Shown here piece by piece: positions 1 through 64,000 of a stretch of DNA of 64,000 nucleotides. This stretch comes from Xylanibacter ruminicola (GTDB lineage: Bacteria > Bacteroidota > Bacteroidia > Bacteroidales > Bacteroidaceae): NCBI GenBank assembly GCA_015060625.1, contig SUYC01000005.1, positions 41,270 through 105,269 on the forward strand, in the 5' to 3' direction. Under the pieces are notes generated by a model. The model saw nothing but the letters and a program-made list of their open reading frames with translations, was not told the origin of the DNA and made no database searches. Within the stretch, counting starts at the first letter, position 1. Each line of letters begins with the position of its first letter. The position numbers were made by a program, and so were the translations under genes.

Positions 1-317
1 CACTGAAAAAGCAGTTAGACGATGTGCAGACAGCTAAGCCAGTTGCACCTCAGGTTGAGCATATGCCAGCCACCACATTCCCAACACCTATCACCCAGCA
101 CCCAGCACCCGTGGCAACAGTCGAAGATGCCATTGCCGAAGAGTATATCGAGCCAGAAAAGGAACTTGAGAGCCTGAACCTGAACGATATGGGGAAGCAG
201 ATGCTCGAGAAGGCTCTGGAGCGTAATCATGGCAATCGTAAGAAAGCCGCCCAGGAGTTGGGAATTAGTGACAGGACCCTTTATCGCAGATTGAAACAGT
301 ATGGCTTGGATCAATAA
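1..317 (+). CDS. C-terminal part of a sigma54-interacting (NtrC/Fis-family) transcriptional regulator, 5'-truncated by the window
   Basis: Ends in a Fis-type HTH: LEKALERNHGNRKKAAQELGISDRTLYRRLKQYGL. Lies upstream of lptE/TPR/secG as is usual in Bacteroidales. Confidence 0.85.
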   Translation, partial: LKKQLDDVQTAKPVAPQVEHMPATTFPTPITQHPAPVATVEDAIAEEYIEPEKELESLNLNDMGKQMLEKALERNHGNRKKAAQELGISDRTLYRRLKQYGLDQ

Positions 318-819
318 GATAAAAACAATCGTGTTTGTTGCTGCCATTGCAGTTGTAACAAGCTGCTCCGTGAGCTATAAGTTCAATGGTGCCAGCATCG
401 ACTATTCGCAAACCAAGACGATTACGATTGCTGAATTCCCTATTCGTAGTAGCTATGTGTGGGGACCTATGGGACCCATGTTCAACAATCAGCTGAAAGA
501 TCAGTTTGCCAACCATACCCGACTGGAGCAGGTTAAGCGTAATGGCGACCTGAAGATTGAGGGTGAGATTGTGCGCTACGAGCAGCGTAACAAAAGCGTG
601 AGTGCCGAGGGGTATTCGGCTATGACAGAGCTCACCATGACAGTGAACGTACGATTTACGAATAATAAGAACCACAATGAAGATTTTGAGCAGCAGTTTA
701 CTGCCTCGCAGAGTTACGAGACCACACAGAGTCTGAACGCCGTGCAGGAGGAACTGGTAACGCTCATGGTCAAGGACCTCTGCGACCAGATCTTCAACCG
801 TACCGTAGCCAACTGGTAA
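301..819 (+). CDS. lptE: LptE-family LPS-assembly lipoprotein
   Basis: Lipoprotein signal (VVTSC), then SVSYKFNGASIDY and LKIEGEIVRY...ELTMTVNVRFTN, typical of Bacteroidetes LptE. Confidence 0.75.
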   Translation: MAWINKIKTIVFVAAIAVVTSCSVSYKFNGASIDYSQTKTITIAEFPIRSSYVWGPMGPMFNNQLKDQFANHTRLEQVKRNGDLKIEGEIVRYEQRNKSVSAEGYSAMTELTMTVNVRFTNNKNHNEDFEQQFTASQSYETTQSLNAVQEELVTLMVKDLCDQIFNRTVANW

Positions 820-840
820 TATAAAGTTAAAAAACGCGTA

Positions 841-1611
841 ATGGAGATTACAGAACTTATCAAGCATCCAGAACAAATGGACCGCGAGACGCTCTATGAG
901 CTGCGCTCGTTGCTGGCTCTGTATCCCTATTTCCAGACGGCACGCCTGCTCATGCTGCAGAATCTGTATCTGTTGCACGATCCTACATTCGACGAAGAAC
1001 TGCGCCGTGCTTCGGCCTATATCACCGATAGGCGCGTACTGTTCCAGATGATCGAGGGGCGCCACTACGAGTATCATCCTGTGGCTAAGCCCGCCGCCAA
1101 GCCTGTTCAGCAGCCTGCCGAACCTGTTGCCGACCGTACCATCTCGCTGATTGATAACTTCTTGGATAGCATCCCTGAAGAATCCAAGACGGATACGCGT
1201 AAACCTAAGCGTAAACCTACGCCAGCCGATGCGGCTGTGGATTACGTGGCCTATCTGATGGATGTGGAGCCGGATGGTGGTCAGGAGATGCCTGGTGAGA
1301 TGCCAAAAATGTTTGGTCAAGACCTGATAGATTCGTTCATAAATGATGACAAAGGCGGCTTCCAGTTGCGTGAGGTGCCCGAGTATCATCCTGAGCCCCA
1401 ACCAGAGCCTGTTGAGAGCGAAAATGGGGTTGAAAGTGAGTACTTTACCGAAACTTTGGCACGAATTTACATCAAACAGGGTAGATATTCGAAAGCTTTA
1501 GAAATTATTCAGCGATTAAGTTTGCAAATTCCGAAAAAAAATGCTTACTTTGCAGATCAGATACGTTTCTTAGAGAAATTAATAGTAAATAGTAACAAAA
1601 AAAATAAATAA
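841..1611 (+). CDS. Tetratricopeptide-repeat protein
   Basis: N-terminal YPYFQTARLL and C-terminal FTETLARIYIKQGRYSKALEII...PKKNAYFADQIRFLEKL, a conserved TPR gene before secG. Confidence 0.8.
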   Translation: MEITELIKHPEQMDRETLYELRSLLALYPYFQTARLLMLQNLYLLHDPTFDEELRRASAYITDRRVLFQMIEGRHYEYHPVAKPAAKPVQQPAEPVADRTISLIDNFLDSIPEESKTDTRKPKRKPTPADAAVDYVAYLMDVEPDGGQEMPGEMPKMFGQDLIDSFINDDKGGFQLREVPEYHPEPQPEPVESENGVESEYFTETLARIYIKQGRYSKALEIIQRLSLQIPKKNAYFADQIRFLEKLIVNSNKKNK

Positions 1612-1615
1612 AAAA

Positions 1616-1996
1616 ATGTACACATTATTTGTAATTCTCATTGTGGTTGCAGCACTGCTTATGATTGGCATTGTGCTCATCCAGGAGTCAAAGGGAGGCG
1701 GTTTGGCTTCTCAGTTCTCAGGTTATAACCAGATTGGCGGTGTTCGTAAAACTACCGACTTTATCGAGAAGGCTACTTGGTTCCTCGCTGGTTTTATGGT
1801 GTTCGTTAGTGTTTGTTGCGCTTATGTAGCTCCTCAGGCTGGTGGCGACACCTCTGTTATGGAGAACTATCAGGCTCCTGCTACCAATCCTAACAACCTG
1901 CCTGGTTTCGGTGCTAGTCAGCAGAAGGACGCAGCTGCTCCTGCAGCTCCTGCTACTCAGGCTCCCGCCGCTAAAACACCTGCTGAGAAGAAGTAA
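1616..1996 (+). CDS. secG: Preprotein translocase subunit SecG
   Basis: Two TM helices with VLIQESKGGGLASQF and TTDFIEKATWFLA. Confidence 0.95.
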   Translation: MYTLFVILIVVAALLMIGIVLIQESKGGGLASQFSGYNQIGGVRKTTDFIEKATWFLAGFMVFVSVCCAYVAPQAGGDTSVMENYQAPATNPNNLPGFGASQQKDAAAPAAPATQAPAAKTPAEKK

Positions 1997-2022
1997 TCAG
2001 CTTCTTTTGGCCTAACAAAAAC

Positions 2023-2065
2023 AATGGAGGGTTTGCTGCTGCAAGCTCTCCATTCTTGTTTTTTT
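2023..2065 (+). terminator. Intrinsic terminator after secG, probably bidirectional
   Basis: AATGGAGGGTTTGC-TGCT-GCAAGCTCTCCATT stem (with G-U pairs) followed by a T run, with an A run upstream. Confidence 0.75.
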
Positions 2066-2093
2066 AGCTGATTGTGCTTTTATATGTTCATAT

Positions 2094-2639
2094 CTACTGG
2101 GTGATTTTTCCACTCTTATCAACCGTAAACTTCAGTGTGGTGCTCTTGGGATAGAGTTTGGTGAGGTTGGCTGCTGGCACAATCATGTGCGAATCCTCTT
2201 CTTTCACCTTGTAGTCTATCACTCTACCATTGGCATCATAGCTGATCACCTCCAGTTTGTAGTGAAGGCCCACGCCGTACTTTTCTTTCTGCGTGATGTC
2301 GGCATCGGGAAGAAGCGACTCGCTGATGGTAATAGAACACTCGCCAGGCAGATTATTGAAATTCACGGCGGGCTGGACAGACATCTCTTCTATAAACTCC
2401 GAAAACTCCTGAGTCTCGGTCTCGCCATTGGTTTTGGGCATAGTTACAACTGTCTTCACGATGTCCTGCTGGTCATCTGCTCCTGTTCCGGCTTTGACCG
2501 TCAGTTTGAAGGTGTAAGTCGTTGCTCTGTTGTCTGCGGGTGAATCGCCATCGTCGCTTCCGCAGGCGGTGAATACTGTTGAAATCATTGCGCAGCAAAG
2601 GATGGCTGCTAACATCATAATAGTCTTTCTCATTTTCAT
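2094..2639 (-). CDS. Hypothetical lipoprotein
   Basis: 181-aa ORF with lipobox-like VFTAC followed by SDDGDSP. AT-rich upstream region. Confidence 0.75.
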   Translation of the reverse strand: MKMRKTIMMLAAILCCAMISTVFTACGSDDGDSPADNRATTYTFKLTVKAGTGADDQQDIVKTVVTMPKTNGETETQEFSEFIEEMSVQPAVNFNNLPGECSITISESLLPDADITQKEKYGVGLHYKLEVISYDANGRVIDYKVKEEDSHMIVPAANLTKLYPKSTTLKFTVDKSGKITQ

Positions 2640-2670
2640 TTAAGTTTAAAATTTATATGTTAATAATATC

Positions 2671-5160
2671 TTACTTGATCACAACCTTTTTACCTTTATA
2701 TATATACACGCCATGGGCCGTGGGCTTGCCTGGCAGAGGTCGGCCATTCAGGTCGTACCACGTGTCGTTTTGGGCATCCGTAGCCATTGTATCCCCGATG
2801 CCAGTGGTGCTGCTGACAGTGAGAGGAAAGGCGGCGAAGACGAAGTAATCTTTCTCTATGAGGCTGTGGAAGTCGTTGGCGATGAGGAGGTCGACGCCGT
2901 AGTCGCCCGGCTCCAAGGCTTCTGGCAGACGGATGGAGAAGGCTTTCCGCATATTGCTGCTGACCTGTAGAAATTCGTAGATGACGGGGAACTCGCTGAG
3001 GTCGTAGCCGCCTTCGGCGTTGGGCCTATAGATTTTGGCCAGCACCACGGCATCGTAGTCCAGAGGTGTGTCGTTGCCCACGGTGAGGTCGAGATAGTAG
3101 GCGGGATTGCCTTCCTCGTCGTTACGCTCATGGTATTCTGCAGACAATAAGTCGAAGGCCAGTTCGTCGAAGGTTACGCTCTTGTGCCCCATGTAGCCCG
3201 GAGCCTGCGCGATGTCGGCCAGTTTGCTGCCGGTGATGTCCTTGCCGTTGCCAGTCGTCGTCAGCAGCACCACGTACTCGCCAGCCATCGGTGCCGAGAA
3301 GTTAAAGTAGATGTCCTCGGCATCGCCCGCCTCAAGCATGAGTCCAGTCGAGGAATACCCGGTATTGGCTTTCAGTTCGCCATCCTCCACGTAATAGACG
3401 AAGCAATCTGCACCGCCCACGAAGCTGTCGTTGCTGGTGTTCCGGACGGTGACGGTGACGCTCTGGCTGATGCCGCGCTGCTTCAGTCCGTCGATGATGA
3501 TGTTATCGGCCGCGACTGTCAGCTTTGGTTGTTGCGGATAGTATGTCTTTTTCGTCACCTTACCCTCCTCGTCAACGCTGACCTTTACGTAGCAGTTGGA
3601 GCCGAAGAGAGTGCGCCAGGGGGCACTGGTGCCACTCATTCCCGACGTACCGTCGCCTACCCGTAGCCTTTCACGATTAACAAACACCAGGTCGTGCTGG
3701 CCTGGAGCGAGGCCGTCGAACATGCCTGAAGGCACTGTAAACATGTACAACCCATACAATCCATCAGTGTTAGATGTGTACTTGCCATAGTTGTATCCTT
3801 TCATCTCAATCTCTGTCTCACCGCTGATACGGCTGTAGTCAGGTGTTCCGTCAGCATTCCGTTCGGCAAGGGCAACGGAGAATACACCAGGCCTGTATGA
3901 CGGATTGGTAAGCATGAATACATGGTTGCCATTTCCATCGTCGCCGCTCACTCCTAAACTGTTGAGGTAGCGGGAGTATCCTTCCGATGAGCCATTCTGC
4001 GGGCACAGTCCGATGAGTGCCGTCTGGCGATAGCTGTAGCCATCCTTGGTGGTGCTACCGCCCGAGCCTGACTGGTCGGGGTTGAGCAGGGTGATCTTAA
4101 AGAAACCGTTGCATAAGCCTGACCAGCCCCAGTTAACGTTGTAGTAGCCCTCGCCGTCCTGCACCTCATAGCCGTCGACAACGAAAGCATGTCCGCCGCC
4201 CGTGGACTGTCCGCTATATACCAGCGGCCGTCCTTCGCTCAACTCGTTGTAGAGCAGTTCGTCCCAGTCGCTGACGGTGTACTCTTCGGCTCTGGCACAA
4301 TAAACACCGGGGTCGTAGCCGAACACAGTGGTCAGCAAGTCTATGTCGTATAGGCTTCCGAGGGAGAGCTGCGGCGTATAGTTCATCTGTATCAGCTGCC
4401 CGCAGTAGCGCATCAGCGTGGCCACGGCCACTTGTTGCTGCTCGGTGGTCTCCAGACGTATATAGTTTCTCTGAGCATTGTAGTAACTATATTCGTCCAA
4501 CATGTTGTCCCAGTCGAATGCCGTAACTGGCAGACCGTCAATCACGCGGCCGTTGGCCATCGTGTAGGCAGGCAGGTCGCCGCCTATCGGTCCCTGCGGC
4601 CAGCGGTGGTAACGCATCACCTGAGCCAGTGCTGTAGCCATGCAGCCCGTGAGGCACAGTTGACCGTCGGTCACGGGGCAGAAGGCATTATAAGGCAATT
4701 CTTGGTCCCAGCGGGTAGTCATCAGTGGGGCGATGTCGTCGTGGAGCGCCACGCTTCTGGCCTTCACACCGAGGCGACTGAGCAAGCTGATCTGGTTAGC
4801 CGTCGCGTCGAGCCACCACTGTAGGTTGTCGGGGATGGTCTCTGCGTCGAAAGTGCCTTGTGCAGAGTAGCCCAGCACGAGGTTGTCGCCAACGCAGTCG
4901 TCGCCGCTCACTACGACGAAGCCTTTGGAACCTGTGGCGTTGAACACGTAGAAGGGGCTGGCCTCAGTCTGCTCCCCACTGTCCATGCTGATGCCCATGG
5001 CGCGACTCTTGGCCCGCATGGCCTCGCTTTTCAGGGCGATGCCTTTCTTGTTCATGAACTTGGCAGCAGCCTGTCGTGCGGCTTGGGGCGAAACAGGTTC
5101 TGCCACAATTGTCACCCAGCAGCATAGGACGGCTGCAAGCGTCATTAGAATTTTTCTCAT
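2671..5160 (-). CDS. C10-family (streptopain/interpain-like) cysteine peptidase with propeptide and T9SS C-terminal domain
   Basis: Signal peptide. Propeptide FYVFN...KGFVVVSGDD...VLGYS. Catalytic Cys in TGCMATALAQVMRYHRWP, His in GGHAFVVDGY, and NWGWSG. CTD WYDLNGRPL...GVYIYKGKKVVIK. Confidence 0.92.
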   Translation of the reverse strand: MRKILMTLAAVLCCWVTIVAEPVSPQAARQAAAKFMNKKGIALKSEAMRAKSRAMGISMDSGEQTEASPFYVFNATGSKGFVVVSGDDCVGDNLVLGYSAQGTFDAETIPDNLQWWLDATANQISLLSRLGVKARSVALHDDIAPLMTTRWDQELPYNAFCPVTDGQLCLTGCMATALAQVMRYHRWPQGPIGGDLPAYTMANGRVIDGLPVTAFDWDNMLDEYSYYNAQRNYIRLETTEQQQVAVATLMRYCGQLIQMNYTPQLSLGSLYDIDLLTTVFGYDPGVYCARAEEYTVSDWDELLYNELSEGRPLVYSGQSTGGGHAFVVDGYEVQDGEGYYNVNWGWSGLCNGFFKITLLNPDQSGSGGSTTKDGYSYRQTALIGLCPQNGSSEGYSRYLNSLGVSGDDGNGNHVFMLTNPSYRPGVFSVALAERNADGTPDYSRISGETEIEMKGYNYGKYTSNTDGLYGLYMFTVPSGMFDGLAPGQHDLVFVNRERLRVGDGTSGMSGTSAPWRTLFGSNCYVKVSVDEEGKVTKKTYYPQQPKLTVAADNIIIDGLKQRGISQSVTVTVRNTSNDSFVGGADCFVYYVEDGELKANTGYSSTGLMLEAGDAEDIYFNFSAPMAGEYVVLLTTTGNGKDITGSKLADIAQAPGYMGHKSVTFDELAFDLLSAEYHERNDEEGNPAYYLDLTVGNDTPLDYDAVVLAKIYRPNAEGGYDLSEFPVIYEFLQVSSNMRKAFSIRLPEALEPGDYGVDLLIANDFHSLIEKDYFVFAAFPLTVSSTTGIGDTMATDAQNDTWYDLNGRPLPGKPTAHGVYIYKGKKVVIK

Positions 5161-5168
5161 ATCTATTT

Positions 5169-6440
5169 TTATCTGTTTTCGTATTCTTTTGTCATATAAA
5201 ATTTTTCGTTATATACTTTGCCTTCATTGTCTGTCTTCACCTGCACCATTTCTATCTTGGTTCCTGATTTGTCGATAGATACAGCATATTTTTTGGTATA
5301 TCCCGATCTTTCATTCTCTTTCTTTTCTTCGTCTTTTGCCCAAGTCTTGTAGTCTTCCACGAAGTAATTTGTTTGCTTCTCCATGCCGGGCTTGGTGGTA
5401 ACGTTGCTGGCATCTGTCTCGTATTTCGCTTCCTTTATTACCACAAACAAAGAGTCTGAATGCAATTCCCAACTGCCTTTCCTCGTGTTCACCATGACAT
5501 GACGGCCGTTGAAATAGGGTTCACTTTCGTAACCAATGTATTGGGATGTGAATGTATGATCAGCCTTAAATTCGAAAAAATCTTTTTTGTTTGCTGTATC
5601 TATAATCATCCATCGTCCTACCAATTCGTGTTCCTTCACGTTTTGTCCCGTCACATGGCGTGTTTTGACGTACTCGTCAAGTTCCTTGTCGGTGATGCCC
5701 ATTGCAAATTTACAGGAGTTGCTTTTTATCTCACATTCCTCGGCCCATAAGTTGAGATAATGCTGTCGGAGAGATTTCCCGTCTAAGAATACTACAACCT
5801 CCCTGCGAGGCATGTATTCTTTTATCTGGTCTTGATAATCAGGCCGACTATCTCCGAACTTCAACATGGTCTCATATTCCGCCTCGTTGCTGATTGGCTT
5901 CCGAAACCTCCAACTACTGTTCAGTGCGTAAAATATACTATGGCGAAAAACGTAAAAGTCTTGTACGGCATCAATGAATGCGGGATTATCGATGTTTTTC
6001 CACGAGTCCTGACTGCTGAGGAACACCTTTTCGCTCGCCTCATCGAACGGATACTGCTGCTGCGAACTGACCCCACTCATAATATAATTTATAGCTCTAG
6101 ACAACAAGTTATACTCAAGGGAGTCCAGCTTATCTAAATTGTCCAGCACATAACGGGCATCCTTTTCTCCGTCAACATCCTCCTTAGCCAATCTTCGCAA
6201 CAGCCCCACTGTATTGTCCATGTCGTGAATAACCATCATTGCCAAAAGGCGGGCATCGGCGTTCTTCTGCTTATGTTCGAAATACTGGGCCGTGCCAAAC
6301 GTCAGCACGATAGAGATGGTGGTGCCGAGGAATGTCATCAGCAGTTCCTTCATCCATCCCTTTACCGTCAGGTCGCGCCCACGCTCGGCTCTGCCGCTTT
6401 GCTTTGCAAAGAACTTGGGCATCTTGAATTTCGCGTTCAT
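5169..6440 (-). CDS. Hypothetical protein with N-terminal TM helix
   Basis: 423-aa ORF co-oriented with its neighbours. Hydrophobic ELLMTFLGTTISIVLTFGT. No family recognised. Confidence 0.7.
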   Translation of the reverse strand: MNAKFKMPKFFAKQSGRAERGRDLTVKGWMKELLMTFLGTTISIVLTFGTAQYFEHKQKNADARLLAMMVIHDMDNTVGLLRRLAKEDVDGEKDARYVLDNLDKLDSLEYNLLSRAINYIMSGVSSQQQYPFDEASEKVFLSSQDSWKNIDNPAFIDAVQDFYVFRHSIFYALNSSWRFRKPISNEAEYETMLKFGDSRPDYQDQIKEYMPRREVVVFLDGKSLRQHYLNLWAEECEIKSNSCKFAMGITDKELDEYVKTRHVTGQNVKEHELVGRWMIIDTANKKDFFEFKADHTFTSQYIGYESEPYFNGRHVMVNTRKGSWELHSDSLFVVIKEAKYETDASNVTTKPGMEKQTNYFVEDYKTWAKDEEKKENERSGYTKKYAVSIDKSGTKIEMVQVKTDNEGKVYNEKFYMTKEYENR

Positions 6441-6479
6441 ACCGATTTAGTATTTGCTTTTTTATTATTAATTCCTTAT

Positions 6480-7031
6480 TTATCTTCTCATCCTTGGTGC
6501 CAGTGGCTGGAGCGGACGTCCTTCATTCCATCTTCTTTTTCTTACAATATAGTCGCGGATGCCCCCCAAGTTGTCGACCATCTTCGAGTAATCGGGGCGT
6601 GACTTGAAATGAAATTGAGGCGTCGAATGATGTTCCTGATGACGAAACATAATAGATTGGATTCTGACGGTGTCCTTTTTCTGGATACTTCCCAGAGGCA
6701 TCTGTAGCCAATTCGGCTGGGAATGGGCGAACAAGGCATAATCAAATTCTACCCTTAACGGCGGTAACTTTGGAAATCTGTCAGAATACCTCCATGAAAT
6801 ATCGGAGGGTGTCTGTGCCATTGCCGTTGCCGTTAAGCAGAGTAACGCCACAGACATACCTGTTTGCCGTATTTTTCGCCGTAACTCCAGGTTCTCGTCG
6901 ATGAACTCTTTGAGGTGGGCATTGTTGTCACTGATGCGCCACCGCTGAAAGACGATGACGGCCACCAATGCCAGCACTATCACGATGATGGCAGCAGCGA
7001 GGGCGACGGTTAGGATGAGAGATGTTTCCAT
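6480..7031 (-). CDS. Hypothetical membrane protein, probable start METSLIL at 7031
   Basis: The ATG at 7031 lies just downstream of a TAATTTTG -7 box (7059-7066), so the longer 7115 start is unlikely. Confidence 0.55.
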   Translation of the reverse strand: METSLILTVALAAAIIVIVLALVAVIVFQRWRISDNNAHLKEFIDENLELRRKIRQTGMSVALLCLTATAMAQTPSDISWRYSDRFPKLPPLRVEFDYALFAHSQPNWLQMPLGSIQKKDTVRIQSIMFRHQEHHSTPQFHFKSRPDYSKMVDNLGGIRDYIVRKRRWNEGRPLQPLAPRMRR

Positions 7032-7058
7032 ACGTTTTGCGGTTTTGATTTCACGCCG

Positions 7059-7114
7059 CAAAATTACAACCCGCCAGCAAAACGGATGTCTCACTGGCGG
7101 GAAAATATGTCTCA
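7059..7114 (-). promoter_or_regulatory. Promoter with two TGAGACAT direct repeats 21 bp apart (candidate AraC sites)
   Basis: The + strand shows ATGTCTCA at 7086-7093 and 7107-7114. CAAAATTA at 7059-7066 reads as TAATTTTG on the minus strand. Confidence 0.55.
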
Positions 7115-7160
7115 AATCTGGGAAAAATGCTTTTTCCTTGTTACAGCGGGGGAAAAGCGG

Positions 7161-8858
7161 CTATATCTTGCGGTATTCGGTGGGTGTCATGCCGTAGGCA
7201 TTACGGAAAAGACGTGCGAGGGTGGCACGGCTGGGAATGCCTGAGAGTTCGCCAATAATGGCAATGGGGTCATCGGTGGACTTCAGCAGGCGGGCGACAT
7301 GCTCCAGACGGTAGTGGTTGATGAAGTCGGTGACGGTTTCGCCGTGGGAGCATTCGCGGATGGCCTGCGCGACGTATTTCTCGTTGGTGCCGAGTAGCGA
7401 GGCCAGTGTGTCACGGTTCAGGTTCTCGTCGGTATAGGGTTGCTGCTCGTCCATCAACGTGCAGAGGCGTCGGTAGAGCAGCTGCTCGGTGGTGAGCTCT
7501 GCCTCTGGAGTGGCCTGCAACTGTGCCATCTCCTGCTGCTGTTCCTGTCGGTGCTGCTCTATCTCCTCGTAGAGTTTACGGTTCTTTTCCGTCAACACCT
7601 TATTATATTTATACGAGCGACGGAGCAGGTAGGCGATAAGCAGAATGATGAGGATGGTGCCGATGAGGAGGATGCGGTGGACGCGCGTCTCGGCTCTCGA
7701 CTCCTCCAAGGCCAGTTCCTTCTCGTGTGTCTGGTAGATAACGGCCAGTTCCATCGACTTGTCACGGCGTTCCCATAGTTTGGCCGAATCGAGGGCAGCA
7801 ATCATTCGGGTTGCAACAGCCAGGGCAGAATCGCGCTGGCCTGCACCCAGGAAGGCTTCAAACCTCATCTTCACAAACCCCTGCAGGTTCTCAATGTTGT
7901 ACTGCATGCCCCTTCGGTGCAGCAACGGCTCTATCTCTTCGGAATTCGCCACAGCCTCGTCGAAACGGTGCGCCTTGTTGAGATAGGGAACCGCGTTTGC
8001 CCGTCCTACTGGCGTCTTGTAAAGGGGATTCTTCTGATATTCCTCGTAAGCCTTGGCTGCCTCATCACGACGACCCTCCATTTCGAGCAAGACGGGTTTG
8101 ATGGCTAACAGCTGCAACTGGATATACGGATGATTCACATCCATTTGCTCAGGATGCTTCGCCAAGTCATTCAGGGTCTGTTCAAGATATACCATCCACG
8201 CCCCACCGCGCTCATACTGGAACATATTACAATAGGCAATCATCGCGTCAACAGCCGTCTTCAGACGATATGTTTTCAACGTCTTCAAACTCTCATTGCT
8301 GTGCCCAGAGTCGGAGACGTAGCCATCTATCAGGTCGATTGCCCGTTTCAGATACTCCTCTGCCGTGTCATAACGCTCCAGAAAGATGCTGCATTGGGCC
8401 ATATTGCTGAGCGTTTGTACAAAGCTCGACAGCAGCATCTCATGGCTGTTGACGTAATCCTTGTCGGCGTCGCTAATATGCCGCTGACCCTTACGCAGGG
8501 CTAAGTCATAATGCTTGTTGGCGACGTCCACCTCGATACTGAGCCCCTGAACCATGAAACGGTAGAACCGGTCCTGCTCCGTCTCCAGCTTGCAGGCCAA
8601 AGCAGAGTCGATGATGGTCACAGCATGTTTTGGATTATGATGATACATAACACAGGCCAAATAGAAATCGCCAGTAATATCGCCTATCACGCCTTCCGTC
8701 TTCAGGCTATCGACCATACGATATATCGTTACGGTATCGTGGACCGTACTCAAAATACTGTCTATCGCGCTTGGATTGAAATCACGGTTGCACGAAGGAC
8801 TGCCGCACGATAATAATGCTGTAGCGCATAATAATATAAGGTATAGGAAGTGTCGCAT
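7161..8858 (-). CDS. Membrane-anchored AraC-family regulator with a periplasmic TPR-like sensor
   Basis: Lipoprotein-like N-terminus, helical repeats, TM ILLIGTILIILLIAYLL, and C-terminal AraC HTH YTDENLNRDTLASLLGTNEKY...FINHYRLEH...LFRNAYGMTPTEYRK. Confidence 0.92.
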   Translation of the reverse strand: MRHFLYLILLCATALLSCGSPSCNRDFNPSAIDSILSTVHDTVTIYRMVDSLKTEGVIGDITGDFYLACVMYHHNPKHAVTIIDSALACKLETEQDRFYRFMVQGLSIEVDVANKHYDLALRKGQRHISDADKDYVNSHEMLLSSFVQTLSNMAQCSIFLERYDTAEEYLKRAIDLIDGYVSDSGHSNESLKTLKTYRLKTAVDAMIAYCNMFQYERGGAWMVYLEQTLNDLAKHPEQMDVNHPYIQLQLLAIKPVLLEMEGRRDEAAKAYEEYQKNPLYKTPVGRANAVPYLNKAHRFDEAVANSEEIEPLLHRRGMQYNIENLQGFVKMRFEAFLGAGQRDSALAVATRMIAALDSAKLWERRDKSMELAVIYQTHEKELALEESRAETRVHRILLIGTILIILLIAYLLRRSYKYNKVLTEKNRKLYEEIEQHRQEQQQEMAQLQATPEAELTTEQLLYRRLCTLMDEQQPYTDENLNRDTLASLLGTNEKYVAQAIRECSHGETVTDFINHYRLEHVARLLKSTDDPIAIIGELSGIPSRATLARLFRNAYGMTPTEYRKI

Positions 8859-8962
8859 ATTATCTGTTTATCTATTACGCTGCAAAAATAAGCATTTATT
8901 TTCAATTACTGTCCGTTTTTTCTGCTTATTGTGCATTATTTCGCAAATTTCTTGCCCGAAAA

Positions 8963-8994
8963 TTTGCACAGCTCAAAAAATCTTAGTACCTTTG
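8963..8994 (+). promoter_or_regulatory. Bacteroidetes sigma-A promoter of tRNA-Tyr
   Basis: TTTG (8963-8966), 20 nt spacer, TACCTTTG (8987-8994), matching the -33/-7 consensus. Confidence 0.85.
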
Positions 8995-9012
8995 CACCCG
9001 CATTTGAGCGAT

Positions 9013-9095
9013 GGGTGTTTTCCAGAGTGGCCAAATGGGGCAGACTGTAAATCTGCTGTCTTTCGACTTCGGTGGTTCGAATCCATCAGCACCCA
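9013..9095 (+). tRNA. tRNA-Tyr(GTA)
   Basis: GGGTG...CACCCA acceptor stem, D-loop AGAGTGGCCAAATG, anticodon arm GCAGA-CTGTAAA-TCTGC, long variable arm, T-loop GGTTCGAATCC. 83 nt, CCA not encoded. Confidence 0.97.
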
Positions 9096-9096
9096 C

Positions 9097-9132
9097 AAAA
9101 AAAAGAGATCTGCTAAGCAGGTCTCTTTTTTT
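9097..9132. terminator. Bidirectional terminator between tRNA-Tyr and the DUF349 gene
   Basis: A8-GAGATCTGC-TAA-GCAGGTCTC-T7. Confidence 0.85.
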
Positions 9133-9158
9133 CTATCTATGTATTTAATTCGCAATCA

Positions 9159-10994
9159 TTATTTGTTTTCAGCATCAATAGCCTTAATCTTCTCGCGAAT
9201 CAGGTTCATATCGTCCTTCAACTTCTGCACCTTGCGGTTCATCTCGTCAATCAGACTGTTACCCTTCTTCGAGCTGGCATTCAGGAATCCGAGGTTGTTC
9301 TCGTAGGTCTGAATCTCCGACTTCAGGTTCTCGTACTGGCGGAACAGGCGTGTGCGCTCGTTGTCGAGGGCATTCTCGCCACGCTCAGCCACGCTCTTCA
9401 GGTTCTGCTTAAAGTTGTTCAGCTTGCGCTTAGCCACGCTGATGTTCAAATCCTTATACAGCTTGTCGAGCACTGCGTGATACTCCTTGTAGAGCTTGTC
9501 CTTCTCTTTATAAGGTACATGACCTACGGTGTTGTATTCATCTACCAGCTTCTGTACCTTTTCGGCCACCTCATCACCAGTCTCTGTAGCCAAAGCCTTC
9601 AGCTGCTCGATGATACCCTGCTTCTTCTCCAGGTTCTCGCGCTCCTCACCACGTGCACCAGCACCTGCGGCATTGCGGGCCTCGAAGAAGGTGTTGCAGG
9701 CTGTCAGGAACTCCTCCCACAGCTGGTCGCCCAACTTCTTAGGCACCATACCAATGGTTTTCCATTCCTTCTGCAGGGCAATGAACTTGTCGCTGGTAGA
9801 TTTCCAGTCGGTTGATGCCTGCAGTTCCTTGGCCTTCTCAATCAGGGCACGTTTCTTCTCGGCGTTCTCCTTGAAGGTTTCTTTCAGTCCCTTGAAGTAG
9901 GCGGCCTTACGACCAAAGAAATCGTCGCAGGCAGCGCGGAAACGCTCAAATATCTTCACGTTCATCTTCTGAGGTGCAAAACCGATGGTTTTCCACTCAG
10001 TCTGAATATCGATAATCTGCTTGGTATGCTTCTCCCAGTCGCCACTGCCCTTGTTTTCCTCGGCAGCAATAGCCTCTACCTTCTCGCAGAGAACGGTCTT
10101 ACGGGCCAGGTTTTCTTCCTCCTTGGCACGCACACCCTCAAAGTGCTGCTGGTGGCGCTTGTTGATAACGCTCGATGCAGCCTTGAAGCGGTTCCAGATT
10201 TCCTCGCGCTGCTCCTTGGCTACAGGACCGATTTCGCGATACTCCTGATGCAGCTTCTGCAACTGGTGGAAAGCGCTGATCACATCCTCCTCGTCGGCCA
10301 GCTTCTCGGCAGCCTCGCAGAGGGCGGTCTTCAGCTCCAGGTTCTTCTTAAAGTCATACTCGCGTGCTTCGCTGTTCAGGCGCAGCATATCGTAGAACTG
10401 CTCTACGTACAGCTGATAGTTGCGCCACAATTCGTTGGCCTTATCAGCTGGCACATTCTTAATTTCGCGCCACTGCTCCTGCAGGCTCTTGAACTCCTTG
10501 TAGTTCTTGTTAGCCTCGTCGGGGGTGGTTACCATAGCCTTGATACGGTCGATGATAGCCAGTTTCTTGGTCAGGTTCTCCTGCTTTTCAGCCTCCTGCT
10601 CCTTGAAAATCTTGGCGCGCTTTTCTTTGATGATGCCCATCTCAGCCTTGAAAGCCTCTTCCTGTTCATCGGGCGTGTACTGGTACTGCTCCGGATCGCC
10701 ACCGGCATCGAGATAAGCCTTGAGTTTTGCCTCACGCTCGGCCACATGCAGTTTGTAGAACGACGATTTCAGATACTCAATCTCGTCCTTCTGTGGAACT
10801 TCCTCGCTATGTGCAATGTCCTGCAAGCGGTGCAGCACATCGGCTTTGGTCTCGTAAACCACACGTGTCAGCTCCTCGGCCTGCTCAGCTGCTGGCTCTG
10901 AGTTTTCAGTTGTTTCTACTTGAGAGGTAACCTCTTCGTTAACTACTTCTTCGTTTTTACCCAGTTCGAGGGTCTTCTCTTGAGAGTCCATCAT
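9159..10994 (-). CDS. DUF349 repeat-containing protein
   Basis: Repeated units such as LQEQWREIKNVP...ELWRNY, LHQEYREIGPVAKEQREEIWNRFKAA and WKTIGFAPQKMNVKIFERFRAACDDFF. Confidence 0.9.
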   Translation of the reverse strand: MMDSQEKTLELGKNEEVVNEEVTSQVETTENSEPAAEQAEELTRVVYETKADVLHRLQDIAHSEEVPQKDEIEYLKSSFYKLHVAEREAKLKAYLDAGGDPEQYQYTPDEQEEAFKAEMGIIKEKRAKIFKEQEAEKQENLTKKLAIIDRIKAMVTTPDEANKNYKEFKSLQEQWREIKNVPADKANELWRNYQLYVEQFYDMLRLNSEAREYDFKKNLELKTALCEAAEKLADEEDVISAFHQLQKLHQEYREIGPVAKEQREEIWNRFKAASSVINKRHQQHFEGVRAKEEENLARKTVLCEKVEAIAAEENKGSGDWEKHTKQIIDIQTEWKTIGFAPQKMNVKIFERFRAACDDFFGRKAAYFKGLKETFKENAEKKRALIEKAKELQASTDWKSTSDKFIALQKEWKTIGMVPKKLGDQLWEEFLTACNTFFEARNAAGAGARGEERENLEKKQGIIEQLKALATETGDEVAEKVQKLVDEYNTVGHVPYKEKDKLYKEYHAVLDKLYKDLNISVAKRKLNNFKQNLKSVAERGENALDNERTRLFRQYENLKSEIQTYENNLGFLNASSKKGNSLIDEMNRKVQKLKDDMNLIREKIKAIDAENK

Positions 10995-11108
10995 TTAACT
11001 ATTAAATTATTACTAAATGATGCTTAGCATCATCAACATTTGGGGTCAAAATTAAACATTATTATTTAATTAACCTAATTTTTTTGCGTTTTTTTGCGTT
11101 TTTGAGGC

Positions 11109-12035
11109 CTAAACTAGTCGTTTATGACGGAAAATGCCCCATGCAATAGCCGAAATGGCGACAGAAATGATGACAGCCAAGATAAATCCCCATGGTTTGG
11201 ATTCCATGCCGTTGATGAGGTTCATACCGAACATCGACGTCACCAGCGTCGGTATCATCATCAGGATGGTTACCGTTGTCAGTGTACGCATCACGGTGTT
11301 CATGTTGTTATTGATAATACTTTGATAAGTGTCCATGGTTGACTCGAGAATGTTCGAGTAAATCATGGTGGTTTCGCGGGCCTGTGTCATCTCGATGGTA
11401 ACGTCCTCAATCAGGTCGGCATCCAATTCGTCAATCTGCAGTTTGAACTTCAGTTTCGACAACAGGGTTTCGTTGCCACGGATAGAAGTCTGGAAGTAAG
11501 TGAGCGAGTCTTGCAGTCGGCTCAGACCAATCAGACTCTCGTTGTTCACCTCCTTGTCCAGGTTGCGTTTGGCCTTATCAATCAGCATCGAAATCTGCTT
11601 CAGGCGCTTCAGGTACCAAACAGCACTCGAAAGGAACAAGCGGAAAATCATATCCACATGGTCGGTAAAGCCTTCGCCACGTTTCTGCTGGAAACTCACG
11701 AAATCTATCATCATGTTTGTTTCGTAAAAACAAACGGTAATCGTCACATCACGTTTATGGATGATACCCAAGGGCACGGTGGTATATGGCGTGCGTGAAC
11801 GTATCTCCTTGACGTAGGGGATACGCAGAATAATCAGCATCCAACCGTCGTCGTACTCATAACGAGCACGCTCATCGGTATCGCTGATGTCCGACATGAA
11901 ATAGTCGGGAATATTAAACTTCTCTTCGAGTTCGCGCTGGTCTTCTTCGGTGGGGCATGTCACCTGTATCCAGCAATTGGGCTGCCAGTCATTGATCTGG
12001 TTCAGTCCGCCTTGGGTATTCCAGAATGTCTTCAT
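11109..12035 (-). CDS. corA: CorA-family magnesium transporter, start MKTFWN at 12035
   Basis: Signature GMN in TSMFGMNL, two C-terminal TMs, and DTDERARYEYDDGW. Confidence 0.93.
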   Translation of the reverse strand: MKTFWNTQGGLNQINDWQPNCWIQVTCPTEEDQRELEEKFNIPDYFMSDISDTDERARYEYDDGWMLIILRIPYVKEIRSRTPYTTVPLGIIHKRDVTITVCFYETNMMIDFVSFQQKRGEGFTDHVDMIFRLFLSSAVWYLKRLKQISMLIDKAKRNLDKEVNNESLIGLSRLQDSLTYFQTSIRGNETLLSKLKFKLQIDELDADLIEDVTIEMTQARETTMIYSNILESTMDTYQSIINNNMNTVMRTLTTVTILMMIPTLVTSMFGMNLINGMESKPWGFILAVIISVAISAIAWGIFRHKRLV

Positions 12036-12053
12036 TTTGCTAATCCTCACATT

Positions 12054-12088
12054 TAATTGACAATTGGTAATTGACAATTGATAATTGT
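12054..12088. repeat. Five tandem heptamers (C/T)AATTG(A/G/T) in the corA leader
   Basis: TAATTGA CAATTGG TAATTGA CAATTGA TAATTGT. Confidence 0.85.
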
Positions 12089-12132
12089 TCTAGCGGCAAG
12101 AGGATTAGCGGTCTTGCCTGCCACCCTCCAGC

Positions 12133-12168
12133 CTAACAGTTGTAACTATTCGCCGGGTAATCGTCCAT
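12133..12168 (-). CDS. Candidate 11-aa leader peptide MDDYPANSYNC upstream of corA
   Basis: ATG preceded by an AT-rich region (AACAACAAAAAT). It sits between the corA promoter (TACCTTTG at 12200-12207, TTTG at 12227-12230) and competing hairpins. Confidence 0.5.
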   Translation of the reverse strand: MDDYPANSYNC

Positions 12169-12237
12169 ATTTTTGTTGTTTAATTAATAATATCGGGTGC
12201 AAAGGTAAAAAGAAAAATTGAAAAAACAAATTTTTAA

Positions 12238-12315
12238 GGCACGAATTACGCGAATTACACGAAAGTTTTCGATTGTGCATAAAAATAATCCGTGTTAATT
12301 CGTGTAATCCGTGCC
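12238..12315. repeat. Imperfect palindromic element with arms built of ~9-nt CACGAATTA/CACGGATTA units
   Basis: GGCACGAATTACGCGAATTACACGA ... TCCGTGTTAATTCGTGTAATCCGTGCC, just downstream of the pepD stop. Confidence 0.75.
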
Positions 12316-12321
12316 AAAAAA

Positions 12322-13779
12322 CTACTTCTCAGGAATAACCTCGAGTGTGTGCTTCAGCAGCGTCCAGAATGGCTCTACGGTTGCTATCAGTGCACGCTCG
12401 GTAGTGGTGTGAGGCGACTTCATCGTTGGTCCGAAGCTCACTACATCCAGGTGTGGATACTTGCCCAGGATGATAGAGCACTCCAAACCGGCATGGTCAA
12501 CCTGGATAATACCGTCCTGACCAAACAGCGCCTTATACTCTTTGCAGAGCAGGTTCAGAATCTCGCTATCGGGGTTGGGATCCCAGCCGCCGTAGCTGCC
12601 AGCAGTCTCCACCTTCATACCTGCCATGTTAAAGCAGCTCTCCAAGGTTTTTACAATATAGTCCTTCATATCCTCACGACTTGAACGAGCCAGAATCTTC
12701 AGCGAAGCCTTACCCTCGCCAATGTTGATGATGGCCAGGTTGCTTGATGTCTCCACCACGTTAGGATAGCTGGGAATCATGCGGATCACACCATCGTGAC
12801 AGCCGTAGATGGCATTAATCAGGTTGTCCTGAATCTCTACAGGCACCTCCATCTTTGGCGTCTCCACTTCCTCGCAGAGCACCTCGATACCGCTCTCGAT
12901 ACCTTTGTACTCATCCTGGAAATCGTCCTGCCAGTCGGCAGCCAACTCCTGCAGGGCAGCTACATTCTCTTTGGGCAATGTGAGCACGGCCTCGGCCTTG
13001 AATGGGATGGCATTACGCATGTTGCCACCCTGCCAACTGGCCAGACGAGCCTCGCACTCTTCGATGGCCTCGCGAACGATACGAACCAGCAGCTTGTTGG
13101 CATTACCGCGACCCTCGTGAATCTCCAGGCCAGAGTGTCCGCCACGCAAGCCCTTGACAGTTACCTTTACAGCAGCATCGTCGGCTTCGGTCTCTACCTC
13201 TTTATAGTCCAGAGTGGCAGTTACGTCGATACCACCAGCGCTACCAATCACAAACTTTCCCCAGCACTCAGAGTCGAGGTTCAGCAGAATATCGCCATTC
13301 AGCTCGCCAGCAGGCAGAGCGTTGGCACCAAACATACCTGTCTCCTCGTCGGCAGTAATCAGCGCCTCGATAGGACCATGCTTCAAGGTCTTATCCTCCA
13401 TCACAGCCATGATGGCTGCTACGCCTAAGCCGTTGTCGGCACCCAGGGTAGTGCCCTTAGCCTTTACCCACTCACCATCAATCCATGGCTCAATAGGGTC
13501 GGTCTCAAAGTTATGAGTGCTCTCAGGTGTCTTCTGTGGTACCATATCCATGTGTGCCTGCAGAATCACGCCCTTTTTCTTCTCCATACCAGGCGAAGCG
13601 GGCTTGCGCATCACAATATTATCTGCAGGGTCCTTAAAGGCCTCTACACCTGCCTGCTTGGCAAAATCAAGCAGAAACTGTTGTACTTTCTCCAAATGTC
13701 CAGAAGGACGTGGAACCTGTGTCAATGCATAGAAATTCTTCCAAATGCACTCAGGGTTCAGATTCTTAATTTCACTCAT
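12322..13779 (-). CDS. pepD: Aminoacyl-histidine dipeptidase (M20)
   Basis: LQAHMDMVPQK, TTLGADNGLG, TADEETGM, LLNLDSE, GGHSGLEIH, HAGLEC, SFGPT...PHTTTE. Confidence 0.95.
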   Translation of the reverse strand: MSEIKNLNPECIWKNFYALTQVPRPSGHLEKVQQFLLDFAKQAGVEAFKDPADNIVMRKPASPGMEKKKGVILQAHMDMVPQKTPESTHNFETDPIEPWIDGEWVKAKGTTLGADNGLGVAAIMAVMEDKTLKHGPIEALITADEETGMFGANALPAGELNGDILLNLDSECWGKFVIGSAGGIDVTATLDYKEVETEADDAAVKVTVKGLRGGHSGLEIHEGRGNANKLLVRIVREAIEECEARLASWQGGNMRNAIPFKAEAVLTLPKENVAALQELAADWQDDFQDEYKGIESGIEVLCEEVETPKMEVPVEIQDNLINAIYGCHDGVIRMIPSYPNVVETSSNLAIINIGEGKASLKILARSSREDMKDYIVKTLESCFNMAGMKVETAGSYGGWDPNPDSEILNLLCKEYKALFGQDGIIQVDHAGLECSIILGKYPHLDVVSFGPTMKSPHTTTERALIATVEPFWTLLKHTLEVIPEK

Positions 13780-14827
13780 AGTTTTTTTGTTTATTTGGGT
13801 TAAAACGTTTCGTAAACATCAAGGCAGCCCAGGCATAGATTCCTAATGCAATCACCAGCATGGTCTGCACAGTATGAACAATCAGCACAAACCAGAGGGC
13901 ATGCTCATCAGCCACACCATAGAGAATCAGCATGGTCTTGATGGCAAAATGCCAGGGCCCGGCACCATTAGGCGTAGGCACGATAACGGCAAAGTTAGCC
14001 ACTACAAACGATACCAATGCGCAGCCGATACCTAAGTCCTTAGTAAAGTCGAAGCAGAAGAAGGTGAGGTAGTAATGCAGAAAATACATCACCCAGATGC
14101 CAATCGAGAAAAACAGATAAAGTGGCAGGTTGTGCACCCCCTTGAGCGAGAGCACACCTTCCCAGATGCCACCTAACGTCATCTTTACCTTATTATATAT
14201 AGAGAAGTTTTTCAGCAACAGATGCAGCAGTATCAGTACAGCCACTGCACAGATGGCTGTCACCACCCAACCCATTACCGAGAAACCACCTAATATTCTG
14301 TCGAGCGATGTACCTGTCTTGCGGAAGAAGGTGCCAAACACGCTTATCTCAACCAGCAGGATAATACCCGAATAGATCATCACTATCAGCGTATCCACAG
14401 CACGTTCTGTAACCACTGTTCCCAGTGCTTTCGAGAATGATATGCCGTCGTAGCGCTTCAGGATGGCGCATCGCGAAAACTCGCCGATACGAGGTATCAC
14501 CAAACTGGCCGCATAGCTGATGAATACTGCATGTATGCAGGTACTGGCCCTATTAATTGCAGGTGCTTCATCCTTCCTCCTTTCTCCTTCCTCCTTCCTC
14601 GTAAGAATCGGCTCCAGTGTCTGTTTCCATCGCCAACCGCGAAACATCTGTGCCAGGATTCCAAAGGGAAACGATAGCAACATCCAAGTCCAGTTCATTT
14701 CTTCGGTCAGCACACGACTGATAGTCGAAAAGTCTTCACCACGATACATCCACCACAAAATGGCACCGCCAAGTATAAAAGGCAGTACCACTTTAGCAAC
14801 GCTACTGATGATGTTTTTTAATTCCAT
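13772..14827 (-). CDS. Lysylphosphatidylglycerol-synthase TM / flippase-like domain protein (UPF0104)
   Basis: FRGWRWKQTLEP, SYAASLVIPRIGEFSRC, GTVVTERAVD, VPTPNGAGPWH, multiple TMs. Confidence 0.85.
   Translation of the reverse strand: MELKNIISSVAKVVLPFILGGAILWWMYRGEDFSTISRVLTEEMNWTWMLLSFPFGILAQMFRGWRWKQTLEPILTRKEEGERRKDEAPAINRASTCIHAVFISYAASLVIPRIGEFSRCAILKRYDGISFSKALGTVVTERAVDTLIVMIYSGIILLVEISVFGTFFRKTGTSLDRILGGFSVMGWVVTAICAVAVLILLHLLLKNFSIYNKVKMTLGGIWEGVLSLKGVHNLPLYLFFSIGIWVMYFLHYYLTFFCFDFTKDLGIGCALVSFVVANFAVIVPTPNGAGPWHFAIKTMLILYGVADEHALWFVLIVHTVQTMLVIALGIYAWAALMFTKRFNPNKQKNYE
14566..14600. repeat. Five tandem CTTCCTC-type heptamers inside the flippase-like CDS
   Basis: CTTCATC CTTCCTC CTTTCTC CTTCCTC CTTCCTC, read on the minus strand as RKEEGERRKDE. 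Confidence 0.85.
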
Positions 14828-14918
14828 GGGGGCAAAGGTACGAATAAACGAGTGAAATACAAAATAAATCCCTATTTATTTTTATTTCCGAGTGGAAGTA
14901 CCTTCGGCGAAGCCAAAG
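14825..14918 (-). repeat. Left arm of a 94-bp inverted repeat containing the flippase-gene promoter and start codon
   Basis: 8 mismatches to the reverse complement of 15228-15321. Carries TACCTTTG followed 5 nt later by ATG. Confidence 0.9.
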
Positions 14919-15064
14919 TACGAATAATAATTGATACGTGTCAAAGAAAGCTCACTTTTTTGGCTTTTTTCTACTATTTTCTTGGCTGTGTGCGATAACA
15001 GTCGTACCTTTGCAGCGGTTTTAAGGATAACAAATAAATAAAAGATTAGAGAAAGGAATTAATT

Positions 15065-15169
15065 ATGGTAACTTTAGAGACAAGTTTTTTATTAATGACC
15101 ATGGCTGCCTTCGCATTAGCTGTATCACTGGTAGTAACCGTTGCTGTTAATGTAGACAACAATAAGTAA
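15065..15169 (+). CDS. Small 34-aa hydrophobic peptide [34 protein letters not shown], not in the ORF track
   Basis: Has its own promoter (CTTG 14981-14984, 20 nt, TACCTTTG 15005-15012), an AT-rich upstream region, one TM segment and its own terminator. Confidence 0.6.
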
Positions 15170-15193
15170 TTGAACAAAAATTGAAAAATGGGG

Positions 15194-15223
15194 TCGCAGA
15201 TTTTCTAATCTGCGATTTTTTTT
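15194..15223 (+). terminator. Intrinsic terminator of the small ORF
   Basis: TCGCAGATT-TTCT-AATCTGCGA followed by T8. Confidence 0.8.
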
Positions 15224-15227
15224 GTAG

Positions 15228-15321
15228 CTTTGGCTTCGCCGAAGGTACTTCCGTTCGGAAATAAAAATAAATTCGGATTTATTTTGTATTTCGCTCACTT
15301 ATTCGTACCTTTGTCCCCATG
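15228..15321 (+). repeat. Right arm of the 94-bp inverted repeat containing the rsmA promoter and start codon
   Basis: CTTTGGCTTCGCCGAAGGTACTTCC...ATTCGTACCTTTGTCCCCATG. Confidence 0.9.
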
Positions 15322-16143
15322 AAACAAGTTCGACCCAAGAAAAATCTCGGTCAGCACTTTCTGACCGACCTGAATATCGCCAAGCGTATTGCCGATACCG
15401 TAGATGCCTGTCCCGACATTCCTGTACTGGAGGTTGGTCCTGGCATGGGTGTGATGACTCAATATCTCGTAGAGAAGCCCCGTCCCTTCAAGGTCGTCGA
15501 AATCGACCGCGAGAGTGTAGCCTATCTGCAGGAACATTTCCCTGAATTTACGAGTCCCCTTCCTCCTTCCTCCCTTCTCCTTCCTCGAGAAATCATCTCT
15601 GCTGATTTCTTGAAGATGGATCTTCGTGAGGTGTTTGATGGTCAGCAGTTTGTGCTCACCGGCAACTATCCTTACGATATCTCATCGCAGATTTTCTTCA
15701 AGATGCTCGACAATAAGGATCTGATTCCCTGTTGCACCGGTATGATTCAGCACGAGGTGGCAGTTCGCATGGCCTCACAGCCCGGCAACAAACAGTATGG
15801 CGTCTTGTCGGTGCTTATTCAGGCTTGGTATAATGTGGAGTATCTCTTCACTGTCGAGCCAGGCGTGTTCAATCCGCCTCCCAAGGTACAGAGTGCTGTT
15901 ATCCGCATGACGCGTAACGAGGTGACCAATCTGGGTTGCGACGAACAGTTGTTCCGTCGCGTGGTAAAAACCACTTTCAACCAGCGTCGCAAGATGCTGC
16001 GTGTTTCTCTTCGTCAGATTTTCGATGCCAATCATCCTGCCCCCGCAGGCTTCTTCGACGATGAGATAATGACCCGCCGCCCCGAGCAGCTCTCCATCCC
16101 CCAGTTCATCGAACTCACCAACAAAGTCGCATCAGCATTATAA
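15319..16143 (+). CDS. rsmA: 16S rRNA (A1518/A1519) dimethyltransferase KsgA/RsmA
   Basis: KKNLGQHFL, VLEVGPGMG, VVEIDR, GNYPYDISS, FNPPPKVQSAV, FNQRRKML. Confidence 0.97.
   Translation: MKQVRPKKNLGQHFLTDLNIAKRIADTVDACPDIPVLEVGPGMGVMTQYLVEKPRPFKVVEIDRESVAYLQEHFPEFTSPLPPSSLLLPREIISADFLKMDLREVFDGQQFVLTGNYPYDISSQIFFKMLDNKDLIPCCTGMIQHEVAVRMASQPGNKQYGVLSVLIQAWYNVEYLFTVEPGVFNPPPKVQSAVIRMTRNEVTNLGCDEQLFRRVVKTTFNQRRKMLRVSLRQIFDANHPAPAGFFDDEIMTRRPEQLSIPQFIELTNKVASAL
15559..15586. repeat. Four tandem CTTCCTC-type heptamers inside rsmA
   Basis: CTTCCTC CTTCCTC CCTTCTC CTTCCTC, translated within SPLPPSSLLLPRE. Confidence 0.85.
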
Positions 16144-16195
16144 CCCCGCTCGCATAAAGCTCGCTCCACCCGCCCTCGCTCTTTTGGGGGTGCGT

Positions 16196-16224
16196 GCCCC
16201 CAGCCGCGCGGCATACCCCGCGGT
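16196..16224. repeat. GC-rich REP-like hairpin element, copy 1
   Basis: GCCCCCAGCCGCGCGGCATACCCCGCGGT, preceded by GGGGGTGCGT. Near-identical to 20527-20556. Confidence 0.8.
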
Positions 16225-16320
16225 CCTTTTGGGTATTTTTACATCTAATAGTAACTTTTTCCCTTAAAGACTTGGTATTTTTAATTATATTGTTTATATT
16301 TGCAGCCGAAAAGCGAATTT

Positions 16321-16335
16321 AAACATTAAATGTTT
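16321..16335. promoter_or_regulatory. Palindromic operator candidate downstream of the abiE promoter
   Basis: AAACATT-A-AATGTTT, just downstream of a TATATTTG -7 box near 16295. Confidence 0.45.
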
Positions 16336-16355
16336 ATTTCTGTTAGTAGATTGTT

Positions 16356-17168
16356 ATGCGAACGGGTAGTTTACAGAGCTGGGTTGACCAGCAAATGATT
16401 CGAGGCAGGTACATCTTTACGAAGGAAGATGTGTTAGCACAAGGGCTATCGCAGGCGGATGATAGTCTGAATACGGCTTTGTCGAGGTTAGGTAAGAAGG
16501 GTGTGATTGTTTCTCCTTGGCAGAATTTCTATGTGGTGGTGCCTACGGAGTATCGGTTGAAGGGAAATGTGCCACCATCGCTTTATATCGACCATCTGAT
16601 GAAGTCTTTAGGTAGGGATTATTACGTATCTCTGCTGTCGGCTGCTGCGCTGAACGGCGCGGGGCATCAGCGGGCAATGGCGTTTCAGGTTACAGTGAAC
16701 GGAGCACCTATACACTCTGGAATAAAGAATGGAGTAAGACTTGATTTTACACTTCGCAACCCTCTCCCTATGATGTATGTGAAGCAGGTGAAGACTCAAA
16801 TGGGGTTCATAAATGTTTCGTTGCCTGAGTTAACGGCCCTTGATTTGGTGCTTAATGAGAACAAGGTTGGTGGTATTAATCGCGTTACAGAGGTGCTGAT
16901 AGAACTATCAGAAAACATGCATTTCGACGAATCCTTCACAGATCTTCTCACTTTCTTTAATGCACCCGTTATTCAGCGTCTGGGATATTTGCTTGATTTG
17001 ATTGAAGAGCATGAACTTGCCGATCGTCTGCTGATGCTTGCACAAAAGCAGAGTAAACTGTTTCGGAAAATCCGTCTGAAGCAGTCGAAGACTCAAACAG
17101 ACGATATGGTAATTGATAGTCGATGGAAGGTGATTGTTAATCAAGAAATAGAAACTGATGAAATATGA
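16356..17168 (+). CDS. abiEi: Type IV TA antitoxin, AbiEi family
   Basis: N-terminal wHTH, YYVSLLSAAALNGAGHQRAMAFQV, PELTALDLV, QRLGYLLD. ATGA overlap with the toxin. Confidence 0.85.
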   Translation: MRTGSLQSWVDQQMIRGRYIFTKEDVLAQGLSQADDSLNTALSRLGKKGVIVSPWQNFYVVVPTEYRLKGNVPPSLYIDHLMKSLGRDYYVSLLSAAALNGAGHQRAMAFQVTVNGAPIHSGIKNGVRLDFTLRNPLPMMYVKQVKTQMGFINVSLPELTALDLVLNENKVGGINRVTEVLIELSENMHFDESFTDLLTFFNAPVIQRLGYLLDLIEEHELADRLLMLAQKQSKLFRKIRLKQSKTQTDDMVIDSRWKVIVNQEIETDEI

Positions 17169-17968
17169 TACCAGAATACTTTATCCAAGAATGGAAGGAA
17201 ATGGCTCCTTGGACAGAGCCTTATATGGTGGAGCAAGATCTCATTATCTGCCGTGCGTTGATAAGTATCTTTAGCGATGAATTTCTCGCTTCACAATTAG
17301 CATTCCGTGGTGGCACAGCCCTGCATAAGCTTTACTTATCACCGCAGCCTCGCTATAGTGAGGATATCGACCTTGTGCAGATTAATCCTGGTCCTATCAA
17401 ACCTATTATGTATAGGTTAGGAGAAGTGCTCAGTTGGCTACCCGATAGAGTGACCAAGCAGAAACGATACAACAATACAATGTTGTTTAGGGTTGAATCG
17501 GAGATAGCTCCTGTGATTCAGATTCGACTAAAGGTTGAAATCAACTGCTTTGAACATTTTAACGTGCTGGGGTTGACTAAAGTTCCTTTTAGTATGAAGA
17601 ACTCGTGGTTTACAGGTAAGGCTGAATTGACAACCTATCACTTCGAGGAATTACTTGGAACCAAACTGCGTGCGCTTTATCAACGAAAGAAGGGACGCGA
17701 CCTGTTTGACCTTTATTGTGCATTGACCAAGCATGATGTGGACGTGGATAAGGTTATGCTATGCTATAAGAAGTATATGGAATTTGTGGTAGATAAGGCA
17801 CCGTCGTACAAGCAGTTTGTGAATAATATGGAGGAGAAAATGCAAGATCCGGAGTTCTTGGAGGACACAACGCTGCTTCTCCGCCCTGAGATAAAATTCT
17901 CACCCTCAGAAGCCTATCCGATAGTTTATAAGATTTTTATTGATAAGATGGAGGGTAAGCGTGATTAA
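17165..17968 (+). CDS. abiEii: Type IV TA toxin, AbiEii-family nucleotidyltransferase
   Basis: VEQDLII, AFRGGTALHKLY...RYSEDIDL, LKVEIN, KLRALYQRKKGRDLFDL. Confidence 0.9.
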   Translation: MIPEYFIQEWKEMAPWTEPYMVEQDLIICRALISIFSDEFLASQLAFRGGTALHKLYLSPQPRYSEDIDLVQINPGPIKPIMYRLGEVLSWLPDRVTKQKRYNNTMLFRVESEIAPVIQIRLKVEINCFEHFNVLGLTKVPFSMKNSWFTGKAELTTYHFEELLGTKLRALYQRKKGRDLFDLYCALTKHDVDVDKVMLCYKKYMEFVVDKAPSYKQFVNNMEEKMQDPEFLEDTTLLLRPEIKFSPSEAYPIVYKIFIDKMEGKRD

Positions 17969-18281
17969 TAATCAAATCTTGAATGCTATAAGAGACAAGG
18001 CTAGTCAGATTGTGCCAAAGGGTACTACAGTTATTCTCTTTGGCTCAAGAGCACGTGGTGATGCTCGTGAAGATTCTGATTGGGATGTGCTTATCCTGCT
18101 TGATAAAGATCACATAACCTCTCAGGATATTGATGATTATTCTTGTCCATTACGCGAATTGGGTTGGGACTATAATCAGTGCATTAATGCGATCTTATAT
18201 ACAAAACGTGATTGGGATAGCAGTATTATCAGTCCTTTCCGCGAAAACGTAACTGAAGATGGAATAATATTATTGGGTTAA
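17961..18281 (+). CDS. Minimal nucleotidyltransferase (MNT) domain protein
   Basis: ILFGSRARGDAREDSDWDVLILL. A GTG start overlaps the abiEii stop. Confidence 0.85.
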   Translation: MINNQILNAIRDKASQIVPKGTTVILFGSRARGDAREDSDWDVLILLDKDHITSQDIDDYSCPLRELGWDYNQCINAILYTKRDWDSSIISPFRENVTEDGIILLG

Positions 18282-18333
18282 GTGGCTAAAAACTACACTT
18301 TTCAAACGATAAACTACACTTTTAAAATTGTGG

Positions 18334-18424
18334 CGTTATTATGTAAAATATCGCGTTCTGAAACGTTATTTCTTGTAAAATATCGTATTCTGATGCTATG
18401 TTTTTATGTAAAATATCGCGTTTT
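18334..18424. repeat. Three degenerate 32-33 bp tandem units with core TGTAAAATATCG
   Basis: Cores at 18342, 18374 and 18407, ending just upstream of TATCTTTG (18439-18446). Confidence 0.75.
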
Positions 18425-18485
18425 ACGTTTTTTCTTCGTATCTTTGTACCCAAAATAGGTTTCATAGATTGATAAATCAAGGAAC

Positions 18486-19733
18486 ATGGCAAGACTTATA
18501 GTTAGAAATGTAGGACCAATAAAGGATGTGGATATTGAGCTAAGGAAGGTCAATGTCTTCATGGGACCTCAAGGTTGTGGCAAGAGCACTCTTGCTAAAA
18601 TCATCAGTTTTTGTTCCTGGCTTGAGAAAGATAGTGATGCTACGATGAAAGCCGAGACGGGTGGTCTTGTGTCATTAATGATGAAGTTCCATAGAATGGA
18701 AGGCTATTTCCAGGATGAGTCAGAACTGGCATACATTGGAGATGATGTGGCCTTTTTCTATCATTTCCCTGAACCATTCCCTCTCAATTGGAAATCTGAC
18801 GATTTTGCCACATCTCACTTTCGCCAAGATGAGTTTATTTTCCATAAGGCTCAGAGAAGTGTCAACCCTAAGGTGATATATATTCCTGCTGAGAGAAATT
18901 TCGTGTCTGTTGTACCTAATCTTCAAAAATACGCGGAGCAAGATGATTCTCTTCAGAGTTTTGTGAACGACTGGTTCGTTGCTAAAAAGGCATATACAGA
19001 AAAACAGCCGCTGAAGATAGAAATGTTGGGTATAGAGTATTATTACAGTTCTAAGACTGATAGCGACATTGTGGTTATGGCTGGACAAAATGTTAGGCTT
19101 AGCCAGTCAAGTAGCGGTTTTCAGTCAGTTGTGCCATTAATGGCTTTGCTGAGCTATCTGTCATCAACAATCTATGAAGAAAACAAACCTTTTTCGCCAG
19201 CAGAAAACGAACAGATGAGAGAGATTCTTTCGCGTGTGTCGAGTGAAGCCAAAGATGGAATGGAGCAGAAACTGATAGAACGCATAAAAGGATTTCTTCA
19301 GGGAAAAGTATATACTCATACCCAGTTTGTCGTTGAAGAACCTGAGCAGAATCTGTTCCCAAATACGCAGTGCCAACTGATGTATCATCTGCTAAGTTGT
19401 TTGAATCATGGCAAAGCACACCGTGCTGTAATAACAACACACAGTCCCTATATACTTTATGCTCTTAATAATTGCTTATTGGCAAATATTGTCCGGGAAG
19501 AAATTCTTAAAGAAGAAAATGCAGAGTTGAACATAAATTGTTTAGATGTTGTTATAGCTCCTGGCGATGTGGGCGTGTGGGAAATAGAGAATGGAAGCAT
19601 GAAAACATACGGTGAGGAATCTGCCAACAGTACTATACAAGATAAAGATGGACTGATAAGACAGAACTACTTCAATAGTGTGATGGGCGACGTGATGCGT
19701 GATTTTAATAATCTGCTGATGTATAAGGACTAA
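18486..19733 (+). CDS. ABC-type (AAA_15/AAA_21-like) ATPase
   Basis: IRNVGPI-like N-terminus, Walker A GPQGCGKST, YIPAERN, signature LSQSSSGFQS, Walker B/D-loop VVEEPEQNLFP, H-loop ITTHSPY. Confidence 0.9.
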   Translation: MARLIVRNVGPIKDVDIELRKVNVFMGPQGCGKSTLAKIISFCSWLEKDSDATMKAETGGLVSLMMKFHRMEGYFQDESELAYIGDDVAFFYHFPEPFPLNWKSDDFATSHFRQDEFIFHKAQRSVNPKVIYIPAERNFVSVVPNLQKYAEQDDSLQSFVNDWFVAKKAYTEKQPLKIEMLGIEYYYSSKTDSDIVVMAGQNVRLSQSSSGFQSVVPLMALLSYLSSTIYEENKPFSPAENEQMREILSRVSSEAKDGMEQKLIERIKGFLQGKVYTHTQFVVEEPEQNLFPNTQCQLMYHLLSCLNHGKAHRAVITTHSPYILYALNNCLLANIVREEILKEENAELNINCLDVVIAPGDVGVWEIENGSMKTYGEESANSTIQDKDGLIRQNYFNSVMGDVMRDFNNLLMYKD

Positions 19734-19741
19734 AATCTGAG

Positions 19742-20332
19742 ATGGAAAAGATATTCAGAGAAACTGAGCGATTTGAGTCCGACTTCTATATTGGAGACTA
19801 TACGCGATATTCAGAGAGTTATCCGACTTGCGGAAAGACGGGTGTTGTAATGTCAAACATGCCGTTTGCAGATATCAAAACACTTCATTTCGAAAACAAA
19901 CAGCATATACCTGTATTGGCTGTCAACTTTGAGAAGAATTTGAGCTATTTTAGGGGCAATGATCACGAACTTGTTTCGAATTGTGAATGTATGCTTGTTT
20001 CAGACAAGGCTCGTAAGAAGGGGTGGCTGGTGTTGGCAGAGTTGAAATATTGTGGTGGAGATCCAAGAACGGTGAATGATAATTTTGAGAAAGCTCTTTC
20101 ACAGGTAAAGGACACTTTTCTATATTTGAGAGATATAAAACACTTGTTTGGTGAGTCCGACTACCGGTATATATGGGTTGTTTCTCTTCCAGAGCATGAC
20201 GAAATGATACCATTCAGCCAGTTCTATCCATCACCCGAACGTATTCTGACTTACAAAGAGCAGCTTCATGTTAACCTGATATGTTCGAATACAATTGAGA
20301 TTCGCACTCATCAACATGTAAAGGTAGAGTAA
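19742..20332 (+). CDS. Hypothetical protein, putative PD-(D/E)xK-like nuclease partner of the ATPase
   Basis: CECMLV...LVLAELKY...KALSQVKDT pattern. Starts 8 nt after the ATPase stop. Confidence 0.6.
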   Translation: MEKIFRETERFESDFYIGDYTRYSESYPTCGKTGVVMSNMPFADIKTLHFENKQHIPVLAVNFEKNLSYFRGNDHELVSNCECMLVSDKARKKGWLVLAELKYCGGDPRTVNDNFEKALSQVKDTFLYLRDIKHLFGESDYRYIWVVSLPEHDEMIPFSQFYPSPERILTYKEQLHVNLICSNTIEIRTHQHVKVE

Positions 20333-20385
20333 AAATCTTAATCATAGATAACAATAAAACCTTACATACTCTTATTCTTAGTTAA

Positions 20386-20547
20386 AGTACGTCGGGGAAC
20401 GACAACAACGGTGGCAGTGGTGGTGATACGCAGAACTTCCCATCGGTTGGCGACACCTATCAAGGATGCCACGTGCTGGCCGTGACGGTGGAAGATGATG
20501 GGCAGTCGGCTGAGTTGGGGCTGCTCGCCCCCAGCCGCGCGGCATAA
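20386..20547 (+). pseudogene. Possible start-less 3' remnant of a surface-protein gene
   Basis: Open frame STSGNDNNGGSGGDTQNFPSVGDTYQGCHVLAVTVEDDGQSAELGLL..., preceded by an in-frame stop and GC-richer than its flanks. Confidence 0.25.
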
Positions 20548-20556
20548 CCCCGCGGT
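20527..20556. repeat. GC-rich REP-like hairpin element, copy 2
   Basis: GCCCCCAGCCGCGCGGCATAACCCCGCGGT, same orientation as 16196-16224 with one extra A. Confidence 0.8.
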
Positions 20557-20570
20557 GTTTTAGCATGGTA

Positions 20571-20708
20571 TTAGATATGTTCAATAATGTCGCGGTTGAA
20601 ACTACGGAGTGATTTCAACTCGCCAACAAACTCATCGTCTGTCATACCATCATCACCCCAGATGCCATAATATTTCTTAGCTGATATACGCTTAGGAGTT
20701 GTAACCAT
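20571..20708 (-). CDS. Small antitoxin-like protein MVTTPKRISAKKYYGIWGDDGMTDDEFVGELKSLRSFNRDIIEHI
   Basis: 45 aa directly downstream of a TATCTTTG promoter. The GIW..D..D.EF..EL...R pattern resembles small antitoxins found before PIN toxins. Confidence 0.4.
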   Translation of the reverse strand: MVTTPKRISAKKYYGIWGDDGMTDDEFVGELKSLRSFNRDIIEHI

Positions 20709-20725
20709 AACTTTACTATTTTTGC

Positions 20726-20764
20726 TGCAAAGATAGGATATATCTTTGAAACTTGCAAGTTTTT
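20726..20764 (-). promoter_or_regulatory. Promoter with palindrome AAACTTGCAAGTTT, duplicated at 21970-22008
   Basis: TGCAAAGATAGGATATATCTTTGAAACTTGCAAGTTTTT versus TGCAAAGATAGAATATATTTTTGAAACTTGCAAGCTTTT (3 mismatches). Confidence 0.75.
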
Positions 20765-20897
20765 GGTTCACTTCTTTTTGTAAAGAAGGTGAACAACTCA
20801 AGAAAGCACTAGCACTATTTGGGCTTACAAATTAAGTAAGCTACCCATAAATGTTGCAAAGGAATTGCATTTGCCTGATGCCATTAGATTAGAGAAA

Positions 20898-21947
20898 TCA
20901 TCCTTTGTGAGTATTGACATGATTGGTGATAAAGTTAGAAGAAAGGATATCATAATTGCTAAGACCCGTGCGAGCAAACTTAGCAAACAGTTCCTGGTGG
21001 GTTTGGCTATTAAGACTGGTAACCACGCTACCCGTACGTTGAAGGATATTCCACAAATCCAAATCAACCGTATCAAGTAGGAAACTATCATTCGAAGTTA
21101 CTATCAGCTGTATCGACTTGGCCTTACAATAGGAGAACACTATCTTACCCAACTTTGTAGATCGGCGATAGTCCAAACCTTCGCCCATATCATCAATCAT
21201 CAGGCAGCGGGCTCCCTTCAGTGTTGAGCTGTATATCATATAGAGCAATACACTGAACACACGGAACATTCCGTTTGAGAGTTCGTAGAACTCCATCGGC
21301 TTCTCGATGCCTGTTTCGTATATCAACAGCCACTTACCACCAGAAGCATTCTCAACTACCTCAATCTTGTCAATCTGGTAGCCAAGCTCCTTAATATACT
21401 CTATCAATACGTTTTGCTGATTCTTTATCTGCTCATACATCTCAGGGATAAGAGGCTCGGTAGAGAGTATATAAGGACTTAACGACTTTAACGAAGCCGT
21501 GATATTACTAAACACATAAAGCGAAGTATGCTCAGCCCATAAAATAATCTCCTCGATTTCTGGATAACGCATGGTATCTCTACGAGCCTGTATTAACAGC
21601 TTGTTTGCAGGTGGATTTACCGATTCACCATACATCTCGGCGGTAGATGCATTTCTGACAATCTTAGACTGTCCATCAATCAAGAGACTTTCTGACTTGA
21701 TTAATCCGTCAGACAGCTCGAATGCATATTCAATCTGATGGCTATTTGACAATCTAAGCACACAAGAGAAATCCTTTTTGGCCAATTCTGAGTCGTTCTT
21801 AATAAAGCGAATGACATTACCCAAGGCCTCTAAAGTCCTTGACTTACCTACAGAATTCATACCAACAATAAGGTTCTGGTGATGAAGTGTAAGCTTTTCC
21901 AGTTGCCAACCGGAAGATTCTCTATATGAAAATTCTGTCAGAATCAT
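20898..21947 (-). CDS. ABC-type (AAA_21-like) ATPase, start MILTEF at 21947
   Basis: Walker A VGMNSVGKSR, signature ELSNGMFR, Walker B LMIDDMGEGLD, and IVTSND at the H-loop position. Confidence 0.85.
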   Translation of the reverse strand: MILTEFSYRESSGWQLEKLTLHHQNLIVGMNSVGKSRTLEALGNVIRFIKNDSELAKKDFSCVLRLSNSHQIEYAFELSDGLIKSESLLIDGQSKIVRNASTAEMYGESVNPPANKLLIQARRDTMRYPEIEEIILWAEHTSLYVFSNITASLKSLSPYILSTEPLIPEMYEQIKNQQNVLIEYIKELGYQIDKIEVVENASGGKWLLIYETGIEKPMEFYELSNGMFRVFSVLLYMIYSSTLKGARCLMIDDMGEGLDYRRSTKLGKIVFSYCKAKSIQLIVTSNDSFLLDTVDLDLWNILQRTGSVVTSLNSQTHQELFAKFARTGLSNYDILSSNFITNHVNTHKG

Positions 21948-22051
21948 AATGTATATACTATTATTCGCATGCAAAGATAGAATATATTTTTGAAACTTGC
22001 AAGCTTTTTGAAAAGAAGATGAACAAAAATTAGATGTTAATTTGCATTTTA

Positions 22052-22083
22052 TTTGGCTATTTCAGATAAAAGTTGTATCTTTG
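22052..22083 (+). promoter_or_regulatory. Sigma-A promoter of the upxY/polysaccharide transcript
   Basis: TTTG (22052-22055), 20 nt, TATCTTTG (22076-22083). Implies a 5' leader of about 375 nt. Confidence 0.8.
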
Positions 22084-22089
22084 CCCCCG

Positions 22090-22420
22090 AATTCTCGTCA
22101 TGTCCACGCCGGATTCAAGGCAATCGTGCCAAGAAGTGGAAGGGTGGGTAGCGAGTTTTCGTACATATTAAAGGCGTTTACAAGCGCTACGTTTGAGACT
22201 CTTCGGAATCTGGAAAATTCAAAATTGGAATCTTGAACATAGCAACGGTAGATGCTCTCGGGATGTGTTTATACGCGTCCCCAATCCTCTGAATGTGGGG
22301 GTAGGGTGACTTGTATTCATATCGGCGTGGGCTCTGACGTTGTCTGTTCAATTCCAATGGGCAATTCCAGAGCCTCGAAGAGTGGGACGGGCAACAGCAC
22401 GATTCCACGCTTTTTTTATG
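22090..22420 (+). ncRNA. Candidate structured 5' leader RNA of upxY
   Basis: Nested long-range complementarities: 22122-29 with 22397-404, 22199-214 with 22366-382, 22225-247 with 22338-357. Ends in T7. Confidence 0.4.
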
Positions 22421-22464
22421 TCTTGCCGCTAAGATTTTGGCGCGCATAAAAACAGAAGGCCGAT

Positions 22465-23157
22465 ATGGATGCATTGATTAATGCTAACAAGGCAACATCA
22501 CCAATAACCCGCTGTGGACTTACCTCCATGGCCATCCCCGAAGCTATAGATGCACAAAAAGGGGCGTCGGTAGAATACGCTCCTGACCCTGATAAGCGCT
22601 GGTATGTGCTCCGTGCCTCCTATGGTCGTGAGATATTAGCCGAACAGCTACTCATCCAGAGCCATGTCTATGCCTACGTTCCCAAACGCTATACCTATAT
22701 CGAGGTGAAGGGCCGCCCCAAAAAGGTGTTGCAATGCCTCATTGCCAATATCGTGTTTGCCTATCTCACACCCAAGCAAGCTATGATGTTCGTTCGTAAT
22801 AACGATCCTGATGAGCCATCGCCAGCCCCGCAATTGTCAGAATTTATTAGCTTCTACTATAATCATTTTGTCGAGGGTGAAAACTGGCGAAATCCGCCGC
22901 TTACTATCCCTGAGCACGAGATGCTCAACTTTATTTGTGCCACCTGCTCGAACGACGAGAATCTGCTGATGCTCCAGGGAGGCGACTTTCATTACAAAAC
23001 CGACGATGAAGTCGAGGTTATCTGTGGTCAGTTCAAAGGTGTTCGTGGTCGAGTCATCCGAGCCCGCGGTCAGCAACGAGTGCTTGTCGCTCTTACCGCC
23101 CTCAATTGCTTCTGTGCCACCGCTTATATTCCGACCCCGTTCCTCCAAAAAATATAA
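22465..23157 (+). CDS. upxY: UpxY-family (NusG-like) transcription antiterminator
   Basis: NGN domain WYVLRASYGRE...YVPKRY...LIANIVFAY and KOW EVEVICGQFKGVRGRVIR. First gene of a polysaccharide locus. Confidence 0.88.
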   Translation: MDALINANKATSPITRCGLTSMAIPEAIDAQKGASVEYAPDPDKRWYVLRASYGREILAEQLLIQSHVYAYVPKRYTYIEVKGRPKKVLQCLIANIVFAYLTPKQAMMFVRNNDPDEPSPAPQLSEFISFYYNHFVEGENWRNPPLTIPEHEMLNFICATCSNDENLLMLQGGDFHYKTDDEVEVICGQFKGVRGRVIRARGQQRVLVALTALNCFCATAYIPTPFLQKI

Positions 23158-23171
23158 CTCCCAAAATACCG

Positions 23172-23227
23172 TGAGTTAATTCAAAACGTCTAATGAGTTA
23201 ATTCATTGCCCCTTTTGAATTAATTCA
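23172..23227. repeat. Three palindromic TGA(G/A)TTAATTCA sites at a 22-bp period
   Basis: Copies at 23172, 23194 and 23216. Confidence 0.75.
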
Positions 23228-23256
23228 CCGCACTTCGAGGCCTCTCGATTACGATG

Positions 23257-23318
23257 AAAAATCAAATTGATTTTGGAGCAAAAGTAACTTGATTTTGAGT
23301 AATAATCAACTTGATTTT
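23257..23318. repeat. Three AATCAA(C/A)TTGATTTT-type sites at a 22-bp period
   Basis: TTGATTTT ends at 23274, 23296 and 23318. Confidence 0.75.
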
Positions 23319-23338
23319 CGATGAAAACCAATAAGGAA

Positions 23339-23438
23339 AATATCCTCATCCCTTCTTAACCCCCTCTCTATATAGCCCCCATCCTCTCTCTAAAGAGAGG
23401 TGGGGCTATAGTAAGAGGGGTGTAAGGGATAGGGATAT
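23339..23438. repeat. Long imperfect hairpin with ~45-50 bp arms
   Basis: ATATCC...CCCCTCT...TATAGCCCC...CCTCTC / GAGAGG.TGGGGCTATA...AGAGGGG...GGATAT. Confidence 0.7.
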
Positions 23439-23708
23439 GCCTTACGATTGGGCTATGGCATGGCGAGAAAAGGTCGAATGTAATTCAACCGGTTATTATC
23501 ATGGGATTGTACCATCATCGTAATCTTATTGGTTCGCCAAGTGCATTCGTGAGAGTTGTATGATATACTGCCACATGGCAGGTATATAAAAACGTTTTAA
23601 AGGGGGCAGACTCTTATCAGGATTTCTCATAAATAAAGGTTCAATAACCTGGTAATCCTGCCCCTTTTTCAAAGTAAATTAGTAGAATAAGAAATAATAA
23701 ACAAAATT

Positions 23709-24965
23709 ATGGAAAGAAGAAAAGATAGAATCCTTCTATGCCTGTGCCATCTTTCTGGCAACGAGCAGAAGTTTGTAAACGAAGCATTTGATACCAACTG
23801 GGTTGTGCCCCTTGGCCCTAATGTAAATGGATTCGAGAAAGACCTCGAAGAGTTCGTTGGTCAAAATAAGAGGGTGGTAGCCCTCTCTGCTGGAACAGCA
23901 GCTGTGCATCTTGCATTGCTGAACTGTGGTGTAGGACCTGGTGATGAAGTGCTGGTACAGAGCTTTACGTTCTGCGCATCTAGCCACCCTATTACATATC
24001 TTGGTGCAACGCCTGTTTTCATTGATTCTGAGAAAGAGACATGGAACATGGATCCAGAGTTGTTGGAGAAGGCTATTATCGACCGTAAGGAGAAAACAGG
24101 TAAGTACCCCAAGGCTATCGTGCCGGTAGCACTCTACGGTATGCCGTACAAGATTGACCAGATTATGGCTATCGCCAACAAGTATGGCATTCCTGTGGTA
24201 GAGGATGCTGCTGAGGGCTTTGGCTCTAAGTTCAACGGTCAGGTGCTGGGTACATTTGGTAAATATGGTGTATTAAGCTTTAACGGTAACAAGATGATTA
24301 CTACCTCTGGCGGTGGTGCATTGATTACTGAGAACGAGGACGAGTGGCGAGAGATTATGATGTATGCCACTCAGTACCGTGAAAGCTATCCGTACTACCA
24401 GCACGAGAAGATTGGCTATAACTACCGTATGAGTAATATCTGTGCAGGTATTGGTCGTGGTCAGATGACCATATTAGATGAGCATATTGCCCATCACAAG
24501 AAGGTACAGAAGATGTACGAAGAGCTGCTGAAGGACGTGAAGGGTGTTACCGTACATAGCCAGCCTGAAACAGGAGAGTACGACTCTAACTACTGGCTTT
24601 GCACCATGACCATTAATCCTGACGTGAAGGTTAAGGGGCAGGAGAATGCGTATAAGCAGATTGTTACAGGTGCCGTAGGAGGTGCTGCTGGTGTGATTCA
24701 TGCTGCAGATTCAGCAACAACAGACTGTCAGCCTAATGATAATGTGGAGGCCATGCGTATGGGCTTGGATGCCCTGAATATTGAGAGCCGCCCACTTTGG
24801 AAGCCTATGCATAAGCAGCCTGTTTATAAGAATGCACCTGCATATGTAAATGGTGTCAGCGAAGACCTGTTCAAGATAGGTATGTGCTTACCTGCAGGCC
24901 CATATGTTACAGAGGATGACGTGCATTTCATCTGTGATGCTATCAAGAGTTTGATTAACGAATAA
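23709..24965 (+). CDS. DegT/DnrJ/EryC1/StrS (PglE-like) NDP-4-keto-6-deoxy-sugar aminotransferase
   Basis: EAFDTNWVVPLGPNVNGFE, SAGTAAVHLAL, EDAAE, PLP Lys in SFNGNKMITTSGGG, GYNYRMSN, ESRPLWKPMH. Confidence 0.92.
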   Translation: MERRKDRILLCLCHLSGNEQKFVNEAFDTNWVVPLGPNVNGFEKDLEEFVGQNKRVVALSAGTAAVHLALLNCGVGPGDEVLVQSFTFCASSHPITYLGATPVFIDSEKETWNMDPELLEKAIIDRKEKTGKYPKAIVPVALYGMPYKIDQIMAIANKYGIPVVEDAAEGFGSKFNGQVLGTFGKYGVLSFNGNKMITTSGGGALITENEDEWREIMMYATQYRESYPYYQHEKIGYNYRMSNICAGIGRGQMTILDEHIAHHKKVQKMYEELLKDVKGVTVHSQPETGEYDSNYWLCTMTINPDVKVKGQENAYKQIVTGAVGGAAGVIHAADSATTDCQPNDNVEAMRMGLDALNIESRPLWKPMHKQPVYKNAPAYVNGVSEDLFKIGMCLPAGPYVTEDDVHFICDAIKSLINE

Positions 24966-24983
24966 AAAACGCTGTAATTGGCT

Positions 24984-26077
24984 GTGAATAAGAAAAATCC
25001 CCCCCCCATTTAAGGGTTGAAAGGCAGTCCAACTTTGAGGCTTTAAGACTGCTCTCCATGCTGATGGTACTTAATCTCCATAGTTTTTGGGGATTTAACT
25101 ATGGCAGTGGTATTTGGCAGGCTCTTGACTTCTTTAGGGAAAGCACTTCTATCTGTGCCGTAGACTGTTTCATATTGATTTCAGGCTATTTTTGCATCAA
25201 GTGGAAGTTCCGCAGTTTCTTCAATCTCATATTTCAGATTTTCTTCTATAGCGTAGGGCTCTATCTCGTTGTAGTCGGCCTTGGAATTGTTGATTGGAGC
25301 TTAAAAGAATTCATCATCAGGTTCGGATGTCTGTTTACAAGATCGTGGGGCTTTGCCATCACGTTTGTCCTACTTTACTTCTGTTCACCTGTGCTGAATG
25401 CTTTTGCAGATAGGTCATCGTCTCGTGAGTTGCTTCTATACATTATTGTATTTTTCATAGTCATCAATTTCGTGAGTATTCCTCGTTTCGACCTGTTTAC
25501 CTATGCACTGGTTTACCTCGTCGGTCGATGGTTGAGAAAAATGAATGTAGCAGATCTGAAGTTTCCTTCTGGAAAGGCATATTGGATAGTGACAGTTTTG
25601 ATATTTGTTATCGTCTATGTCCTTTGCTTTTGCGTGTTGCATTTTACGAAGTCTAACGTTCTCAAATGGCCTTTTGGTATCATTGGCTATAATTATGCGG
25701 CACCGTTGGTTATACTACAGGCAGTATCCCTTTTTATGTTCTTTGCACGACTGAGGTTCAAAAGTAACTTTATCAACTGGTGTGCAGCATCAAGTTTTGC
25801 AATCTATCTCATTCACATGCATCCGACCATCAAACAAATAGGATATTATGCATTTACTAAGTCTTTATATGAACAGCCTCCCTTTCTGCATGTTGTTGCT
25901 CTCGTTGCATTTATCTTAGCAGTGTTTTTCGCTTGTATATTCATAGATAAAATCAGAATAGCAATATCTAATGTATGCTTTCTTATGGTAGAATCATTAC
26001 TGAAGCATGTACCAGTAAAAATATTTAAGATAGAAACCTATTTGCCATCATCTATGGCAGTATTGATTTCAAAATAA
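24984..26077 (+). CDS. Acyltransferase family 3 (OafA-like) membrane O-acyltransferase, frameshifted at the C9 tract; intact frame runs 24992-26077
   Basis: The conserved family start ERQSNFEALRLLSMLMVLNLH lies upstream of the first in-frame ATG (25058). Also VDCFILISGYF and SSFAIYLIH. Confidence 0.8.
24999..25007 (+). repeat. C9 homopolymer that separates the acyltransferase start codon from its reading frame
   Basis: GTG AAT AAG AAA AAT C9 ATT TAA stops at 25013. C10 or C7 would read through into RQSNFEALRLLSM. Confidence 0.8.
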
Positions 26078-26078
26078 T

Positions 26079-26714
26079 ATGAAGAATCTAATCCTTATAG
26101 GTGGTGGTGGTCACTGCAAGTCCGTTATGGATGCAGCTGAGAGTGCGGGTTACAGTATTTTTGGAGTGCTGGATGTAGCGGAGAATGTTGGCAAGGAAGT
26201 ACTCTCAACCAAGATTATAGGCACAGATGAAAACATTCCTGCTTACGTTGATAAGGCAGAGTTTGTTATCACTGTTGGTTTCATCAAGAATCCTGCAGTT
26301 CGTATCAAGCTATACAATAAGGTAAAGGAAGCTGGAGGAAAGTTCGCTACAATCATAGCTTCTACTGCATACGTTTCTAAATATGCAGAAATAGGCGAAG
26401 GTACGGTCGTTCTCCATCAGGCATTTGTGAATGCTGGTGCTAGGGTTGGTAAGAATGTCATATTGAATACTGCAACCAACATTGAGCATGATGCAGTTAT
26501 TGGCAATCACTGCCATATTTCTACAGGAACTATGGTAAATGGCGAGTGCAAGGTCGGCGAACGCTGCTTTATTGGAAGTCAGTCCGTTCTCGCCAACTGC
26601 ATTTCTGTTGGAGATGATATTATTGTGGGAGCTGGTTCTTTTGTCAGAAAGACAATTTCTGAAAAAGGTATCTACTCAGGTAATCCTGCTATTCTAAAAA
26701 TTAGGGCAAAATGA
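26079..26714 (+). CDS. neuD: NeuD/PglD-family sugar acetyltransferase
   Basis: LILIGGGGHCKSV, hexapeptide repeats, NTATNIEHD..IG.HCHISTG. Confidence 0.85.
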   Translation: MKNLILIGGGGHCKSVMDAAESAGYSIFGVLDVAENVGKEVLSTKIIGTDENIPAYVDKAEFVITVGFIKNPAVRIKLYNKVKEAGGKFATIIASTAYVSKYAEIGEGTVVLHQAFVNAGARVGKNVILNTATNIEHDAVIGNHCHISTGTMVNGECKVGERCFIGSQSVLANCISVGDDIIVGAGSFVRKTISEKGIYSGNPAILKIRAK

Positions 26715-27721
26715 AACATACAATCATCATAGCAGAGGCTGGCGTGAACCATAATGGTTCCATTGAGCTGGCAAAGCAGCTGGTAGATAAAGCCGTTGAA
26801 GCAGGTGTGGACTTTATCAAATTCCAGACCTTTAAGGCTGCAAAGCTTGTCACTAAGACTGCAAAGCAGGCAGAATATCAGCAGAAGAACATTGGTAAAG
26901 AAGGTGATAGTCAGTACCAGATGTTGAAGAAGTTGGAGCTTTCACCTGAAGACCATGAGTTATTGATTGCTTACTGCAAAGAGAAAGGCATTAAGTTCTT
27001 CTCTACGGCCTTTGACTTTGATAGCATTGAGTATTTGCATTCATTGAATCTGGGCTTGTGGAAGATTCCTTCAGGAGAAGTAACCAACTATCCTTTCTTG
27101 AAGCGTGTGGCTGCCTATAATGAAAAGACCATCCTCAGTACAGGTATGTGTGATATGGTTGATGTTCGTGCAGCTGTAGAGGCTTTATACAAGAATGGTT
27201 TATCAAAGGAGAACCTGATTCTGCTTCATTGCAATACCGAGTATCCTACGCCTTTTGAGGATGTAAACCTTAAAGCAATGGAGGCACTCCGTGAAGAATT
27301 TGGTGTAGAGGTGGGTTATAGCGACCATACAAAAGGTATTGAAGTACCCATTGCTGCTGTAGCTTTAGGTGCAACTGTCATTGAGAAGCATTTCACCCTT
27401 GACCGTAACATGGAAGGACCTGACCATAAAGCCAGCCTTGAACCTGATGAATTGAAAGCGATGGTCTCAGCCATCCGCAACATTGAGAAGGCTGTGGGTG
27501 GCGACGGTACTAAGCACGTGAGTGAAAGTGAACGAAAAAATATCGCCATTGCCCGCAAGAGCATTGTGGCTGCTTGCGATATCAAAGCTGGCGAAACCTT
27601 TACGGAAGAGAACCTGACTGTAAAGCGTCCTGGTAGCGGTATCTCTCCCATGCGTTGGGAAGAGATAGTTGGCCAGAAAGCCAAGAAAGATTTCAATGAA
27701 GACGAGTTGATTGAGCTATGA
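26711..27721 (+). CDS. neuB: Nonulosonate synthase, NeuB/LegI type
   Basis: IIAEAGVNHNGS, KFQTF, KIPSGEVTN, LLHCNTEYPTP, GYSDHT, IEKHFTLD..GPDH.ASLEP, C-terminal SAF domain. Confidence 0.95.
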   Translation: MKHTIIIAEAGVNHNGSIELAKQLVDKAVEAGVDFIKFQTFKAAKLVTKTAKQAEYQQKNIGKEGDSQYQMLKKLELSPEDHELLIAYCKEKGIKFFSTAFDFDSIEYLHSLNLGLWKIPSGEVTNYPFLKRVAAYNEKTILSTGMCDMVDVRAAVEALYKNGLSKENLILLHCNTEYPTPFEDVNLKAMEALREEFGVEVGYSDHTKGIEVPIAAVALGATVIEKHFTLDRNMEGPDHKASLEPDELKAMVSAIRNIEKAVGGDGTKHVSESERKNIAIARKSIVAACDIKAGETFTEENLTVKRPGSGISPMRWEEIVGQKAKKDFNEDELIEL

Positions 27722-28878
27722 GAAAGATTTGTGTAGTAACAGGTACTCGTGCAGAGTATGGCTTGCTGAGCAGGCTGATGGGGATGATTAAGGATTCTGA
27801 CCAGACGCAGTTGCAGGTCATTGTTACTAATATGCACCTAAGTCAAAAATATGGCAATACTTACCAAGAAATAGAGAAAGATGGTTTTACCATTGACTGC
27901 AAGATCCCTATTATAGATCAGAACGCTGAGGACAATGCTGTAACAACGGTAAAGTCAATGGCAACAGCCCTTTCTGGATTTGCTGAAGCATACAATACGT
28001 TGAAACCGGATTTGGTGGTAGTACTTGGTGACCGTTATGAGATACTTGCTGCCGCAACAGCTGCATTGATTGAGCGTATTCCCATAGCTCATCTGCATGG
28101 CGGTGAAGTGACAGAAGGGGCTTACGATGATGCTATTCGTCATAGCATTACCAAGATGAGCCACTTGCATTTCACTTCTACGGAAGAGTATAGAAACCGT
28201 GTGATTCAATTGGGTGAGCAGCCTGATAGAGTATTCTATGTGGGAGCTCCTGGGGTGGAGAATATCAAGAAGTTCCCGCTGATGAGTAAGGAAGAAGTTG
28301 AGGAATCGGTCAACTTCAAGTTGGATGAAAACACTATTTTGGTGACTTATCATCCAGTGACCTTGGGTGACCATACCGCAGGAAAGGACATCAAAGAGTT
28401 TCTAGGTGCGTTAGAAGAGCGCAAGGATTTGCGTGTGTTCTTTACTATGCCCAACTCTGATACAGGTTCTCAAGCTATTGTGGATGCCATCAATGAATTT
28501 GTGGCAAACAACTCAGACAGAGCCATTGCTTATAAGTCGCTTGGAATTAAGCGTTATCTCTCTGTGATGAAATATGCAGGAGCTGTCGTTGGCAATTCTT
28601 CCAGTGGTTTGCTGGAAGTACCTTCTTTTGGCATTCCCACATTGAATATTGGTGATCGCCAAAAGGGTAGGATGGCTGCTGATAGTGTCTATAACTGTGA
28701 GACTGATAAAGAGTCTATCCTGAAAGGTTTGGATGTGATTTTGTCACCAGCTTTTAAAAAGAAAGCGGCAGAAACGCATAATCCTTACGAGAAAGCAAAT
28801 ACAGCAGAAGAGATATTCAAGGTGATTAGCACCTATCCTTTGGAGGAATTAAAACAGAAACATTTCTACGATTTATGA
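27718..28878 (+). CDS. neuC: Hydrolysing NDP-GlcNAc/Bac 2-epimerase, NeuC/LegG type
   Basis: VVTGTRAEYGLL, LGDRYE, HLHGGE, DDAIRHSITKMSHLHF, VTYHPVT, GNSSSG, NIGDRQKGR. Confidence 0.95.
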   Translation: MRKICVVTGTRAEYGLLSRLMGMIKDSDQTQLQVIVTNMHLSQKYGNTYQEIEKDGFTIDCKIPIIDQNAEDNAVTTVKSMATALSGFAEAYNTLKPDLVVVLGDRYEILAAATAALIERIPIAHLHGGEVTEGAYDDAIRHSITKMSHLHFTSTEEYRNRVIQLGEQPDRVFYVGAPGVENIKKFPLMSKEEVEESVNFKLDENTILVTYHPVTLGDHTAGKDIKEFLGALEERKDLRVFFTMPNSDTGSQAIVDAINEFVANNSDRAIAYKSLGIKRYLSVMKYAGAVVGNSSSGLLEVPSFGIPTLNIGDRQKGRMAADSVYNCETDKESILKGLDVILSPAFKKKAAETHNPYEKANTAEEIFKVISTYPLEELKQKHFYDL

Positions 28879-29852
28879 AAATAATAGTTATTGGACTCGG
28901 CTCAATGGGTAAGCGCAGAATACGCCTACTGAGTGAGAATCAAGATATAGAGCTCTTTGGTATAGATAGCCAGGAGAGCCGTTGTGCGGAAGTGAAGGAG
29001 AAGTTTGGCCTGAAATGCTATGCTAGCATTGCTGAGGCTGTTGCAGCAGAACGACCCGATGCTGCTGTGATTAGTACATCTCCTCTTTCTCATTCTTCTA
29101 TCATCAAAGAATGCTTGCAGAACAACCTCCACGTATTCACAGAGATTAATCTGGTGGCAGATGGCTATGCAGAGAATATGGCATTGGCCAAGGAAAAAGG
29201 GAAAGTGCTGTTCCTTTCTTCAACGTTCCTGTATCGTAAAGAGACTCAGACCATCATTGAGAAGGCAAACAAGGCAACCTGCCCTCTGAACTATATCTAT
29301 CATATTGGTCAGTACCTGCCTGACTGGCATCCATGGGAGAGTTACAATAACTATTTTATTGGTAATCCCAGAACCAATGGTTGTCGTGAGATTATGGCCA
29401 TTGACCTGCCTTGGATAGTTACTGCCTTTGGACCTATCAAGAGTGTAAGTGCGGTAAAGAGCAAGAACACTCAGCTAAACATTAACTACAACGATAACTA
29501 CTTGATTACCATTGAACATGAGAATGGTAACAAGGGAGTTTTGGCTGCTGATGTGGTAACTCGTAAGTCCATCCGTCATATTGATGTATATGGTGAATCA
29601 TTCCAGATGTCTTGGAATGGTACAGCAGACTCTTTGCAGGAGTATAATGTTGAGACCAAGGAAATGCAGGCTATCCAGTTTGATGATGCTTCAGAACATG
29701 TGGAAGGTTATGCTGCATTTGTTACGGAAAATCCTTATCGCGAGGAACTGAATGCTTTCTTGGCTCAGATTGCCAACCCAAAGGCCGTTCCAGCTTGGAC
29801 TTTTGAGAAGGACTTTGAGTTGCTGAAGGTTATTGATCAGATTGAAGCATAA
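28875..29852 (+). CDS. Gfo/Idh/MocA-family oxidoreductase
   Basis: VIGLGSMGKRR, HVFTE, GQYLPDWHPWE. Confidence 0.88.
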   Translation: MKIIVIGLGSMGKRRIRLLSENQDIELFGIDSQESRCAEVKEKFGLKCYASIAEAVAAERPDAAVISTSPLSHSSIIKECLQNNLHVFTEINLVADGYAENMALAKEKGKVLFLSSTFLYRKETQTIIEKANKATCPLNYIYHIGQYLPDWHPWESYNNYFIGNPRTNGCREIMAIDLPWIVTAFGPIKSVSAVKSKNTQLNINYNDNYLITIEHENGNKGVLAADVVTRKSIRHIDVYGESFQMSWNGTADSLQEYNVETKEMQAIQFDDASEHVEGYAAFVTENPYREELNAFLAQIANPKAVPAWTFEKDFELLKVIDQIEA

Positions 29853-30802
29853 TGAAGAAATATAAGATAGCTTTTGTAGGACTTGGCTCCATTGCAACAC
29901 GTCACCTAAAGAATGTGCATGCTTATTTGGCATCACAGGGTGATTGTTGCGAGGTGGACTTATACCGCAGTTCTCTAGGTAGACCGTTGGCAGATGAGTT
30001 GCAGCCATTGGTAAGTAACGCTTACTTGTATGCTGATGAGATACCTGCAGACCGCCAGTATGATGTGGTTTTCGTAACCAATCCTACATCAATGCACTAT
30101 GAAACGGTTGAGCGGTTTGCTGCACATACCAAATCATTCTTCATAGAAAAGCCGGTATTTGACAGTTCGAAGGTTGACGAGAAGATATTTGATACCATCA
30201 AGGATATTCCTTCATACGTTGCCTGTCCGCTTCACTATAATGCCGTTCTGCAATATGTAAAGCAGCATGTGAATCCTGAAAATGTGATTTGTGCCAGAGC
30301 TATGTCTTCTAGTTATTTGCCTGACTGGAGACCTGGACAAGACTATCGCAATACCTATAGCGCTCATAAGAATTTGGGAGGTGGAGTAAGTATTGATCTC
30401 ATTCATGAATGGGATTATCTTACTTGGCTCTTTGGGATGCCTGCGGAATGCCACTCCATGATTAACAAGGTTTCCAATTTGGAAATTGATAGCGATGATT
30501 TGGCCATCTATATTGGCAAAAATGATAAGACAACCTTTGAACTTCATTTGGACTACTTTGGAAGACAAACACAACGTACGCTTGATCTGTTTACGGCAGA
30601 TGACACCATCCATTGTGATTTGATAGCTGGTACAGTAAGCTATTTGAAGAAAGGAGAAACCATTAAGCTGGAAAGTGAGCGTAATGCCTTCCAGATGGCT
30701 GAGATTGCACATTTCTTTGGGATAATAAACAATAAAACAATAAACGACAGCAACCCTGAACATGCTTACCAGGTGCTGAAAATAGCAAAAGGAGAATTCT
30801 AA
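29852..30802 (+). CDS. Gfo/Idh/MocA-family oxidoreductase
   Basis: FVGLGSIATRH, FFIEKP, SYLPDWRPGQDYR, GGGVSIDLIHEWDY. Confidence 0.9.
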   Translation: MKKYKIAFVGLGSIATRHLKNVHAYLASQGDCCEVDLYRSSLGRPLADELQPLVSNAYLYADEIPADRQYDVVFVTNPTSMHYETVERFAAHTKSFFIEKPVFDSSKVDEKIFDTIKDIPSYVACPLHYNAVLQYVKQHVNPENVICARAMSSSYLPDWRPGQDYRNTYSAHKNLGGGVSIDLIHEWDYLTWLFGMPAECHSMINKVSNLEIDSDDLAIYIGKNDKTTFELHLDYFGRQTQRTLDLFTADDTIHCDLIAGTVSYLKKGETIKLESERNAFQMAEIAHFFGIINNKTINDSNPEHAYQVLKIAKGEF

Positions 30803-30803
30803 T

Positions 30804-31574
30804 ATGAACATTCTGTTTACATTATGTGGTCGTGCGGGCTCCAAGGGAGTAAAAGGCAAGAATGCCCGAGACTTTCTGGATGTACCCCTAGTTTGGTATT
30901 CTATGGCCAACATTGCTCTGTATATGGAAAAATATGCAGGCGAGGATGATATCAAAATCGTGTTGAATACTGATAGCGAGCCATTGAAAGATTTGGTTAG
31001 ACGTGTAAAGGATGTGCCTGTAACTATCATCCATCGTGAAGAGAGTCTGGCTGGAGATAAGGTACCCAAGGTGGCTGTAATTCTGGATTCTCTGAACAAG
31101 GCAGAAGAGATTTTCGCTCAGAAGTTTGATATGGTGGTTGATTTGGATATAACTTCACCTTTACGTACCGTTCAGGATGTGAAGAATGCCATTGACCGCA
31201 AGAAGCAGAGAAATGATGTGGATGTGGTTTACAGTGTAGCACCATCCCGAAGAAATCCATATTTTAATATGGTAAAAGAGGATAACGGTTTCTTCTGTAA
31301 GGCCATTCCTTCCAACTTCACCACTCGTCAGGAAGCACCTGTATTCTATGACATGAACGCTTCTATCTATGCTTATTCACCTGACGCTTTAAGGAATAAG
31401 GAACATGCTACTTTCTTTAACTCTGGATGTGATGCTGTGGTAATGGCAGATACCGGTATTCTCGATATTGATTCAGAGGAAGATTATGAATTAATGCAGG
31501 TTATAGCTAAGTATCTGTTTGAGAATAATGAAGCGTTTAAAGAAACGTTTAACAAGGCTATAGGATGGAAATGA
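30804..31574 (+). CDS. neuA: Acylneuraminate (nonulosonate) cytidylyltransferase
   Basis: CGRAGSKGVKGKN, LDITSPLR, RQEAP..YDMNASIY, DIDSEED. Confidence 0.88.
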   Translation: MNILFTLCGRAGSKGVKGKNARDFLDVPLVWYSMANIALYMEKYAGEDDIKIVLNTDSEPLKDLVRRVKDVPVTIIHREESLAGDKVPKVAVILDSLNKAEEIFAQKFDMVVDLDITSPLRTVQDVKNAIDRKKQRNDVDVVYSVAPSRRNPYFNMVKEDNGFFCKAIPSNFTTRQEAPVFYDMNASIYAYSPDALRNKEHATFFNSGCDAVVMADTGILDIDSEEDYELMQVIAKYLFENNEAFKETFNKAIGWK

Positions 31575-32605
31575 AGAATCATATCATATCTCAGAATATA
31601 ACATTACTTGATGCGCTTGTACGTATCAACAGTCTAGCCCCAGACCCATTGGTGCTTTTTGTGGTGGATGGCGAACAGCGCATGGTGGGAACGCTTACCG
31701 ATGGCGATTCGCGTCGTGCCTTAATTGCTGGCGCATCCGTCAGTGACAAGGCCGAGCAGATAATGCACCGAGATTTTAATTATATGCGTGCTGATGACGC
31801 AACGGATGTGCTTGAAATCCGTCGGCAGAAAGAGATAAAGATGAAATTGGTTCCTATCCTTGATGAGGAACACCACATTGTGGACATTATTAATCTGGAG
31901 AAGTTCAAGACACGTCTGCCTGTTGATGCTGTAATGATGGCTGGCGGTAAAGGAGAACGTTTGCGTCCATTGACCGAGAAGACTCCAAAGCCATTGCTAC
32001 CTGTTGGTGACAAGGCAATTATCGACCATAATGTGGATCGATTAATTTCATACGGTATTAACCACATTAGTGTGACTGTTAACTATCTGAAGGAACAGAT
32101 AGAGGAACATTATCAGGAACCAAGAAATGGCGTTCAGATACATACGGTACGCGAACCAAAGTTCCTTGGTACAATAGGCAGCATTCGTTTCGTTCCTGAG
32201 TTCTATAACGATACTGTACTGGTGATGAACAGCGATGTGTTTACGAACATTGACTATGAGGACTTTTTCCTCCACTACCAGCAACACGATGCTGAAATGT
32301 CTGTGGCAGCTATCCCTTACAACGTAGCTATTCCATATGGCATCTTTGATCTTGATGGACGTAATATCAAGGGACTGATTGAAAAACCCAAATACAACTA
32401 CTATGCCAATGCTGGCATCTATCTTATTAAGCGCCGCGCACTCGATGAAATTCCTGAAGATACCATGTTCCATGCTACAGATCTGGTGGAAAAGCTCATA
32501 TCTCAAGGAAAAACCGTTATTCGTTATCCACTGAATGGTACTTGGATAGATATAGGCAATCCTCAGGAATACCAGAAGGCGAAAGACTTGGTGAAACATT
32601 TATAA
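31571..32605 (+). CDS. CBS-domain nucleotidyltransferase (PtmE-like sugar-1-phosphate guanylyltransferase)
   Basis: N-terminal CBS pair (GTLTDGDSRR) plus MAGGKGERLRPLTEKTPKPLL, LGTIGS, MNSD, WIDIG. Confidence 0.85.
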   Translation: MKNHIISQNITLLDALVRINSLAPDPLVLFVVDGEQRMVGTLTDGDSRRALIAGASVSDKAEQIMHRDFNYMRADDATDVLEIRRQKEIKMKLVPILDEEHHIVDIINLEKFKTRLPVDAVMMAGGKGERLRPLTEKTPKPLLPVGDKAIIDHNVDRLISYGINHISVTVNYLKEQIEEHYQEPRNGVQIHTVREPKFLGTIGSIRFVPEFYNDTVLVMNSDVFTNIDYEDFFLHYQQHDAEMSVAAIPYNVAIPYGIFDLDGRNIKGLIEKPKYNYYANAGIYLIKRRALDEIPEDTMFHATDLVEKLISQGKTVIRYPLNGTWIDIGNPQEYQKAKDLVKHL

Positions 32606-32676
32606 TTGGTGTATAACGCAGAGTGTCTTTTTGTGAGATATTTTGTTTCAGTTTAATATTTATAAACAGTTTATTT

Positions 32677-33627
32677 ATGGAATTAATTAACAAAGTTAGA
32701 TTTATTCTTAGGGGAACATTGAATGCATATAGGACATATTCAATCCTTAATAATAAAGACAAAGAAATAAGTAGACATGAGGGTGAGATAATAAGGTATA
32801 CACATTCATTAGAAAAAGGTCTTTCTTTAGAAGATATTAGACCCTTTTTTGGCTTTGCGAAAATAACAGAAGGTTATTCGCATGTAAAAAAATACCTTGC
32901 TTTAGGAGGTGATAGTGAAAGGCCAACAATGTTCGTGTCAGCGCTCAAACAATATCTTGAATATCATGATAGCAGAAAACTTGCGTCTGAGAACTTGGAA
33001 ATAGTTCGTAAGATATTCGATGAACTGAGTGAACTGGTTATACCTACTTCAGGAACAGGTGGAATACTGACAATAAAGAAACCGATTTATTCGGAAGAGG
33101 AACAAAAATGTTTTGAGAAATTGTTTAACGACCGCCATAGCGTCCGTGAATTTTCCCATACCCCAATAGATCAGGAGAATTTGCATGAGGCAATAGAGTT
33201 GGCAATGCGTTGTCCCAGTGCGTGTAACCGTCAGTGTTATCGTTGTTACACACTGTCTAAGAATTCCTTAAAGGCATTAGGTGACTTATCGGGAATTGGA
33301 GGGTTTGCAAATGATGCGGAACAATTTTTGCTAATAACGGGTCGAATGTCCGACTACCGTTTGTCTGAGAACTTGCAATGGATAGTGACTGGTACGATTT
33401 TCGCCTCATATTTGACATTGACACTTCAGGCGAAAGGAATAGCATCGTGTTTTGTGCAAAGGCCAGTAACTCCTTCAAGGTGGATGTATAATATATGGGA
33501 TAAACTTAACATAAGTAAAGATGAACAGATGATATGTCTGCTAGCGATAGGTAATTTTAAAGATGAATATAAAGCTCCTGTTTCTCATCGTTTGTCATAC
33601 AACAAGATCGTAAAGAAATTGGATTGA
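32677..33627 (+). CDS. Nitroreductase-family protein
   Basis: RHSVREF and AMRCPSACNRQ. AT-rich. Confidence 0.8.
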   Translation: MELINKVRFILRGTLNAYRTYSILNNKDKEISRHEGEIIRYTHSLEKGLSLEDIRPFFGFAKITEGYSHVKKYLALGGDSERPTMFVSALKQYLEYHDSRKLASENLEIVRKIFDELSELVIPTSGTGGILTIKKPIYSEEEQKCFEKLFNDRHSVREFSHTPIDQENLHEAIELAMRCPSACNRQCYRCYTLSKNSLKALGDLSGIGGFANDAEQFLLITGRMSDYRLSENLQWIVTGTIFASYLTLTLQAKGIASCFVQRPVTPSRWMYNIWDKLNISKDEQMICLLAIGNFKDEYKAPVSHRLSYNKIVKKLD

Positions 33628-35159
33628 TGAAAGCCGACGCAAGGAAAAACAACAAAAGAATAGTTAAGAACGTGTTTTTTCTTTATTTCCGCATGTTCTT
33701 AATTATTTCGGTGTCTCTTTATACTTCAAGGGTTGTCCTTAATGTATTAGGAGTTACCGATTATGGTATATATAATGTAATCGGTGGCGTAGTGGCATTG
33801 ATGGGGCTCTTAAATGGCGCAATGACTTCAGCGACAAATCGTTTTTTTGCATTTGAGTTAGGAAGAAATGATGAAGTAGGGTTAAAGAGAACTTTCTCGA
33901 TGTCAATTAACATTTATCTGATAGTTGCAATATTTATTGTCATTTTGGCAGAAACTATTGGCCTTTGGTTTCTTAATACCCAATTAGTCATTCCGGCAGA
34001 TAGACTGACTGCAGCAAATTATGCTTATCAGTTTTCTGTGCTTTCATGTATAGTTGCACTTTTTACCATACCGTTTAATTCTTCAATTATAGCACATGAA
34101 GACATGAATGTGTTTGCATATATCAGTATTGTTGATGTCCTACTAAAATTGGCAGTGGTATATCTGCTTAACCTATTCTCCTTTGACAAGCTTTGCTTTT
34201 ATTCAGCGCTTCTCTTTATAGTTAGCATCTCTATAACTATAAGTTATGGCATCTATTGTTGGTGTCATTATAAAGAATGTCGATACTCATTTGATTGGGA
34301 TAAGAGTTTGTTTAGGAAATTGTTGTCATACTCAGGATGGAATCTATTTGGAGCAACAGCTGCAGTTGTTAAGACCCAAGGTCTTAATATCTTACTGAAT
34401 ATGTTTTTTTCTCCTTCAGTAAATGCATCAAGGGGAATATCAGCACAAGTGAATGCAGGTGTTAATCAGTTTAGCAATAATTTCTTTATGGCTGTTCGCC
34501 CACAGATAATTAAATATTATGCTCAGAATGACTTGGATAATATGTTTAAGCTTGTGATTCGAAGCACGAAGCTAACATCTTTTCTGTTACTGGCTCTTGC
34601 AGTTCCATTGATATTAGATACACCATACATTATCAATCTTTGGCTTGGTCAGATGCCAGAATATGTGGTCATTTTCACTCGATTGATGTTGGTAATAAGT
34701 TTTGTGGAAGGAATTGCACATCCTATTATGACTTCTTGCCATGCGACAGGTCGCGTAGCATTATATCAGTCAGTTGTAGGATTAATGTTGATATTTAATG
34801 TGCCAATTTCTTATTTCTTTTTAAAGTTTGGATTTCAGCCTCCGGTTGTATATGTTATTTCATTTATAATTGCCATTTTGGCATTTTATGCTCGTTTGTT
34901 GATATTAAAACGCTTAATTCCCACTTTTCCAGTACTGAGGTTTAATTATGAAACAGTTTTCAAAGGAATAGTGGTTTGCGCTTTTTCTGTCTTTCTTCCT
35001 GGCTGGTTTCATCATTTTCATTCTGGGACGTTCTTAGATTTTCTGATTCTTATCCTAATATATGAAACATGCCTTATTATTTCTTTTTTTATCATTGGAT
35101 TAGATAAGACAGAGAGAAACAGTATTTTTTCGTTTGTACAGAGTAAAATCCATAAGTAA
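33627..35159 (+). CDS. wzx: Wzx-type polysaccharide flippase (MOP superfamily)
   Basis: KN..FLYFRM....VSLYTSRVVLNVLGVTDYGIYNV.GG, many TMs. Confidence 0.88.
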   Translation: MKADARKNNKRIVKNVFFLYFRMFLIISVSLYTSRVVLNVLGVTDYGIYNVIGGVVALMGLLNGAMTSATNRFFAFELGRNDEVGLKRTFSMSINIYLIVAIFIVILAETIGLWFLNTQLVIPADRLTAANYAYQFSVLSCIVALFTIPFNSSIIAHEDMNVFAYISIVDVLLKLAVVYLLNLFSFDKLCFYSALLFIVSISITISYGIYCWCHYKECRYSFDWDKSLFRKLLSYSGWNLFGATAAVVKTQGLNILLNMFFSPSVNASRGISAQVNAGVNQFSNNFFMAVRPQIIKYYAQNDLDNMFKLVIRSTKLTSFLLLALAVPLILDTPYIINLWLGQMPEYVVIFTRLMLVISFVEGIAHPIMTSCHATGRVALYQSVVGLMLIFNVPISYFFLKFGFQPPVVYVISFIIAILAFYARLLILKRLIPTFPVLRFNYETVFKGIVVCAFSVFLPGWFHHFHSGTFLDFLILILIYETCLIISFFIIGLDKTERNSIFSFVQSKIHK

Positions 35160-35169
35160 TTTCAAATAT

Positions 35170-36204
35170 ATGAATATTTTAATTATTACAGTATATAATC
35201 ATGATAACTGCGGTAGTTTCTACCAGGCTTATGCTTTGGGGCAAGTATTGGTACAACAAGGCCATAATGTGTCATATTTAGAAAGCCCATTGGTCGGAAA
35301 AGATTACAGTCGTGTATATGCAGTTTTAAAATACATATATAAAGGTGATTTCAAAGCCATTCCATATTTTCTTGCAAGACGAGGGAAATTTAAAGAGGCC
35401 CACAAACTTCTGCATGTATATAATTCTCCAACAGATCCAACTCCTGAAGTTGTTGTTATTGGTAGTGATACCCTATGGAATCATCAAAAATCATTTTATA
35501 GGGCTATGGCGGAAGAGTATCATGGATTGTCTTTCCCTCAATCTAAAGCGATTACCTACGCCATTTCTGTAGCGAATACTAGTTTAGGTGAATATGTCAA
35601 CACGATAACACCTTTTAAAGATAAGATAAACATTTGTCATTTCTTGGCCAGAGATTATCATACAAAAGAAATTATAGATGAGGCATACGGCTTGCAATCA
35701 GAAATAGTTTGTGACCCCACACTTTTACTTCATAAAGAAGATTATGACATTATGGCACGTCCTGTGTCAAAAGAAAAATATCTGTTGCTCTATTATTTTA
35801 GAGAAATGACTGTTTCTCAGAAAGAATATGTAAAGCAGTTTGCTGATAATTTCAAACTAAAAATAGTTACATTTAGTGTGAGAAAGCCTTGGGGTGATAA
35901 AATATTAAGTGCCTCTCCATACAATTTTATATCATGGTTTAAGGAAGCAGAATATGTGTTGACAGATACTTTCCATGGGACGGCTTTCTCTATTATTTTC
36001 GGAAAGAGATTTGCTGTTTATGATGAAAATAAAAATAAGGTAAAGGAGCTGCTTTTACAATATGGTTTGATTCAACACCTATTCAAAGATTTTAGAGATT
36101 TATGTGGTACAATGGAGCTGCAAAATGACGCGATTGAAAATGGCGTATATGAAAAAATAAGGGAGAATTCTTTAAAGTTGTTATATAAGGCTATTTCTGA
36201 TTAA
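35170..36204 (+). CDS. Polysaccharide pyruvyl transferase family protein
   Basis: NCGSFYQAYAL, VIGSDTLWN, CDPTLLL, TDTFHGTAFSIIF. Confidence 0.88.
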   Translation: MNILIITVYNHDNCGSFYQAYALGQVLVQQGHNVSYLESPLVGKDYSRVYAVLKYIYKGDFKAIPYFLARRGKFKEAHKLLHVYNSPTDPTPEVVVIGSDTLWNHQKSFYRAMAEEYHGLSFPQSKAITYAISVANTSLGEYVNTITPFKDKINICHFLARDYHTKEIIDEAYGLQSEIVCDPTLLLHKEDYDIMARPVSKEKYLLLYYFREMTVSQKEYVKQFADNFKLKIVTFSVRKPWGDKILSASPYNFISWFKEAEYVLTDTFHGTAFSIIFGKRFAVYDENKNKVKELLLQYGLIQHLFKDFRDLCGTMELQNDAIENGVYEKIRENSLKLLYKAISD

Positions 36205-36291
36205 TTTTTCAGAGGCTCTTTGTTTTGCTAAAGGCAAAATTGAAATTTTGTAATATCATTTTAGATGAGAATATAAACTCTAATATACTAT

Positions 36292-37515
36292 ATGAACGCT
36301 TCGCTGAAAAGGTTTAGTATAGCTGACTTTGTATATTTGTCAGGGCTTTTTGTAATGCTGATTAGTCAATATCTGACTGTAATAACCAATATTAAATTCA
36401 TTGGGGCAGCACTTTGCTTGATATATCTTCTTTTATCAGGAAATATAAATTTTGATAAAAAATATTATAGATGGATTCTGTCATTTAACGTTCTCTTTCT
36501 TCTTTCTTTTTTATGGTCCCCTAATGTTAAGGTCTCAGCTATTGTATTTTTTTCTCATTTGATTCCATACTACCTGTTGACATTTGCTACGATCAAATAC
36601 TTTAGCAGCTATCAAAAACTAGATACTATTTGTTTTGCAGTTTTTGTTAGTGGATTAATCTTGATTGCATATGTGGCCAATAATATGGATGAATTTGTAT
36701 TGGGTGAACGATTTGGAAGTGATTTAAATGATGATCCAGAAGAAAGGGCGTGGAATGTCAACTCAATAGGAATGTGCTTTAGTTATTCTATTTTTGCAGG
36801 TTTCTTTCTTTTTAACAAAAAAAATGTTGGATTAATCAGGAAAGCGTTGTTCATTTCTTCTTTTATACTTATGGGTTTTGCCGCGTTGTTAACAGGTTCT
36901 CGAAAAGTTCTGTTGATGCTGGTAATCCCAATTTTCTATTTCTCATATAATAGATTTAAAAAACATTTTCTTTTAGGATTAGTGTTACTTTTAGTTCTTG
37001 TAGGTGCCGGTTATTATTTGATAATGAACGTTGAAGCTCTTTATACAACAATTGGCCAACGAACTGAAGATATGTTTGCTGTTCTTTCGGGTAATGGAAC
37101 AGGTTATGAAGACAATTCGCGACAGCTCTTAGCTTTAAAAGGTTTAGAATGGTGGCAAGATAATCCAATCCTTGGCGTAGGAATAAATTGCTTCAAAGAG
37201 TTATCCAATGTAGATCCTCTGTTTAGAGGAAAACATTGGTATGCACACAATAATTATGTAGAGCTTTTAGTTGATGTTGGAGTTGTTGGTTTTTTTCTTT
37301 ATTACAGAGGGGTCTATTATTTATTAAGGGAATCGTTAAAGAAAAAATCAAATGCGATGTCATTCGTTTTTATAATGACAATAATGGTTTTGGTGTTGGA
37401 TACAGGTAATGTGTCTTATTATGACATGCGCGTACAACTCTTAATTGTTATACTTTTTGGAATTCTGAGATTGGAAAAGAAGAAAAATTTAATTAAAAGC
37501 TATGAAGCAAGTTGA
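36292..37515 (+). CDS. wzy: Wzy/O-antigen ligase-family polymerase
   Basis: About 11 TMs, LTGSRK, NPILGVG, HNNYVELL. Confidence 0.8.
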   Translation: MNASLKRFSIADFVYLSGLFVMLISQYLTVITNIKFIGAALCLIYLLLSGNINFDKKYYRWILSFNVLFLLSFLWSPNVKVSAIVFFSHLIPYYLLTFATIKYFSSYQKLDTICFAVFVSGLILIAYVANNMDEFVLGERFGSDLNDDPEERAWNVNSIGMCFSYSIFAGFFLFNKKNVGLIRKALFISSFILMGFAALLTGSRKVLLMLVIPIFYFSYNRFKKHFLLGLVLLLVLVGAGYYLIMNVEALYTTIGQRTEDMFAVLSGNGTGYEDNSRQLLALKGLEWWQDNPILGVGINCFKELSNVDPLFRGKHWYAHNNYVELLVDVGVVGFFLYYRGVYYLLRESLKKKSNAMSFVFIMTIMVLVLDTGNVSYYDMRVQLLIVILFGILRLEKKKNLIKSYEAS

Positions 37516-38752
37516 TATCATCATCTCCAGTGGTATAAACCATATTGGTGGCCCATTGGGTACTTTGAAGAGAATACTCTCTAAGAAGGATTACTTCGAG
37601 AGCCGCGGTTATAAAGTTAGTGTGTTTACTTTCGACTCTGTATTGAGAGGCCCTTATGAGGACATCTCAATGGTTCCTGTTGCCCGTTCACAATCTTCCA
37701 ATGTGACATGGCGGATGAAGGTGTCATCGCTTATTAGAAAGATGGCATTGAAAAGTAAGCTGCTGACAGATATTATTATATGGAAGAAATACAAAAAGAC
37801 GAAAGAGCTTATAAAGTATTACGTTGCATTAGACAGGAAGCCTGATATTGTGGAGCTACACTCTCATTATGATGGCTCTCACTACTATATGTACCGTAAA
37901 GATACTGCTCCAAAAACGGCAGTGTTTCTTCACAGTAATGGTATCCCATACGATCAGGAGCTAAGTACGTTCCCGCTACTGACAAAAACGCTATATTTCA
38001 AAAAATTGAAATCGCAGTTAGATTCGATGATCCGACAGGCAGATCTTTTGGCCTTTATAGCTAATATCGGACAGAAGAACTTCCTTGAACGTTATCCGAA
38101 TCGTTCAAAGGGTGATACTGTTGTAATCCGAAACGGTATCGATGATATAGGAGTCGATCAGATGGCTGTCTATAAGAGTATCAAGACAGAAAGCAATAAA
38201 TCGCCGTTTAAATACCGCCTAGTTACTGTCGGTACGGTTAGCTACAGAAAAGGACAAAGGCTCATTATTGAGACGTTGCATTCTTTGCCTCAGGACGTAC
38301 TGAAGGATATTCATGTGGACTTCGTGGGTGAAGGGCCTGAACGTCCGATTCTGGAAGAGCTTGTTGTAGAATATAATCTTGGTGAACACGTGAAGTTCTG
38401 TGGGAGTGTGCCAAATGTGGAAGTGTACAAGTACCTTGCCCAGAGCAATATCTATATACTAATGAGCAGCAATGAGGGATTGCCGATTTCTATACTGGAG
38501 GCTATGCGTGTTGGTATGCCAGTCATTGGAACAAATATCGCAGGAATCCCTGAGTGTATCGAGAATGGGTATAACGGTTTCCTGCTGGATCCTGACGAGA
38601 AGCAATTGTCAGACCTGCTAAAGAAACTTCCTAAATACGATTGGGAAGAGATGGGAGTCAATTCACGTGCTAAATTTGAAAGAGAATTCACATTTGAACG
38701 GATGATGAGAGAATTTTGTGATATGTATGACAAATTAACAAAAACGAAATAA
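37502..38752 (+). CDS. Glycosyltransferase family 4
   Basis: EGLPISILEAMRVGMPVIGTNIAGIPE. Confidence 0.9.
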   Translation: MKQVDIIISSGINHIGGPLGTLKRILSKKDYFESRGYKVSVFTFDSVLRGPYEDISMVPVARSQSSNVTWRMKVSSLIRKMALKSKLLTDIIIWKKYKKTKELIKYYVALDRKPDIVELHSHYDGSHYYMYRKDTAPKTAVFLHSNGIPYDQELSTFPLLTKTLYFKKLKSQLDSMIRQADLLAFIANIGQKNFLERYPNRSKGDTVVIRNGIDDIGVDQMAVYKSIKTESNKSPFKYRLVTVGTVSYRKGQRLIIETLHSLPQDVLKDIHVDFVGEGPERPILEELVVEYNLGEHVKFCGSVPNVEVYKYLAQSNIYILMSSNEGLPISILEAMRVGMPVIGTNIAGIPECIENGYNGFLLDPDEKQLSDLLKKLPKYDWEEMGVNSRAKFEREFTFERMMREFCDMYDKLTKTK

Positions 38753-38757
38753 TAACA

Positions 38758-40311
38758 ATGAGAGCAGTTTATGTATGTTGTATAGCAGATCCCTATATTG
38801 ATGTTGCTATACGGCTGAAAAAGGAAAAAGGTATAGAACCAATATATTGGATTAGCGATTTGGATTCTACACATGGCGACGTGGAAAATCTGGTAAAAAA
38901 AGAATTTCCAGAAATCACTTACCAGCGTTATTATGATGCATGGCACGGCGTATTTCCTAGGGAGATTGAGAATGCTTCTCATGAAGAGGGGATAGAAATA
39001 GATTTCCTAAAAAAGTTCTACAATGAGGAGTTACAGTCGTTGTCCATGATGGATAGAATGGATTATGACCGTAAGAGTTTCAATATGATGGAACGTGAGC
39101 GTTTTTTTCTGTCATTGGTTAGGAAATGGATGGCTTTTTTCAAATTGTATAAACCGGATATAGTTATAGCATCCAATAATCCCCATAGAGTTTTTGACCA
39201 TGTTCTTTATCTTGTGTGCAAATACAAAGGCATTCCTTATATTACCTCTATGTATACTCAGATGGTGGGAAGAATGTTCATGCTGGAGGATTTCCGCAAA
39301 CCAAACATCATAGGTGAGATAATGGATGAAGCTTATGCCCAGAATTTGGGAAAGGAAATAGATGTAACATTGCTACCAAGAGATATACAAGATAATTATA
39401 ATAGGCTTCATAAGGATTATAAGGATGCAAAACCCTATTATATGAACTCTTTTGATAAACTGAACTCCAAGAATAAAAACTATTTCTTCCTTATGCGTCG
39501 GTTTATATCTGATCACAACCTTCTCATTGGCGAAGACAAAATTCTTAAGGGGCAGAAACATACAATTTATAAAGAGGGGAAGCGAAGCCCAGAAGAATGG
39601 AACTTCTCACTCTGGGAATGGTATTCAATGAGAAAAGGGGCAGACAAATATAAGAAGTCTCTGTTTAATCATTACAACGCGATATCAGAAGAGGCACCGC
39701 TTGATGTACCATACGTGGCTTTCTTCCTGCACTATCAGCCCGAAGAAAACACCTGCCCCAATGCAGGCATGTTTGCCAACCAGTATCTGTGCATACTTTC
39801 CCTTCTGAGAAGCCTGCCTGATAATGTGATGATCTACGTGAAGGAGCATCCGCACCAGTTTATGTCACATATGCAAGGTCAGACAAAGAGAATCAAGGAA
39901 TTCTATGATGACTTGGCTGCAATCCCCAGGGTCAAGCTGATAAATTTCAGTATGGACTCCTTCTCGCTCATGGCCAATGCGATGGCAGTTGCAACTGTTG
40001 CGGGAACTGCCGGGTGGGAAGCTGCTGTGAAAGGGAAACCCGTTATTGTCTATGGTATGTCATGGTACGAACGTATGAAAGGTGTGATGAGAGTCACTGA
40101 CGATGAATCTGCGAAGCACGTCTATGAGTTCATTCAGAACTATAAGTTTGACAATCAGGCCGTGCTCGCCTATCTCTATACGTTTGCCCAAAAGTCCTAT
40201 ACAGGGTATAACTATAAGGGCTATAAGGAACTGACGGGATATTCCCACGAAGAGTCTGTTGAGAATATCTATAATGCATTAAATGCTGTAATTTTCAAGA
40301 ATAGCAAATGA
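38758..40311 (+). CDS. KpsS/LipB-like capsule biosynthesis glycosyltransferase
   Basis: FFLHYQPEE, YVKEHP, TVAGTAGWEA..KGKPVIVYG. Confidence 0.7.
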   Translation: MRAVYVCCIADPYIDVAIRLKKEKGIEPIYWISDLDSTHGDVENLVKKEFPEITYQRYYDAWHGVFPREIENASHEEGIEIDFLKKFYNEELQSLSMMDRMDYDRKSFNMMERERFFLSLVRKWMAFFKLYKPDIVIASNNPHRVFDHVLYLVCKYKGIPYITSMYTQMVGRMFMLEDFRKPNIIGEIMDEAYAQNLGKEIDVTLLPRDIQDNYNRLHKDYKDAKPYYMNSFDKLNSKNKNYFFLMRRFISDHNLLIGEDKILKGQKHTIYKEGKRSPEEWNFSLWEWYSMRKGADKYKKSLFNHYNAISEEAPLDVPYVAFFLHYQPEENTCPNAGMFANQYLCILSLLRSLPDNVMIYVKEHPHQFMSHMQGQTKRIKEFYDDLAAIPRVKLINFSMDSFSLMANAMAVATVAGTAGWEAAVKGKPVIVYGMSWYERMKGVMRVTDDESAKHVYEFIQNYKFDNQAVLAYLYTFAQKSYTGYNYKGYKELTGYSHEESVENIYNALNAVIFKNSK

Positions 40312-40940
40312 AGAATCTGATTATTATTGGTGCGGGCGGAATGGGCAGAACCGTCTACAGTAATGCACTCGAAAGTGTTGGCTATGGAGAATCTTATACT
40401 GTTAAGGGATTCATAGATGACAATCTAAATGCCTTGGATGGTTTTCCTAATTATCCGCCAATTATAGGCACCATCAAAGACTATATTCCACAAGAAAATG
40501 ACGTGTTTGTCTCTAGTATTGGGGGAGCTTCCCGTCGTCCGTGTATGGAAGAAATAATCAGTCGTGGAGGAGAGTTTATAGAGCTGATTCATAAGACAGC
40601 ACGAATCTATAAGAATGCCAAACTTGGAAAAGGAAACTTTATCGGCGCTTATTCCGTCATAGGCAATGATGCCGTGGTGGGTGACTACAATATGATACAG
40701 GCTTATTCTGTAATCGGACATGATGCTAAAATAGGCAGTTGGAATCGCATAGACACTCATGTGACTTGTGTGGGCGGTATTGTTATCGAAGACGAAGTGA
40801 ATATCCACACGTCAGCAGTCATCAATCATGGTGTGACAGTAGGCAGTAGTGCCCATGTCGGAGCATTGAGTTTTGTAATACGTAAGGTAAAGGCGGGAAC
40901 TACGGTAATGGGGAATCCTGCAAAAAAAATAGAAATATAA
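40308..40940 (+). CDS. NeuD/PglD-like acyltransferase
   Basis: LIIIGAGGMGR, hexapeptide repeats, VIGHDA.IG, MGNPAK. Confidence 0.85.
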   Translation: MKNLIIIGAGGMGRTVYSNALESVGYGESYTVKGFIDDNLNALDGFPNYPPIIGTIKDYIPQENDVFVSSIGGASRRPCMEEIISRGGEFIELIHKTARIYKNAKLGKGNFIGAYSVIGNDAVVGDYNMIQAYSVIGHDAKIGSWNRIDTHVTCVGGIVIEDEVNIHTSAVINHGVTVGSSAHVGALSFVIRKVKAGTTVMGNPAKKIEI

Positions 40941-40963
40941 TTTTAATTTTAAAATAGAATAAT

Positions 40964-41197
40964 ATGGAATTGAAAGATTTTATCCAGAATTTCGCAGAGC
41001 AGTTTGATGATACGCCTGCAAGTGAGTTTACAGCTGAAACTGTTTTTCATGAGTTAGATGAGTATTCATCGCTGATAGCACTGTCCATCATTTCGATGGT
41101 TGACGAAGAGTATGGGGTCATGCTTAGCGGTAATGAAATGAAGGCGGCTGTTACTATTGAAGATTTGTATAACACCGTAAAGAGTAAGGCAGAGTGA
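40964..41197 (+). CDS. Acyl carrier protein
   Basis: 77 aa, acidic, with phosphopantetheine Ser in EYSSLIAL. Confidence 0.85.
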   Translation: MELKDFIQNFAEQFDDTPASEFTAETVFHELDEYSSLIALSIISMVDEEYGVMLSGNEMKAAVTIEDLYNTVKSKAE

Positions 41198-41940
41198 TGT
41201 ATAATCCATTCTCATTGGAAGGAAAGAGCATTCTGATTACTGGTGCTGCTGGTGGCATTGGCCGTGCCATGGCCATCGAGTGTGCCAAGATGGGAGCAAG
41301 ACTTTTCCTGACGGATGTTGTAAAGGAAGGACTTGACGCAACGATAAGCCTGTTGGAAGGTGAAGGCCACAAAAGCATTGTGGCAGATCTGACCGATGAC
41401 GAGCAGCTTGACTCGCTGGTGTCAGCTCTTCCAGCCTTGGACGGCATGGTGAGCAATGCAGGTGTCACAAAGCCTGCTCCTGTGAAATTTATCAAGAAAG
41501 AGGATTTGCAGCGAATTGTTTCCATCAATGCAATGGCTCCAATCTGTCTCACCCAGAAACTGCTGAAGAAGAAAAAGTTCAATGACGGCGGCTCTTTGGT
41601 ATTTACCGTTTCTATAGGTGGCGTCTATACAACTGCACCTGGCAATGCTATGTATGGTGCATCGAAAGGTGCTCTTCAGGTGTTTGTCAAGAATGTGGCC
41701 TTGGAGATGGCTCCTAAACTGCGTTGCAACAGCATCAATCCAGGCATGGTGAATACTGGGCTGGTGAAGGGTGGTATCTACTCTGATGAAGACAAGGCGA
41801 AGGACCTTATGACTTATCCGCTAAAAAGGTATGGTGAACCAAGAGACATCGCACTGGCTGCGGTTTATCTGCTGTCTGACGCTTCGTCGTGGATGACAGG
41901 TCACTCTCTTATCATAGACGGTGGAAAAACGCTTTATTAA
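41197..41940 (+). CDS. FabG-like SDR oxidoreductase
   Basis: ITGAAGGIG, SNAG, YGASK, NSINPG. Confidence 0.9.
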   Translation: MYNPFSLEGKSILITGAAGGIGRAMAIECAKMGARLFLTDVVKEGLDATISLLEGEGHKSIVADLTDDEQLDSLVSALPALDGMVSNAGVTKPAPVKFIKKEDLQRIVSINAMAPICLTQKLLKKKKFNDGGSLVFTVSIGGVYTTAPGNAMYGASKGALQVFVKNVALEMAPKLRCNSINPGMVNTGLVKGGIYSDEDKAKDLMTYPLKRYGEPRDIALAAVYLLSDASSWMTGHSLIIDGGKTLY

Positions 41941-41948
41941 AAAAAGAC

Positions 41949-42674
41949 ATGTTATTAGAAAATAAAATTGCTATCGTGACAGGAGCTGGCCGAGGCATAG
42001 GTCGCGCTATCGCAGAGAAGTTTGCCAGCGAAGGTGCTATTGTCTATGCTGCAGATGTCCGTGAAGATGATTTGAAATGGACGGAGGAAAACACCTCTGT
42101 GCATAGCATTACTTTGGATATCTGTGACTTTGCAGCCGTTAAGAACGCTGTGATGGCCATTAAGAAGGAACATGGTCAGATAGATGTGCTCGTCAACAAC
42201 GCTGGACTTATCTCATACGAGATGATGAGCATGATAGACTATGACAAGTTTCGCAAAATGATTGAAGTGAACGTCGTAGCATTGATACACCTAATGCAGA
42301 TGGTGGCGAGAATTATGACACGCCGAAACGAAGGTTCTATCATCAACATGGCAAGTATGGTGGCAGTAAAAGGCGCTGCTGGCCAATTGTCGTATGCAGC
42401 AACGAAAGGTGCGGTCATCTCTGCTACCAAGTCGGCTGCGAAAGAGCTGGCCAACAATCATATCCGTGTGAATGCAATTGCTCCTGGTATGGTTGGGACA
42501 GAGAGGTTTAAGGCCGTCTTGAAAGAAAAATTTAGTCAAAAAATCAATGACATACCCTTTGGTCGCTTGGCAGAACCAGAGGATATAGCCAATGCTGCAC
42601 TCTATCTGGCTTCCGATATGTCATGTTACGTGACAGGTCAGGTGTTGGGTGTGGATGGTGCTGCTGTCATCTAA
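41949..42674 (+). CDS. FabG-like SDR oxidoreductase
   Basis: VTGAGRGIG, VNNAG, YAATK, NAIAPG. Confidence 0.9.
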   Translation: MLLENKIAIVTGAGRGIGRAIAEKFASEGAIVYAADVREDDLKWTEENTSVHSITLDICDFAAVKNAVMAIKKEHGQIDVLVNNAGLISYEMMSMIDYDKFRKMIEVNVVALIHLMQMVARIMTRRNEGSIINMASMVAVKGAAGQLSYAATKGAVISATKSAAKELANNHIRVNAIAPGMVGTERFKAVLKEKFSQKINDIPFGRLAEPEDIANAALYLASDMSCYVTGQVLGVDGAAVI

Positions 42675-42686
42675 AAAACAATAGTT

Positions 42687-43757
42687 ATGGCTTTATTTAC
42701 AATTAAGAACGTAAAAATCAAGGGTGTTTCAGCCGCTGTACCTGAGACAAAAGTATCTACATACGATTACGACTTCTTCAGTAAGGAAGATGCGGATACA
42801 TTCATCAAGACTGTAGGAATCGAAAATAGGTATGTGGCTCAGAATGGAGAATGTGCTTCTGACCTGTGTAAGTTAGCGGCCGACAAACTGATTGAAGGCT
42901 TAGGCTGGGAGAGAGAGAGTATTGGTATTCTTTCTTTTGAGTCTGTTACGGCAGATTATCGCACTCCGCCAACCTCATGCATCTTGCAGGATAGGCTTGG
43001 ACTGAGTACTGACTGTATGACCTTCGATCTGCCTATGGGATGCTGCGGTTTTCTCTATTCTGTGTGTGTAGTAGGAAAGATGATGCAGACAGGCGACGTG
43101 AACCGTGCTATTTTGCTGATAGGAGATACTATCACAAGGATGGGTTCGCCAAAGGATAAAAGCAGACTTCCCTTGTTTGGTGATTGCGGTACGGCTGTAG
43201 CCTTGGAGTATGACGAGAGTGCAGATGACATTATCATTGACATGAACTCATATGGTAAGGGTTTTGAGGCTCTGATTACACCGCACAGCGGTTTCCGCCA
43301 TCAGGTGACACCAGAGTCCTTTGAGTATGAGGACTTCGGCAACGGAGTGGTTCGTGCCCCGGTACACTCGCTAATTCAGGGCATGGACGTGTTTGCCTTT
43401 GCTATCTCCAGACCACCAAAGTCTATTAAGGCTCTGTTTGAGAAGTATGGTATCGACAAGGAAAAGGATATAGATTACTTCCTTATTCATCAGGCCAATA
43501 AACTGATTGTCGATAAGGTGGTGAAGAAATCTGGTCTTGACCTTGCTAAGACACCATCCAACATCAAGAATTTTGCAAACTTAGGTGGGGCATCTATCCC
43601 TATGCTGATGGTGTCGGAGATTGCAGATGACCTGAAGGGTAAGAAACTGAGTCTGATGGCTTCCGCTTTTGGCCTTGGTCTGACATGGGGTACGATGCTT
43701 TTCAAGACAGAGAATCTTATCGTACCAGAATTAGCTTTCTATAACAAGGAGGATTAA
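42687..43757 (+). CDS. 3-oxoacyl-ACP synthase III (FabH-like)
   Basis: Cys-His-Asn triad: MGCCGFLY, IHQAN, FANLGGASIP. Confidence 0.9.
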   Translation: MALFTIKNVKIKGVSAAVPETKVSTYDYDFFSKEDADTFIKTVGIENRYVAQNGECASDLCKLAADKLIEGLGWERESIGILSFESVTADYRTPPTSCILQDRLGLSTDCMTFDLPMGCCGFLYSVCVVGKMMQTGDVNRAILLIGDTITRMGSPKDKSRLPLFGDCGTAVALEYDESADDIIIDMNSYGKGFEALITPHSGFRHQVTPESFEYEDFGNGVVRAPVHSLIQGMDVFAFAISRPPKSIKALFEKYGIDKEKDIDYFLIHQANKLIVDKVVKKSGLDLAKTPSNIKNFANLGGASIPMLMVSEIADDLKGKKLSLMASAFGLGLTWGTMLFKTENLIVPELAFYNKED

Positions 43758-43761
43758 GCGT

Positions 43762-45141
43762 ATGTTTCTGGATTTAGACAAAAAGGACAAAACTGCAGTC
43801 GCTGTCATTGATGATAGTGGCCAGTCTATTACCTACGGCGATATTTGTGACTTCTCCAAAAAGTTCCACGAATATCTGCCGATACGTGCGCTGATATTCA
43901 TCCTTTCTGAAAACAGAATAGGCTCGCTATTGGGATATACCTCTGCACTGAGTAACAGAATTGTACCGTTGATTCTGAGTGCTAAGACAGAGAAAGGACT
44001 CTATGAAAATTTGCGGGATATGTATAAGCCTGAATATCTCTGGTTGCCCAATGAAATGGTGGAGGATATGGGGTATGAGACAATATTCTCTGATTTTGGT
44101 TATACATTAGTAAAGACTGGAAATCCTGCTGCGGCCATGTACGAAGATTTGTCTCTATTACTGCCTACGTCAGGCTCTACAGGTAGTCCAAAATTGGTTC
44201 GCCATTCATATCGCAATATTGAGGCAAACGCCTTTAATGTGTTGAGGATGTTTGGTCTGACACCATCGGAGAAGGCTATGGCTATACTGCCGATGCACTA
44301 TACGATGGGCCTTTCCGTGATAGCATCGCATCTTTTGGCAGGCGCGACATTGCTTCTTTCAGGAAGGTCGCTGCTCGACAAAGGCTTCTGGGATATGTTG
44401 AAGGAGGCAACCAGCTTTACAGGTGTTCCCTACAGCTATGAGATCCTGATGAAGATGCGCTTCACCCGTATGGACTTGCCGAATCTGAAGATTATTACAC
44501 AAGGTGGCGGAAAACTGACAGAGGAAATGTTTCAGGCTCTTGCTAAATATGCGCAGGAGAAGGGAAAACAGTTTATTCCTACCTATGGTCAGTCAGAATG
44601 TACTGCACGTATGGCATACCTGCCTGCCGAGCTTGCACTCACTAAGACCTGTAGTATCGGTATGGCAGAGCCAGGTGGTCAGTTGTCTATCATTGATAAC
44701 GACGGGAATGAAACCTTCGAGGGTGTGGCACAAGGCGAAATGGTGTATCGAGGCGAGAATGTAACCCTTGGATATGCCTATAGCATAGATGATTTGCAAA
44801 AAGGTGATGAAAACCATGGCGTAATGCATACAGGTGATCTTGCAAAACGAGATGCAGATGGGTGCTATTACATTGTAGGCAGGCTGAAACGCTTCCTGAA
44901 AATCTTCGGACTCAGGATTGGACTTGACGAGATAGAAGGTCTTATCAAAGAGAGATACGACATCGACTGTTACTGTAAGGGCGATGACGAAAAGCTTATT
45001 GTACTGATTACAAAGGCTGATCTTTCTGATGAGATCATATCATTTATAGAAGAAAAGACACATTTGTTCCATAAGAATATTGAGGTTCAAATCGTGGATG
45101 CTATCCTAAGGAATGAAGCAGGTAAAGTAATTAATCAATAA
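43762..45141 (+). CDS. AMP-binding (adenylate-forming) acyl/aminoacyl ligase
   Basis: TSGSTGSPK, YGQSE, HTGDL, GRLKR...G.RI. Confidence 0.9.
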   Translation: MFLDLDKKDKTAVAVIDDSGQSITYGDICDFSKKFHEYLPIRALIFILSENRIGSLLGYTSALSNRIVPLILSAKTEKGLYENLRDMYKPEYLWLPNEMVEDMGYETIFSDFGYTLVKTGNPAAAMYEDLSLLLPTSGSTGSPKLVRHSYRNIEANAFNVLRMFGLTPSEKAMAILPMHYTMGLSVIASHLLAGATLLLSGRSLLDKGFWDMLKEATSFTGVPYSYEILMKMRFTRMDLPNLKIITQGGGKLTEEMFQALAKYAQEKGKQFIPTYGQSECTARMAYLPAELALTKTCSIGMAEPGGQLSIIDNDGNETFEGVAQGEMVYRGENVTLGYAYSIDDLQKGDENHGVMHTGDLAKRDADGCYYIVGRLKRFLKIFGLRIGLDEIEGLIKERYDIDCYCKGDDEKLIVLITKADLSDEIISFIEEKTHLFHKNIEVQIVDAILRNEAGKVINQ

Positions 45142-45148
45142 AAAGAAT

Positions 45149-45388
45149 ATGACAAATTTGGAAAAATTGAATAACATCTTTGCAGAGGTGTTTAATGTAG
45201 AAGTGTCTGCTCTGAATGCAGATTTTGATAACAAAAGTGTTGAAGGATGGGACAGCGTTCATCAGCTTAGTCTGACAAGTGCTGTCGAGGATGAGTTTGA
45301 CATCATGCTTGATGGTGAGGATATTCTGGGATTTACCTCATACGAGAATGCCAAGGAAATCCTAAAGAAGTATGAAATATCTCTTTAG
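45149..45388 (+). CDS. Second acyl/aminoacyl carrier protein
   Basis: 79 aa with WDSVHQL phosphopantetheine motif. Confidence 0.85.
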   Translation: MTNLEKLNNIFAEVFNVEVSALNADFDNKSVEGWDSVHQLSLTSAVEDEFDIMLDGEDILGFTSYENAKEILKKYEISL

Positions 45389-45444
45389 AGTAAGATTCAT
45401 ATTATTAAGTTGATTACTCCAGATTATTAACCGTATTTTTTATT

Positions 45445-45876
45445 ATGAATTTGAGATCATATTTATGGAAGAAACTTGTAAGGTTCTATCCATGGTATCT
45501 GCGTCGTGTTTATAAAATGGATATAGGAAAGGACGTGTGGGTTTCATGGAAAGCACATCTTGATAAGTCCATAAATCCTCGTGGAATACATATTGGGGAT
45601 AGAACGATTATCGCAAATGGGGCAATGATATTATCACATGATATGTGCCGACGATTAAAAGTGAACACAACAATAGGTAATGATTGTCTCATAGGTGCAA
45701 GATCAATAATTCTTCCCGGAGTGACCATTGGTGATTCGTCTTTAGTAGCTGCGGGGGGGGTAGTTTCTAAAGATGTTCCACCAAATTGTGTCGTGGCAGG
45801 TAACCCTGCTAAAATTGTAAAAACTGGTGTTGTTCTTAAAAAAGGCATTATCATTGAGGCAGGACAAAAGGTATAA
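45445..45876 (+). CDS. Hexapeptide-repeat (LbH) acyltransferase
   Basis: TTIGNDCLIGARSIILPGVTIGDSSLVAAGGVV..DVP...VVAGNPAK. Contains a G8 tract at 45753-45760. Confidence 0.88.
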   Translation: MNLRSYLWKKLVRFYPWYLRRVYKMDIGKDVWVSWKAHLDKSINPRGIHIGDRTIIANGAMILSHDMCRRLKVNTTIGNDCLIGARSIILPGVTIGDSSLVAAGGVVSKDVPPNCVVAGNPAKIVKTGVVLKKGIIIEAGQKV

Positions 45877-45923
45877 ACTGTTGAAACGGGGCTTTGCGAA
45901 GAGCGTAATAATTATATAAGCAA

Positions 45924-46925
45924 ATGATTATGAACAAGATACAATTGATGGGGGGGGTACGAATAGATGCCATAGATATTCTCAAATTCTTAGCAGCCCT
46001 TCTTATTACAAACAGTCACATGAATGGACTGTATCCGCCAAAATTTGAGGCATTAGCAACAGGTGGCGCTTTAGGAGACTCATGTTTCTTTTTTTGTTCT
46101 GGCTTCCTTTTGATACAAAGCCGAGGTGGTGATTTTTTCAATTGGTATAAAAGGAGGGTGAACAGAATCTTCCCGACGTTGTTTGCTATAGCTATTGTAT
46201 CCATCGTGGCTTTCGGTAAGAATCCAGCGTTCAAATCTGTAATCCTATCAGAAAATGCTTGGTTTGTACAAGCCATATTGGTTTTCTATGCCGCATTTTG
46301 GTTCGTAAAACGTTTCCTTTCGGACAAGATGTGGGGAGTAATAACTGCAGTGGGCATAATAAGTCTGATATGGTTCGCTTTCTTTTGGGACAAAAGTGTA
46401 TCGGTTTTCATGGTCGGAACCTATCTGCGTTGGCCATTGTTTTTTTGTGTAATGTTAATAGGTGCTATTACAGCGAAGAATTATCGTCAGGGCATTCAGC
46501 ACAAACTGATGATTTCGTTTTTATTCTTCATACTTTTGATGGGCTTGTTCTATGGATATCAAATCTTGGAGAAGAAAAAAATGATGCTATGCAATTATGA
46601 AATTGTGATAGCTCCCATTCTGTTCTTGGCAGTATATGAGTTGTTCTGGATTTGTTCAAATGAAAGAGTAGTATCTTTTTACCGCAAGAAAGGCATTTAT
46701 GCAGTAGTGTTTTTCATCTCATCATTGTGCTTTGAGATTTACTTGTCACAACATTATCTGTTTCCTATAGGGAAAAGCCTGATTAGACTATTCCCGCTGA
46801 ATATCATTATTTGTTTTGTATTGATAGTCGGTGTGGCTTATATAGTAAAGGTTTTGGGCAACTTTATCAGCCAAACATTTAAGTCGGATAATTACGAATG
46901 GAAGAAAATGGTGAAAATACCCTAA
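45924..46925 (+). CDS. Acyltransferase family 3 membrane O-acyltransferase
   Basis: RIDAIDILKF, FFFCSGF, FEIYLSQ, many TMs. In-frame G8 tract at 45950-45957. Confidence 0.8.
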   Translation: MIMNKIQLMGGVRIDAIDILKFLAALLITNSHMNGLYPPKFEALATGGALGDSCFFFCSGFLLIQSRGGDFFNWYKRRVNRIFPTLFAIAIVSIVAFGKNPAFKSVILSENAWFVQAILVFYAAFWFVKRFLSDKMWGVITAVGIISLIWFAFFWDKSVSVFMVGTYLRWPLFFCVMLIGAITAKNYRQGIQHKLMISFLFFILLMGLFYGYQILEKKKMMLCNYEIVIAPILFLAVYELFWICSNERVVSFYRKKGIYAVVFFISSLCFEIYLSQHYLFPIGKSLIRLFPLNIIICFVLIVGVAYIVKVLGNFISQTFKSDNYEWKKMVKIP

Positions 46926-46945
46926 TTGTAAAAAATAGTAGAGTT

Positions 46946-47560
46946 ATGTATAAACACTTTTTTAAGCGGTTTCTGGATTTCTGGATTTCGTTGATAGCAT
47001 TAATCGTCATATCGCCTATCTTATTAGTGGTGACGATATGGCTGCACTTTGCAAATAAAGGAGCAGGGGCTTTTTTCTTTCAAGAAAGGCCAGGTAGGGA
47101 TGCTAAGATATTCAAAGTGATTAAGTTCAAGACGATGACGGATGAGCGTGGAGCTGACGGACAACTGTTGCCTGATGCACAAAGATTAACAAAGGTCGGA
47201 AAGTTTGTACGCTCTTCATCTTTGGATGAATTACCGCAACTAATCAACGTGTTGAAGGGTGACATGGCTCTTATTGGACCTCGTCCCCTGTTAGTACAAT
47301 ATCTGCCCCTTTATTCAAAAGAGCAGGCTCGTCGCCATGAAGTCCGTCCTGGTATAAGTGGTTGGGCACAGTGTCATGGCAGAAATACCATAAGCTGGAC
47401 AGAAAAGTTCAAATTGGATGTGTGGTATGTTGACCATGTTTCTCTTTGGACTGACATGAAGGTTATTTGGATAACTATTATGAAAGTTCTGAGAAGGGCG
47501 GATGTTAACACTGAGTCGGGTCAATCAGCTACAATGGAGTTGTTTACAGGAATCAACTAA
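46946..47560 (+). CDS. PglC-like initiating phosphoglycosyl transferase
   Basis: KRFLD, FFFQERPG, KFKTM, RSSSLDELPQLINVLKGDMALIGPRP, VRPGISGWAQ. Confidence 0.92.
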   Translation: MYKHFFKRFLDFWISLIALIVISPILLVVTIWLHFANKGAGAFFFQERPGRDAKIFKVIKFKTMTDERGADGQLLPDAQRLTKVGKFVRSSSLDELPQLINVLKGDMALIGPRPLLVQYLPLYSKEQARRHEVRPGISGWAQCHGRNTISWTEKFKLDVWYVDHVSLWTDMKVIWITIMKVLRRADVNTESGQSATMELFTGIN

Positions 47561-47561
47561 T

Positions 47562-48665
47562 ATGAAAGCGCTTCTTGCTATACTATTTCTTTTTGTGAAT
47601 GGCAGTGTAGGCTATGGCCAGTCTAATAAAGAGATAATCCATTTGTTGTTGAACGAGCCTGATGAAGAGTTCGATGTGCTTTTTTGTGACAAAAGCTGGG
47701 AGTCGCATCTGGCTTTTGCCACTATTCTTACTGTAGATAGTGGATATGTAATGTACTACAGAACTTCTAATCTGAAAACGACTCCGCGTCATACCTATTG
47801 CAGAGCGACATCAATAGATGGCATTCATTGGGATAAACCAGACATCTGCCTTTTTGAATATGACGGTTCCAAGGACAATAACATTATATCAAACAGAATA
47901 GAAGGTGTGTCAGTGGATTATGTCAATGGAACCTACTGGATGTTGTCAGATAGAACGTATGATAAGAAGAATAAGGCGCATCGGGAGGTCGTTGCATACA
48001 AAAGTACCGACGGCATCACTTTTGAACGATACGATAAATTTCATGTGCCGTTTTACTGTGACTCACAAAATGAAATCATGTGGGATAGCACAAGCAATAC
48101 GTTTAAGATCTATTTACGTAGTTGGAATAAATCCAGGGGGCGATTGAGGACATATCATCATTCTCATCAGAATTATCGAACCGTTTCCCTGTTGGAGATT
48201 CCGACATTAGATTATAAGTTGCCAGTAGGAGAGAACGCTTCTTTTAAGATGGGGAAAACGAAGCCACCTACAATTTCACAGGAATTGCCTATTGTCATCA
48301 AAAACAATTCAAAGACAGAGGATTTTGATATCTATTGCGCGTATGTGAATAAGTACAGGGAAGATTTGTATATAGCCTACCCGATAAACTATTACCATAC
48401 GGATAATATAAAACGTGGCGGCAAGATAGATAATGACGGCTATGGTACAATCGGCTTTTGGACGAGTAATGACGGTCGACAGTTTGAGGAGATAAAGAGA
48501 GATTATATTACCAACGGTTCCAACTGGATGGAGACATGTATCGGTCACATAGAGACTGAGGAAAAGTTTATCCATTATTATATACCATTCAACAACACAC
48601 ATGCGGAGAAGCATAGGCAAAATACCATCAGGGCCAGAATCCATTACAAGAAAAAACGCCATTAA
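47562..48665 (+). CDS. Secreted protein with Asp-box (BNR) motifs, putative beta-propeller glycosidase
   Basis: Signal peptide MKALLAILFLFVNGSVGYG. Motifs SIDGIHW, STDGITF, SNDGRQF. Confidence 0.6.
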   Translation: MKALLAILFLFVNGSVGYGQSNKEIIHLLLNEPDEEFDVLFCDKSWESHLAFATILTVDSGYVMYYRTSNLKTTPRHTYCRATSIDGIHWDKPDICLFEYDGSKDNNIISNRIEGVSVDYVNGTYWMLSDRTYDKKNKAHREVVAYKSTDGITFERYDKFHVPFYCDSQNEIMWDSTSNTFKIYLRSWNKSRGRLRTYHHSHQNYRTVSLLEIPTLDYKLPVGENASFKMGKTKPPTISQELPIVIKNNSKTEDFDIYCAYVNKYREDLYIAYPINYYHTDNIKRGGKIDNDGYGTIGFWTSNDGRQFEEIKRDYITNGSNWMETCIGHIETEEKFIHYYIPFNNTHAEKHRQNTIRARIHYKKKRH

Positions 48666-48673
48666 GTTGTGCT

Positions 48674-49777
48674 ATGAAAAGGTTGGAAGCTATTGATGCC
48701 ATAATAAGACTGTGTAATGCTGTATTACTAAGGAATGAACCAACTTCGCTGCCTGATTTGTCTGCAAAAGAATGGAATAAGTTGCTGACAATCGCAAGTG
48801 AGCAAGGGGTACTTCCTATCATTGCACCTCTTTTGACCGAGGTGACTTTCGAAGATGAAATGTCACGACTGATGCTGGTGGAATGGATTGTGACGGCAGA
48901 ACAGAATGCGGCACAATATCAGGAGCGTTTGAAAACAATGCAATTCATGGCGAAGATGTTTGCCAATGAAGGTATAGACATTATGTTCTTGAAAGGGGCC
49001 TCATTGGCACAGCTTTATTCCAAACCAGAATGGCGGGTATTCAGTGACATTGACTATTATCTTTATGGTTGGTCGGAGCGGGGTTTAGAGGTAATGGAGC
49101 GGCACGGAATAGAGAATGAGGGCTATTACCATCATCATACGCAAGCAACGCTAAACGGCATACTGCTGGAGAACCATTATGACTTCGTAGAGCGGGTGAA
49201 CCATCGGTGCGATATTGCGCTGGATGATGCGTTGAAGGAGTTGTCTGAGAAAGAGGGGCATTCGCTGAGGGCAACTTTTCTCGGTGACGAAGTCACTAAT
49301 GCGTATGTGATGACACCAACGATGAATGCTCTCTTCCTAATGCGCCATATGTCGGCACATTTCGTAAGCGAAACAATACCTTTGAGAATGCTCTATGATT
49401 GGGTTTTGTTTTTGAAGCATCATGCTACGGATGTGGACTGGCAATTGGTGATAGACCTATATGATAAGTCGGAGATGTCGGAGTTTGCTGGACTTATTCA
49501 GTATCTGCTCAAAACAAAACTTGGTGTCGAGTATGCAGAATGTCCCGTGTTTCTTGTCGATGAAGAAATAGCGGAGAAGCTATGGCTAAGTATCATCAAT
49601 CCGCCAGAACAGGATCCATACAAGAAGTTTAGCTTAAGATACTACATTTTTGAAACAAAAACGTTTTGGAAGAACCGCTGGAAGCATCAGATTGTCTATA
49701 CTGGAGAATCGTATGTTTGGTTGTTTTGCAGATATGCGTTGTTAGGAACCAAGAAAATGCTAGGGGTATTAAAGTAG
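48674..49777 (+). CDS. Uncharacterised nucleotidyltransferase-family protein (NTP_transf_5-like)
   Basis: MFLKGASLAQLY...RVFSDIDY, LLENHY, LRMLYDW. Confidence 0.8.
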   Translation: MKRLEAIDAIIRLCNAVLLRNEPTSLPDLSAKEWNKLLTIASEQGVLPIIAPLLTEVTFEDEMSRLMLVEWIVTAEQNAAQYQERLKTMQFMAKMFANEGIDIMFLKGASLAQLYSKPEWRVFSDIDYYLYGWSERGLEVMERHGIENEGYYHHHTQATLNGILLENHYDFVERVNHRCDIALDDALKELSEKEGHSLRATFLGDEVTNAYVMTPTMNALFLMRHMSAHFVSETIPLRMLYDWVLFLKHHATDVDWQLVIDLYDKSEMSEFAGLIQYLLKTKLGVEYAECPVFLVDEEIAEKLWLSIINPPEQDPYKKFSLRYYIFETKTFWKNRWKHQIVYTGESYVWLFCRYALLGTKKMLGVLK

Positions 49778-49778
49778 C

Positions 49779-50366
49779 ATGGTAAAACTTGTTCATGTTG
49801 TCAACTCGGTTTTTACATCGAAAACATATTTTTTGACACAGGAAGGGAATCCGTCTGTGTGGCTGGTTGATTGTGGAGATGTGCCCCCTATAGTTGATAT
49901 GCTGTCATCAATGGGGGGCACGTTTATTATCAAAGGCGTGCTGTTGACTCATGTACATTATGACCATATATATGGATTGCCGCGATTGACAGAGAAGTTT
50001 CCATCACTGCGGGTTTATACCAATGAGTATGGGAAAAATGCATTGACGGATATTCGTCTGAATTACTCGAAATACCACAATGATCCGATAGAATATGAAT
50101 CGGAGAATGTGGTGACTTGTGATGAAGGGACGATGATTGAACTGTTTGACGGTGTGCAGGCTAAGGTGTACCATACACCAGGACACAATCCTTCGTGCTT
50201 GACCTACGAGGTAGGTGATTATCTGTTTACGGGTGATGCTTATATTCCAGGAATTAAGGTCGTGACGACTTTCAAGGGCGGAGATAAAGTGAGGGCGGCG
50301 GAGAGCGTGGAAAGGATTCTGCAGTTGGCTGAAGGAAAAGTGGTTTGCCCAGGGCATAAGGTATGA
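49779..50366 (+). CDS. Metallo-beta-lactamase-fold hydrolase (glyoxalase II-like)
   Basis: LVDCG, THVHYDH, HTPGH, FTGD, CPGH. Confidence 0.9.
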   Translation: MVKLVHVVNSVFTSKTYFLTQEGNPSVWLVDCGDVPPIVDMLSSMGGTFIIKGVLLTHVHYDHIYGLPRLTEKFPSLRVYTNEYGKNALTDIRLNYSKYHNDPIEYESENVVTCDEGTMIELFDGVQAKVYHTPGHNPSCLTYEVGDYLFTGDAYIPGIKVVTTFKGGDKVRAAESVERILQLAEGKVVCPGHKV

Positions 50367-50411
50367 TTCCTGTATAATAATAACGATAAAGAGAATAAAT
50401 AATAATAAAAT

Positions 50412-51620
50412 ATGTTCAATTTAGACAAGTTTATAAGCGATTCGGTCACATACAGACTGGAGAGCATGTTTAAGGGTGACATCGAGGCAAATGCTGAGAA
50501 GCTCACTCTGGAGATTAAGGGTAAGAAGGTATGTGTGATTGGTGGTGCTGGCTCTATCGGTTCCAGCTTCATCAAGGCGGTGCTGCGGTTTGAGCCGGCA
50601 TCAGTGGTGGTGGTTGACCTGAACGAGAATGGGTTGGCAGAGCTGGTGCGCGATGTGCGCTCAACGAACGGACTGTATGTGCCTGATGAGTTCCGCTGCT
50701 ACACGCTGAACTTTGCTGACCCCATCTTTGAGCGCATCTTCCGTGAGGAGAAGGGATTTGATATTGTGGCGAACTTCTCAGCACACAAGCATGTGCGTTC
50801 GGAGAAAGACCGCTATAGCGTACAAGCGTTGATAGAGAACAATGACATCAAGGCGAAGAAGCTGATGGATTTGTTGACGGTATATCCACCGAAGCACTTC
50901 TTCTGCGTTTCGACGGATAAGGCAGCCAACCCTGTGAACATCATGGGCGCCTCGAAGCGCATCATGGAGGACTTGGTGATGGCGTATAATAAATATTTTA
51001 AGGTGACTACAGCTCGCTTTGCGAATGTGGCATTCAGTAACGGTTCGCTGCCTGACGGATGGATTCATCGCTTGCAGAAGAAGCAGCCGCTGGCTGCACC
51101 AAGTGACGTGAAGCGTTACTTCGTTAGCCCTGAGGAAAGCGGTCAGATTTGTATGCTGGCTTGTATCTTGGGTAATGGGGGAGAGGTGTTCTTCCCGAAG
51201 TTGGGTGAAGACCAGATGTTGACGTTCTCTTCGATTTGCGACAAGTTCGTGACTGCTAATGGGCTGGAGAAAGATCCTTGCTCTTCGGATGATGAGGCCA
51301 AGCGCAAGGCTGCTGCACTGGGATGGGATGACAACAAGTATCCTACGGTGTACTTCGGTTCGGACACGACAGGTGAAAAGGCTTACGAGGAGTTCTATGT
51401 GCCTGGTGAGAAGATTGACATGCAGCGCTTCGCAGCTCTGGGCGTGGTCTGCCAGACCACTCGCCATGAAATGGCAGAGGTGAATGGATTCTTTGATAAA
51501 CTGGAGGATATCTTTGCTAAAGAGAACTTCACCAAGGCTCAGGTGGTAGAGGCGATCAAGGAGTTTATCCCGAATTTCGAGCATGAAGAGAAAGGGAAGA
51601 ATCTGGATCAGAAAATGTAA
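50412..51620 (+). CDS. NDP-GlcNAc 4,6-dehydratase (polysaccharide biosynthesis protein, PglF/LegB role)
   Basis: GGAGSIG, SAHKHVRSEKD, VSTDKAANP, MGASK, RFANVAFSNGSL. Confidence 0.82.
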   Translation: MFNLDKFISDSVTYRLESMFKGDIEANAEKLTLEIKGKKVCVIGGAGSIGSSFIKAVLRFEPASVVVVDLNENGLAELVRDVRSTNGLYVPDEFRCYTLNFADPIFERIFREEKGFDIVANFSAHKHVRSEKDRYSVQALIENNDIKAKKLMDLLTVYPPKHFFCVSTDKAANPVNIMGASKRIMEDLVMAYNKYFKVTTARFANVAFSNGSLPDGWIHRLQKKQPLAAPSDVKRYFVSPEESGQICMLACILGNGGEVFFPKLGEDQMLTFSSICDKFVTANGLEKDPCSSDDEAKRKAAALGWDDNKYPTVYFGSDTTGEKAYEEFYVPGEKIDMQRFAALGVVCQTTRHEMAEVNGFFDKLEDIFAKENFTKAQVVEAIKEFIPNFEHEEKGKNLDQKM

Positions 51621-51624
51621 ATAA

Positions 51625-52029
51625 ATGGTTATCGACAAGAATCTCCTAGACGAGGTGTCAGAGCGGGCGAAATCCTCACCGAGACTCCGTATGAACTACA
51701 ATTTTCATCAGAGTCTCGATGAGAAGTGCCATCGGTTCCTGAATGCAGTAGAGCCAGGAACAGAAGTGCCTATCCACAAGCATCCCACGAAGGATGAGAC
51801 CTTTGTGATTCTCCGTGGAAAGGTGCGGGTGACTACGCATAGGGATGATGGCTCGATTATCGAGGACGTGGTGCTATGTGCTGAAGAAGGCCGATATGGG
51901 GTGAATATTCCGAAAGGGGTGTGGCATACGATTGAGGCGATAGAGCCAGATAATGTGATATTTGAATGTAAGGAGGGACCGTTTGTGGAGCATGAGGTGG
52001 ATGGGATACTGAATGTGGAGAAGAAATGA
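51625..52029 (+). CDS. WbuC-family cupin
   Basis: SPRLRMNYNFH, RFLNAVEPGT..PIHKH, IPKGVWH, FECKEGP. Confidence 0.88.
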   Translation: MVIDKNLLDEVSERAKSSPRLRMNYNFHQSLDEKCHRFLNAVEPGTEVPIHKHPTKDETFVILRGKVRVTTHRDDGSIIEDVVLCAEEGRYGVNIPKGVWHTIEAIEPDNVIFECKEGPFVEHEVDGILNVEKK

Positions 52030-52127
52030 TTAAGGAGATTGTTAAAGGGGTATGGGCGTTTTGTTCATTCCTTTTTGTGCCTCAATGGGGAAAACATAGG
52101 CAATAATATTTATGGAAAAGTATCTTA

Positions 52128-52243
52128 CTAGTGTAACGAGTGTAGCGAGTTTTTACAACTTTCTCTATATAAATATATTCACCTCCAACCAAATGTATTT
52201 CCTTAGTGAAAGTTTGATTTTCTCATTACACTCGTTACACTAG
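52128..52243. repeat. 22-bp imperfect inverted repeat with nonamer-like units directly upstream of the transposase
   Basis: CTAGTGTAACGAGTGTAGCGAG (52128-52149) versus CTCATTACACTCGTTACACTAG (52222-52243), 2 mismatches, 72-bp spacer. Confidence 0.8.
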
Positions 52244-52264
52244 AGAGTTGAAAATAGTTTTTTT

Positions 52265-53041
52265 ATGGCTAGGAAACCGAGAGTGAGGGCACGTTCGGGG
52301 GTGTATCATGTGTTGATGCAGGGTGTGAGGCACCGTGACATCTACATAGATGATGAGGACTACCGGACGTTTGTGGAGATACTGGAGAGGTTGCAAAAGT
52401 CGAAGGATGGTGAGGAGCGCTACTTTACGGTGTATGCGTATTGTTTGCTGCCGGACCACTTTCACCTGCTGCTGAAGGAGGAGGCCGACACGGTGAGTGT
52501 GACGATGGGACGCATTGCGGCGGCCTACGCACATTACTTTAATGATAAATACGACCGCGACGGCGCCATCTACAGGGCGAGATTTGCAAGCGAACCGGTG
52601 GAGAATGAGGAGCGATGGAACACGGTGCTGAGGTACGTCAGTCAGTCGCCGGAGCGCATGAAGGTGTGGGATGCCGAGCACTATCCGTATAGCAGTTGGC
52701 ATGAGTATGCCGGAGAGGAGAGTGAACTACCGCGCATTTGCGAGGTGCCTGCTGGCTATCAGCAACTGTCGAAAGAGGAAATGGTGCGGCTGCTGTCGGC
52801 ACCTGTGCCCCGGCAGGCGGCCTGTCTGGGACCGCGGACGGAGGAGATGCGACGACCCAAGGACGACCAGGTGTTGACGATACTCTACGATATGACTAAA
52901 ACCACCTGTATGATGGAGTTTTTAGGCCTGACAAGGGCAGAGCAACTGAAGGCGCTGGCGGACTTGAGAAAGAAAGGGGCATCGATACGACAACTTGAAA
53001 AACTAACGGGGATAGGCAGGGGCGTGATACAGAACCTGTAA
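52265..53041 (+). mobile_element. Y1 HUH tyrosine transposase, REP-associated (RAYT)-like, with C-terminal HTH
   Basis: YHVLMQG, AYCLLPDHFHLLL (HUH), YAHYFN.KY.R.G, catalytic-Tyr region LRYVSQSP, YPYSSW, C-terminal SIRQLEKLTGIGRGVI. Confidence 0.85.
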
Positions 53042-53127
53042 GAGGATGTTAAAAAATCGGGAGTTTGCTTGGTGTTTTGATGAATTCTTGCTATCTTTGC
53101 ACGGATTATCAAAAAATTCATTAATGA

Positions 53128-56238
<3,111 letters not shown>

Positions 56239-56273
56239 AATGAGCGCTTTTTAAGCGTTTTAAGAGCAAAGTG

Positions 56274-56326
56274 TAACCGCCTGTGGCTTGATTTCGGTCA
56301 AAAAGAAGCCCACAGGCGGTTATTTT
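56274..56326 (+). terminator. Terminator-like hairpin after the beta-galactosidase gene
   Basis: TAACCGCCTGTGG ... CCACAGGCGGTTA followed by TTTT. Confidence 0.75.
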
Positions 56327-56383
56327 ATGAATTTTTAGCCAAAATCGCTTGGAGCGTACCTTATAAATTATTACCTTTGCACC

Positions 56384-56869
56384 GTGAAACAAAGATGGAT
56401 TGATATGAAGATGAGAGAAAAAGTTACAATTTTACTGCTGGCTCTGATGATGGGGCCGGTTGTTAGCTTTGCAGAGGAAGCTCAAGTCACTAGCGAATGT
56501 GACACCACTTATATTAAGCTCGACGAGAATCGCGTGCCCATTACACATGTAAACCTGACATACGATGAACTCGTAGAGAAAGTTGGTGAATTGGAGACTA
56601 TTCTGGAAACCGATGAGTTCCAGCTCTATGCTGCAGGTGAATATACTTATAAGGTAGTTGGTGGAATCGTTACATCTATGGCTATTCAGATTGCTGATGA
56701 CAACAACGATAAGGTGGTTTACAATCAGATTCTGAACACACTGGCCAAGAGCAACTCGCTGAAAGATACGCATAATACAGGTGGTAACAACTACCAGTAT
56801 GCCAACTTCCAGATTCAGTTTGACGATTTTGAAGGTTACGAGAAACTAACCTTCTCGGTTCTTGAGTAG
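56384..56869 (+). CDS. Hypothetical exported protein, true start probably 56404 or 56410
   Basis: Promoter TACCTTTG at 56372-56379. Signal peptide MREKVTILLLALMMGPVVSFA. Confidence 0.6.
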   Translation: MKQRWIDMKMREKVTILLLALMMGPVVSFAEEAQVTSECDTTYIKLDENRVPITHVNLTYDELVEKVGELETILETDEFQLYAAGEYTYKVVGGIVTSMAIQIADDNNDKVVYNQILNTLAKSNSLKDTHNTGGNNYQYANFQIQFDDFEGYEKLTFSVLE

Positions 56870-57751
56870 ATTGAGATAATACCCCAAACGGTATAATTGA
56901 TAAAGAGAGAGAAGAGGGCGGGATCCACAAAGGTTCCGCCTTTCTGTTGCTCCAAACATCAGGTGCCAAAGGCGAAACAGCCACAGAATGGCTGGGATGT
57001 GGATGCCCTGGATAAAGGTGAGCAGGCGCGAATAGCCGTGCAGGTCGTTGCGAAACTCATACAGCGTGCGTAGCTGGCGTTCGGTCTTCGCTATGTAGTC
57101 GGCGTTCGATTCAAACTGAGTCATCACCACTGGATTGTCGATATGCAGTGCGGAGACGTGCTGCTGTTTGAGATGCTTGCCAAACAGTACGTCCTCATAG
57201 CCGCTCATGGTGAATCGCTCGTCGAAGTGACACCGATCGAAGGCCTCGCGGCGAATCATAAAATTGGTAGAGCGGAACGACTGATACTTGTTTTGCTGGC
57301 GTCGCTCGGCAGTATGATCTGGCTCGGCTGCTTTCTCATACTTGTAGCGCAGGTTGTGAGCCAGCTCAGGCATGTCGGCTATGGTTATTCCACCGTTGAT
57401 AACCTCTGCTTGCTGCTCCATATATATATAATAGGTGTGCAGAAACTGCGGGTTGGTGATGGTGATGTCGCAATCGAGAAACAGCAACCATGGATGATGG
57501 CTCACCGAGACCAGGTAGTTGCGATTGGCAGCACTGCCGCTATTGGTGGGGCGAATTATGAAGGTGCAGTGGGGAATGGCGTTGATGGCCTCGTTGGCAG
57601 TCACGGTGTCGCCATTGGGCGAAGCATCATCGGATACAATAATCTCGTAGTTAACGTTAAGAGTATTAGCCTGTTGCGACAGAATCTGAACCAGCTTAAC
57701 GCAAACTGTATTATAAGTTGGAATTAGTATGGATAATGCTTGTTTACTCAT
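56846..57751 (-). CDS. Glycosyltransferase family 2
   Basis: SILIPTYN, IIVSDDAS, LLFLDCD, GYEDV. Confidence 0.88.
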   Translation of the reverse strand: MSKQALSILIPTYNTVCVKLVQILSQQANTLNVNYEIIVSDDASPNGDTVTANEAINAIPHCTFIIRPTNSGSAANRNYLVSVSHHPWLLFLDCDITITNPQFLHTYYIYMEQQAEVINGGITIADMPELAHNLRYKYEKAAEPDHTAERRQQNKYQSFRSTNFMIRREAFDRCHFDERFTMSGYEDVLFGKHLKQQHVSALHIDNPVVMTQFESNADYIAKTERQLRTLYEFRNDLHGYSRLLTFIQGIHIPAILWLFRLWHLMFGATERRNLCGSRPLLSLYQLYRLGYYLNLLKNREG

Positions 57752-57823
57752 TTCTGCCTGCAAAATTAAGCATTTTCGGTTAGCTATATCAGCTTTTCTA
57801 CCAAAAAATAGTTAAAAAAACAA

Positions 57824-57858
57824 TAATTCTCAATTATCAATTGTCAATTGTCAATTAT
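57824..57858. repeat. Five tandem CAATT(G/A)T-type heptamers within the rpsP promoter
   Basis: TAATTCT CAATTAT CAATTGT CAATTGT CAATTAT, ending 6 nt before TAACTTTG (57865-57872). Confidence 0.85.
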
Positions 57859-57938
57859 TAGTAGTAACTTTGCACCCGCTTTTACGAGTTAAGAGCATGA
57901 AATTCAAATTATTAATAACAAATTAAAGATTTAAAAAA

Positions 57939-58481
57939 ATGGCAACAAAAATCAGATTGCAGCGCGGTGGTCGCAAAGGTTATGCTTTCTACAGCATCGT
58001 AATCGCCGACGCTCGTGCACCACGTGATGGTCGTTTCACTGAAAAGATTGGTACTTACAATCCTAACACCAATCCTGCCACAGTTGACCTGAATTTCGAG
58101 CGTGCACTGTACTGGGTAGAGACTGGTGCTCAGCCCACTGACACTGTACGTAACATCCTGAGCCGTGAGGGCGTTTACCTGATGAAGCACCTGAAGGGTG
58201 GCGTAAAGAAGGGCGCTTTCGACGAGGCTACATGCCAGAAGAAGTTCGATGCCTGGAAGGCTGACAAGCAGAATGGTCTGAACAAGATCGCTGAGGCTGA
58301 GGCTAAGGCAAAGAAGGACGCTGCTGCTAATGCCCTGAAGGCTGAGAAGGCCGTTAATGAGGCCATCGCTAAGAAGGTAGCTGATAAGAAGGCTGCTGAG
58401 GCTGCCGCTAAGGCTGAGGCCGAGGCTGCTGCTGCCGCTGCTGAGGCTCCCGCTACTGAGGAGGCTCCTGCTGAGGCATAA
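57939..58481 (+). CDS. rpsP: 30S ribosomal protein S16 with Bacteroidetes Ala/Lys/Glu-rich extension
   Basis: [39 protein letters not shown]. Confidence 0.97.
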
Positions 58482-58487
58482 AGCACC

Positions 58488-59660
58488 ATGCATATACTCG
58501 AGATACCCTCATTCTTCACACCTTATGGTGGAGAGTTCTGTCTGGAACAGGCCAAAGCCTTAAAGGCCTTGGGACATGAGGTTCGCATCCTGAGTAATGT
58601 GCTATTAGGATTTACCATCGGAGGGAAGGACTTTCTGGTCCTTCCCTCTTGTCGTTTTGAGCACGAGCGCGAGGGCATCACCATCTATCAGTCGTACCAG
58701 CGTGGATGGCCTCGCATGGTGCATCATAATGTGAAGCACTGGGTAGGGATTGTGCGCTCGATGTTTGCCGACTATGTAGCTAAATATGGCAAACCGGATA
58801 TCCTGCATGCCCACTGTGCCAAATGGGCTGGCTATGCTGCCATGCTCATCAGTAGGGAGTATGGCATACCATATGTTATCACCGAACATCTGCCCAAACT
58901 GATACTGGAACCCGAATTGGGGCCTGCACCTTCGACGGCCTGGCAGGTGCCACTGCTGAAAGAGGCTTATCATGAGGCTGCCCAGGTGATTACCGTGTCG
59001 GATGAGCTGGTGGCTGAGTTGGCTGACTATTTTGGGCATGATTTTCGCCATATCACCATTGGCAATGTGGTGGACACTGACTTTTATGCATTCAAGAAAC
59101 GTCGGCTCATGGATGGGCGGCGCTTCGCTTTCTGTTGCCCTGCGGTGTTTAACCATCGCAAAGGCTATGACGTGCTGTTCAAGGCCTTTGCCCTTTTGGC
59201 AAAGGTGTGTCCTGAAACAGAATTGCATATCGCTGGACGTGGTACTGATAGTAAGGACTGCCGAAAGCTGATGAGATTCTATGGACTGAAAGGCAACGTG
59301 ACGTGTCATGGCACACTGGATGCCGATGGGGTGAGGCATCTGTACTATCAGTCGGATGCCTTGGTGCTGGCCACTCGCAATGAGTCGCAAGGACTGGTGA
59401 TAGCCGAGGCAATGAGCACTGGCATACCTGCCATATCAACCCAAGGGGTGCCCAAGAGTATGCAGTTGGACGGTGGTTATCGTTATGTTCCAGTAGGCGA
59501 TGCCGAAGCCTTGATGGTGGAGATGCAGAAAGCCGTCGGCCGACCTGTGACAGAAGAGGAAGGGCGGCATCTGGCAGAATTGGTGGAAAGGCGTTTCGCG
59601 CCAAATGTTATCGGCGCTCAGATTGCTGAAGTAATGACTGGTACATGGCCTCGTAGCTGA
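58488..59660 (+). CDS. Glycosyltransferase family 4
   Basis: PDILHAH, HRKGYDVL, ESQGLVIAEAMSTG. Confidence 0.88.
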   Translation: MHILEIPSFFTPYGGEFCLEQAKALKALGHEVRILSNVLLGFTIGGKDFLVLPSCRFEHEREGITIYQSYQRGWPRMVHHNVKHWVGIVRSMFADYVAKYGKPDILHAHCAKWAGYAAMLISREYGIPYVITEHLPKLILEPELGPAPSTAWQVPLLKEAYHEAAQVITVSDELVAELADYFGHDFRHITIGNVVDTDFYAFKKRRLMDGRRFAFCCPAVFNHRKGYDVLFKAFALLAKVCPETELHIAGRGTDSKDCRKLMRFYGLKGNVTCHGTLDADGVRHLYYQSDALVLATRNESQGLVIAEAMSTGIPAISTQGVPKSMQLDGGYRYVPVGDAEALMVEMQKAVGRPVTEEEGRHLAELVERRFAPNVIGAQIAEVMTGTWPRS

Positions 59661-60723
59661 GGGCAATCAGTTTGTAATCGTGATGTTTCTTGACGTAGCT
59701 GATGCTGTCGGCCTTTAATTGGTTGATTTTTTGAGGATGGGCTATCAGCCACTCTAACTGGGCGCACACACTCTCATAGGTGGGCTCAACATTGATGATG
59801 GGGCGCAGACTGGTTTCATGAATCAGGTCGTATTGTTCGGGCTCGCCACCGCCCACCACGATGATGCCCTTGCTCATGGCCAGCAGCGAGTTCATGGAAG
59901 GGGTGTAGCTGTATAGTTGGTCGAGCATCACGTCGCTGCTATTCATAGACTGCTGATAGTCGGCATAGGGCAGGTCCTCCACTTTGATGATATCGCAGGA
60001 GTCGGGATGCTTGGCGGCTATGTGCTCCAGGGCGCTCAGCATGATGTCGGTGCCCTTGTACTGGCTGCGAGCCTTGTCGATGCCGATGAAGAAACGTAGG
60101 CGTTTACCATTGAACAGGTGGGTAGGGGTGTCGTTCTCTATCTCTATGGGCAACGGGATATATTCGCTCTTCTCGGGGAAATAATGGGCATAGCAAGCCT
60201 GGTATTCGTAGAGGCAGGTGGGGATTCGGTCGGCATCTTCCATCACATAGCGACAGTAGTCGCCCTTGGGCGTGTCAACATACTCATCGATAAACTGTTG
60301 TGCAGCAGGGTCATGGCGCATCTGGTTGCCGATATAGAAATCGCCATATCTGAAGGTCTTGTGGTGCAAGCCATCGTCCACCCAATACCAGTCGCAACCA
60401 AAAGCCCCCACCACCATTTTGCGGTTGTGACGGCGCAGAAAATCGTAGAAGAAATACTCTCTTTCTGCCTTTAGGCCGAAGCAGTCGGGATTGATGAGTT
60501 GCACGATGTCATAGCCTGTGAAGCGTGGCAGCAGACTAAGCATTCTGGCCATGTGGCGGATGCCGGAAAAAGGACCATCGCTGCGCCGTATATCGATGTC
60601 GCGCGGCAGATCGTGAAACATATTGCCATTGCCCACCAGTGTTACTTGATGGCCTAACTCGCGCAGACCCTTTGCCAGTAGGGTGTGCAGTGTGCTATAA
60701 TCCTCAAAGAGTAGTATCCTCAT
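59608..60723 (-). CDS. GT-B glycosyltransferase
   Basis: LLFEDYS.LH.LLAKGLR.LGH, KGTDIML, LDQLYSYTPSMNSLLAMSKG. Confidence 0.82.
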   Translation of the reverse strand: MRILLFEDYSTLHTLLAKGLRELGHQVTLVGNGNMFHDLPRDIDIRRSDGPFSGIRHMARMLSLLPRFTGYDIVQLINPDCFGLKAEREYFFYDFLRRHNRKMVVGAFGCDWYWVDDGLHHKTFRYGDFYIGNQMRHDPAAQQFIDEYVDTPKGDYCRYVMEDADRIPTCLYEYQACYAHYFPEKSEYIPLPIEIENDTPTHLFNGKRLRFFIGIDKARSQYKGTDIMLSALEHIAAKHPDSCDIIKVEDLPYADYQQSMNSSDVMLDQLYSYTPSMNSLLAMSKGIIVVGGGEPEQYDLIHETSLRPIINVEPTYESVCAQLEWLIAHPQKINQLKADSISYVKKHHDYKLIALSYEAMYQSLLQQSERR

Positions 60724-61670
60724 CTTTCTCGCTTCATGAGTGGCAGCACCTTGACAAGGGTGGCCAAACCTAATTTACTGTTCGACAGGCGGCGGAACCA
60801 CTGATATTTGGTGGTGTAGTTGCGGTCGGGGAGGGGGAACAGGCCTTCGCTGCGCAACTGGGTGATGCACTGGCGGGTGACTGCCAGTGAACGGGATAGC
60901 ATGATGGTGTTGTAGAGGTAGTCCATCGTAAGCTGAGCCACTCGGCGTTCCATGGCCAACTGGTCGTTCTTGGGCAAGCGGTCTGCCAGTTGGTTCAGTT
61001 CGCGGATAACCTGATGCAAATCTGTCAGTCGTTTCTCTACATGGGGGCCATCCATGCTTGTAGTGATGGAGTTGGGACGCTTGTTGTAGCAGTATGCATT
61101 GGCTTTAGTGGGATACACCACCTCGGCGCGTATCAGCAGTTGCGGGGTGAAAAGCTCGTCTTCGTGAAAGATGCCAGGTGTAAATCGTAGATCGCTCAGT
61201 GTAGCACGACGCACCAGATAGCTCCAAGCAGCAGCGTGGATATTGTGGTGGCGCATAAAACTGGTTCCACTGGTAGGGGGCTCATCGTCGATTTCGAAGA
61301 GCACCATATCGGCATCATGGTGCTGTCGGATGAGGTTCAGACAATGGTCATAGCCCGACTTGATGAGTTGGTCGTCAGCATCCACAAATTGCAGATAGCG
61401 ACCTGTTGCCATTCTGATGCCTGTATTGCGTGCCACGCTCAGTCCTTGGTGTTTCTGCCGCAAGAACAGCACGTCGTTTACATAATCGTCGAGCTCAGGC
61501 AGTGGACTGTGAGCTGAGCCGTCATCGACGATGATAATCTGTCGTTCTTCTGGTTTTAGCGACAGCGCAAGAATGCTGTCGAGGCACTCACAAAGCATCT
61601 TGGCGGGCAACTCGTAGTAGGCGATGATGAAACTCACCAATGGTGTTGTTTCCTGTTGATTTACTATCAT
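60720..61670 (-). CDS. Glycosyltransferase family 2, start MIVNQQ
   Basis: VSFIIAYY, IIVDDGS, GLSVARNTG, FVDADD, FHEDE. Confidence 0.9.
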   Translation of the reverse strand: MIVNQQETTPLVSFIIAYYELPAKMLCECLDSILALSLKPEERQIIIVDDGSAHSPLPELDDYVNDVLFLRQKHQGLSVARNTGIRMATGRYLQFVDADDQLIKSGYDHCLNLIRQHHDADMVLFEIDDEPPTSGTSFMRHHNIHAAAWSYLVRRATLSDLRFTPGIFHEDELFTPQLLIRAEVVYPTKANAYCYNKRPNSITTSMDGPHVEKRLTDLHQVIRELNQLADRLPKNDQLAMERRVAQLTMDYLYNTIMLSRSLAVTRQCITQLRSEGLFPLPDRNYTTKYQWFRRLSNSKLGLATLVKVLPLMKRER

Positions 61671-61745
61671 GATGGCTGCAAAGATACGAAAAAATTTGTA
61701 GATATGTAATTTTTTGTTTACTTTTGCGTTTGTTTTTATGGAAAT

Positions 61746-63203
61746 ATGAGTAAAGAGCGCGACGATAGCTATAGTCATGTGCTGAAATACACGGGCGTTT
61801 TTGGTGGCGTGCAGGTTCTGAATGTGTTGGTGGGGCTTGTGCGCAACAAGTTCGTAGCCATGCTGTTAGGGCCTGGTGGCATGGGACTGGTGTCGCTCTT
61901 TAATACTACTGTACAGTTGCTCTCGCAAGCCACCAACTTGGGGGTGGCGACGAGTGCCGTACGTCATATTTCGGAATACTACGACGCTGGCGATGAAGTG
62001 CAGACTGTGCACTATGTGAAGGTGGTGCGAGGATGGTGCTTGCTCACCGCATTGTTGGGTATGCTGGTTTGCGTGGTGTTAGGCCCCTTTTTGAATCACG
62101 CTACTTTCTCGTGGGGTGATCACACATTGCACTTTGTGCTGCTGGCACCTGCCATTGGTATGCTGGCCATCACCGGTGGCGAGACTGCCATCCTGAAAGG
62201 TACCCGACAGCTGGGAGCGTTGGCAGTGGTGCAGATAATGGCGGCCTTGGCATCGCTGGCTATAGCTATACCTATTTATTATATGTTCAATCAAACGGGC
62301 ATCGTTCCGGTCATCGTGCTGATGGCCTTTGTGACTATGTGTGCCACGCTGTGGTTCTCACAGCGTGTGTTTCCGTGGCGGTTGCGTGGCGCCAAGGGTG
62401 TATTGGGTGAAGGTATGGAGATGGTGCGTCTTGGCGTGGCTTTCACTTTGGCTGGCATAGTGGGCAGTGGAGCCGAGATGTTCGTAAGGTCGTATCTGAA
62501 TGTGGTGGGCAATCTCGACATGTTAGGACTCTATAATGCCGGCTATATGCTCACCATCACTTATGCCGGTATGGTGTTCTCGGCGATGGAGAGTGATTAT
62601 TATCCGCGCCTCTCGTCAGTGAATCATGATGTGCTGGCTACTAATCAGGTGGTGAACCGTCAGATGGAGGTGTCGCTGCTCATTGTGGCACCTATGCTCA
62701 CAGTGCTGATAGTACTTTTGCCGATACTCATTCCGCAGCTCCTCACCAGTGAGTTTCTGCCAGTGGTGCCGATGGCTCAGGTGGCTGCGCTGGCCATGTT
62801 CTTCAAGGTGCTCACCATGCCTGTGGCATATATCACCTTAGCACGTGGTCTGGCTGTAACCTATCTGATGCTCGAAACGGTTTACTTTCTGGTATTTGTT
62901 GTTCTGGTGGTGCTGGGCTACCAGCTGTGGGGGCTGCTTGGCACTGGTGTCGCCATCACCTTAGCGCATGTGTTCGACTATCTCATGATTAATGTCTATG
63001 CCTATAAAAAATACGGCTACCGTATGTCGGCAGCCGTATCTCGATATGCTGTTGTTCTGTTTTCTCTAGGATTTCTCGCCTATGCCTGTACCATCCTTCT
63101 TGATGGCATTGCCTACTGGATAGTGGAACTTGTGGTGGTATTGGCGAGCTGCCTTTATATGGTTCAGAATCTGAAGTCGAGCTCTACATCCACAAAGTTG
63201 TGA
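61746..63203 (+). CDS. wzx: Wzx-type O-antigen translocase
   Basis: VLKYTGVFGGVQV..VLVGLVRNKFVAMLLGPGG.G, DYYPRLS, about 12-13 TMs. Confidence 0.88.
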   Translation: MSKERDDSYSHVLKYTGVFGGVQVLNVLVGLVRNKFVAMLLGPGGMGLVSLFNTTVQLLSQATNLGVATSAVRHISEYYDAGDEVQTVHYVKVVRGWCLLTALLGMLVCVVLGPFLNHATFSWGDHTLHFVLLAPAIGMLAITGGETAILKGTRQLGALAVVQIMAALASLAIAIPIYYMFNQTGIVPVIVLMAFVTMCATLWFSQRVFPWRLRGAKGVLGEGMEMVRLGVAFTLAGIVGSGAEMFVRSYLNVVGNLDMLGLYNAGYMLTITYAGMVFSAMESDYYPRLSSVNHDVLATNQVVNRQMEVSLLIVAPMLTVLIVLLPILIPQLLTSEFLPVVPMAQVAALAMFFKVLTMPVAYITLARGLAVTYLMLETVYFLVFVVLVVLGYQLWGLLGTGVAITLAHVFDYLMINVYAYKKYGYRMSAAVSRYAVVLFSLGFLAYACTILLDGIAYWIVELVVVLASCLYMVQNLKSSSTSTKL

Positions 63204-64000
63204 TTCTTATGAGCCGAACGCTCGTTCACCAAACCATATTCTGCATTCAGCTGCAGGTTCTTGGTGAAGTAGTAGTTCAAACCAACCTCGTACATGCTCT
63301 TTGAGGTGCTCCATTCCTTCTGTGCACGATAGGTCTGATAACGTGCTTTGGCGTGCAGCTTACCCTTTACTACAGGTACGATACCGAAGGCATACCAACC
63401 ATCGGCTTTGTCGCCCTTGCTGTAGTCGATCTCGCGGATGTTGTTGCCGGCTTTGGCAGCACCCCAACCCTGGCTGTGGATATACTCAGCACGGAAGGTG
63501 TACTCATCCTTGTCGTATTCGGCTGAAAGGGCATAACGGTTTTTCTCGATGCTGATGGTCTTGCCTGTAAGAGGGTCGAGCATACCACCACGAGAACCGG
63601 TCCATCCGAAGGCACCGATGCGTACGCCCTTGATGGGCATCACCCAAACACCGCCGATAATATCCTTGCGGTTGTCCTGATCCTTAGAATTGACACCCTC
63701 ACCATTGTAAACACCAATCTGGTAGTGGAACAGGCGACGGCCGTTGGCATTGGGGAACAGATCACCAGAGAACTGGATACCAATATCACGACCACCTGAA
63801 GACTTCTCACCTGTGCGATCGCCAAAAGCCGACAGGTTGTTGACTACCATGGCGTAGGAATACCAGCCCTGAGTGATGGGGTTTGTTGGGTTCTCGAAAG
63901 TGAAGGCGCGCTTGAACTGACCAGCACGAATCTTGAACTCAGGATACTTGCGCCACTCGGCATAGAGATCGACCAGCTGTACGGTGGGCTGACCAGGACC
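63164..64000 (-). CDS. Outer-membrane porin (phosphate-selective porin O/P-like), 5'-truncated by the window
   Basis: Frame is open from 64000 (DLYAEW...KIRAGQFKRAFTFEN). GRDIG.QF.G, alternating beta-strand pattern, C-terminal Phe (LDFRF). Confidence 0.8.
   Translation of the reverse strand, partial: GPGQPTVQLVDLYAEWRKYPEFKIRAGQFKRAFTFENPTNPITQGWYSYAMVVNNLSAFGDRTGEKSSGGRDIGIQFSGDLFPNANGRRLFHYQIGVYNGEGVNSKDQDNRKDIIGGVWVMPIKGVRIGAFGWTGSRGGMLDPLTGKTISIEKNRYALSAEYDKDEYTFRAEYIHSQGWGAAKAGNNIREIDYSKGDKADGWYAFGIVPVVKGKLHAKARYQTYRAQKEWSTSKSMYEVGLNYYFTKNLQLNAEYGLVNERSAHKNHNFVDVELDFRF

Follow-up and report, generated by a model that had tools for sequence, protein, structure and literature searches.

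Organization of the corA leader

The window, a 64,000-nt stretch of a Xylanibacter ruminicola contig, carries on its minus strand a gene for a CorA family protein whose relatives are annotated as magnesium transporters. An earlier sequence-only reading had listed a promoter, a short upstream open reading frame (uORF), a hairpin, a spacer made of repeats and a stretch complementary to the corA start region ahead of this gene, and we recovered every one of these features on the minus strand at the positions given in Table 1. The uORF lies 31 nt 3' of the TAnnTTTG box and 133 nt ahead of the corA ATG. Because this box matches the known Bacteroides consensus, we infer, without mapping, that it acts as a promoter element; transcription probably starts a few nucleotides downstream of it, ca. 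25 nt before the uORF. In nearly all relatives, the box begins 36 to 41 nt ahead of the uORF ATG. RNA libraries contain the leader, though these data are assembled contigs only and inform neither on 5' ends nor on ribosome occupancy or condition dependence. RNA contigs over the region break at dispersed repeats.

Table 1. Features of the corA leader in the order of transcription (all on the minus strand of the window).
Feature	Position	Sequence or property	Basis and role
-33-like element	12230-12227 (-)	TTTG, Bacteroidetes-type promoter, 19 nt upstream of the -7 box	Read from sequence
-7 box	12207-12200 (-)	TACCTTTG (TAnnTTTG)	Promoter role inferred from Bacteroides consensus; start unmapped
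uORF	ATG at 12168, TAG ends 12133 (-)	11 codons plus stop, MDDYPANSYNC	Read from sequence; kept in relatives
Conserved codons 1-7	12148..12168 (-)	MDDYPAN	Codon and peptide conservation; proposed pause or arrest site
Segment 1	12156-12152 (-)	CCGGC (uORF codons 5-6)	Helix P1 with GCUGG of segment 2 possible
P2	12135..12150 (-)	AAUAGU/ACUGUU, small hairpin within the uORF, -2.8 kcal/mol	Weak evidence
Segment 2	12133-12123 (-)	GGCUGGAGGGU (= GGCTGGAGGGT); starts at the last base of the uORF stop	Putative anti-sequestering strand
P3 5' arm	12118-12112 (-)	GGCAAGA	84.5% of cells paired; both-side changes in 5/7 pairs
P3 hairpin	12118-12112 with 12101-12095 (-)	GGCAAGA with TCTTGCC, loop CCGCTAATCC	
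Segment 3	12095..12109 (-)	GCUAAUCC(UC), 12109-12100; AUCCUCUUGCC, 12105-12095; UCUUGCC, 12101-12095	Pairs, respectively, with the corA start region, with segment 2 and, as 3' arm, within P3
Spacer	12087-12054 (-)	CAATTGT/CAATTAC heptamer repeats, period 7/14	Linker, unconserved
Segment 4	12048-12039 (-)	GAGGAUUAGC; stops 3 nt short of the corA start codon	Predicted to be sequestered by segment 3
corA ATG	12035-12033 (-)		Read from sequence
corA	11109..12035 (-)	308 aa, CorA family, GMN motif	Pfam CorA E = 3e-45; regulated gene in the proposed switch

Conservation of the leader ORF

Our first homologue search yielded only proteins of at least 95% identity, and more distant relatives were reached via a 50%-cluster representative and by scanning DNA for a leader-ORF pattern. 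The uORF precedes corA throughout the loci found by protein similarity: it is present at 77/77 Prevotella and Xylanibacter loci with enough upstream DNA, at 8/8 loci from a family of CorA proteins with 69% identity to that of the window and at 7/7 loci of one only about 35% identical, and all 91 protein-found loci with readable upstream sequence have it. Among the pattern matches in metagenomes, the ORF is followed by CorA within 260 nt in 84 of 120 cases, with identities to the CorA of the window ranging from 97% down to 33%; proteins only 33% to 38% identical also have a pattern-found uORF ahead of their genes.

Across 95 distinct leader peptides of 10 to 19 codons, the sequence M-D-D-Y is invariant and followed by P or H and then mostly by A, while conservation is limited to the first six or seven residues and the remainder is free in sequence and length. 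P occupies position 5 in half of the peptides and E or D position 7 in 74 of 94, and three to four D, E or P residues are found among residues 2 to 8 in 85 of 95. Codons 1 to 4 show synonymous changes only, and the one 3-nt insertion seen in the uORF keeps the frame. Some codons are fixed altogether, with codon 2 being GAC at 90/90 loci, the Pro codon CCG at 75/75 and the Ala codon GCG at 86/86, and none of 53 four-fold sites in corA is as conserved as these invariant leader codons. No Pro codon is rarer in the genome than CCG (usage of 14%) and no Ala codon rarer than GCG (11%), and the reason for their invariance may be RNA pairing rather than decoding speed.

Competing pairings in front of the corA start codon

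The 10-nt perfect complement that had been reported between the hairpin loop and the corA start region is indeed there, with GCTAATCCTC (12109-12100) being 100% complementary to GAGGATTAGC (12048-12039), and this pairing of segments 3 and 4 (3:4) is strongly conserved. As the distance to the ATG varies between loci, we anchored an alignment of 46 sequences on the motif GGATTAGC; in this alignment, 3:4 is 99.5% paired and shows compensatory UA>CG and AU>UA/GC changes, and it is the sole consensus helix found by RNAalifold. Distant lineages keep the pairing with quite different sequences, and across 38 representative leaders the helix ends 0 to 10 nt (median ca. 2) before the ATG. Cognate 3:4 duplexes of 38 leaders with different start regions have a mean energy of -14.0 kcal/mol compared to -9.95 kcal/mol for non-cognate combinations (0/10,000 permutations), and only 211 of 200,000 shuffles of the 157-nt leader (ca. 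0.1%) contain a perfect complement of at least 10 nt to its last 16 nt. Loss of conservation of both the uORF and the anti-start pairing had been named as part of what would refute the idea of a leader switch; run as a test, both proved to be conserved, and the pairing covaries across many different sequence pairs.

How the pairing might be relieved had to be revised. The earlier suggestion was that hairpin P3 and the anti-start pairing exclude each other, which is not the case in general: in the window, the two overlap by only 2 nt, and the 8 bp that are kept in relatives (GCUAAUCC:GGAUUAGC) lie wholly inside the P3 loop, so that the conserved core is compatible with the hairpin as a pseudoknot. 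Competing pairings are nevertheless present, though the competitor is not P3 but segment 2, which starts at the last base of the uORF stop and had been missed. It can pair with ATCCTCTTGCC (12105-12095), excluding both P3 and the anti-start pairing. For this 2:3 pairing, 86.8% of cells are paired, with the central pair being AU in 22 sequences, GC in 18 and GU in 6, and cognate duplexes average -18.9 kcal/mol against -12.6 kcal/mol for non-cognate ones (0/10,000 permutations). Covariation links one segment 3 column (U/C after AUCC) to each of its two possible partners (48-84 and 73-84). The shuffles and the permutations for 3:4 and 2:3 rule out a chance origin of the pairings.

The position of segment 2 is set from the start of the uORF. 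In 99 of 158 leaders, its first paired nucleotide falls at nt 36 to 38 counted from the AUG of the uORF, although stop codons range from nt 31 to nt 58. Segment 2 hence begins just past the reach of a ribosome on codons 1 to 7, though any dependence of its pairing on the ribosome is inferred.

Less general is helix P1 between codons 5-6 and segment 2, a possible pairing absent from the sequence-only reading. The window's minimum-energy structure without constraints includes it (CCGGC:GCUGG, -6.9 kcal/mol), and it occurs in leaders of the MDDYPA type and of the GGCGUG subtype, where it is a 10-bp helix, but is absent or mismatched in other lineages; when segment 1 types are swapped, the energy improves on average for the H-type, and several P1 positions are mismatched. 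We therefore do not regard P1 as a general helix of the family, and its support in only part of the lineages implies that the state without a ribosome may differ between them. P2 was not counted as a conserved helix either, given that the small hairpins of relatives are found in different registers. The heptamer spacer was likewise discarded as a functional part: in relatives it is hypervariable in length and sequence, with unrelated 7-mer repeats or none, and segment 4 starts at least ca. 14 nt past the hairpin. Repeats of the CAATTGT/CAATTAC type are also found elsewhere in the genome. The folding energy of the leader alone does not differ from that of shuffles (z = -0.93), so that single-sequence stability provides no evidence.

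A proposed ribosome-operated switch of the corA start

A conserved uORF and competing pairings are thus common to many Bacteroidia, and together they look like a ribosome-operated switch of the corA start. We consider it rather probable, in the absence of any experimental data, that the element acts in cis as an ermC/cat-type attenuator of translation ahead of a gene for a Mg2+ channel. This interpretation builds on what we observed, namely the ORF and the conservation of its peptide, three pairings with their covariation, the fixed position of segment 2 and the association with Mg2+-transport genes. That the uORF is translated, that ribosomes pause on it, that this pause depends on Mg2+ and in which direction the switch responds are inferences.

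In the proposed mechanism, the leader would comprise four successive segments, i.e., codons 5-6 of the uORF (segment 1), a stretch starting at the leader stop (segment 2), the hairpin loop with its 3' arm (segment 3) and the 10 nt in front of the corA AUG (segment 4). Without a ribosome, or once a ribosome has reached the stop codon, segment 2 would be paired with segment 1 or covered, leaving segment 3 to pair with segment 4, directly or as a hairpin-loop pseudoknot, and the corA start would be closed. A ribosome dwelling on the first seven codons (MDDY[P/H]A[E/D/N]) is instead predicted to cover segment 1 and to halt just short of segment 2, which could then capture segment 3 and open the corA start. 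The dwell itself might depend on cytoplasmic Mg2+ if, as for MgtL, an acidic, Pro-containing N-terminal chain is hard to elongate for Mg2+-starved ribosomes, so that low Mg2+ would turn on corA translation. Should ribosomes drop off rather than arrest on the acidic peptide, segment 1 would become available once more, leaving the logic dependent on co-transcriptional timing.

Calculated energies for the window are -26.3 kcal/mol for P1, P2 and 3:4 combined versus -17.0 kcal/mol for P2 with 2:3. With segment 1 covered, 2:3 (-14.2 kcal/mol) and 3:4 (-14.3 kcal/mol) are isoenergetic, and 2:3 is transcribed first. The unpaired probability of the corA start, as computed from RNAfold partition functions with ribosomes represented by masks, is 0.45 for the free leader, 0.50 when a ribosome sits early in the uORF and 0.41 when one sits at its stop, a small effect that may partly be due to the inability of RNAfold to model a hairpin-loop pseudoknot.

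Association with Mg2+ transport

All 89 downstream operons that could be read encode a putative divalent-cation transporter. In 84 of them this is CorA; three are rsmA-corA operons (type 2), and in two the same leader ORF precedes a gene for a PRC/MgtE_N/CBS protein (+Nramp-family gene). The presence of the leader ORF ahead of two other putative Mg2+-transport operons, rsmA-corA and MgtE_N/CBS-Nramp, independently supports a link to Mg2+, which the sequence-only reading had merely inferred, and placement before Mg2+ transporter genes is a feature shared with mgtL, mgtP and corL. CorA family proteins can also carry other cations. Mg2+ as the signal is inferred from gene association only, and a response to Mg2+ has not been tested. 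A leader-peptide attenuator could alternatively respond to general translation stress, to an antibiotic that targets ribosomes or to how much Asp, Tyr, His or Pro is available, and short N-terminal arrest peptides are typical of the antibiotic-inducible erm and cat leaders; the ribosome-maturation gene rsmA among the downstream genes would fit such a signal, too. We nevertheless regard a signal other than Mg2+ as unlikely, given the cation transporters in every readable operon and the absence of any resistance or amino-acid biosynthesis gene (0/89).

With Mg2+ as the presumed signal of the attenuator, a more specific hypothesis can be formulated, which we put forward tentatively and would not yet bet on: MDDY[P/H]A may be a nascent-peptide Mg2+ sensor specific to Bacteroidia that is independent of MgtL, governs a small regulon (corA, rsmA-corA and MgtE_N/CBS-Nramp) and acts purely at translation initiation, with an RNA switch whose first strand lies at the leading edge of the ribosome reading out the difficult elongation of an acidic seven-residue chain at low Mg2+.

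Relation to known leaders and alternative modes of action

The closest precedent is the corA leader of enterobacteria with its leader ORF corL, which the sequence-only reading did not name. In Salmonella and E. coli, corL translation and corA expression are inversely coupled (PMC5314796; PMC11552253). The leader of Salmonella enterica and E. coli resembles ours in placing a short ORF 5' of corA and in allowing two RNA conformations that exclude each other; the inverse relation of corA expression to efficient leader translation would be shared, too, though a demonstrated response to intracellular Mg2+ belongs to the corL leader (PMC5314796; PMC11552253). They differ in their output, which is Rho-dependent transcription termination for corL, whereas the regulated strand of the window leader is a translation-initiation region, and they belong to different phyla, with Bacteroidota hardly using Shine-Dalgarno initiation and the window leader lacking any Rfam match.

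Since the only characterized corA leaders, those of Salmonella and E. coli, combine Rho with a leader ORF (PMC5314796; PMC11552253), the window leader might similarly act at the level of transcription, with alternative folds that make a Rho loading site accessible or mask it, or that build a terminator, and with start occlusion being secondary. The spacers of many lineages are C-rich and G-poor like Rho loading sites (CGCACCT, CGTACCT repeats), but they shrink to ca. 14 nt and have no conserved sequence, no terminator-like hairpin with a U-run was found in the leader, and segment 4 always adjoins the start codon, which points to initiation. This option therefore seems unlikely to us, somewhat more so than a signal other than Mg2+.

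For the attenuator that we favor, the mode of sensing finds its model in MgtL (MEPDPT...), which likewise presents an acidic and Pro-containing motif right after the initiator Met of a leader ORF ahead of a Mg2+ transporter gene. N-terminal D/E- and P-rich sequences abort elongation more at low Mg2+, which MgtL exploits, with elongation failing within its first ca. six residues (bioRxiv 10.1101/2021.02.02.429294). The criterion for such intrinsic ribosome destabilization (IRD) sequences, a cluster of D, E or P directly after the initiator Met, is met by the MDDY peptides with their invariant D2 and D3. However, the motifs differ (EPDP versus DDY[P/H]A), the behavior of MDDY on ribosomes is only inferred, and MgtL acts via Rho termination, whereas our model needs a dwelling ribosome and not drop-off. 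Homology to the mgtL, mgtP and corL leaders in sequence or structure was not apparent (no Rfam match; MDDY[P/H]A versus MEPDPT), with the sequence of corL not being part of this comparison.

In layout, the window leader resembles those of ermC, ermB, cat and cmlA, where a leader ORF is followed by 1:2 and 3:4 pairings that hide the downstream start and early arrest permits 2:3 and thereby exposes that start, and where the arrest peptides are very short and conserved as well. Three features of the ermC/cat type can be recognized in the window: a short ORF upstream of the regulated gene on the same transcript, a pairing that sequesters the downstream initiation region (3:4) and a competing one that frees it (2:3), though for the latter the dependence on ribosome position is inferred. 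Unlike the window leader, which precedes cation-transporter genes and has no known inducer, those systems are induced by antibiotics, control resistance genes and hide a Shine-Dalgarno sequence in hosts that rely on this signal.

Searches against Rfam returned nothing at threshold for the window leader (best score of 21 bits compared to a gathering score of 58), and nine related loci gave no match at the gathering score either; neither Rfam nor literature searches returned a description of this corA leader switch. The M-box (ykoK) model in particular did not match the window leader even at E-values up to 10, nor any of the nine related loci at the gathering score. Like the leader described here, the M-box is a cis-regulatory leader of Mg2+ transporters from several families (CorA, MgtE, Nramp-related), but it consists of a large, conserved RNA that binds metal and lacks a leader peptide. 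That M-boxes control such transporters in other phyla and that Mg2+ stabilizes pseudoknots and long helices could hint at a riboswitch sensing Mg2+ or another ligand by direct binding, with the ORF being incidental or a folding aid, and the nucleotides of codons 5-6 are indeed more conserved than usual synonymous sites. We think this improbable: what is conserved family-wide is a peptide and not an RNA core, as is also apparent from the synonymous changes in codons 1 to 4 and the frame-preserving insertion, the downstream sequences are wholly different between lineages while the pairing logic is kept, and no Rfam model matches, the M-box included. Finally, a free micropeptide acting in trans, e.g., on CorA, with unrelated RNA pairings would recall the small regulatory peptides MgtR and MgtS of enterobacterial Mg2+ transporters, but is hardly credible for peptides of 10 to 19 residues of which only the first six or seven are conserved, the more so since segment 2 is positioned with respect to the ORF start, which links the ORF with the RNA switch.

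Implications for Bacteroidota

Few cis-regulatory mechanisms have been described for Bacteroidota, which are dominant in gut and rumen and initiate translation mostly without Shine-Dalgarno pairing. To our knowledge, and as far as the literature that we searched goes, no widely conserved leader-peptide attenuator had been known from this phylum. If our interpretation is true, the corA leader would be the counterpart of the enterobacterial Mg2+ leader ORFs and the first such attenuator described for Bacteroidota. It would also imply convergence, with Mg2+ sensing through the way ribosomes deal with an acidic N-terminal nascent chain having evolved repeatedly. As a marker, the leader can help to annotate Mg2+ transporters, among them candidate Nramp-related ones, and the element, being modular and ca. 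170 nt in size, could potentially be used as a compact, ligand-free expression switch for Bacteroidia. It occurs in the cultivated Xylanibacter ruminicola strains D31d, Ga6B6 and KHT3 as well as in the cultivated Prevotella sp. strains MA2016, P6B1, ne3005 and khp7.

Layout of the corA leader

On the reverse strand of the window, the promoter is followed by an 11-codon leader ORF (uORF), the hairpin P3 and the gene of the magnesium channel CorA, and we distinguish four successive RNA strands in this leader: segment 1 (uORF codons 5-6), segment 2 (starting at the uORF stop), segment 3 (loop and 3' arm of P3) and segment 4 (before the corA AUG). The sequence-only reading had described the leader features and a 10-nt complement to the corA start, and both descriptions are correct: GCUAAUCCUC (12109-12100), composed of P3 loop and stem bases, is the perfect complement of segment 4, and a complement this long to the leader's last 16 nt arose in only 211 of 200,000 shuffled leaders, so that chance does not explain it. 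The folding energy of the whole leader is unremarkable against shuffles (z = -0.93).

Coordinates of features (window positions unless a related locus is named)
Feature	Position	Strand	Remark
DUF349 protein gene	9159-10994	-	after corA
Tandem repeat TTTTTTTGCG x2.5	11079-11103		directly past the corA stop (11109), before the DUF349 gene
corA	11109-12035	-	Pfam CorA, 3e-45
Segment 4, GAGGAUUAGC	12048-12039	-	three bases before the corA AUG
Tandem repeat, period 7/14	12087-12054	-	
Segment 3	12109-12095	-	
Hairpin P3, 7 bp, 10-nt loop	GGCAAGA 12118-12112 with UCUUGCC 12101-12095	-	
Segment 2, GGCUGGAGGGU	12133-12123	-	first base is the last base of the uORF stop codon
uORF, 11 codons, MDDYPANSYNC	ATG 12168 to TAG 12135-12133	-	
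A/U-rich stretch, about 25 nt	between promoter and uORF	-	
Promoter box TACCTTTG, Bacteroidetes-type	12207-12200	-	read from sequence
Promoter TTTG, Bacteroidetes-type	12230-12227	-	read from sequence
Inverted repeat of 9-mer repeats, 26 nt, imperfect (CACGAATTA / TAATCCGTG)	12232-12321		just after the peptidase M20 gene
Peptidase M20 gene	12322-13779		other border of the corA intergenic region
Period-7 tandem repeats	12054-12087, 57825-57858, 80-110, 14566-14600, 15558-15586, 55346-55378		
uORF overlapping the rsmA start, 32-43 codons, MDDYHA[DN]NATSTCQ...	L120 1976	-	
the same	L161 2820	+	
the same	L196 2928	-	
uORF before MgtE_N/CBS-type gene	L097 1897	+	
the same	L205 5135	+	

Conservation of the leader ORF

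A protein-based scan with one genome per species yielded 80 CorA loci of 85-99% identity, all from rumen and gut Prevotella/Xylanibacter, and the uORF, whose conservation was a prediction of the earlier reading, is present in all 77 of them with enough upstream DNA. It measures 11 codons in all but three loci (one in-frame 3-nt insertion giving MIDDYPA..., one ORF of 13 and one of 18 codons), and all loci share MDDYPA apart from L062, which has His at residue 5; the next five residues vary. The TAnnTTTG box starts 36-41 nt upstream of the uORF in nearly all close relatives. The hairpin with its loop GCUAAUCC is conserved among them, as is GGAUUAGC ahead of the ATG. One contig labelled as the Firmicute Vescimonas coprocola (L067) carries a Prevotella-type corA (86% identical) with a complete Prevotella-type leader and is probably mis-binned.

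The representative of this CorA family's 50%-identity cluster is 69% identical to the CorA of the window, and all loci of its relatives (MAGs labelled Bacteroidaceae and Alloprevotella) carry a 10-14 codon MDDYHA ORF; the corA-DUF349 gene order is also kept in this family (L083-L088). Scanning metagenome contigs with the pattern ATGGACGAYTAYCMSGCG gave 120 matches, of which 84 are short ORFs with a CorA gene within 260 nt (97% down to 33% identity to the window CorA), another four are short ORFs of the same kind located at contig ends, 27 fall by chance within long genes and five have no CorA gene directly downstream. Since this pattern fixes codons 2 and 6, the most distant family was sampled without bias through the CorA protein, and seven of seven loci contain a 10-16 codon ORF, located about 90-96 nt upstream of corA, that starts with MDDYHA, MDDYHR, MDDYHP or MDDYYP. 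The leader is thus conserved across Bacteroidales and, as one of these MAGs is labelled Marinilabiliales, possibly beyond. The 95 distinct peptides all share M-D-D-Y; the next residue is P or H, with Y in a single case, 90 of them have A at position 6, and 84 have E, D or N at position 7.

Loci found through the CorA protein use only GAC at codon 2, GAT and GAC at codon 3 (70:20), and TAC and TAT at codon 4 (75:15), so that codons 1-4 vary only synonymously; together with the frame-preserving insertion, this sequence evidence argues for selection on the peptide. Codons 5 and 6 are under additional constraint at the nucleotide level, because Pro5 is always CCG and Ala6 always GCG despite these being the rarest codons for their residues in this genome (14% and 11%), and none of 53 four-fold sites in corA is as conserved across the same loci. 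This constraint could stem from slow decoding or from RNA pairing with segment 2 (helix P1).

Pairing of the leader RNA

Covariation of the anti-start pairing, the second prediction of the earlier reading, was borne out when 46 diverse Prevotella-type leaders were aligned with the motif as anchor: helix 3:4 is paired in 99.5% of cells, shows double changes at two pairs (UA>CG twice; AU>UA and AU>GC) with G-U intermediates, and is the sole consensus helix found by RNAalifold. Other lineages form it from different sequences (GCUAAUCUCCAU:GUGGAGAUUAGC, GCUAUUCCUCC:GGAGGAAUAGC, GGUUUCUCU:GGAGAAACC, AUACCUCC:GGAGGUAU, UUGCCAAGCCUC:GAGGCUUUGCAA and others), and it ends 0-10 nt (median about 2) before the corA AUG. 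For 38 leaders with at least 7 differences between their 18-nt start regions, leader bodies pair with their own start region at a mean of -14.0 kcal/mol and with foreign ones at -9.95 (0 of 10,000 permutations reach the observed mean); neutral drift from a complementary ancestor would not favour cognate pairs, so the difference reflects compensatory evolution.

Segment 4 (12039-12048 in the window) is Shine-Dalgarno-like (GGAG or GAGG within 18 nt) in 30 of 38 representative leaders, related loci such as L101, L126, L201, L211 and L212 being examples, and segment 3 resembles CCUCC accordingly. Among the 45 long ORFs of the window, only four have such a sequence. Given how seldom this phylum relies on Shine-Dalgarno pairing, the finding is unexpected, and the switch might be linked to ribosomes with an exposed anti-Shine-Dalgarno sequence.

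The alternative helix 2:3 joins GGCUGGAGGGU to AUCCUCUUGCC in the window (11 positions, one U-U) and GGCGGGGGAU to AUCCCUUUGCC in a G-rich variant. It is paired in 86.8% of cells, with a central pair that is AU in 22, GC in 18 and GU in 6 sequences and unpaired in none, and the interval of nt 28-56 from the leader AUG pairs with the downstream body at -18.9 kcal/mol if cognate and -12.6 if not (0/10,000). P3 is paired in 84.5% of cells with double changes in five of seven pairs. The segment-3 column with U or C following AUCC covaries both with its P3 partner and with its partner in segment 2, indicating that both helices are under selection. Helix 2:3 shares bases with P3 and with 3:4 and therefore excludes both. 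The claim that the hairpin and the anti-start pairing are themselves mutually exclusive did not hold, as P3 does not overlap the conserved 8-bp core of 3:4; the two could coexist in an H-type pseudoknot whose first loop would measure 2 nt, whose second loop would be missing and whose linker would span about 14 nt or more.

Proposed control of corA

We think it reasonably probable, without any experimental data, that this leader works like the four-segment translation attenuators of ermC/cat. A ribosome dwelling on the first seven codons would mask segment 1, allowing 2:3 to form and freeing the corA start, whereas without a ribosome, or with one at the stop covering segment 2, 3:4 would form and close it. 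Counted from the leader AUG, segment 2 begins to pair at nt 36-38 in 99 and at nt 32-40 in 143 of 158 unique leaders, while the stop codon ranges from nt 31 to nt 58; where it is lost or lies further downstream, segment 2 stays in place, now inside the ORF. Ribosomes open the mRNA about 11-13 nt ahead of the first base in the P site, so segment 2 remains free with the P site up to about codon 7, and any step beyond would start opening 2:3. The part of the ORF over which translation leaves the switch undisturbed is the one that encodes the conserved heptapeptide.

P1 can form in the window between CCGGC of codons 5-6 and GCUGG of segment 2 (-6.9 kcal/mol), and the unconstrained minimum-energy fold combines P1, P3 and P2, a small hairpin inside the uORF. 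Evaluated energies are -26.3 kcal/mol for P1+P2+3:4, -21.3 for P1+P2+P3, -17.0 for P2+2:3, -14.2 for 2:3 alone and -14.3 for 3:4 alone. The closed state is thus predicted to be favoured without a ribosome; with segment 1 covered, 2:3 and 3:4 are isoenergetic by the same calculation, and 2:3 is local and transcribed first. Partition-function accessibility of the start under ribosome masks changes significantly, though little (0.45 free, 0.50 with an early ribosome, 0.41 with one at the stop). Neither P1 nor P2 is general. Comparative support for P1 is partial: a large subgroup combines CCG>CAC (P>H) with GCYGG>GCGUG and thereby has a P1 of 10 bp, and other lineages lack P1.

That the uORF is translated, that ribosomes pause on it, that the pause depends on Mg2+ and which sign the response has are all inferred. 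Judged by its residues alone, the peptide fits the definition of N-terminal intrinsic-ribosome-destabilisation sequences, with 3-4 D/E/P among residues 2-8 in 85 of 95 peptides, Asp-Asp after Met invariant, and often Pro at 5 and Asp/Glu at 7. Such sequences halt the ribosome before it has added more than about six residues, with a stronger effect at low Mg2+, and are how MgtL switches on mgtA (bioRxiv 10.1101/2021.02.02.429294). In Salmonella and E. coli, corA is preceded by the leader ORF corL and is expressed less when corL is translated efficiently, and the E. coli leader senses intracellular Mg2+ (PMC5314796, PMC11552253). On these grounds, we suggest that low Mg2+ would slow or arrest the ribosome on MDDY[P/H]A, letting 2:3 form and corA be translated. 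A transcriptional (Rho) component cannot be excluded, and if ribosomes dropped off the acidic peptide instead of arresting, the outcome would hang on co-transcriptional timing.

The MDDY leader resembles corL/corA and MgtL/mgtA in function and erm/cat attenuators in architecture. It belongs to none of the enterobacterial leader families, in line with the unrelatedness proposed earlier, given that there is no sequence or model match and the proposed output differs. No Rfam model matched the window leader or any of nine related loci, and an M-box identity was rejected. A full-text literature search for the peptide and for control of Bacteroides genes by a corA leader or a uORF found nothing, which is weak evidence of absence.

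The leader ORF in other operons

A putative divalent-cation transporter is found in 89 of 89 readable downstream operons, including those without a directly adjacent CorA gene (L120, L161, L196, L097 and L205). At L120, L161 and L196, an MDDYHA[DN]N... ORF overlaps the start of rsmA/ksgA (16S rRNA dimethyltransferase; ATG at nt 23 of the ORF), directly followed by a second-type CorA gene (316 aa; Pfam CorA, 8e-54). The control logic must differ there, perhaps through direct occlusion of the rsmA start or through coupling. At L097 and L205, MDDYPAGILI or MDDYPANIF precedes a start-sequestering hairpin, GGUCACUUCCUCC...GGAGGUGACU-AUG. L097 continues with a 425-aa PRC-barrel/MgtE_N/CBS protein, whose first residues match those at L205 (where the contig ends about 60 nt into the gene), and an Nramp-family gene with GSVDNDAGG replacing the usual DPGN that may encode an Nramp-related Mg2+ transporter under the same leader. 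The recurrence of this ORF before other putative transporter operons independently supports a link to Mg2+.

Spacer and dispersed repeats

The stretch between hairpin and segment 4 is not conserved, ranging from about 14 nt to >100 nt among close relatives, and contains unrelated heptamers (CAATTGT, ATGCATT, CGCACCT, GGTCAAT...) or no repeats in different lineages. This variability rules out the heptamer spacer as a functional part and identifies it as a linker. Period-7 tandem repeats are frequent in this genome, and the CAATTGT-type array of the corA leader is dispersed, since it recurs at 57825-57858 and contigs from RNA libraries break at it. Public RNA runs do contain the leader sequence, in contigs interrupted at such dispersed repeats. 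The inverted repeat next to the peptidase M20 gene is probably the terminator of that gene. It is likewise dispersed, as it matches several further contigs from this organism in RNA libraries.

Follow-up and report, generated by a model that had tools for sequence, protein, structure and literature searches.

Several kinds of small intergenic repeat resemble the locus described here. REP/BIME sequences are extragenic palindromes associated with RAYT transposases; most of them are located 3' of a gene or in the space separating two convergent genes. Together with ERIC and the pneumococcal BOX and RUP elements, they are found mostly 3' of genes or free of a fixed orientation, and they carry no full promoter at their ends. 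The Correia elements of Neisseria are promoter-bearing MITEs with terminal inverted repeats of ~26 bp and a TA target duplication. Putative mobile promoters (PMPs) are non-coding sequences that share 80% identity or more across 50 nt or more and are located 5' of unrelated genes within or between genomes (Matus-Garcia, Nijveen & van Passel 2012; PMC3575422). They have no identified mobilisation mechanism, their catalogue was defined on positions -150 to -50 and most of its families are pairs; Correia elements, REPIN and ERIC are cited in the same work (PMC3575422). Finally, the Bacteroidales are known for invertible promoters, and invertons at capsule, fimbrial and resistance loci are described as a promoter between short repeats acted upon by a site-specific invertase (PMC12632263, PMC8748976).

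In the 64-kb stretch of DNA analysed here (the window), the original prediction had pointed out two near-identical inverted arms, and we found that the arms 14825-14918 and 15228-15321 indeed mismatch at only 8 of 94 positions (91.5% identity). The ungapped repeat reaches 14822-14931 and 15215-15324, with 95 of 110 positions identical and a blastn E value of 4.5e-31. It encloses a segment of 309 bp with the 94-nt arms or 283 bp (14932-15214) with the extended 110-nt arms, and blastn detected no further arm copies in the window. Both arms terminate in TTCGTACCTTTG-(C/T)CCCC-ATG, placing the -7 box TACCTTTG 5 nt ahead of the start codon of a flippase-like gene on one side and of rsmA on the other, and the sequence CTTTGGCTTCGCCGAAG is present at the inner arm ends. 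The repeat, the -7 boxes and the inner ends are all far above chance expectation. The features of the locus are collected in Table 1. In our judgement the arms are probably not an inversion switch but two separately gained units of a modular promoter repeat that is dispersed among rumen and gut Prevotellaceae.

Table 1. Coordinates in the window of the two repeat units, their relics and the neighbouring genes.
Feature	Position	Strand	Details
Left (flippase-side) unit, 81 nt	14833..14913	-	GCTTCGC palindrome; distal box 14905->14885; A/T hairpin 14888->14854
Left unit core	-33 TTTG 14863->14860; 19-nt spacer; -7 box TACCTTTG 14840->14833	-	
Right (rsmA-side) unit, 81 nt	15233..15313	+	GCTTCGC palindrome; distal box 15241-15261; A/T hairpin 15258-15292
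Right unit core	-33 TTTG 15283-15286; 19-nt spacer; -7 box TACCTTTG 15306-15313	+	
Older -7 region relic 5' of left unit	14914..14927	-	TTATTCGTA-CTTTG, one C lost
Relic -7-like box GTAGCTTTG 5' of right unit	15224..15232	+	5' arm of hairpin H1
LPG_synthase_TM ("flippase-like") membrane protein gene	13772..14827	-	Pfam PF03706, E = 8.7e-31
rsmA/ksgA, 16S rRNA adenine dimethyltransferase	15319..16143	+	Pfam PF00398, E = 4.3e-48
Independent small gene between arms	15005..15223	+	Own TACCTTTG box 15005-15012; 34-aa hydrophobic ORF 15065-15169
Small-gene terminator hairpin	15190-15219	+	T run after hairpin

Four parts follow one another in the unit: first a small palindrome, next the distal box GAAGGTACTTCCGYTCGGAAA, then an A/T-rich hairpin and finally a near-invariant core TTTCGCTCRCTTAWTCGTACCTTTG, which terminates in the Bacteroidota -7 box. 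The -33 TTTG sits in the 3' arm of the A/T-rich hairpin. When compared with the Bacteroides -7 consensus TANNTTTGY (PMC12632263), the unit fully matches the arrangement -33 TTTG, 19-nt spacer and -7 TANNTTTGY, and it would thus end in a complete Bacteroidota primary-sigma promoter consisting of -33 TTTG, spacer and TACCTTTG(Y). Across the family, the units are 65-86 nt long, with size classes of 65, ~75 and ~86 nt, and the spacer of 19-20 nt is nearly base-for-base constant in more than 200 copies. The distal box is located ~45-65 nt 5' of the -7 box. The ends of the unit form an imperfect inverted repeat of 9 nt, CGAAGGTAC...GTACCTTTG, and both ends are themselves -7-box sequences.

Two hairpins are associated with the units. 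The relic next to the left unit provides the 5' arm of hairpin H1, the partner being the unit's own CGAAGGTAC. For H1, 53 double-sided changes were counted with the named structure, a number reached in none of 500 shuffles, and H2 likewise covaries when counted inside fixed-length classes. Hence the pairing of both hairpins is maintained through compensatory changes. RNAalifold run on a MAFFT alignment missed both hairpins because their loop lengths vary. H2 folds with -9.4 kcal/mol on the top strand and -9.9 on the bottom strand, which indicates that its formation is not restricted to the sense RNA. Pairing of the Y of CCGYTCGG with the R of CTCRC was also considered and rejected by inspection, as no helix register fits; the apparent Y-R correlation, if real, probably reflects lineage structure.

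The family was found in 51 stretches from the genomes of ~40 rumen Prevotellaceae species and in at least 120 (more than 120) metagenome stretches, 5' of dozens of unrelated genes, in agreement with the earlier suggestion of a promoter-donating dispersed repeat. Full units 5' of other genes in other species have 82-95% identity over ~82 nt. A description of the family was not found in the literature, where searches with motif strings gave only chance primer matches. The orientation of the units is strongly biased towards gene starts: a co-oriented ORF starts within 300 nt in 122 of 125 arrays, and within 60 nt a gene start was present for 104 of the 125 as compared with 13 in the opposite-direction control. 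In 31 arrays the gene start is 4-12 nt away. Two units are followed by tRNA-Pro and tRNA-Arg. RsmA and LPG_synthase_TM are not paralogous, and ~35 more unrelated families are encoded 3' of other copies.

These properties allow a comparison with the systems introduced above. The two arms, with 91.5% identity over 94 nt 5' of rsmA and the flippase-like gene, fit the operational definition of PMPs, and they share with PMPs the non-paralogous downstream genes and the presence or absence at orthologous sites. In contrast to PMPs, the family described here comprises hundreds of copies, is built from defined modules, forms tandem arrays, has hairpins that covary and is joined to its surroundings exactly at the -7 box. 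Correia elements are similar in being dispersed repeats of ~100 nt with inverted ends that carry or create outward promoters (predicted ones in the present family), are strain-polymorphic and rewire neighbouring genes. However, the inverted ends of our family measure 9 nt, are imperfect and are themselves -7-box sequences; in addition, the units come without a clean duplication of fixed length, stack in tandem and are strictly oriented towards gene starts. REP/BIME, ERIC and BOX/RUP are comparable as small palindromic or modular intergenic repeats that sometimes occur in tandem, keep their hairpins and can affect expression, whereas the present units are placed 5' of a co-oriented gene in 122 of 125 arrays and end in a full predicted -33/-7 promoter.

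Many of the downstream genes are related to growth: they encode four aminoacyl-tRNA synthetases, IF-3, bL25, the CCA-adding enzyme, RsmA, PurF, PurL, FabD and MetK, in addition to tRNAs. This would fit a non-mobile regulatory signature, i.e. an operator or activator site combined with an optimal promoter and selected in a housekeeping regulon, and the distance of the distal box from the -7 box is typical for an activator site. Furthermore, the unit at FabD is retained in three or four species. We nevertheless regard such a signature as decidedly unlikely. An esterase, a TonB-dependent receptor, a protease and a MATE pump, none of them housekeeping functions, are also encoded downstream, and among the matches listed the distal box is kept at just 55 of 139 core-seeded sites. 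The near-invariant spacer does not fit either, since promoter motifs derived from start sites in Segatella copri consist of the -7 and -33 boxes only (10.1101/2024.04.05.588293). An exact 22-mer of the family is abundant in chromosomes, while neither it nor family copies were present in 2.9 million viral contigs. Tandem copies can be 100% identical, and units are gained and lost at a single locus between strains ~2% apart. Binding by some factor, rather than descent alone, could account for part of the strong conservation seen in spacer and distal box.

We then compared alleles of the locus on related contigs, which were reached through the neighbouring M20 peptidase. Filled and empty alleles exist at both sites, in strains ~2% apart as well as in outgroups. 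Both arms are present in the window-type strain alone. L001 and L002 have the left arm together with a core-only right arm, L056 and L067 the left arm only and the X25 contig the right arm only, while L005, L006 and X36 have neither. In L020 only the right side is occupied, by a tandem array whose last unit is cut by the contig end. Considered by side, the left unit is present in L001, L002, L056 and L067 and missing in L003-L006 and on the X36 and X25 contigs (an 80-nt skip, 14837->14918), and the right unit is missing in L005, L006, L056, L067 and X36. The strain distances are star-like, so the arm-bearing strains do not cluster. As judged from these alleles, each arm is individually dispensable and appears to be gained or lost independently.

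The allele series bears directly on the earlier proposal of an invertible cassette, in which a recombinase, or RecA acting on arms of 94-110 bp, would invert the 283-bp segment and with it the small gene. The locus resembles Bacteroidales invertons in some respects: an inverted repeat surrounds a few hundred bp in an intergenic region of a member of the Bacteroidota, the promoters are of the TAnnTTTG type, and the arm length would physically permit homologous recombination. However, every combination of arm presence and absence was found, and the repeat pair is therefore not conserved as a unit. All assemblies, which represent four lineages, show the inner segment in one and the same orientation. 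Among the ORFs tested, located at ~5.2 to 26 kb in the window, none has a recombinase domain, so that no recombinase gene lies within ~9 kb of the locus, and no strand-change joints were listed for four DNA runs, in which the assembled contigs drop rare variants. In further contrast to invertons, the predicted promoters lie within long, outward-facing arms (14833-14863 and 15283-15313), so that inversion would leave the flanking genes unaffected; the only promoter predicted in the inner segment is that of the small gene itself. Inversion is thus highly improbable, and this part of the original prediction was not borne out. We conclude that two insertions probably gave rise to the 94-bp inverted repeat incidentally and that it does not represent a phase-variation switch.

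The arm pair could also have originated by local inverted duplication or copying from side to side, given that both arms belong to one hairpin subfamily, which is also present on the rsmA side of L020. This origin is not supported because the nearest relatives of the right arm are units in other species: its identity is 95% to a unit of L056 and 93% to one of L024, as compared with 91.5% to the left arm of the window.

The junctions of the two units were also compared. At the left junction, TCGGC contrasts with CCCCC between filled and empty alleles, and a 15-nt sequence, TTATTCGTACCTTTG, stands on both sides of the unit with differing bases after it (TCGGC and CCCCC); L001 retains this sequence as an intact version of the left relic. 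At the right junction, GTAAATTTG...CACCC is opposed to GTAGCTTTG...TCCCC with differences in the flanks on both sides of the unit, and the native allele at the position of the relic reads GTAAATTTG or GTATATTTG. In general, 2-4 bases on either side of the junctions vary between filled and empty alleles, i.e. the insertions are not clean. We propose that the flippase-like gene and rsmA each received one unit, set directly 3' of the gene's former -7 box. As every unit brings a TTTG of its own at the end, the native distance of 5 nt to the ATG would have been kept. The left unit would be the older one because it is common to an outgroup, and the right unit is polymorphic within the species. The inverted layout would then simply reflect that two divergent genes each gained the same kind of promoter.

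The repeat had also been suggested to supply the start codons. This is not the case, since the alleles devoid of arms already carry the ATGs and the 5-nt spacing to a -7 box. If the new -7 boxes are used, it is plausible from their consensus and position that both mRNAs are leaderless or nearly so, and probably both were leaderless already before the units were gained. The start of LPG_synthase_TM is conserved in L056, L067 and L020, and the RsmA N-terminus MKQVRPKK is kept in the orthologs from L146 and L152, whose unit belongs to another subfamily. On the contigs with empty sites, RsmA is predicted 19 aa too long. Exact-protein look-ups with RsmA and the flippase-like protein returned no record.

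Presence and absence at orthologous sites, the imperfect inverted ends and the discrete size classes are also what would be expected if the units were non-autonomous transposable elements (MITE-like, IS200/IS605-like or REP derivatives) that home in 3' of TAnnTTTG and end in a TAnnTTTG of their own. Likewise, two hairpins are kept by compensatory changes, H2 shows no strand bias, as expected of a structure at the DNA level, and heterologous units are found beside existing promoters. Several findings nevertheless make transposition unlikely. A clean target-site duplication is lacking and the junction flanks vary between alleles; a search of 1.3 Mb of DNA around family members revealed neither a transposase nor a longer element with the same ends, and the copies within one genome are diverged rather than near-identical. 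In the family-containing loci, again 1.3 Mb, there was no interval above 179 nt between distal box and core. Moreover, slippage between conserved cores of 15-25 nt accounts for many arrays and makes a transposase unnecessary. As a more specific and similarly doubtful possibility, a hairpin-bearing single-stranded DNA cassette might insert 3' of a host TAnnTTTG by pairing its own CGAAGGTAC with the box and thereby bring in a stronger, insulated promoter with an identical TTTG end. If true, the core promoter would be both target and payload of a mobile element, and the distance to the start codon, even of a leaderless mRNA, would never be disturbed.

The arrays themselves are consistent with spread of the promoter repeat by tandem duplication and recombination between conserved cores. 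Some units stand alone, and others form tandem arrays with two to four members. About one third of neighbouring units within arrays share 90% identity or more; the remainder are heterologous. In a sheep gut metagenome, the depth of the core part was ~20-fold that of the rest of the unit, and many joints of the tandem, back-joining type were present. Several contigs terminate inside arms. The order within an array, i.e. a promoter, 65-86 nt, a hairpin with A-tract, stem and U-tract and then the next promoter, would also suit a small RNA or attenuator that starts at the preceding -7 box, has the distal box as its 5' region and ends at the A/T hairpin. H1 cannot form at the same time as an alternative hairpin (YCGA...UCGG), which is reminiscent of attenuators. 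However, 152 of 184 arrays have a single core and thus no second family core upstream that could drive a small RNA. At the locus described here the upstream -7 boxes are decayed (TACTTTGG, TAGCTTTG), the hairpins are weak, A/U-rich and equally stable on both strands, and an Rfam scan of 13500-16500 with E <= 1 gave no match. An RNA product of the units is thus very unlikely.

Prevotella species of the rumen rank among the most numerous bacteria in the livestock gut, yet genetic tools exist for few of them. The promoter repeat family offers a ready-made and apparently portable module with a predicted strong promoter at a background density of ~15 arrays per Mb. It also provides direct examples of the replacement of predicted promoters between strains ~2% apart, which makes defined loci available for the study of regulatory rewiring that involves no gene transfer. 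In practice, the repeats interrupt assemblies and mislead gene callers.

The small gene located between the arms has the same orientation in all assemblies. A sigma-70 promoter scan picked up its terminator and was uninformative at this locus because the wrong promoter type was sought. RNA coverage of the region is fragmentary, and the assembled contigs of one RNA run span the entire intergenic region. The peptide encoded by the small gene is identical in L020 at all 34 positions despite a DNA identity of 85.5%.

Both arms of the inverted repeat, with 8 mismatches in 94 positions and the common end TTCGTACCTTTG-(C/T)CCCC-ATG, were confirmed in the sequence at the predicted positions. The ungapped repeat reaches somewhat further (95 identities in 110 positions). 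The arm pair gave E = 4.5e-31 in blastn, which found no third copy of an arm in the 64 kb window. The -7 box TACCTTTG(Y) matches the Bacteroides -7 consensus TANNTTTGY (PMC12632263) and the -33 element of each arm is TTTG, 19 nt upstream. The G+C content of the window is 44.9%, and related DNA came from rumen or gut Prevotella in all cases. On the best-supported reading the arms would serve as promoter cassettes. Should their -7 boxes be used, consensus and position would place the start site a few bases 3' of TACCTTTG(Y), giving an mRNA leader of 0-3 nt.

Features of the window discussed here
Feature	Coordinates	Strand
LPG_synthase_TM (flippase-like) membrane protein gene	13772-14827	minus
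Junction equivalent to the position of the PF05635 gene in other strains	near 13772-13779	
Polypurine/polypyrimidine motif, in frame in the flippase-like gene	14571-14601	plus
Left arm (flippase side)	14825-14918	
Left ungapped repeat	14822-14931	
81-nt unit in left arm	14833-14913	minus
Small-gene promoter box TACCTTTG	15005-15012	
Hydrophobic 34-codon ORF	15065-15169	
Terminator hairpin followed by T run	15190-15219	
Right ungapped repeat	15215-15324	
Right arm (rsmA side)	15228-15321	
81-nt unit in right arm	15233-15313	plus
RsmA/KsgA gene	15319-16143	plus
Polypurine/polypyrimidine motif, in frame in rsmA	15555-15587	plus
AbiEi/AbiEii toxin-antitoxin pair, downstream of rsmA	16356-17968	
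AAA_15/AAA_21 ATPase gene	18486-19733	
AAA_15/AAA_21 ATPase gene	20898-21974	
Region that looks like a small defence island	16356-21974	
TAnnTTTG boxes, several, both strands, upstream of NusG-like gene	~21980-22460	
NusG-like (UpxY-type), then DegT aminotransferase and acyltransferase genes; resembles the beginning of a capsular polysaccharide locus	22465-26077	

Alleles of the same intergenic region were collected from contigs carrying the neighbouring M20 peptidase gene, from two pattern scans and from contigs of sequencing runs. In the window a unit precedes both genes. Contigs L001 and L002 keep the left unit and have a shortened right arm with the core promoter only, and L056 and L067, a sister lineage with a flippase gene about 13% divergent, have the left unit and an empty right site. 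The reverse, an empty left and a filled right site, is found in the 445-nt run contig X25, and both sites are empty in L005, L006 and run contig X36 (organism A). In L020 (about 24% divergent) the left site is empty with a different native promoter, and on the right lies a tandem array whose last unit is cut by the contig end. Between strains of the species cluster there are 9-16 substitutions per 700 nt; their distances are star-like, and the arm-bearing strains form no cluster. Since the outgroup also has it, the left unit is probably old and was later lost in some strains; the right unit was gained within the species. Units of other species match the window's right arm better (95% identity in L056, 93% in a further contig, L024) than the window's left arm does (91.5%). 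The inverted repeat is best explained as incidental: two divergent genes each gained a unit. The twin arrangement, taken alone, is ordinary.

Assemblies break exactly at the arms (contig ends of L004, L008, L009, L020 and L056; an N-gap in L003), a sign that promoters carrying the repeat are points of fragmentation in rumen metagenome assemblies. On two contigs with an empty rsmA side (L005 221-1102, L006 2798-3679) RsmA is called as 293 aa, with 19 aa ahead of the conserved start MKQVRPKK, probably a mis-call because the in-frame stop is missing at the empty site.

Comparison of empty and filled alleles located the unit directly 3' of a pre-existing -7 box, with its own -7 box as its 3' end. 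The left site reads CAATTA-TTATTCGTACCTTTG-TCGGC-ATG when empty and, in L001, CAATTA-TTATTCGTACCTTTG-(GCTTCGCC...CTCGT-TTATTCGTACCTTTG)-CCCCC-ATG when filled (unit in parentheses); the right site reads TTTTTTTT-GTA(A/T)ATTTG-CACCC-ATG and TTTTTTTT-GTAGCTTTG-(GCTTCGCC...TTCGTACCTTTG)-TCCCC-ATG, respectively. Because each unit has an old box before it and a box of its own at its end, every allele keeps the 5-nt distance to the ATG. Both genes have these ATGs and this spacing natively, and the original prediction that the repeat supplies start codons does not hold. A few bases at the junctions vary between alleles, and these allele-specific flanking bases rule out a clean cut-and-paste insertion with target duplication.

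The arms enclose 283 bp that form a small gene in its own right. Its peptide is identical at 34 of 34 positions in L020, where the DNA is just 85.5% identical, which shows a real coding gene; the 34-aa protein matched no Pfam or NCBIfam family. Every assembly has the inner 283 bp in the same orientation relative to both flanking genes. The invertible cassette that had been proposed as one reading is supported neither by this uniform orientation nor by the arms, which are not a fixed pair; an inversion switch is hardly credible. Two defining features of Bacteroidales invertons are likewise absent here.

The unit consists of a small palindrome (GRC-loop-GYC), a distal box CGAAGGTACTTCCGYTCGGAAA, an A-rich/T-rich hairpin that varies in sequence and length and has the -33 TTTG in its 3' arm, and the core TTTCGCTCRCTTAWTCGTACCTTTG; lengths cluster at 65, 72-79 and 84-86 nt. 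Two pairings were recognized. In hairpin H1 the upstream -7 box pairs with the unit start, GTACCTTTG-RC...GY-CGAAGGTAC. In an alignment of 66 sequences 84.9% of H1 cells were paired, against 33-52% with the partner columns slid; 53 cells were changed on both sides, a number reached by none of 500 shuffles, and pair 18-30 is AU in 32 and GC in 28 sequences. A separate spacer analysis was consistent with this pairing, and RNAalifold proposed an alternative stem, YCGA...UCGG, exclusive with H1. The A/T hairpin, H2, is present in every copy (-5 to -20 kcal/mol), its variable positions showing A-T, T-A and G-C exchanges. Its two strands fold with equal stability (-9.4 versus -9.9 kcal/mol), more in keeping with a DNA-level palindrome or bidirectional terminator than with an RNA structure of the sense strand. 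Production of small RNAs or attenuators from the arrays appears quite improbable. The whole unit is a pseudo-palindrome whose bottom strand carries a degenerate mirror promoter, TTTG-17 nt-TACCTTCG. Speculatively, the A/T palindrome might serve as an UP-like or insulating element.

The distal 21-mer GAAGGTACTTCCNNTCGGAAA matched 51 stretches in contigs of one genome per species, nearly all from rumen Prevotella/Prevotellaceae MAGs (two were chance matches), and the core 22-mer CGCTCACTTATTCGTACCTTTG at least 120 stretches in metagenome contigs; a pattern scan of 2.9 million viral contigs found neither. Among the matches listed, 55 of 139 core-seeded sites had a recognizable distal box and many more a degenerate one, and sites held one (152), two (26), three (5) or four (1) cores. 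Background density amounts to some 15 arrays per Mb. Typical units with Bacteroidota-type promoters, one of them preceding a tRNA-Arg, also occur on L025 and L027 (labelled Acutalibacteraceae) and L038 (labelled Clostridium sp. CAG:217); these are probably contigs of Prevotella wrongly binned with Clostridia-labelled MAGs.

Of neighbouring units in arrays, about one third share at least 90% identity, indicating recent tandem duplication, and the others are heterologous. Depth in a sheep gut metagenome was about 20-fold higher over the arm's core part than over the remainder, and many joints led from a unit's end back to the beginning of another unit. Tandem copies that are identical, arrays of heterologous units and untidy junctions together suggest that new units may arise through tandem duplication as well as through recombination or template switching between conserved cores of 15-25 nt. 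A transposable element, recognized through its hairpin and homing to -7 boxes, is an unlikely alternative to such multiplication; for a MITE, a clean target duplication is missing, and the family-bearing loci searched showed no parent element.

Orientation was tested on 125 non-redundant arrays among the matches listed, comparing a co-oriented downstream ORF of at least 80 aa with the opposite direction as control. The downstream ORF started within 300 nt at 122, within 60 nt at 104 and within 12 nt at 31 arrays (these all at 4-12 nt), against 69, 13 and 3 of 125 in the control; the median distance was 25 nt downstream and 131 nt in the control. Two arrays precede tRNA-Pro and tRNA-Arg. The downstream genes are mutually unrelated and encode translation proteins (GlyRS, ArgRS, CysRS, ValRS, IF-3, bL25, CCA-adding enzyme, two ABC-F proteins), biosynthetic enzymes (PanC, AroB, FabD, a FabG-like reductase, PurF, PurL, MetK, SpeA, NadB) and others (PhoB, a MATE pump, an EptA-like transferase, OadA, a SufT-like protein, OlsH, acetylxylan esterase, a TonB-dependent receptor, an S8 protease). 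That the units are the signature of a non-mobile regulon is improbable. In rsmA orthologues of other species (L146, L152) a unit of another subfamily lies 7 nt before the same start codon, the pattern expected of a portable promoter. With copies oriented at the starts of many unrelated genes, the dispersed promoter repeat first suspected stands, and the original prediction is partly supported overall.

In Segatella copri, promoter motifs taken from mapped start sites consist of the -7 and -33 boxes only, and few mRNAs are leaderless, about 35 per strain (10.1101/2024.04.05.588293). A spacer conserved base by base and a large proportion of near-leaderless arrangements are hence traits of the unit family and not of Prevotellaceae promoters in general. 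The family falls under the operational definition of putative mobile promoters (PMC3575422) and resembles Correia elements in concept; it sits on the wrong side of genes to be a REP/BIME element. As its motifs found no match in the literature searched and Rfam holds no model for it, it appears to be a case of promoter propagation not described before.

The window also holds a second repeat family, whose motif is a polypurine/polypyrimidine tract of 30-34 nt (CCTTCCTCCTTTCTCCTTCCTCCTTCC with variants). It accounts for 11 extra aa in RsmA and about 13 in the flippase-like protein, residues missing from sister-species orthologues (L146, L152, L067). Outside this species cluster it occurred at none of about 170 other rumen loci among the matches listed. 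Inverted copies flank an extra gene for a 122-aa PF05635 protein (23S_rRNA_IVP/bAvd-like four-helix) between the flippase-like and M20 peptidase genes in L001 (4512-4982), L002, L003 and L008; the window has neither this gene nor its two flanking copies. Gene content of the putative defence island is strain-dependent, with AbiEi, a short NTP_transf_2 gene and a PIN gene in L001 and other genes in L006. Bacteroidales capsular polysaccharide loci often have invertible promoters, and several TAnnTTTG boxes precede the NusG-like gene in the window.

Follow-up and report, generated by a model that had tools for sequence, protein, structure and literature searches.

Neisseria pglI encodes an AT3-family O-acetyltransferase of the pilin glycan and is phase variable through a poly-G tract. 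The gene described here lies in a 64,000-nucleotide stretch of DNA (the whole of it hereafter called the window) and resembles pglI in that a surface-glycan AT3 O-acetyltransferase would be turned ON or OFF by a G/C homopolymer within its coding region. The two differ in that pglI belongs to Proteobacteria and acts on a protein O-glycan, whereas the target here is likely a capsule, and the pglI tract is not, to our knowledge, kept at a fixed site throughout a divergent family. Haemophilus influenzae oafA is also an AT3 gene with an intragenic simple repeat at its 5' end, and the copy in the original Rd genome is frameshifted, but the repeat is a tetranucleotide and the target is a heptose of the LOS (PMC9558356). 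Escherichia coli K1 neuO likewise depends on slippage of repeats located 5' in the gene and O-acetylates a nonulosonic-acid capsule, but it encodes a soluble hexapeptide-repeat enzyme, has heteropolymeric repeats, and is borne by the CUS-3 prophage (PMC3046976, PMC3090145). Thus, where a first-pass annotation of this DNA had cited Neisseria, Haemophilus, and E. coli K1 together as homopolymer precedents, the comparison holds for Neisseria and fails for the other two with respect to the type of repeat.

Three further systems bear on the locus. The best functional analogue of an AT3 gene embedded in a sugar cassette is Legionella pneumophila lag-1, which encodes an AT3-only enzyme that 8-O-acetylates legionaminic acid; the likeness is one of architecture and target, as PMC9558356 describes no simple-repeat switch for it. 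The poly-G genes of Campylobacter jejuni, such as Cj1295, put several switches into one glycan locus and modify nonulosonic acids combinatorially, but the phylum and the enzyme families are different, and switching was shown experimentally in C. jejuni (PMC3068675, PMC8437040). Finally, the capsule loci of Bacteroides fragilis are UpxY headed, Wzy dependent, and furnished with modification genes (PMC3090145, PMC11868660), but promoter inversion there governs whole loci, whereas here a long, family-conserved repeat would govern a single gene and one substituent. For Bacteroides, the one mention of slippage that our search met is by Patrick et al., who speculated on it for a C4-to-C5 frameshift in an acetyltransferase-related gene of B. 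fragilis 638R (PMC3090145), and the Bacteroides entries in a 2025 review of phase variation are of the invertase type only (promoter or shufflon inversion) (PMC11868660). Our search of the literature, incomplete in its coverage, brought up no account of G/C tracts in AT3 genes of Bacteroidales. Within that literature, the mechanism proposed below is already known, and what seems new is its occurrence in this phylum and the retention of the tract at a single site throughout a divergent family of enzymes.

So far, capsule variation among gut Bacteroidales has been ascribed almost wholly to invertible promoters and the UpxY/UpxZ hierarchy. Here, we propose that a run of nine cytosines in an AT3-only O-acyltransferase gene is a simple-sequence-repeat contingency switch, a reading that we consider probable (roughly 0.78). 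Slipped-strand mispairing during replication would add or remove one C, and the change in length would move the conserved gene body into or out of frame with a GTG start. Switching would then create subpopulations with acylated and non-acylated capsule. We infer the slippage itself and its reversibility within a clone, the identity of the acceptor sugar and of the acyl group, and a benefit such as escape from phage or antibody. The frame arithmetic, the length polymorphism between alleles, the family-wide tract, and the loss of a motif residue in the truncated form are direct results.

The C9 tract and its capsule locus

The source genome is Xylanibacter (Prevotella) ruminicola-like, its M20 peptidase, a housekeeping enzyme, being 99% identical to that of X. 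ruminicola Ga6B6. The sequencing runs in which the window sequence occurs are metagenomes of sheep, goat, and bovine gut, faeces, or bioreactor origin. The gene of interest, AT3 gene 1, is part of a long gene array on one strand (Table 1) with a Wzy polymerase (Wzy_C) at 36292, GT1 at 37502, and the initiating sugar transferase Bac_transf at 46898, together with a pyruvyl transferase, glycosyltransferases, and an acyl-carrier/ligase/KAS III/SDR block. Judged by gene content, the array conforms to a Bacteroidales UpxY-type capsule (CPS) locus, with a borderline UpxY score. No UpxZ-like open reading frame was seen between 23157 and 23709, and when the region upstream of upxY was screened for an invertible promoter, only imperfect inverted repeats emerged (73 to 87% complementary), none of them diagnostic.

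Table 1. Features of the capsule locus discussed in the text (positions in the window)
Feature	Position	Strand	Basis or remark
UpxY-like (NusG-type) antiterminator, head of capsule locus	22465..23157	+	NF033644 UpxY 99.3 bits, cut-off 100
LegC-family sugar aminotransferase, directly upstream of AT3 gene 1	23709..24965	+	DegT 299 bits
OFF-state mini-ORF	24984..25013	+	GTG start, N K K N P P P I, TAA stop
AT3 gene 1 reading frame (AT3-only)	24992..26077	+	ORF, profile match, alignment
C9 homopolymer, proposed slippage tract	24999..25007	+	Sequence read directly
NeuD/PglB-type N-acetyltransferase	26079-26714	+	TIGR03570 195 bits, above cut-off
NeuB-type nonulosonate synthase	26711-27721	+	TIGR03569 515 bits, above cut-off
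NeuC-type hydrolysing 2-epimerase	27718-28878	+	TIGR03568 486 bits, above cut-off
G8 inside hexapeptide acetyltransferase gene (45445-45876, codons ~103-106, AAGGVV)	45753..45760	+	
AT3 gene 2, 333 aa, in frame in the window	45924..46925	+	K21-X10-H32 motif
G8 tract, codons 9-12 of AT3 gene 2 (MGGV)	45950..45957	+	Polymorphic between samples

AT3 gene 1 seems to sit inside a nonulosonic-acid cassette of the legionaminic-acid type, for which Leg, Neu, or another sugar would fit the sequence alike. The preceding aminotransferase has TIGR04181 (LegC) as its best match at 341 bits, below the cut-off of 420, and is probably in one operon with AT3 gene 1 because the gap to the GTG is 18 nucleotides. 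NeuC is followed by two oxidoreductases, a cytidylyltransferase (a weak match), and a sugar-phosphate nucleotidyltransferase. Given this neighbourhood, the most likely role of AT3 gene 1 is O-acylation of the nonulosonic sugar of the cassette or of a neighbouring residue, and action on a legionaminic-type sugar is suggested because Legionella Lag-1, also AT3-only, 8-O-acetylates legionaminic acid (PMC9558356).

The C9 run lies in the 5' coding region, five codons after the GTG, and sets the frame in which the gene is read. Translation from the GTG at 24984-86 passes through AAT AAG AAA AAT, the nine cytosines, and ATT to a TAA at 25011-13, nine codons in total. The AT3 frame begins after a TAA at 24989-91, is open from 24992, and reads EKSPPHLRVERQSNFEALRLLSM / EKSPPHLRVERQSNFEALRLLSMLMVLNLH, with the codon for Arg14 at 25022-24, those for the motif residues Arg22 and His33 at 25046-48 and 25079-81, and the stop at 26075-77. 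Upstream of the ATG at 25058 (codon 26), this frame contains no ATG, GTG, or TTG, and the open reading frame 25058-26077 encodes 339 amino acids. When the tract was altered in silico, C10 and C7 joined the GTG to the AT3 frame and gave proteins of 364 and 363 amino acids, respectively, whereas C8, C9, and C11 led to a stop after 9 to 12 codons. The first-pass annotation had made these same points, namely that the GTG frame ends early, that the family start lies in another frame with no start codon before 25058, and that C10 or C7 would fuse the two, and each was borne out. By the same arithmetic, C10, C7, or C13 would be ON and C9 would be OFF, so that in this genome translation from the GTG would yield no functional enzyme, and a tract of C10 or C7 would yield an enzyme of 363 to 364 amino acids.

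The protein that the C9 tract interrupts is recognisable as an AT3 acyltransferase, and what would be left of it is not complete. The 339-residue product matches Pfam PF01757 (Acyl_transf_3) with 45.8 bits against a cut-off of 31, and since the match begins at profile position 12, the N terminus is missing. The read-through protein has 358 homologs at an E value of 1e-20 or less, the homologs are annotated PF01757, and with 364 amino acids and a single Pfam domain it fits the AT3-only type, which has no fused SGNH domain. A crude hydropathy scan gave 7 strong segments in AT3 gene 1 and 10 in AT3 gene 2, against an AT3-only expectation of about 10 helices. In an alignment of 33 homologs, R14, E19, R22, and H33 are invariant, and R22-X10-H33 of the C10 read-through corresponds to the R/K-X10-H motif of the first transmembrane helix. 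That motif is present in every bacterial AT3 acetyltransferase of the characterised set of Pearson et al., and OafA mutants altered at R14A and H25A keep 0.07% and 0.33% of activity, respectively (PMC7448272). The product starting at the ATG at 25058 lacks R14, E19, R22, and half of the first helix, and the motif is not intact. We infer that it is inactive because these parts are absent, and full activity is unlikely.

Tract states within the ortholog and across the family

Alleles with the gene ON and alleles with the gene OFF occur side by side in orthologs of AT3 gene 1. Orthologs were taken at an amino acid identity of at least 90%, and tract lengths were read from assembled contigs; as some sequencing runs (coded X) may duplicate named loci (coded L), all tallies are approximate and not fully independent. 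Alleles of type 1, with the flank ATTTAAGGG, carry C9 and are OFF in the window, X1, and X2, or carry C10 and are ON in X5/X6, where the sole other change is an intergenic A6-to-A5 at 24964. Also of type 1 are A+C8 alleles, which are OFF (X3, X4, X7, X13, L086, L087, L090, and L091), and A+C9 alleles, which are ON (L082 and X12). Alleles of type 2, with the flank ATAAGGGG, are OFF as A+C7 (L026 and L088/L089/X20) and ON as A+C8 (L083, L084, L085, and X26), and their ON and OFF members are 100% identical over 150 nucleotides upstream and 99.7% identical over 300 nucleotides downstream of the tract. A third type is OFF as A+C7+T (X27) and ON as A+C8+T (X15), and X28, which is A+C8 with the further flank variant ATGTAAGGGG, is OFF. 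In sum, about 13 alleles are OFF and about 7 are ON.

Predicted proteins mirror these states. The 90% cluster to which the gene belongs (P0001) has 11 members of 337 to 339 amino acids and 3 of 363 to 365 that begin MNKKNTPP, and in other samples the same GTG starts the in-frame proteins P0130 and P0133 of 363 to 364 amino acids. All OFF states of the ortholog lack exactly one base relative to ON, and none of these alleles was seen in a +1 state. This uniform -1 bias could point to a different mechanism. In six low-depth runs (X8, X9, X10, X13, X14, and X16), contigs end at the tract, which is suggestive only, as such breaks fit heterogeneity in tract length but also low coverage. A scan of the contigs of species-representative genomes with an exact pattern of the tract flanks and a variable gap returned no match, and the allele thus seems absent from those genomes.

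The tract is found well beyond close orthologs. Homologous loci were fetched (81 in number), the codon for the conserved Arg was located in 76, and 55 have a core identity of at least 60%. In full-length homologs, GG, GGG, or PPP typically precedes a conserved core of the form R-(Q/L)-S-N-x-E-A-L-R-L-L by a few residues (about 13 at most), and about one-quarter of homolog gene calls start instead at an internal MLMVLNLH. At the DNA level, 46 of the 55 loci carry a run of G6 to G11 or C7 to C9 located 6 to 23 nucleotides upstream of the conserved Arg codon. Tract-bearing alleles in this set are divided almost evenly, 22 of the 46 being out of frame and 24 sharing the frame of an upstream start, whereas all 9 tract-less alleles are intact, several of them encoding the same Gly-Gly as GGA GGT. 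When the 76 loci are taken together, OFF alleles make up 24 of the 54 with a tract and none of the 22 without one (Fisher P = 6e-5, indicative only, as the loci are phylogenetically non-independent). Some of the homolog contigs have 41 to 171x coverage according to their names, and homopolymer errors may be present in some metagenome contigs of low coverage.

Alleles in the family differ in tract length where they differ in nothing else nearby. One group with identical flanks spans G6, G7, G8, and G10. L038/L040 (G8) and L043/L060 (G7) are 100% identical on both sides over 450 nucleotides, and the flanks of L033 (G8, ON) and L034 (G9, OFF) are likewise 100% identical. In contrast to the ortholog, OFF registers in other allele groups are +1 and +2 (G7, G8, and G10 against an ON state of G6). 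Three features of a contingency locus are found together, in that a tract in the 5' coding region sets the frame, near-identical alleles include both ON and OFF states, and the tract is maintained.

What is maintained at the site appears to be DNA. The site is poly-G, encoding Gly-Gly-Gly, in most lineages and poly-C, encoding Pro-Pro-Pro, in others, and the codons required are rare: in this locus, Gly is encoded by GGG in 8.2% of cases and Pro by CCC in 12.7%. Because poly-G and poly-C alternate and both codons are rare, the homopolymer rather than the peptide seems to be conserved, and selection appears to act on the DNA of the tract. These counts argue that the tract is a feature of the family kept beyond chance or codon usage. 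Moreover, the OFF alleles do not look like old pseudogenes, as a downstream open reading frame of at least 320 codons is kept in 18 of 21 OFF alleles and in 27 of 31 ON alleles. We lean slightly toward a broader view, in which a 5' G/C homopolymer directly ahead of the first, catalytic helix is an ancient "evolvability module" that selection has kept throughout the AT3 subfamily. It is present in Prevotellaceae as well as in other Bacteroidales of the gut and rumen, and a second AT3 subfamily has it sporadically.

Alternative explanations for out-of-frame alleles

Out-of-frame alleles might be artifacts, relics, or not truly OFF. The C9 tract could be a sequencing or assembly error in a genome that truly has C10 and an intact gene, since homopolymers are classic sites of indel error and the exact C10 version of the allele is present in X5/X6. 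The C9 tract, however, also stands in Logan's independent assemblies of two runs, at word depths of 267 and 171 and with no variant contig. Moreover, the same out-of-frame register occurs in at least eight other samples with a different tract composition, A+C8, and of the homologs that bear a tract, roughly one-half are out of frame, some of them on contigs of the higher coverage noted above. A one-off assembly error is very unlikely because ON and OFF states of the same ortholog recur across samples, and we give error in general hardly any weight. Thus, the sequencing error that the first-pass annotation had named as the alternative is disfavoured, and the candidate phase-variable frameshift that it proposed is supported by C9 in the Logan assemblies, by in-frame orthologs elsewhere, and by a tract found across the AT3 subfamily with about half of its alleles OFF. 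Alternatively, the allele could be an ordinary pseudogene, formed by one-way frameshift of a dispensable modification gene in the way that pneumococcal wcjE or wciG is lost. OFF is indeed the commoner state in the ortholog, and frameshifted capsule acetyltransferases have become fixed as new serotypes in pneumococcus (PMC5869949, PMC11934437). One-way decay does not predict, however, that a tract is kept at the same site across orthologs of 60 to 100% identity and in an unrelated second AT3 gene, that secondary lesions are no more frequent in OFF alleles than in ON alleles, or that the rare codons GGG and CCC are maintained. Furthermore, ON and OFF alternate within each of the three allele types, such that repeated independent indels would be required. 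We regard an ordinary pseudogene as unlikely.

The out-of-frame allele might also still be expressed, either because RNA polymerase or the ribosome slips on C9 and restores the frame in some of the products or because the enzyme starting at 25058 works, and the role of the tract would then be to tune expression rather than to switch it. Transcriptional slippage can arise at long homopolymers, the uniform -1 register of OFF alleles in the ortholog could be exploited by a programmed +1 correction, and the 339-residue open reading frame from 25058 is intact. Against this, the product from 25058 has lost one-half of its first transmembrane helix together with Arg22, which opens R/K-X10-H (PMC7448272), and the +1 and +2 OFF states in other allele groups do not fit one programmed shift. 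Residual expression seems decidedly improbable, and a contingency switch is the reading that we prefer.

If the C9 run is such a switch, slippage would add a second and finer layer of surface heterogeneity atop promoter inversion, one substituent at a time, in very abundant bacteria of the rumen and the human gut. Phage adsorption and antibody recognition are commonly decided by O-acetylation. About half of these AT3 genes are annotated as N-terminally truncated or would be flagged as pseudogenes and may instead be functional genes in the OFF phase. Tract lengths in metagenomes could also serve as a population-level "phasotype."

A second AT3 gene and the other G/C runs of the window

The capsule locus contains a second AT3 gene with a tract in an equivalent place. 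AT3 gene 2 is 22% identical to AT3 gene 1, and its G8 run sits 10 codons upstream of the motif Lys. The tract is G8 and in frame in the window, X1, and X4, and is G5 and in frame in X7, whereas X3 has G9, which puts the gene out of frame and is the sole change in 411 nucleotides. In the family of AT3 gene 2 itself, the GG/GGG signature is found in a minority of members. With an equivalent tract in each gene, combinatorial ON/OFF states would be possible in one locus, and two combinations were encountered, gene 1 OFF with gene 2 ON in the window and both OFF in X3.

A third G8 run, inside the hexapeptide acetyltransferase gene, was considered as a further switch and is probably fortuitous. Its length does not vary among X1, X3, and X4, all of which have G8, and its family does not conserve the run: most homologs have AAGAV or AAGSV instead, and their short forms are not truncated at the 45753 site.

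The number of such runs carries little of the argument. Overlapping G8 matches number 4 in the window against 0.78 expected, and 4 was reached in 5 of 100 shuffles; the count is only marginally above chance, and we do not rest the argument on it. The C9 at 24999 is the only C run of at least seven in the 64 kb, and G/C runs of at least eight occur at three positions only (24999, 45753, and 45950). All three lie within the same capsule locus, each in a gene for an acyl- or acetyltransferase, and two of them share the same N-terminal position in AT3 genes. It is the placement of the runs, rather than their number, that stands out.

Tract length in the acyltransferase genes

The window ortholog of the first acyltransferase-3 (AT3) gene occurs as three allele types, and in each the out-of-frame state falls short of the in-frame length by exactly one base. 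States longer by one base were not seen among the window-ortholog alleles. In metagenome runs X5 and X6, the C10 (ON) allele is paired with A5, not A6, in the spacer just before the GTG codon, and the A6/A5 change is a second small homopolymer difference, located in the likely translation-initiation region of the gene.

The tract of the second AT3 gene occupies an N-terminal position equivalent to that of the first, and its length also differs among samples: G8 is in frame, G9 in run X3 is out of frame, and G5 in run X7 is in frame. In some distant or human-gut homologs of the first AT3 gene, the run at the corresponding site is much longer, namely G14 in locus L010 (a Porphyromonadaceae MAG), about 20 nt upstream of the conserved Arg codon, G10 in L021, and G11 in L066. 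Thus, this tract is able to grow well past 8 to 9 bases.

The third and final long G/C run in the window lies in the hexapeptide acetyltransferase gene. No length variants of that G8 were seen in three runs, and the tract was not conserved among homologs. Separately, run X4 carried a 2-nt deletion in the gene (45797-45798), outside any homopolymer, that would put the last ~25 of the protein's 143 residues out of frame.

Features of the window, in window coordinates
Feature	Position	Details
Peptidase_C10 (streptopain/interpain-type cysteine protease)	2671-5160	829 aa; - strand
AbiLi-like ATPase	20898-21974	defense candidate; strand opposite to AAA_15/AbiEii-type ATPase
Palindrome-like inverted repeat	23164-23235	36-nt; upxY gap
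G+C-rich hairpin	23355-23426	upxY gap
A6 run	24964-24969	18-nt intergenic spacer, legC stop to GTG start of first AT3 gene
Fatty-acid-like module (small)	41194-45390	capsule locus; two SDR reductases, KAS III-like enzyme, AMP-ligase, short putative acyl-carrier ORF
Hexapeptide-repeat acetyltransferase	45445-45876	G8 at 45753-45760, within AAGGVV repeat
Second AT3 acyltransferase	45924-46925	unrelated to first; same capsule locus; G8 at 45950-45957

Other elements of the capsule locus

The fatty-acid-like module is adjoined by a PglD-type acyltransferase (40308) and the hexapeptide enzyme, and together the module and its neighboring acyltransferases suggest that a capsule sugar bears an unusual acyl substituent. 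We note that the short ORF (about 45150-45390) resembles an acyl-carrier protein. At the head of the locus, upxY is separated from the first biosynthetic gene by a ~550-nt gap (23157-23709) in which no UpxZ-like ORF was found; this gap holds the tabulated inverted repeat and hairpin.

Genes outside the capsule locus

Candidate anti-phage defense genes lie directly upstream of the capsule locus (18486-21974). There, an AAA_15/AbiEii-type ATPase matched PADLOC PDC-M29A (E = 1e-68), and its 196-aa partner was without a family match. Finally, the N terminus of the Peptidase_C10 protein is a Spi inhibitor-like prodomain, an arrangement typical of Prevotella.

Follow-up and report, generated by a model that had tools for sequence, protein, structure and literature searches.

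A paired Gfo/Idh/MocA oxidoreductase unit within a legionaminic-acid-type gene module of a Bacteroidales capsule locus

Described Modules for Nonulosonate Remodelling

In Acinetobacter, the genes adjacent to the lga module decide the final epimer of CMP-Leg5Ac7Ac. One such set, ElaA-ElaB-ElaC of A. baumannii KL49, equivalent to PtmF-LegF-PtmA of Campylobacter, Plesiomonas and Vibrio, has been proposed to epimerise CMP-Leg5Ac7Ac by oxidation followed by reduction. PtmF/ElaA is the single standard Gfo/Idh/MocA oxidoreductase gene in these PtmE-type clusters (Campylobacter, Plesiomonas, Vibrio and Acinetobacter KL49), and the published gene orders are PtmE-PtmF-LegF-PtmA and ElaA-ElaB-ElaC. Another described pair consists of EpaA, a fusion of a CTP_transf_3 domain with an aldo-keto reductase, and EpaB, an SDR, which convert Pse5Ac7Ac to its 8-epimer, with NMR evidence.

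The locus analysed here shares with Acinetobacter lgaABCDEF(G) the same core chemistry as far as CMP-Leg5Ac7Ac, but the add-on modules there (ela, aci) rely on SDRs, and none of them has two Gfo paralogs. It resembles ElaABC in having a Gfo protein with a Lys/His pair beside a CMP-nonulosonate synthetase, LegG-, NeuB- and PtmE-type genes alongside, and a second NAD(P) oxidoreductase. Nevertheless, this second oxidoreductase is a divergent Gfo paralog without the catalytic lysine rather than an SDR, the order is Gfo1-Gfo2-cytidylyltransferase instead of Gfo-cytidylyltransferase-SDR, and the cytidylyltransferase, with 26-34% identity to the LegF type, belongs to a separate subtype. The likeness to EpaAB is one of logic only, namely a cytidylyltransferase function coupled to two NAD(P) oxidoreductases: EpaAB uses an aldo-keto reductase and an SDR, acts on Pse and not Leg, and is prophage-borne, whereas the genes in the window are unfused. 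Known modules flip a single stereocentre of bacterial sialic-acid mimics, and the Gfo1-Gfo2-cytidylyltransferase trio appears to be a widespread variant of them that is still uncharacterised.

The Capsule Locus and Its Core Pathway

The window, a 64,000-nt stretch of Xylanibacter ruminicola DNA, holds a capsule locus of rumen/gut Bacteroidales origin. All features given below lie on the + strand, and the head gene encodes a UpxY-family transcription antiterminator (22465..23157; NF033644 antiterm_UpxY, 99.3 bits against a cutoff of 100, E 2e-28, with a Pfam NusG match), a family that is a marker of Bacteroidales capsule loci. Seven tightly coupled ORFs occupy positions 26079-32605, in the order NeuD/PglD-type acetyltransferase, NeuB-type synthase, LegG-type epimerase, Gfo1, Gfo2, CMP-nonulosonate synthetase and PtmE-type nucleotidyltransferase. 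The first three boundaries are 4-nt overlaps, Gfo1 and Gfo2 meet in a 1-nt TAATG overlap, a 1-nt spacer separates Gfo2 from the cytidylyltransferase, and the latter overlaps the PtmE-type gene by 10 nt. The first-pass annotation had described a seven-gene run from neuD to a CBS/NTase gene with overlapping stops and starts, and all seven ORFs of that run were confirmed.

Just upstream of the run lies a PglE/LegC-type sugar 4-aminotransferase of 418 aa, about 30 of which form an insertion (23709..24965; DegT_DnrJ_EryC1, 299 bits). It scores 341 bits with the LegC family model TIGR04181, under the cutoff of 420; among solved structures it is closest to C. jejuni PglE (1o61/4ztc, E 6e-85), and its subtype is shared with one related locus (L005, 870 bits). 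Between it and the run, an Acyl_transf_3 membrane O-acyltransferase gene (25058..26077; PF01757, 45.8 bits) is inserted into the module, as is also found in loci L001 and L011. The 211-aa NeuD/PglD-type N-acetyltransferase, which would take the LegH role (26079..26714), exceeds the TIGR03570 (NeuD/PglB/VioB) cutoff of 161 with 195 bits and carries PglD_N and Hexapep domains. The 336-aa NeuB/LegI-type nonulosonate synthase (26711..27721) scores 515 bits with TIGR03569 (cutoff 400) and falls outside the PseI family (306 bits, cutoff 340), two models that do not separate Leg-type from Neu-type synthases; it shares 49% identity with NeuB from a Rhizobium cluster annotated with LegB/LegC. The 386-aa LegG-type hydrolysing NDP-sugar 2-epimerase (27718..28878; NeuC model TIGR03568, 486 bits) matches PDB entries 5xvs/5zlr at E 1.7e-99, whereas the sialic-acid enzyme SiaA (6vlb) reaches only 1e-13. 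Entries 5xvs/5zlr are the hydrolysing GDP/UDP-N,N'-diacetylbacillosamine 2-epimerase. Finally, the 346-aa PtmE-type protein (31565..32605) combines a PF00483 nucleotidyltransferase domain (134 bits, residues 122-342) with an N-terminal part of about 115 residues (9-115) that matches CBS, the C-terminal part of KpsF/GutQ, and over 342 aa it shares 30% identity with the product of the PtmE-position gene in the Rhizobium cluster.

No 4,6-dehydratase gene is present inside 26079-32605, and a displaced copy of the Polysacc_synt_2 type lies at the 3' end of the locus (50412..51620; PF02719, 129 bits). It is neither of the LegB type nor PseB (63 bits against a cutoff of 408), and its ortholog, with scores of 690-793 bits, is the dehydratase found immediately ahead of the aminotransferase in 10 related Bacteroidales loci (L002, L003, L005-L008, L010-L012 and L014, among L002-L014). 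This NDP-HexNAc 4,6-dehydratase is the predicted first pathway enzyme. A candidate nonulosonate transferase of the Capsule_synth (Gtr59/KpsS) family is encoded at 38758..40311 (PF05159, 47.7 bits), a family that has been linked to non-2-ulosonic acid transfer (PMC4487303), and a GT52 sialyltransferase takes its place in related loci.

Judged from its gene content, the segment is the central part of a pathway of the legionaminic-acid type (5,7-diamino-3,5,7,9-tetradeoxynonulosonate), as the first-pass annotation had proposed, with the LegG-type epimerase, the PglE/LegC-like aminotransferase and the PtmE-type transferase bearing it out. Homology shows the predicted route: the dehydratase, the aminotransferase and the NeuD-type acetyltransferase would provide an NDP-2,4-diacetamido-2,4,6-trideoxyhexose, which the LegG-type enzyme would hydrolyse and 2-epimerise, NeuB would then condense the product with PEP, and the 256-aa cytidylyltransferase would form the CMP-sugar. 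The latter is probably added to the capsule repeat by the candidate PF05159 transferase.

The surface-glycan locus of another member of the Bacteroidota, Tannerella forsythia FDC 92A2/UB4, is similar in its LegC, PglD-like LegH, LegG, LegI, LegF and PtmE homologues. It differs in its LegB-type dehydratase, where the window has the displaced Polysacc_synt_2 type, and its table of Leg-pathway candidates contains no Gfo/Idh/MocA protein; the comparison covers the tabulated genes only, further genes lying unlisted between BFO_1067 and BFO_1073. Neither "oxidoreductase" nor "dehydrogenase" appears in the text of that paper.

The Oxidoreductases and Their Cytidylyltransferase

Gfo2 (29852..30802, 316 aa; PF01408, 38 bits, and PF02894) is a canonical Gfo/Idh/MocA oxidoreductase. 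In the ortholog alignment, E99-K100-P101, G176-G178 and H185 are invariant and D182 is nearly so (at least 90% in A2 and at least 95% among 75 Gfo2 orthologs), and the Lys/His pair resembles K91/H181 of ElaA. The best PDB match of the family profile is 3ezy, the entry reported to be closest to ElaA. Against the Gfo2 HMM, PtmF-type proteins of canonical clusters reach 115-176 bits, compared with 18-124 for the Gfo1 HMM. The published gene order recurs on annotated plasmids, and Gfo2-type genes are found on plasmids of Rhizobium, Sulfitobacter, Sphingomonadaceae and Azospirillum. From synteny, and from proxy proteins standing in for ElaA/Cj1330, Gfo2 is assigned as the counterpart of PtmF/ElaA.

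Gfo1 (28875..29852, 325 aa) shares only 23% identity with Gfo2, and the two are distant paralogs. Its membership of the Gfo/Idh/MocA superfamily is supported by both domain (PF01408, 60 bits) and fold: the AF2 model (pLDDT 96) matches GenD2, GnnA, WlbA, TM0414 and AFR at TM 0.75-0.82 in a Foldseek search of the PDB, and Gfo1 is thus modelled as a complete, sugar-dehydrogenase-like protein of this fold. In the alignment, Gfo1 lacks both the lysine of EKP and the Asp and His of GGGxxxDxxxH, and has E90-I-N92 and NGCREIMAIDLPW there, the family keeping E90, N92 and E172 at these motifs. Lacking the canonical lysine and the usual His, Gfo1 might therefore not be a conventional dehydrogenase. About 70 residues, including several His, Glu and Arg, are conserved at 95% or more, and the dinucleotide-binding glycine loop is retained; the conserved positions include G7/G9/G12, R14, R15, D31, H73, E90-x-N92, GQYLPDWHPWE (145-155), E172 and H215.

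The CMP-nonulosonate synthetase (30804..31574, 256 aa) would fill the LegF/ElaB role. Its assignment is weak but real (CTP_transf_3, 29.6 bits; PseF, 64 bits), the best PDB match being the CMP-NeuAc synthetase 6ifd (E 1e-15). The GSKG..KN and DxD motifs are kept across 65 orthologs. With 34% identity to one LegF-type enzyme as the upper end of its range, it is classed from sequence as a distinct subtype linked to Gfo2.

A domain search detected no SDR within 23709-33627; the only SDRs lie at 41194-42674, where KAS III, AMP-ligase and ACP genes accompany them in a set of fatty-acyl type. Because none of 47 fully sampled loci with both Gfo1 and Gfo2 has an SDR, and canonical single-Gfo clusters do have one, Gfo1 is predicted to stand in for the PtmA/ElaC SDR without adding a step. 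The first-pass annotation had counted two extra oxidoreductases. Only Gfo1 is additional, in the place of the SDR, and Gfo2 is the counterpart that standard clusters already contain.

Distribution of the Conserved Unit

The same gene string is found on many metagenome contigs, with 84-99% protein identity, and also in 80 species genomes, a recurrence far beyond chance. One cultured carrier is Xylanibacter ruminicola D31d, whose cassette is 91% identical. Gfo2 lies directly 3' of Gfo1 in 71 of the 80 Gfo1-bearing species genomes, and the cytidylyltransferase directly follows Gfo2 in 53 of these loci. PtmE adjoins the trio in only 6 of the 80 but is within 10 kb in 43 of 47 loci, and co-occurrence alone therefore does not tell a role in nonulosonate remodelling from one in precursor supply. 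One genome has the trio alone amid housekeeping genes, without PtmE or NeuB. The trio is a conserved unit, and the two-Gfo arrangement is neither rare nor unusual, being the usual form both in Bacteroidales and in many Bacillota.

Fusions of CTP_transf_3 and Gfo1-like domains exist in both domain orders, which the EpaA fusion parallels, and the N-terminal domain of one of them is 34% identical to LegF. Among 14 long (at least 480 aa) Gfo1-like proteins screened, none matches the PtmE-type transferase of the window. In loci that lack Gfo2, Gfo1 is accompanied by an SDR in L077, by an aldo-keto reductase in L065 and by a class III aminotransferase in L060; these partners are consumers of a keto intermediate. 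Five loci have a second, LegF-type cytidylyltransferase, which the simple remodelling model proposed below leaves unexplained and which counts against it.

Proposed Function and Alternative Explanations

Gfo1, Gfo2 and the cytidylyltransferase may act together as a single functional unit in remodelling the nonulosonate around its activation. One Gfo would form a ketone by oxidation of a free secondary hydroxyl, at C8 or alternatively at C4, and the other would reduce this ketone from the opposite face, yielding CMP-8-epi- (or 4-epi-) legionaminic acid. By analogy with the described modules, we give an even chance to this sequence of oxidation and reduction, in which remodelling of the legionaminic-type sugar, at C8 or C4, is coupled to its activation with CMP; the oxidation/reduction role first suggested for these enzymes is still the best-supported reading. 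Since only two secondary hydroxyls of Leg5Ac7Ac are free, at C4 and C8, the likeliest products would be the 8-epi or 4-epi isomers, both described before, where the first-pass annotation had suggested a different isomer. Strand 2 ends in a conserved Asp in Gfo1 and in an invariant Arg in Gfo2, which suggests NAD+ for the former and NADP(H) for the latter; from these cofactors, Gfo1 could tentatively be cast as the oxidase and Gfo2 as the reductase.

Alternatively, both oxidoreductases could act upstream in precursor supply, as has been proposed for PtmF/PtmA in the GDP-GlcNAc branch of Campylobacter, and the product would be plain legionaminic acid or an N-acyl derivative. [quoted passage not shown] The presence of PtmE near most trios is in line with this. 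Nevertheless, two NAD(P) oxidoreductases fit an amidotransferase/isomerase reaction oddly, and they keep company with the cytidylyltransferase rather than with PtmE, as seen in gene adjacency, in the domain fusions and in the trio that stands alone. Structural and genetic work in Acinetobacter has, moreover, assigned ElaA/ElaC to C8 epimerisation, and we consider precursor supply improbable. Campylobacter, which carries PtmF/PtmA, reportedly (McNally 2007) produces legionaminic acid rather than its 8-epimer, an observation that counts against the epimerisation model and in favour of precursor supply.

It is similarly doubtful that each Gfo is a self-contained, redox-neutral enzyme with tightly bound NAD, the two acting at different positions (e.g., C4 and C8) or, ahead of condensation, on the 6-deoxyhexose, to give a product that differs at two centres or is otherwise modified. 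The 2,7-anhydro-Neu5Ac oxidoreductases RgNanOx and YjhC offer a precedent, as Gfo/Idh/MocA proteins that oxidise C4 of a nonulosonate transiently, through a keto intermediate, and regenerate NAD+; they are detectable relatives of Gfo2 (E 5e-12 with its family profile), and a few loci carry Gfo1 without Gfo2. Both are catabolic single enzymes acting on free sialic acid, and only remote homologues. The adjacency and translational coupling of Gfo1 and Gfo2 speak against independent action, and the substitution of a missing Gfo2 by another reductase or an aminotransferase is better explained by a shared keto intermediate than by two independent reactions.

Least probable of all is that Gfo1 is a non-catalytic paralog, a heterodimer partner for the stability or specificity of a Gfo2 that performs the chemistry alone: Gfo/Idh/MocA proteins are dimers and Gfo1 lacks the motif Lys and His, but it keeps the glycine loop and its many conserved residues, occurs without Gfo2 beside other keto-consuming enzymes, and has relatives fused to cytidylyltransferases.

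Gene String and Capsule-Locus Setting

Seven ORFs, all on the + strand, fill window positions 26079-32605 and encode proteins of 211, 336, 386, 325, 316, 256 and 346 aa. Their junctions are tight, with 4-nt overlaps at the first three boundaries, one base in common (TAATG) between the genes of the two Gfo/Idh/MocA oxidoreductases (Gfo1 and Gfo2), and, 3' of Gfo2, a 1-nt spacer followed by a 10-nt overlap at the next junction. Curated models assign to this segment a NeuD/PglD-type acetyltransferase (TIGR03570, above its cutoff), a NeuB-family synthase (TIGR03569, 515 bits, with PseI below its cutoff), a hydrolysing 2-epimerase (TIGR03568, 486 bits), Gfo1 and Gfo2, and a PtmE-type NTP_transferase with a CBS-like N-terminus; the 256-aa cytidylyltransferase gives a weak CTP_transf_3 match. 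ORFs, overlaps and families agree with the neuD-to-CBS/NTase string of the first-pass annotation.

The segment lies in a Bacteroidales capsule locus whose G+C content is lower than that of its flanks. The locus is headed by an UpxY antiterminator (22465-23157), followed by a PglE/LegC-type aminotransferase (23709-24965) and an Acyl_transf_3 protein (25058-26077). On the 3' side of the segment come a nitroreductase-like protein, a 511-aa ORF without family match (33624-35159) and, further on, a pyruvyl transferase, Wzy, a GT1 glycosyltransferase and a PF05159 protein. Between the latter and a Polysacc_synt_2 4,6-dehydratase (50412-51620), at the far end of the locus, lie a putative N-acyl side-chain set and an initiating phosphotransferase. 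Ruminant and faecal metagenomes contain identical sequence; a single RNA run was found, and it is doubtful. Among named genomes, that of Xylanibacter (Prevotella) ruminicola D31d is nearest, and a megablast search with the segment against all complete E. coli genomes gave no match. A lookup of the exact Gfo1 sequence returned no record, and near-identical relatives were used in its place.

A Rearranged Legionaminic-Type Pathway

The pathway is predicted to be a legionaminic-type route, and not one to Neu5Ac or pseudaminic acid (Pse), because of the matches of its epimerase, aminotransferase and synthase and the presence of the PtmE-type transferase. For the epimerase, the solved GDP/UDP-N,N'-diacetylbacillosamine hydrolysing 2-epimerase gives E 1.7e-99 and the sialic-acid enzyme SiaA only 1e-13. 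PglE provides the best solved relatives of the aminotransferase, and the synthase shares 49% identity with NeuB from a cluster bearing NCBI LegB and LegC annotations. The legionaminic-acid-type pathway first proposed for this segment is thus upheld. A Pse pathway was rejected, as neither PseI nor PseB reaches its cutoff and the epimerase is a 2-epimerising enzyme of the LegG type.

In related loci, the dehydratase lies directly 5' of the aminotransferase. The far-end dehydratase of the window scores 690-793 bits against the dehydratase from ten related Bacteroidales loci and is called its orthologue; the module therefore appears complete but rearranged. Relative to the cassette of the related locus L002 (dehydratase at L002:3760-4968), this gene is displaced by about 24 kb and lies at the 3' end, and the Acyl_transf_3 gene is inserted between the aminotransferase gene and neuD. 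L002-L004 carry a serine-acetyltransferase-like hexapeptide gene between cytidylyltransferase and PtmE, which the window lacks. The aminotransferase is of a distinct subtype, also seen in L005: some 30 residues are inserted around position 305-345, and its LegC-model score of 341 bits does not reach the cutoff. In most related loci the aminotransferase is a true member of the LegC family (533 bits in L002).

Distribution of the Trio

Gfo1, Gfo2 and the 256-aa cytidylyltransferase (a CMP-nonulosonate synthetase), hereafter the trio, are widespread. Metagenome relatives of Gfo1 and of Gfo2 number in the thousands each, with identities of at least 80% and 84%, respectively, among the best 120 matches, and the Gfo1 family comprises 166 clusters (50% identity) with E < 1e-30. 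A one-genome-per-species scan returned at least 585 relatives, and among the best 80, which were examined, Gfo2 directly follows Gfo1 in 71, the 256-aa cytidylyltransferase directly follows Gfo2 in 53, and NeuC lies 5' of Gfo1 in 50, while PtmE adjoins the trio in only 6. The conserved unit is the trio, not PtmE. Its carriers include Bacteroidales, Lachnospiraceae, Oscillospiraceae, Selenomonadaceae, Acetobacterium, Clostridium, Eggerthellaceae, Succinivibrio and Aeromonadales. The trio is present in the cultured strains Xylanibacter ruminicola D31d (L014, with a Gfo1 of 91% identity), Anaerovibrio lipolyticus DSM 3074, Acetobacterium paludosum DSM 8237 and Eubacterium multiforme DSM 20694. 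Gene content was counted in 47 loci flanked by 8 kb or more on each side, a sample selected by Gfo1 presence that says nothing on the frequency of Gfo1-less clusters: NeuB occurs in 45, PtmE in 43, and a short-chain dehydrogenase (SDR) in none of these Gfo1-bearing loci.

In one related locus (L078:9974-12756), the trio stands alone among housekeeping genes (IlvD, Na+/H+ exchanger), with NeuB and PtmE absent within 10 kb; it may there serve a nonulosonate made elsewhere or scavenged.

Comparison with Single-Gfo Clusters

Known clusters of Plesiomonas, Vibrio and Campylobacter have one Gfo gene, in the order PtmE-PtmF-LegF-PtmA (PMC4481668), as does Acinetobacter KL49, in the order ElaA-ElaB-ElaC. 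PtmF and ElaA are the Gfo/Idh/MocA enzymes, LegF and ElaB the cytidylyltransferases, and PtmA and ElaC the SDRs. Plasmid clusters annotated in Rhizobium, Sulfitobacter and a Sphingomonadaceae bacterium likewise show the order PtmE-Gfo-cytidylyltransferase-SDR, with a variant in Azospirillum. Against HMMs built from 81 Gfo1 and 74 Gfo2 orthologues, the single-Gfo proteins score 115-176 bits on Gfo2 versus 18-124 on Gfo1, each being higher on Gfo2. ElaA, a 323-aa protein with catalytic K91/H181, has 3EZY as its closest PDB entry, which is also the best solved relative of the Gfo2 profile; ElaA itself was absent from the PDB copies looked through by sequence, by profile and by fold. Because of these gene orders, HMM scores and the common relative 3EZY, Gfo2 can be regarded as the PtmF/ElaA counterpart, ElaA being compared by its published description.

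Of the two oxidoreductases initially taken as additions to the pathway, one thus has a known counterpart, and Gfo1 alone is new; judging from these comparisons, it would fill the role of the SDR. The locus L077, with the order Gfo1-LegF-SDR, had prompted the idea that Gfo1 is itself the PtmF/ElaA orthologue, but this makes no general case, all six PtmF-position proteins tested scoring higher on the Gfo2 HMM. The Ela triad has an SDR (ElaC), whereas the window module has none; despite this difference, the module most likely works like the Ela triad. It belongs with the nonulosonate remodelling modules of the Ela/Ptm/Epa type, as a widespread and uncharacterised variant in which two Gfo/Idh/MocA paralogs replace Gfo plus SDR.

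Proposed Remodelling of the Nonulosonate

The favoured reading is that the trio would oxidise and then reduce a legionaminic-type sugar, in a remodelling tied to CMP activation. It draws on the conservation of the trio, on fusions, on keto-consuming partners, and on the EpaA/EpaB and lga precedents. Lysine-less Gfo1-like domains are fused to CTP_transf_3 domains in either order (P0190, P0199, P0255, P0236, P0220 and P0185), and the N-terminal domain of one fusion is 34% identical to a LegF-type enzyme. In three loci without Gfo2, Gfo1 is accompanied by a LegF-type cytidylyltransferase and an SDR (L077), by an aldo-keto reductase (L065), or by a class III aminotransferase and then a LegF-type cytidylyltransferase (L060:10001-14015), and each of these partners (SDR, reductase, aminotransferase) would consume a keto-sugar. 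EpaA, a fusion of CTP_transf_3 and aldo-keto reductase, together with the SDR EpaB, converts Pse5Ac7Ac to its 8-epimer, as NMR showed. In Acinetobacter, the epimer is set by the genes adjoining the lga module, and for KL49 it was proposed that ElaA oxidises C8 of CMP-Leg5Ac7Ac and that ElaC reduces it. Oxidation/reduction remodelling, as first suggested, is therefore retained, although with one familiar enzyme and not with two extra ones.

A less likely alternative is precursor supply, PtmF/PtmA-type oxidoreductases acting in the GDP-GlcNAc branch rather than in epimerisation. Campylobacter reportedly makes legionaminic acid itself, and PtmE and the trio do occur together in most loci (43 of the 47). 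Other authors assign PtmA/PtmF to the GDP-GlcNAc precursor branch (PMC4481668; SugarBase preprint). However, the rarity of PtmE next to the trio among the best 80 of at least 585 relatives, in which the trio is the conserved unit, speaks against this assignment.

If the trio acts by oxidation and reduction, its product is expected to be 8-epi- or 4-epi-legionaminic acid, since the only free secondary hydroxyls of legionaminic acid (Leg5Ac7Ac) are those at C4 and C8. Both isomers are already known sugars. Nonulosonic acids are the outermost sugars on many bacterial capsules, O-antigens and flagella, and one flipped stereocentre alters recognition by antibodies, lectins and phages. Among anaerobes of rumen and gut, the trio is the form that the legionaminic-type module commonly takes, with thousands of near-identical metagenome proteins; Gfo1 and Gfo2 are annotated merely as 'Gfo/Idh/MocA family oxidoreductase', so genome-based 'legionaminic acid' predictions for its carriers may name the wrong isomer. 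Whether PtmF/PtmA-type enzymes serve precursor supply or epimerisation is disputed, and the trio provides a natural experiment to address this.

The Two Paralogs and Their Partners

Gfo1 and Gfo2 are homologous over their full length (23% identity by BLASTP; profile-profile E 1e-38) and have a YLPDW(H/R)P motif in common. In Gfo2, the canonical E-K-P, GGG and His positions are invariant and an Asp (D182) nearly so. Gfo1 has E-I-N where E-K-P is expected and lacks the His, so it could be a non-catalytic partner; its family conserves about 70 other positions, the dinucleotide loop among them. The AF2 model of Gfo1 (pLDDT 96) has a complete Gfo/Idh/MocA fold, nearest to the sugar 3-dehydrogenases GenD2, GnnA and WlbA, and that of Gfo2, from a shallow alignment, is poor (pLDDT 53). 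Redox-neutral action on the sugar is another less likely alternative that the family can display, as in RgNanOx, a Gfo/Idh/MocA enzyme related to the Gfo2 profile and redox-neutral on sialic acids.

Within the oxidise-then-reduce reading, there are only hints as to direction: Asp31 is conserved in Gfo1 at the end of strand 2, where Gfo2 has an invariant Arg39, and ElaA was crystallised with NADP+ only, which suggests that Gfo1 may oxidise and Gfo2 reduce. It is improbable that the trio, which is common among gut and rumen Bacteroidales and Bacillota, makes a nonulosonate undescribed in nature. If it did, Gfo1 would represent a new catalytic type, devoid of the lysine, among Gfo/Idh/MocA sugar oxidoreductases; should each enzyme act on one hydroxyl, a candidate product would be legionaminic acid epimerised at both C4 and C8 (the 4,8-di-epimer, L-glycero-D-talo).

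These loci show a modular 'cytidylyltransferase plus two oxidoreductases' design, in which members of the Gfo, SDR and aldo-keto reductase families, or an aminotransferase, can stand in for one another as partners. In an archaeal locus (Halorussus, L087:6959-10209), a Gfo protein is paired with a class III aminotransferase, and the gene at the cytidylyltransferase position, annotated as 'glycosyltransferase family protein', has no match to the cytidylyltransferase HMM. This pairing, as in L060, suggests a keto-nonulosonate that is aminated, not reduced, giving an extra amino group at C8 or C4. Five loci have two cytidylyltransferases, a LegF-type one directly 5' of Gfo1 and the Gfo2-linked subtype downstream (at about 9200-12700 in L021, L029, L064 and L075, and about 2100-5700 in L019); epimerisation may there take place on the free sugar, the Gfo2-linked enzyme being epimer-specific. 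P0185 resembles the C-terminal half of Gfo1 plus the N-terminal part of Gfo2, which may reflect a genuine fusion or else an artefact of gene calling.

Other Features of the Locus and Its Flanks

The putative N-acyl side-chain set (40308-45876) comprises a second PglD/NeuD-like acyltransferase, two FabG-like SDRs, a KAS III, an AMP-dependent ligase, a 79-aa ACP-like ORF (45149-45388) and a small hexapeptide transferase (45445-45876). The probable role of this set is to transfer a hydroxyacyl group to an amino sugar, which would be the nonulosonate or else the initiating sugar. Immediately 3' of upxY lies a 36-nt imperfect palindrome (23164-23235), and a 25-nt stem-loop with 80% complementarity (23355-23426) is located in the 550-nt leader 5' of the first biosynthetic gene; both may be regulatory or terminator elements that UpxY targets.

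Immediately upstream of the capsule locus is a small defence island (16356-21974), with an AbiEi/AbiEii toxin-antitoxin pair (16356-17968; PADLOC E 3e-94 and 5e-119), a PDC-M29A-like AAA ATPase (18486-19733) with a 196-aa partner without known family, and an AbiL-like ATPase on the - strand (20898-21974). The left flank also carries a tRNA-Tyr (GTA) gene (9013-9096). Directly past the capsule locus, an IS200/Y1-transposase-like ORF (52265-53041) lies 5' of a GH2 beta-galactosidase.
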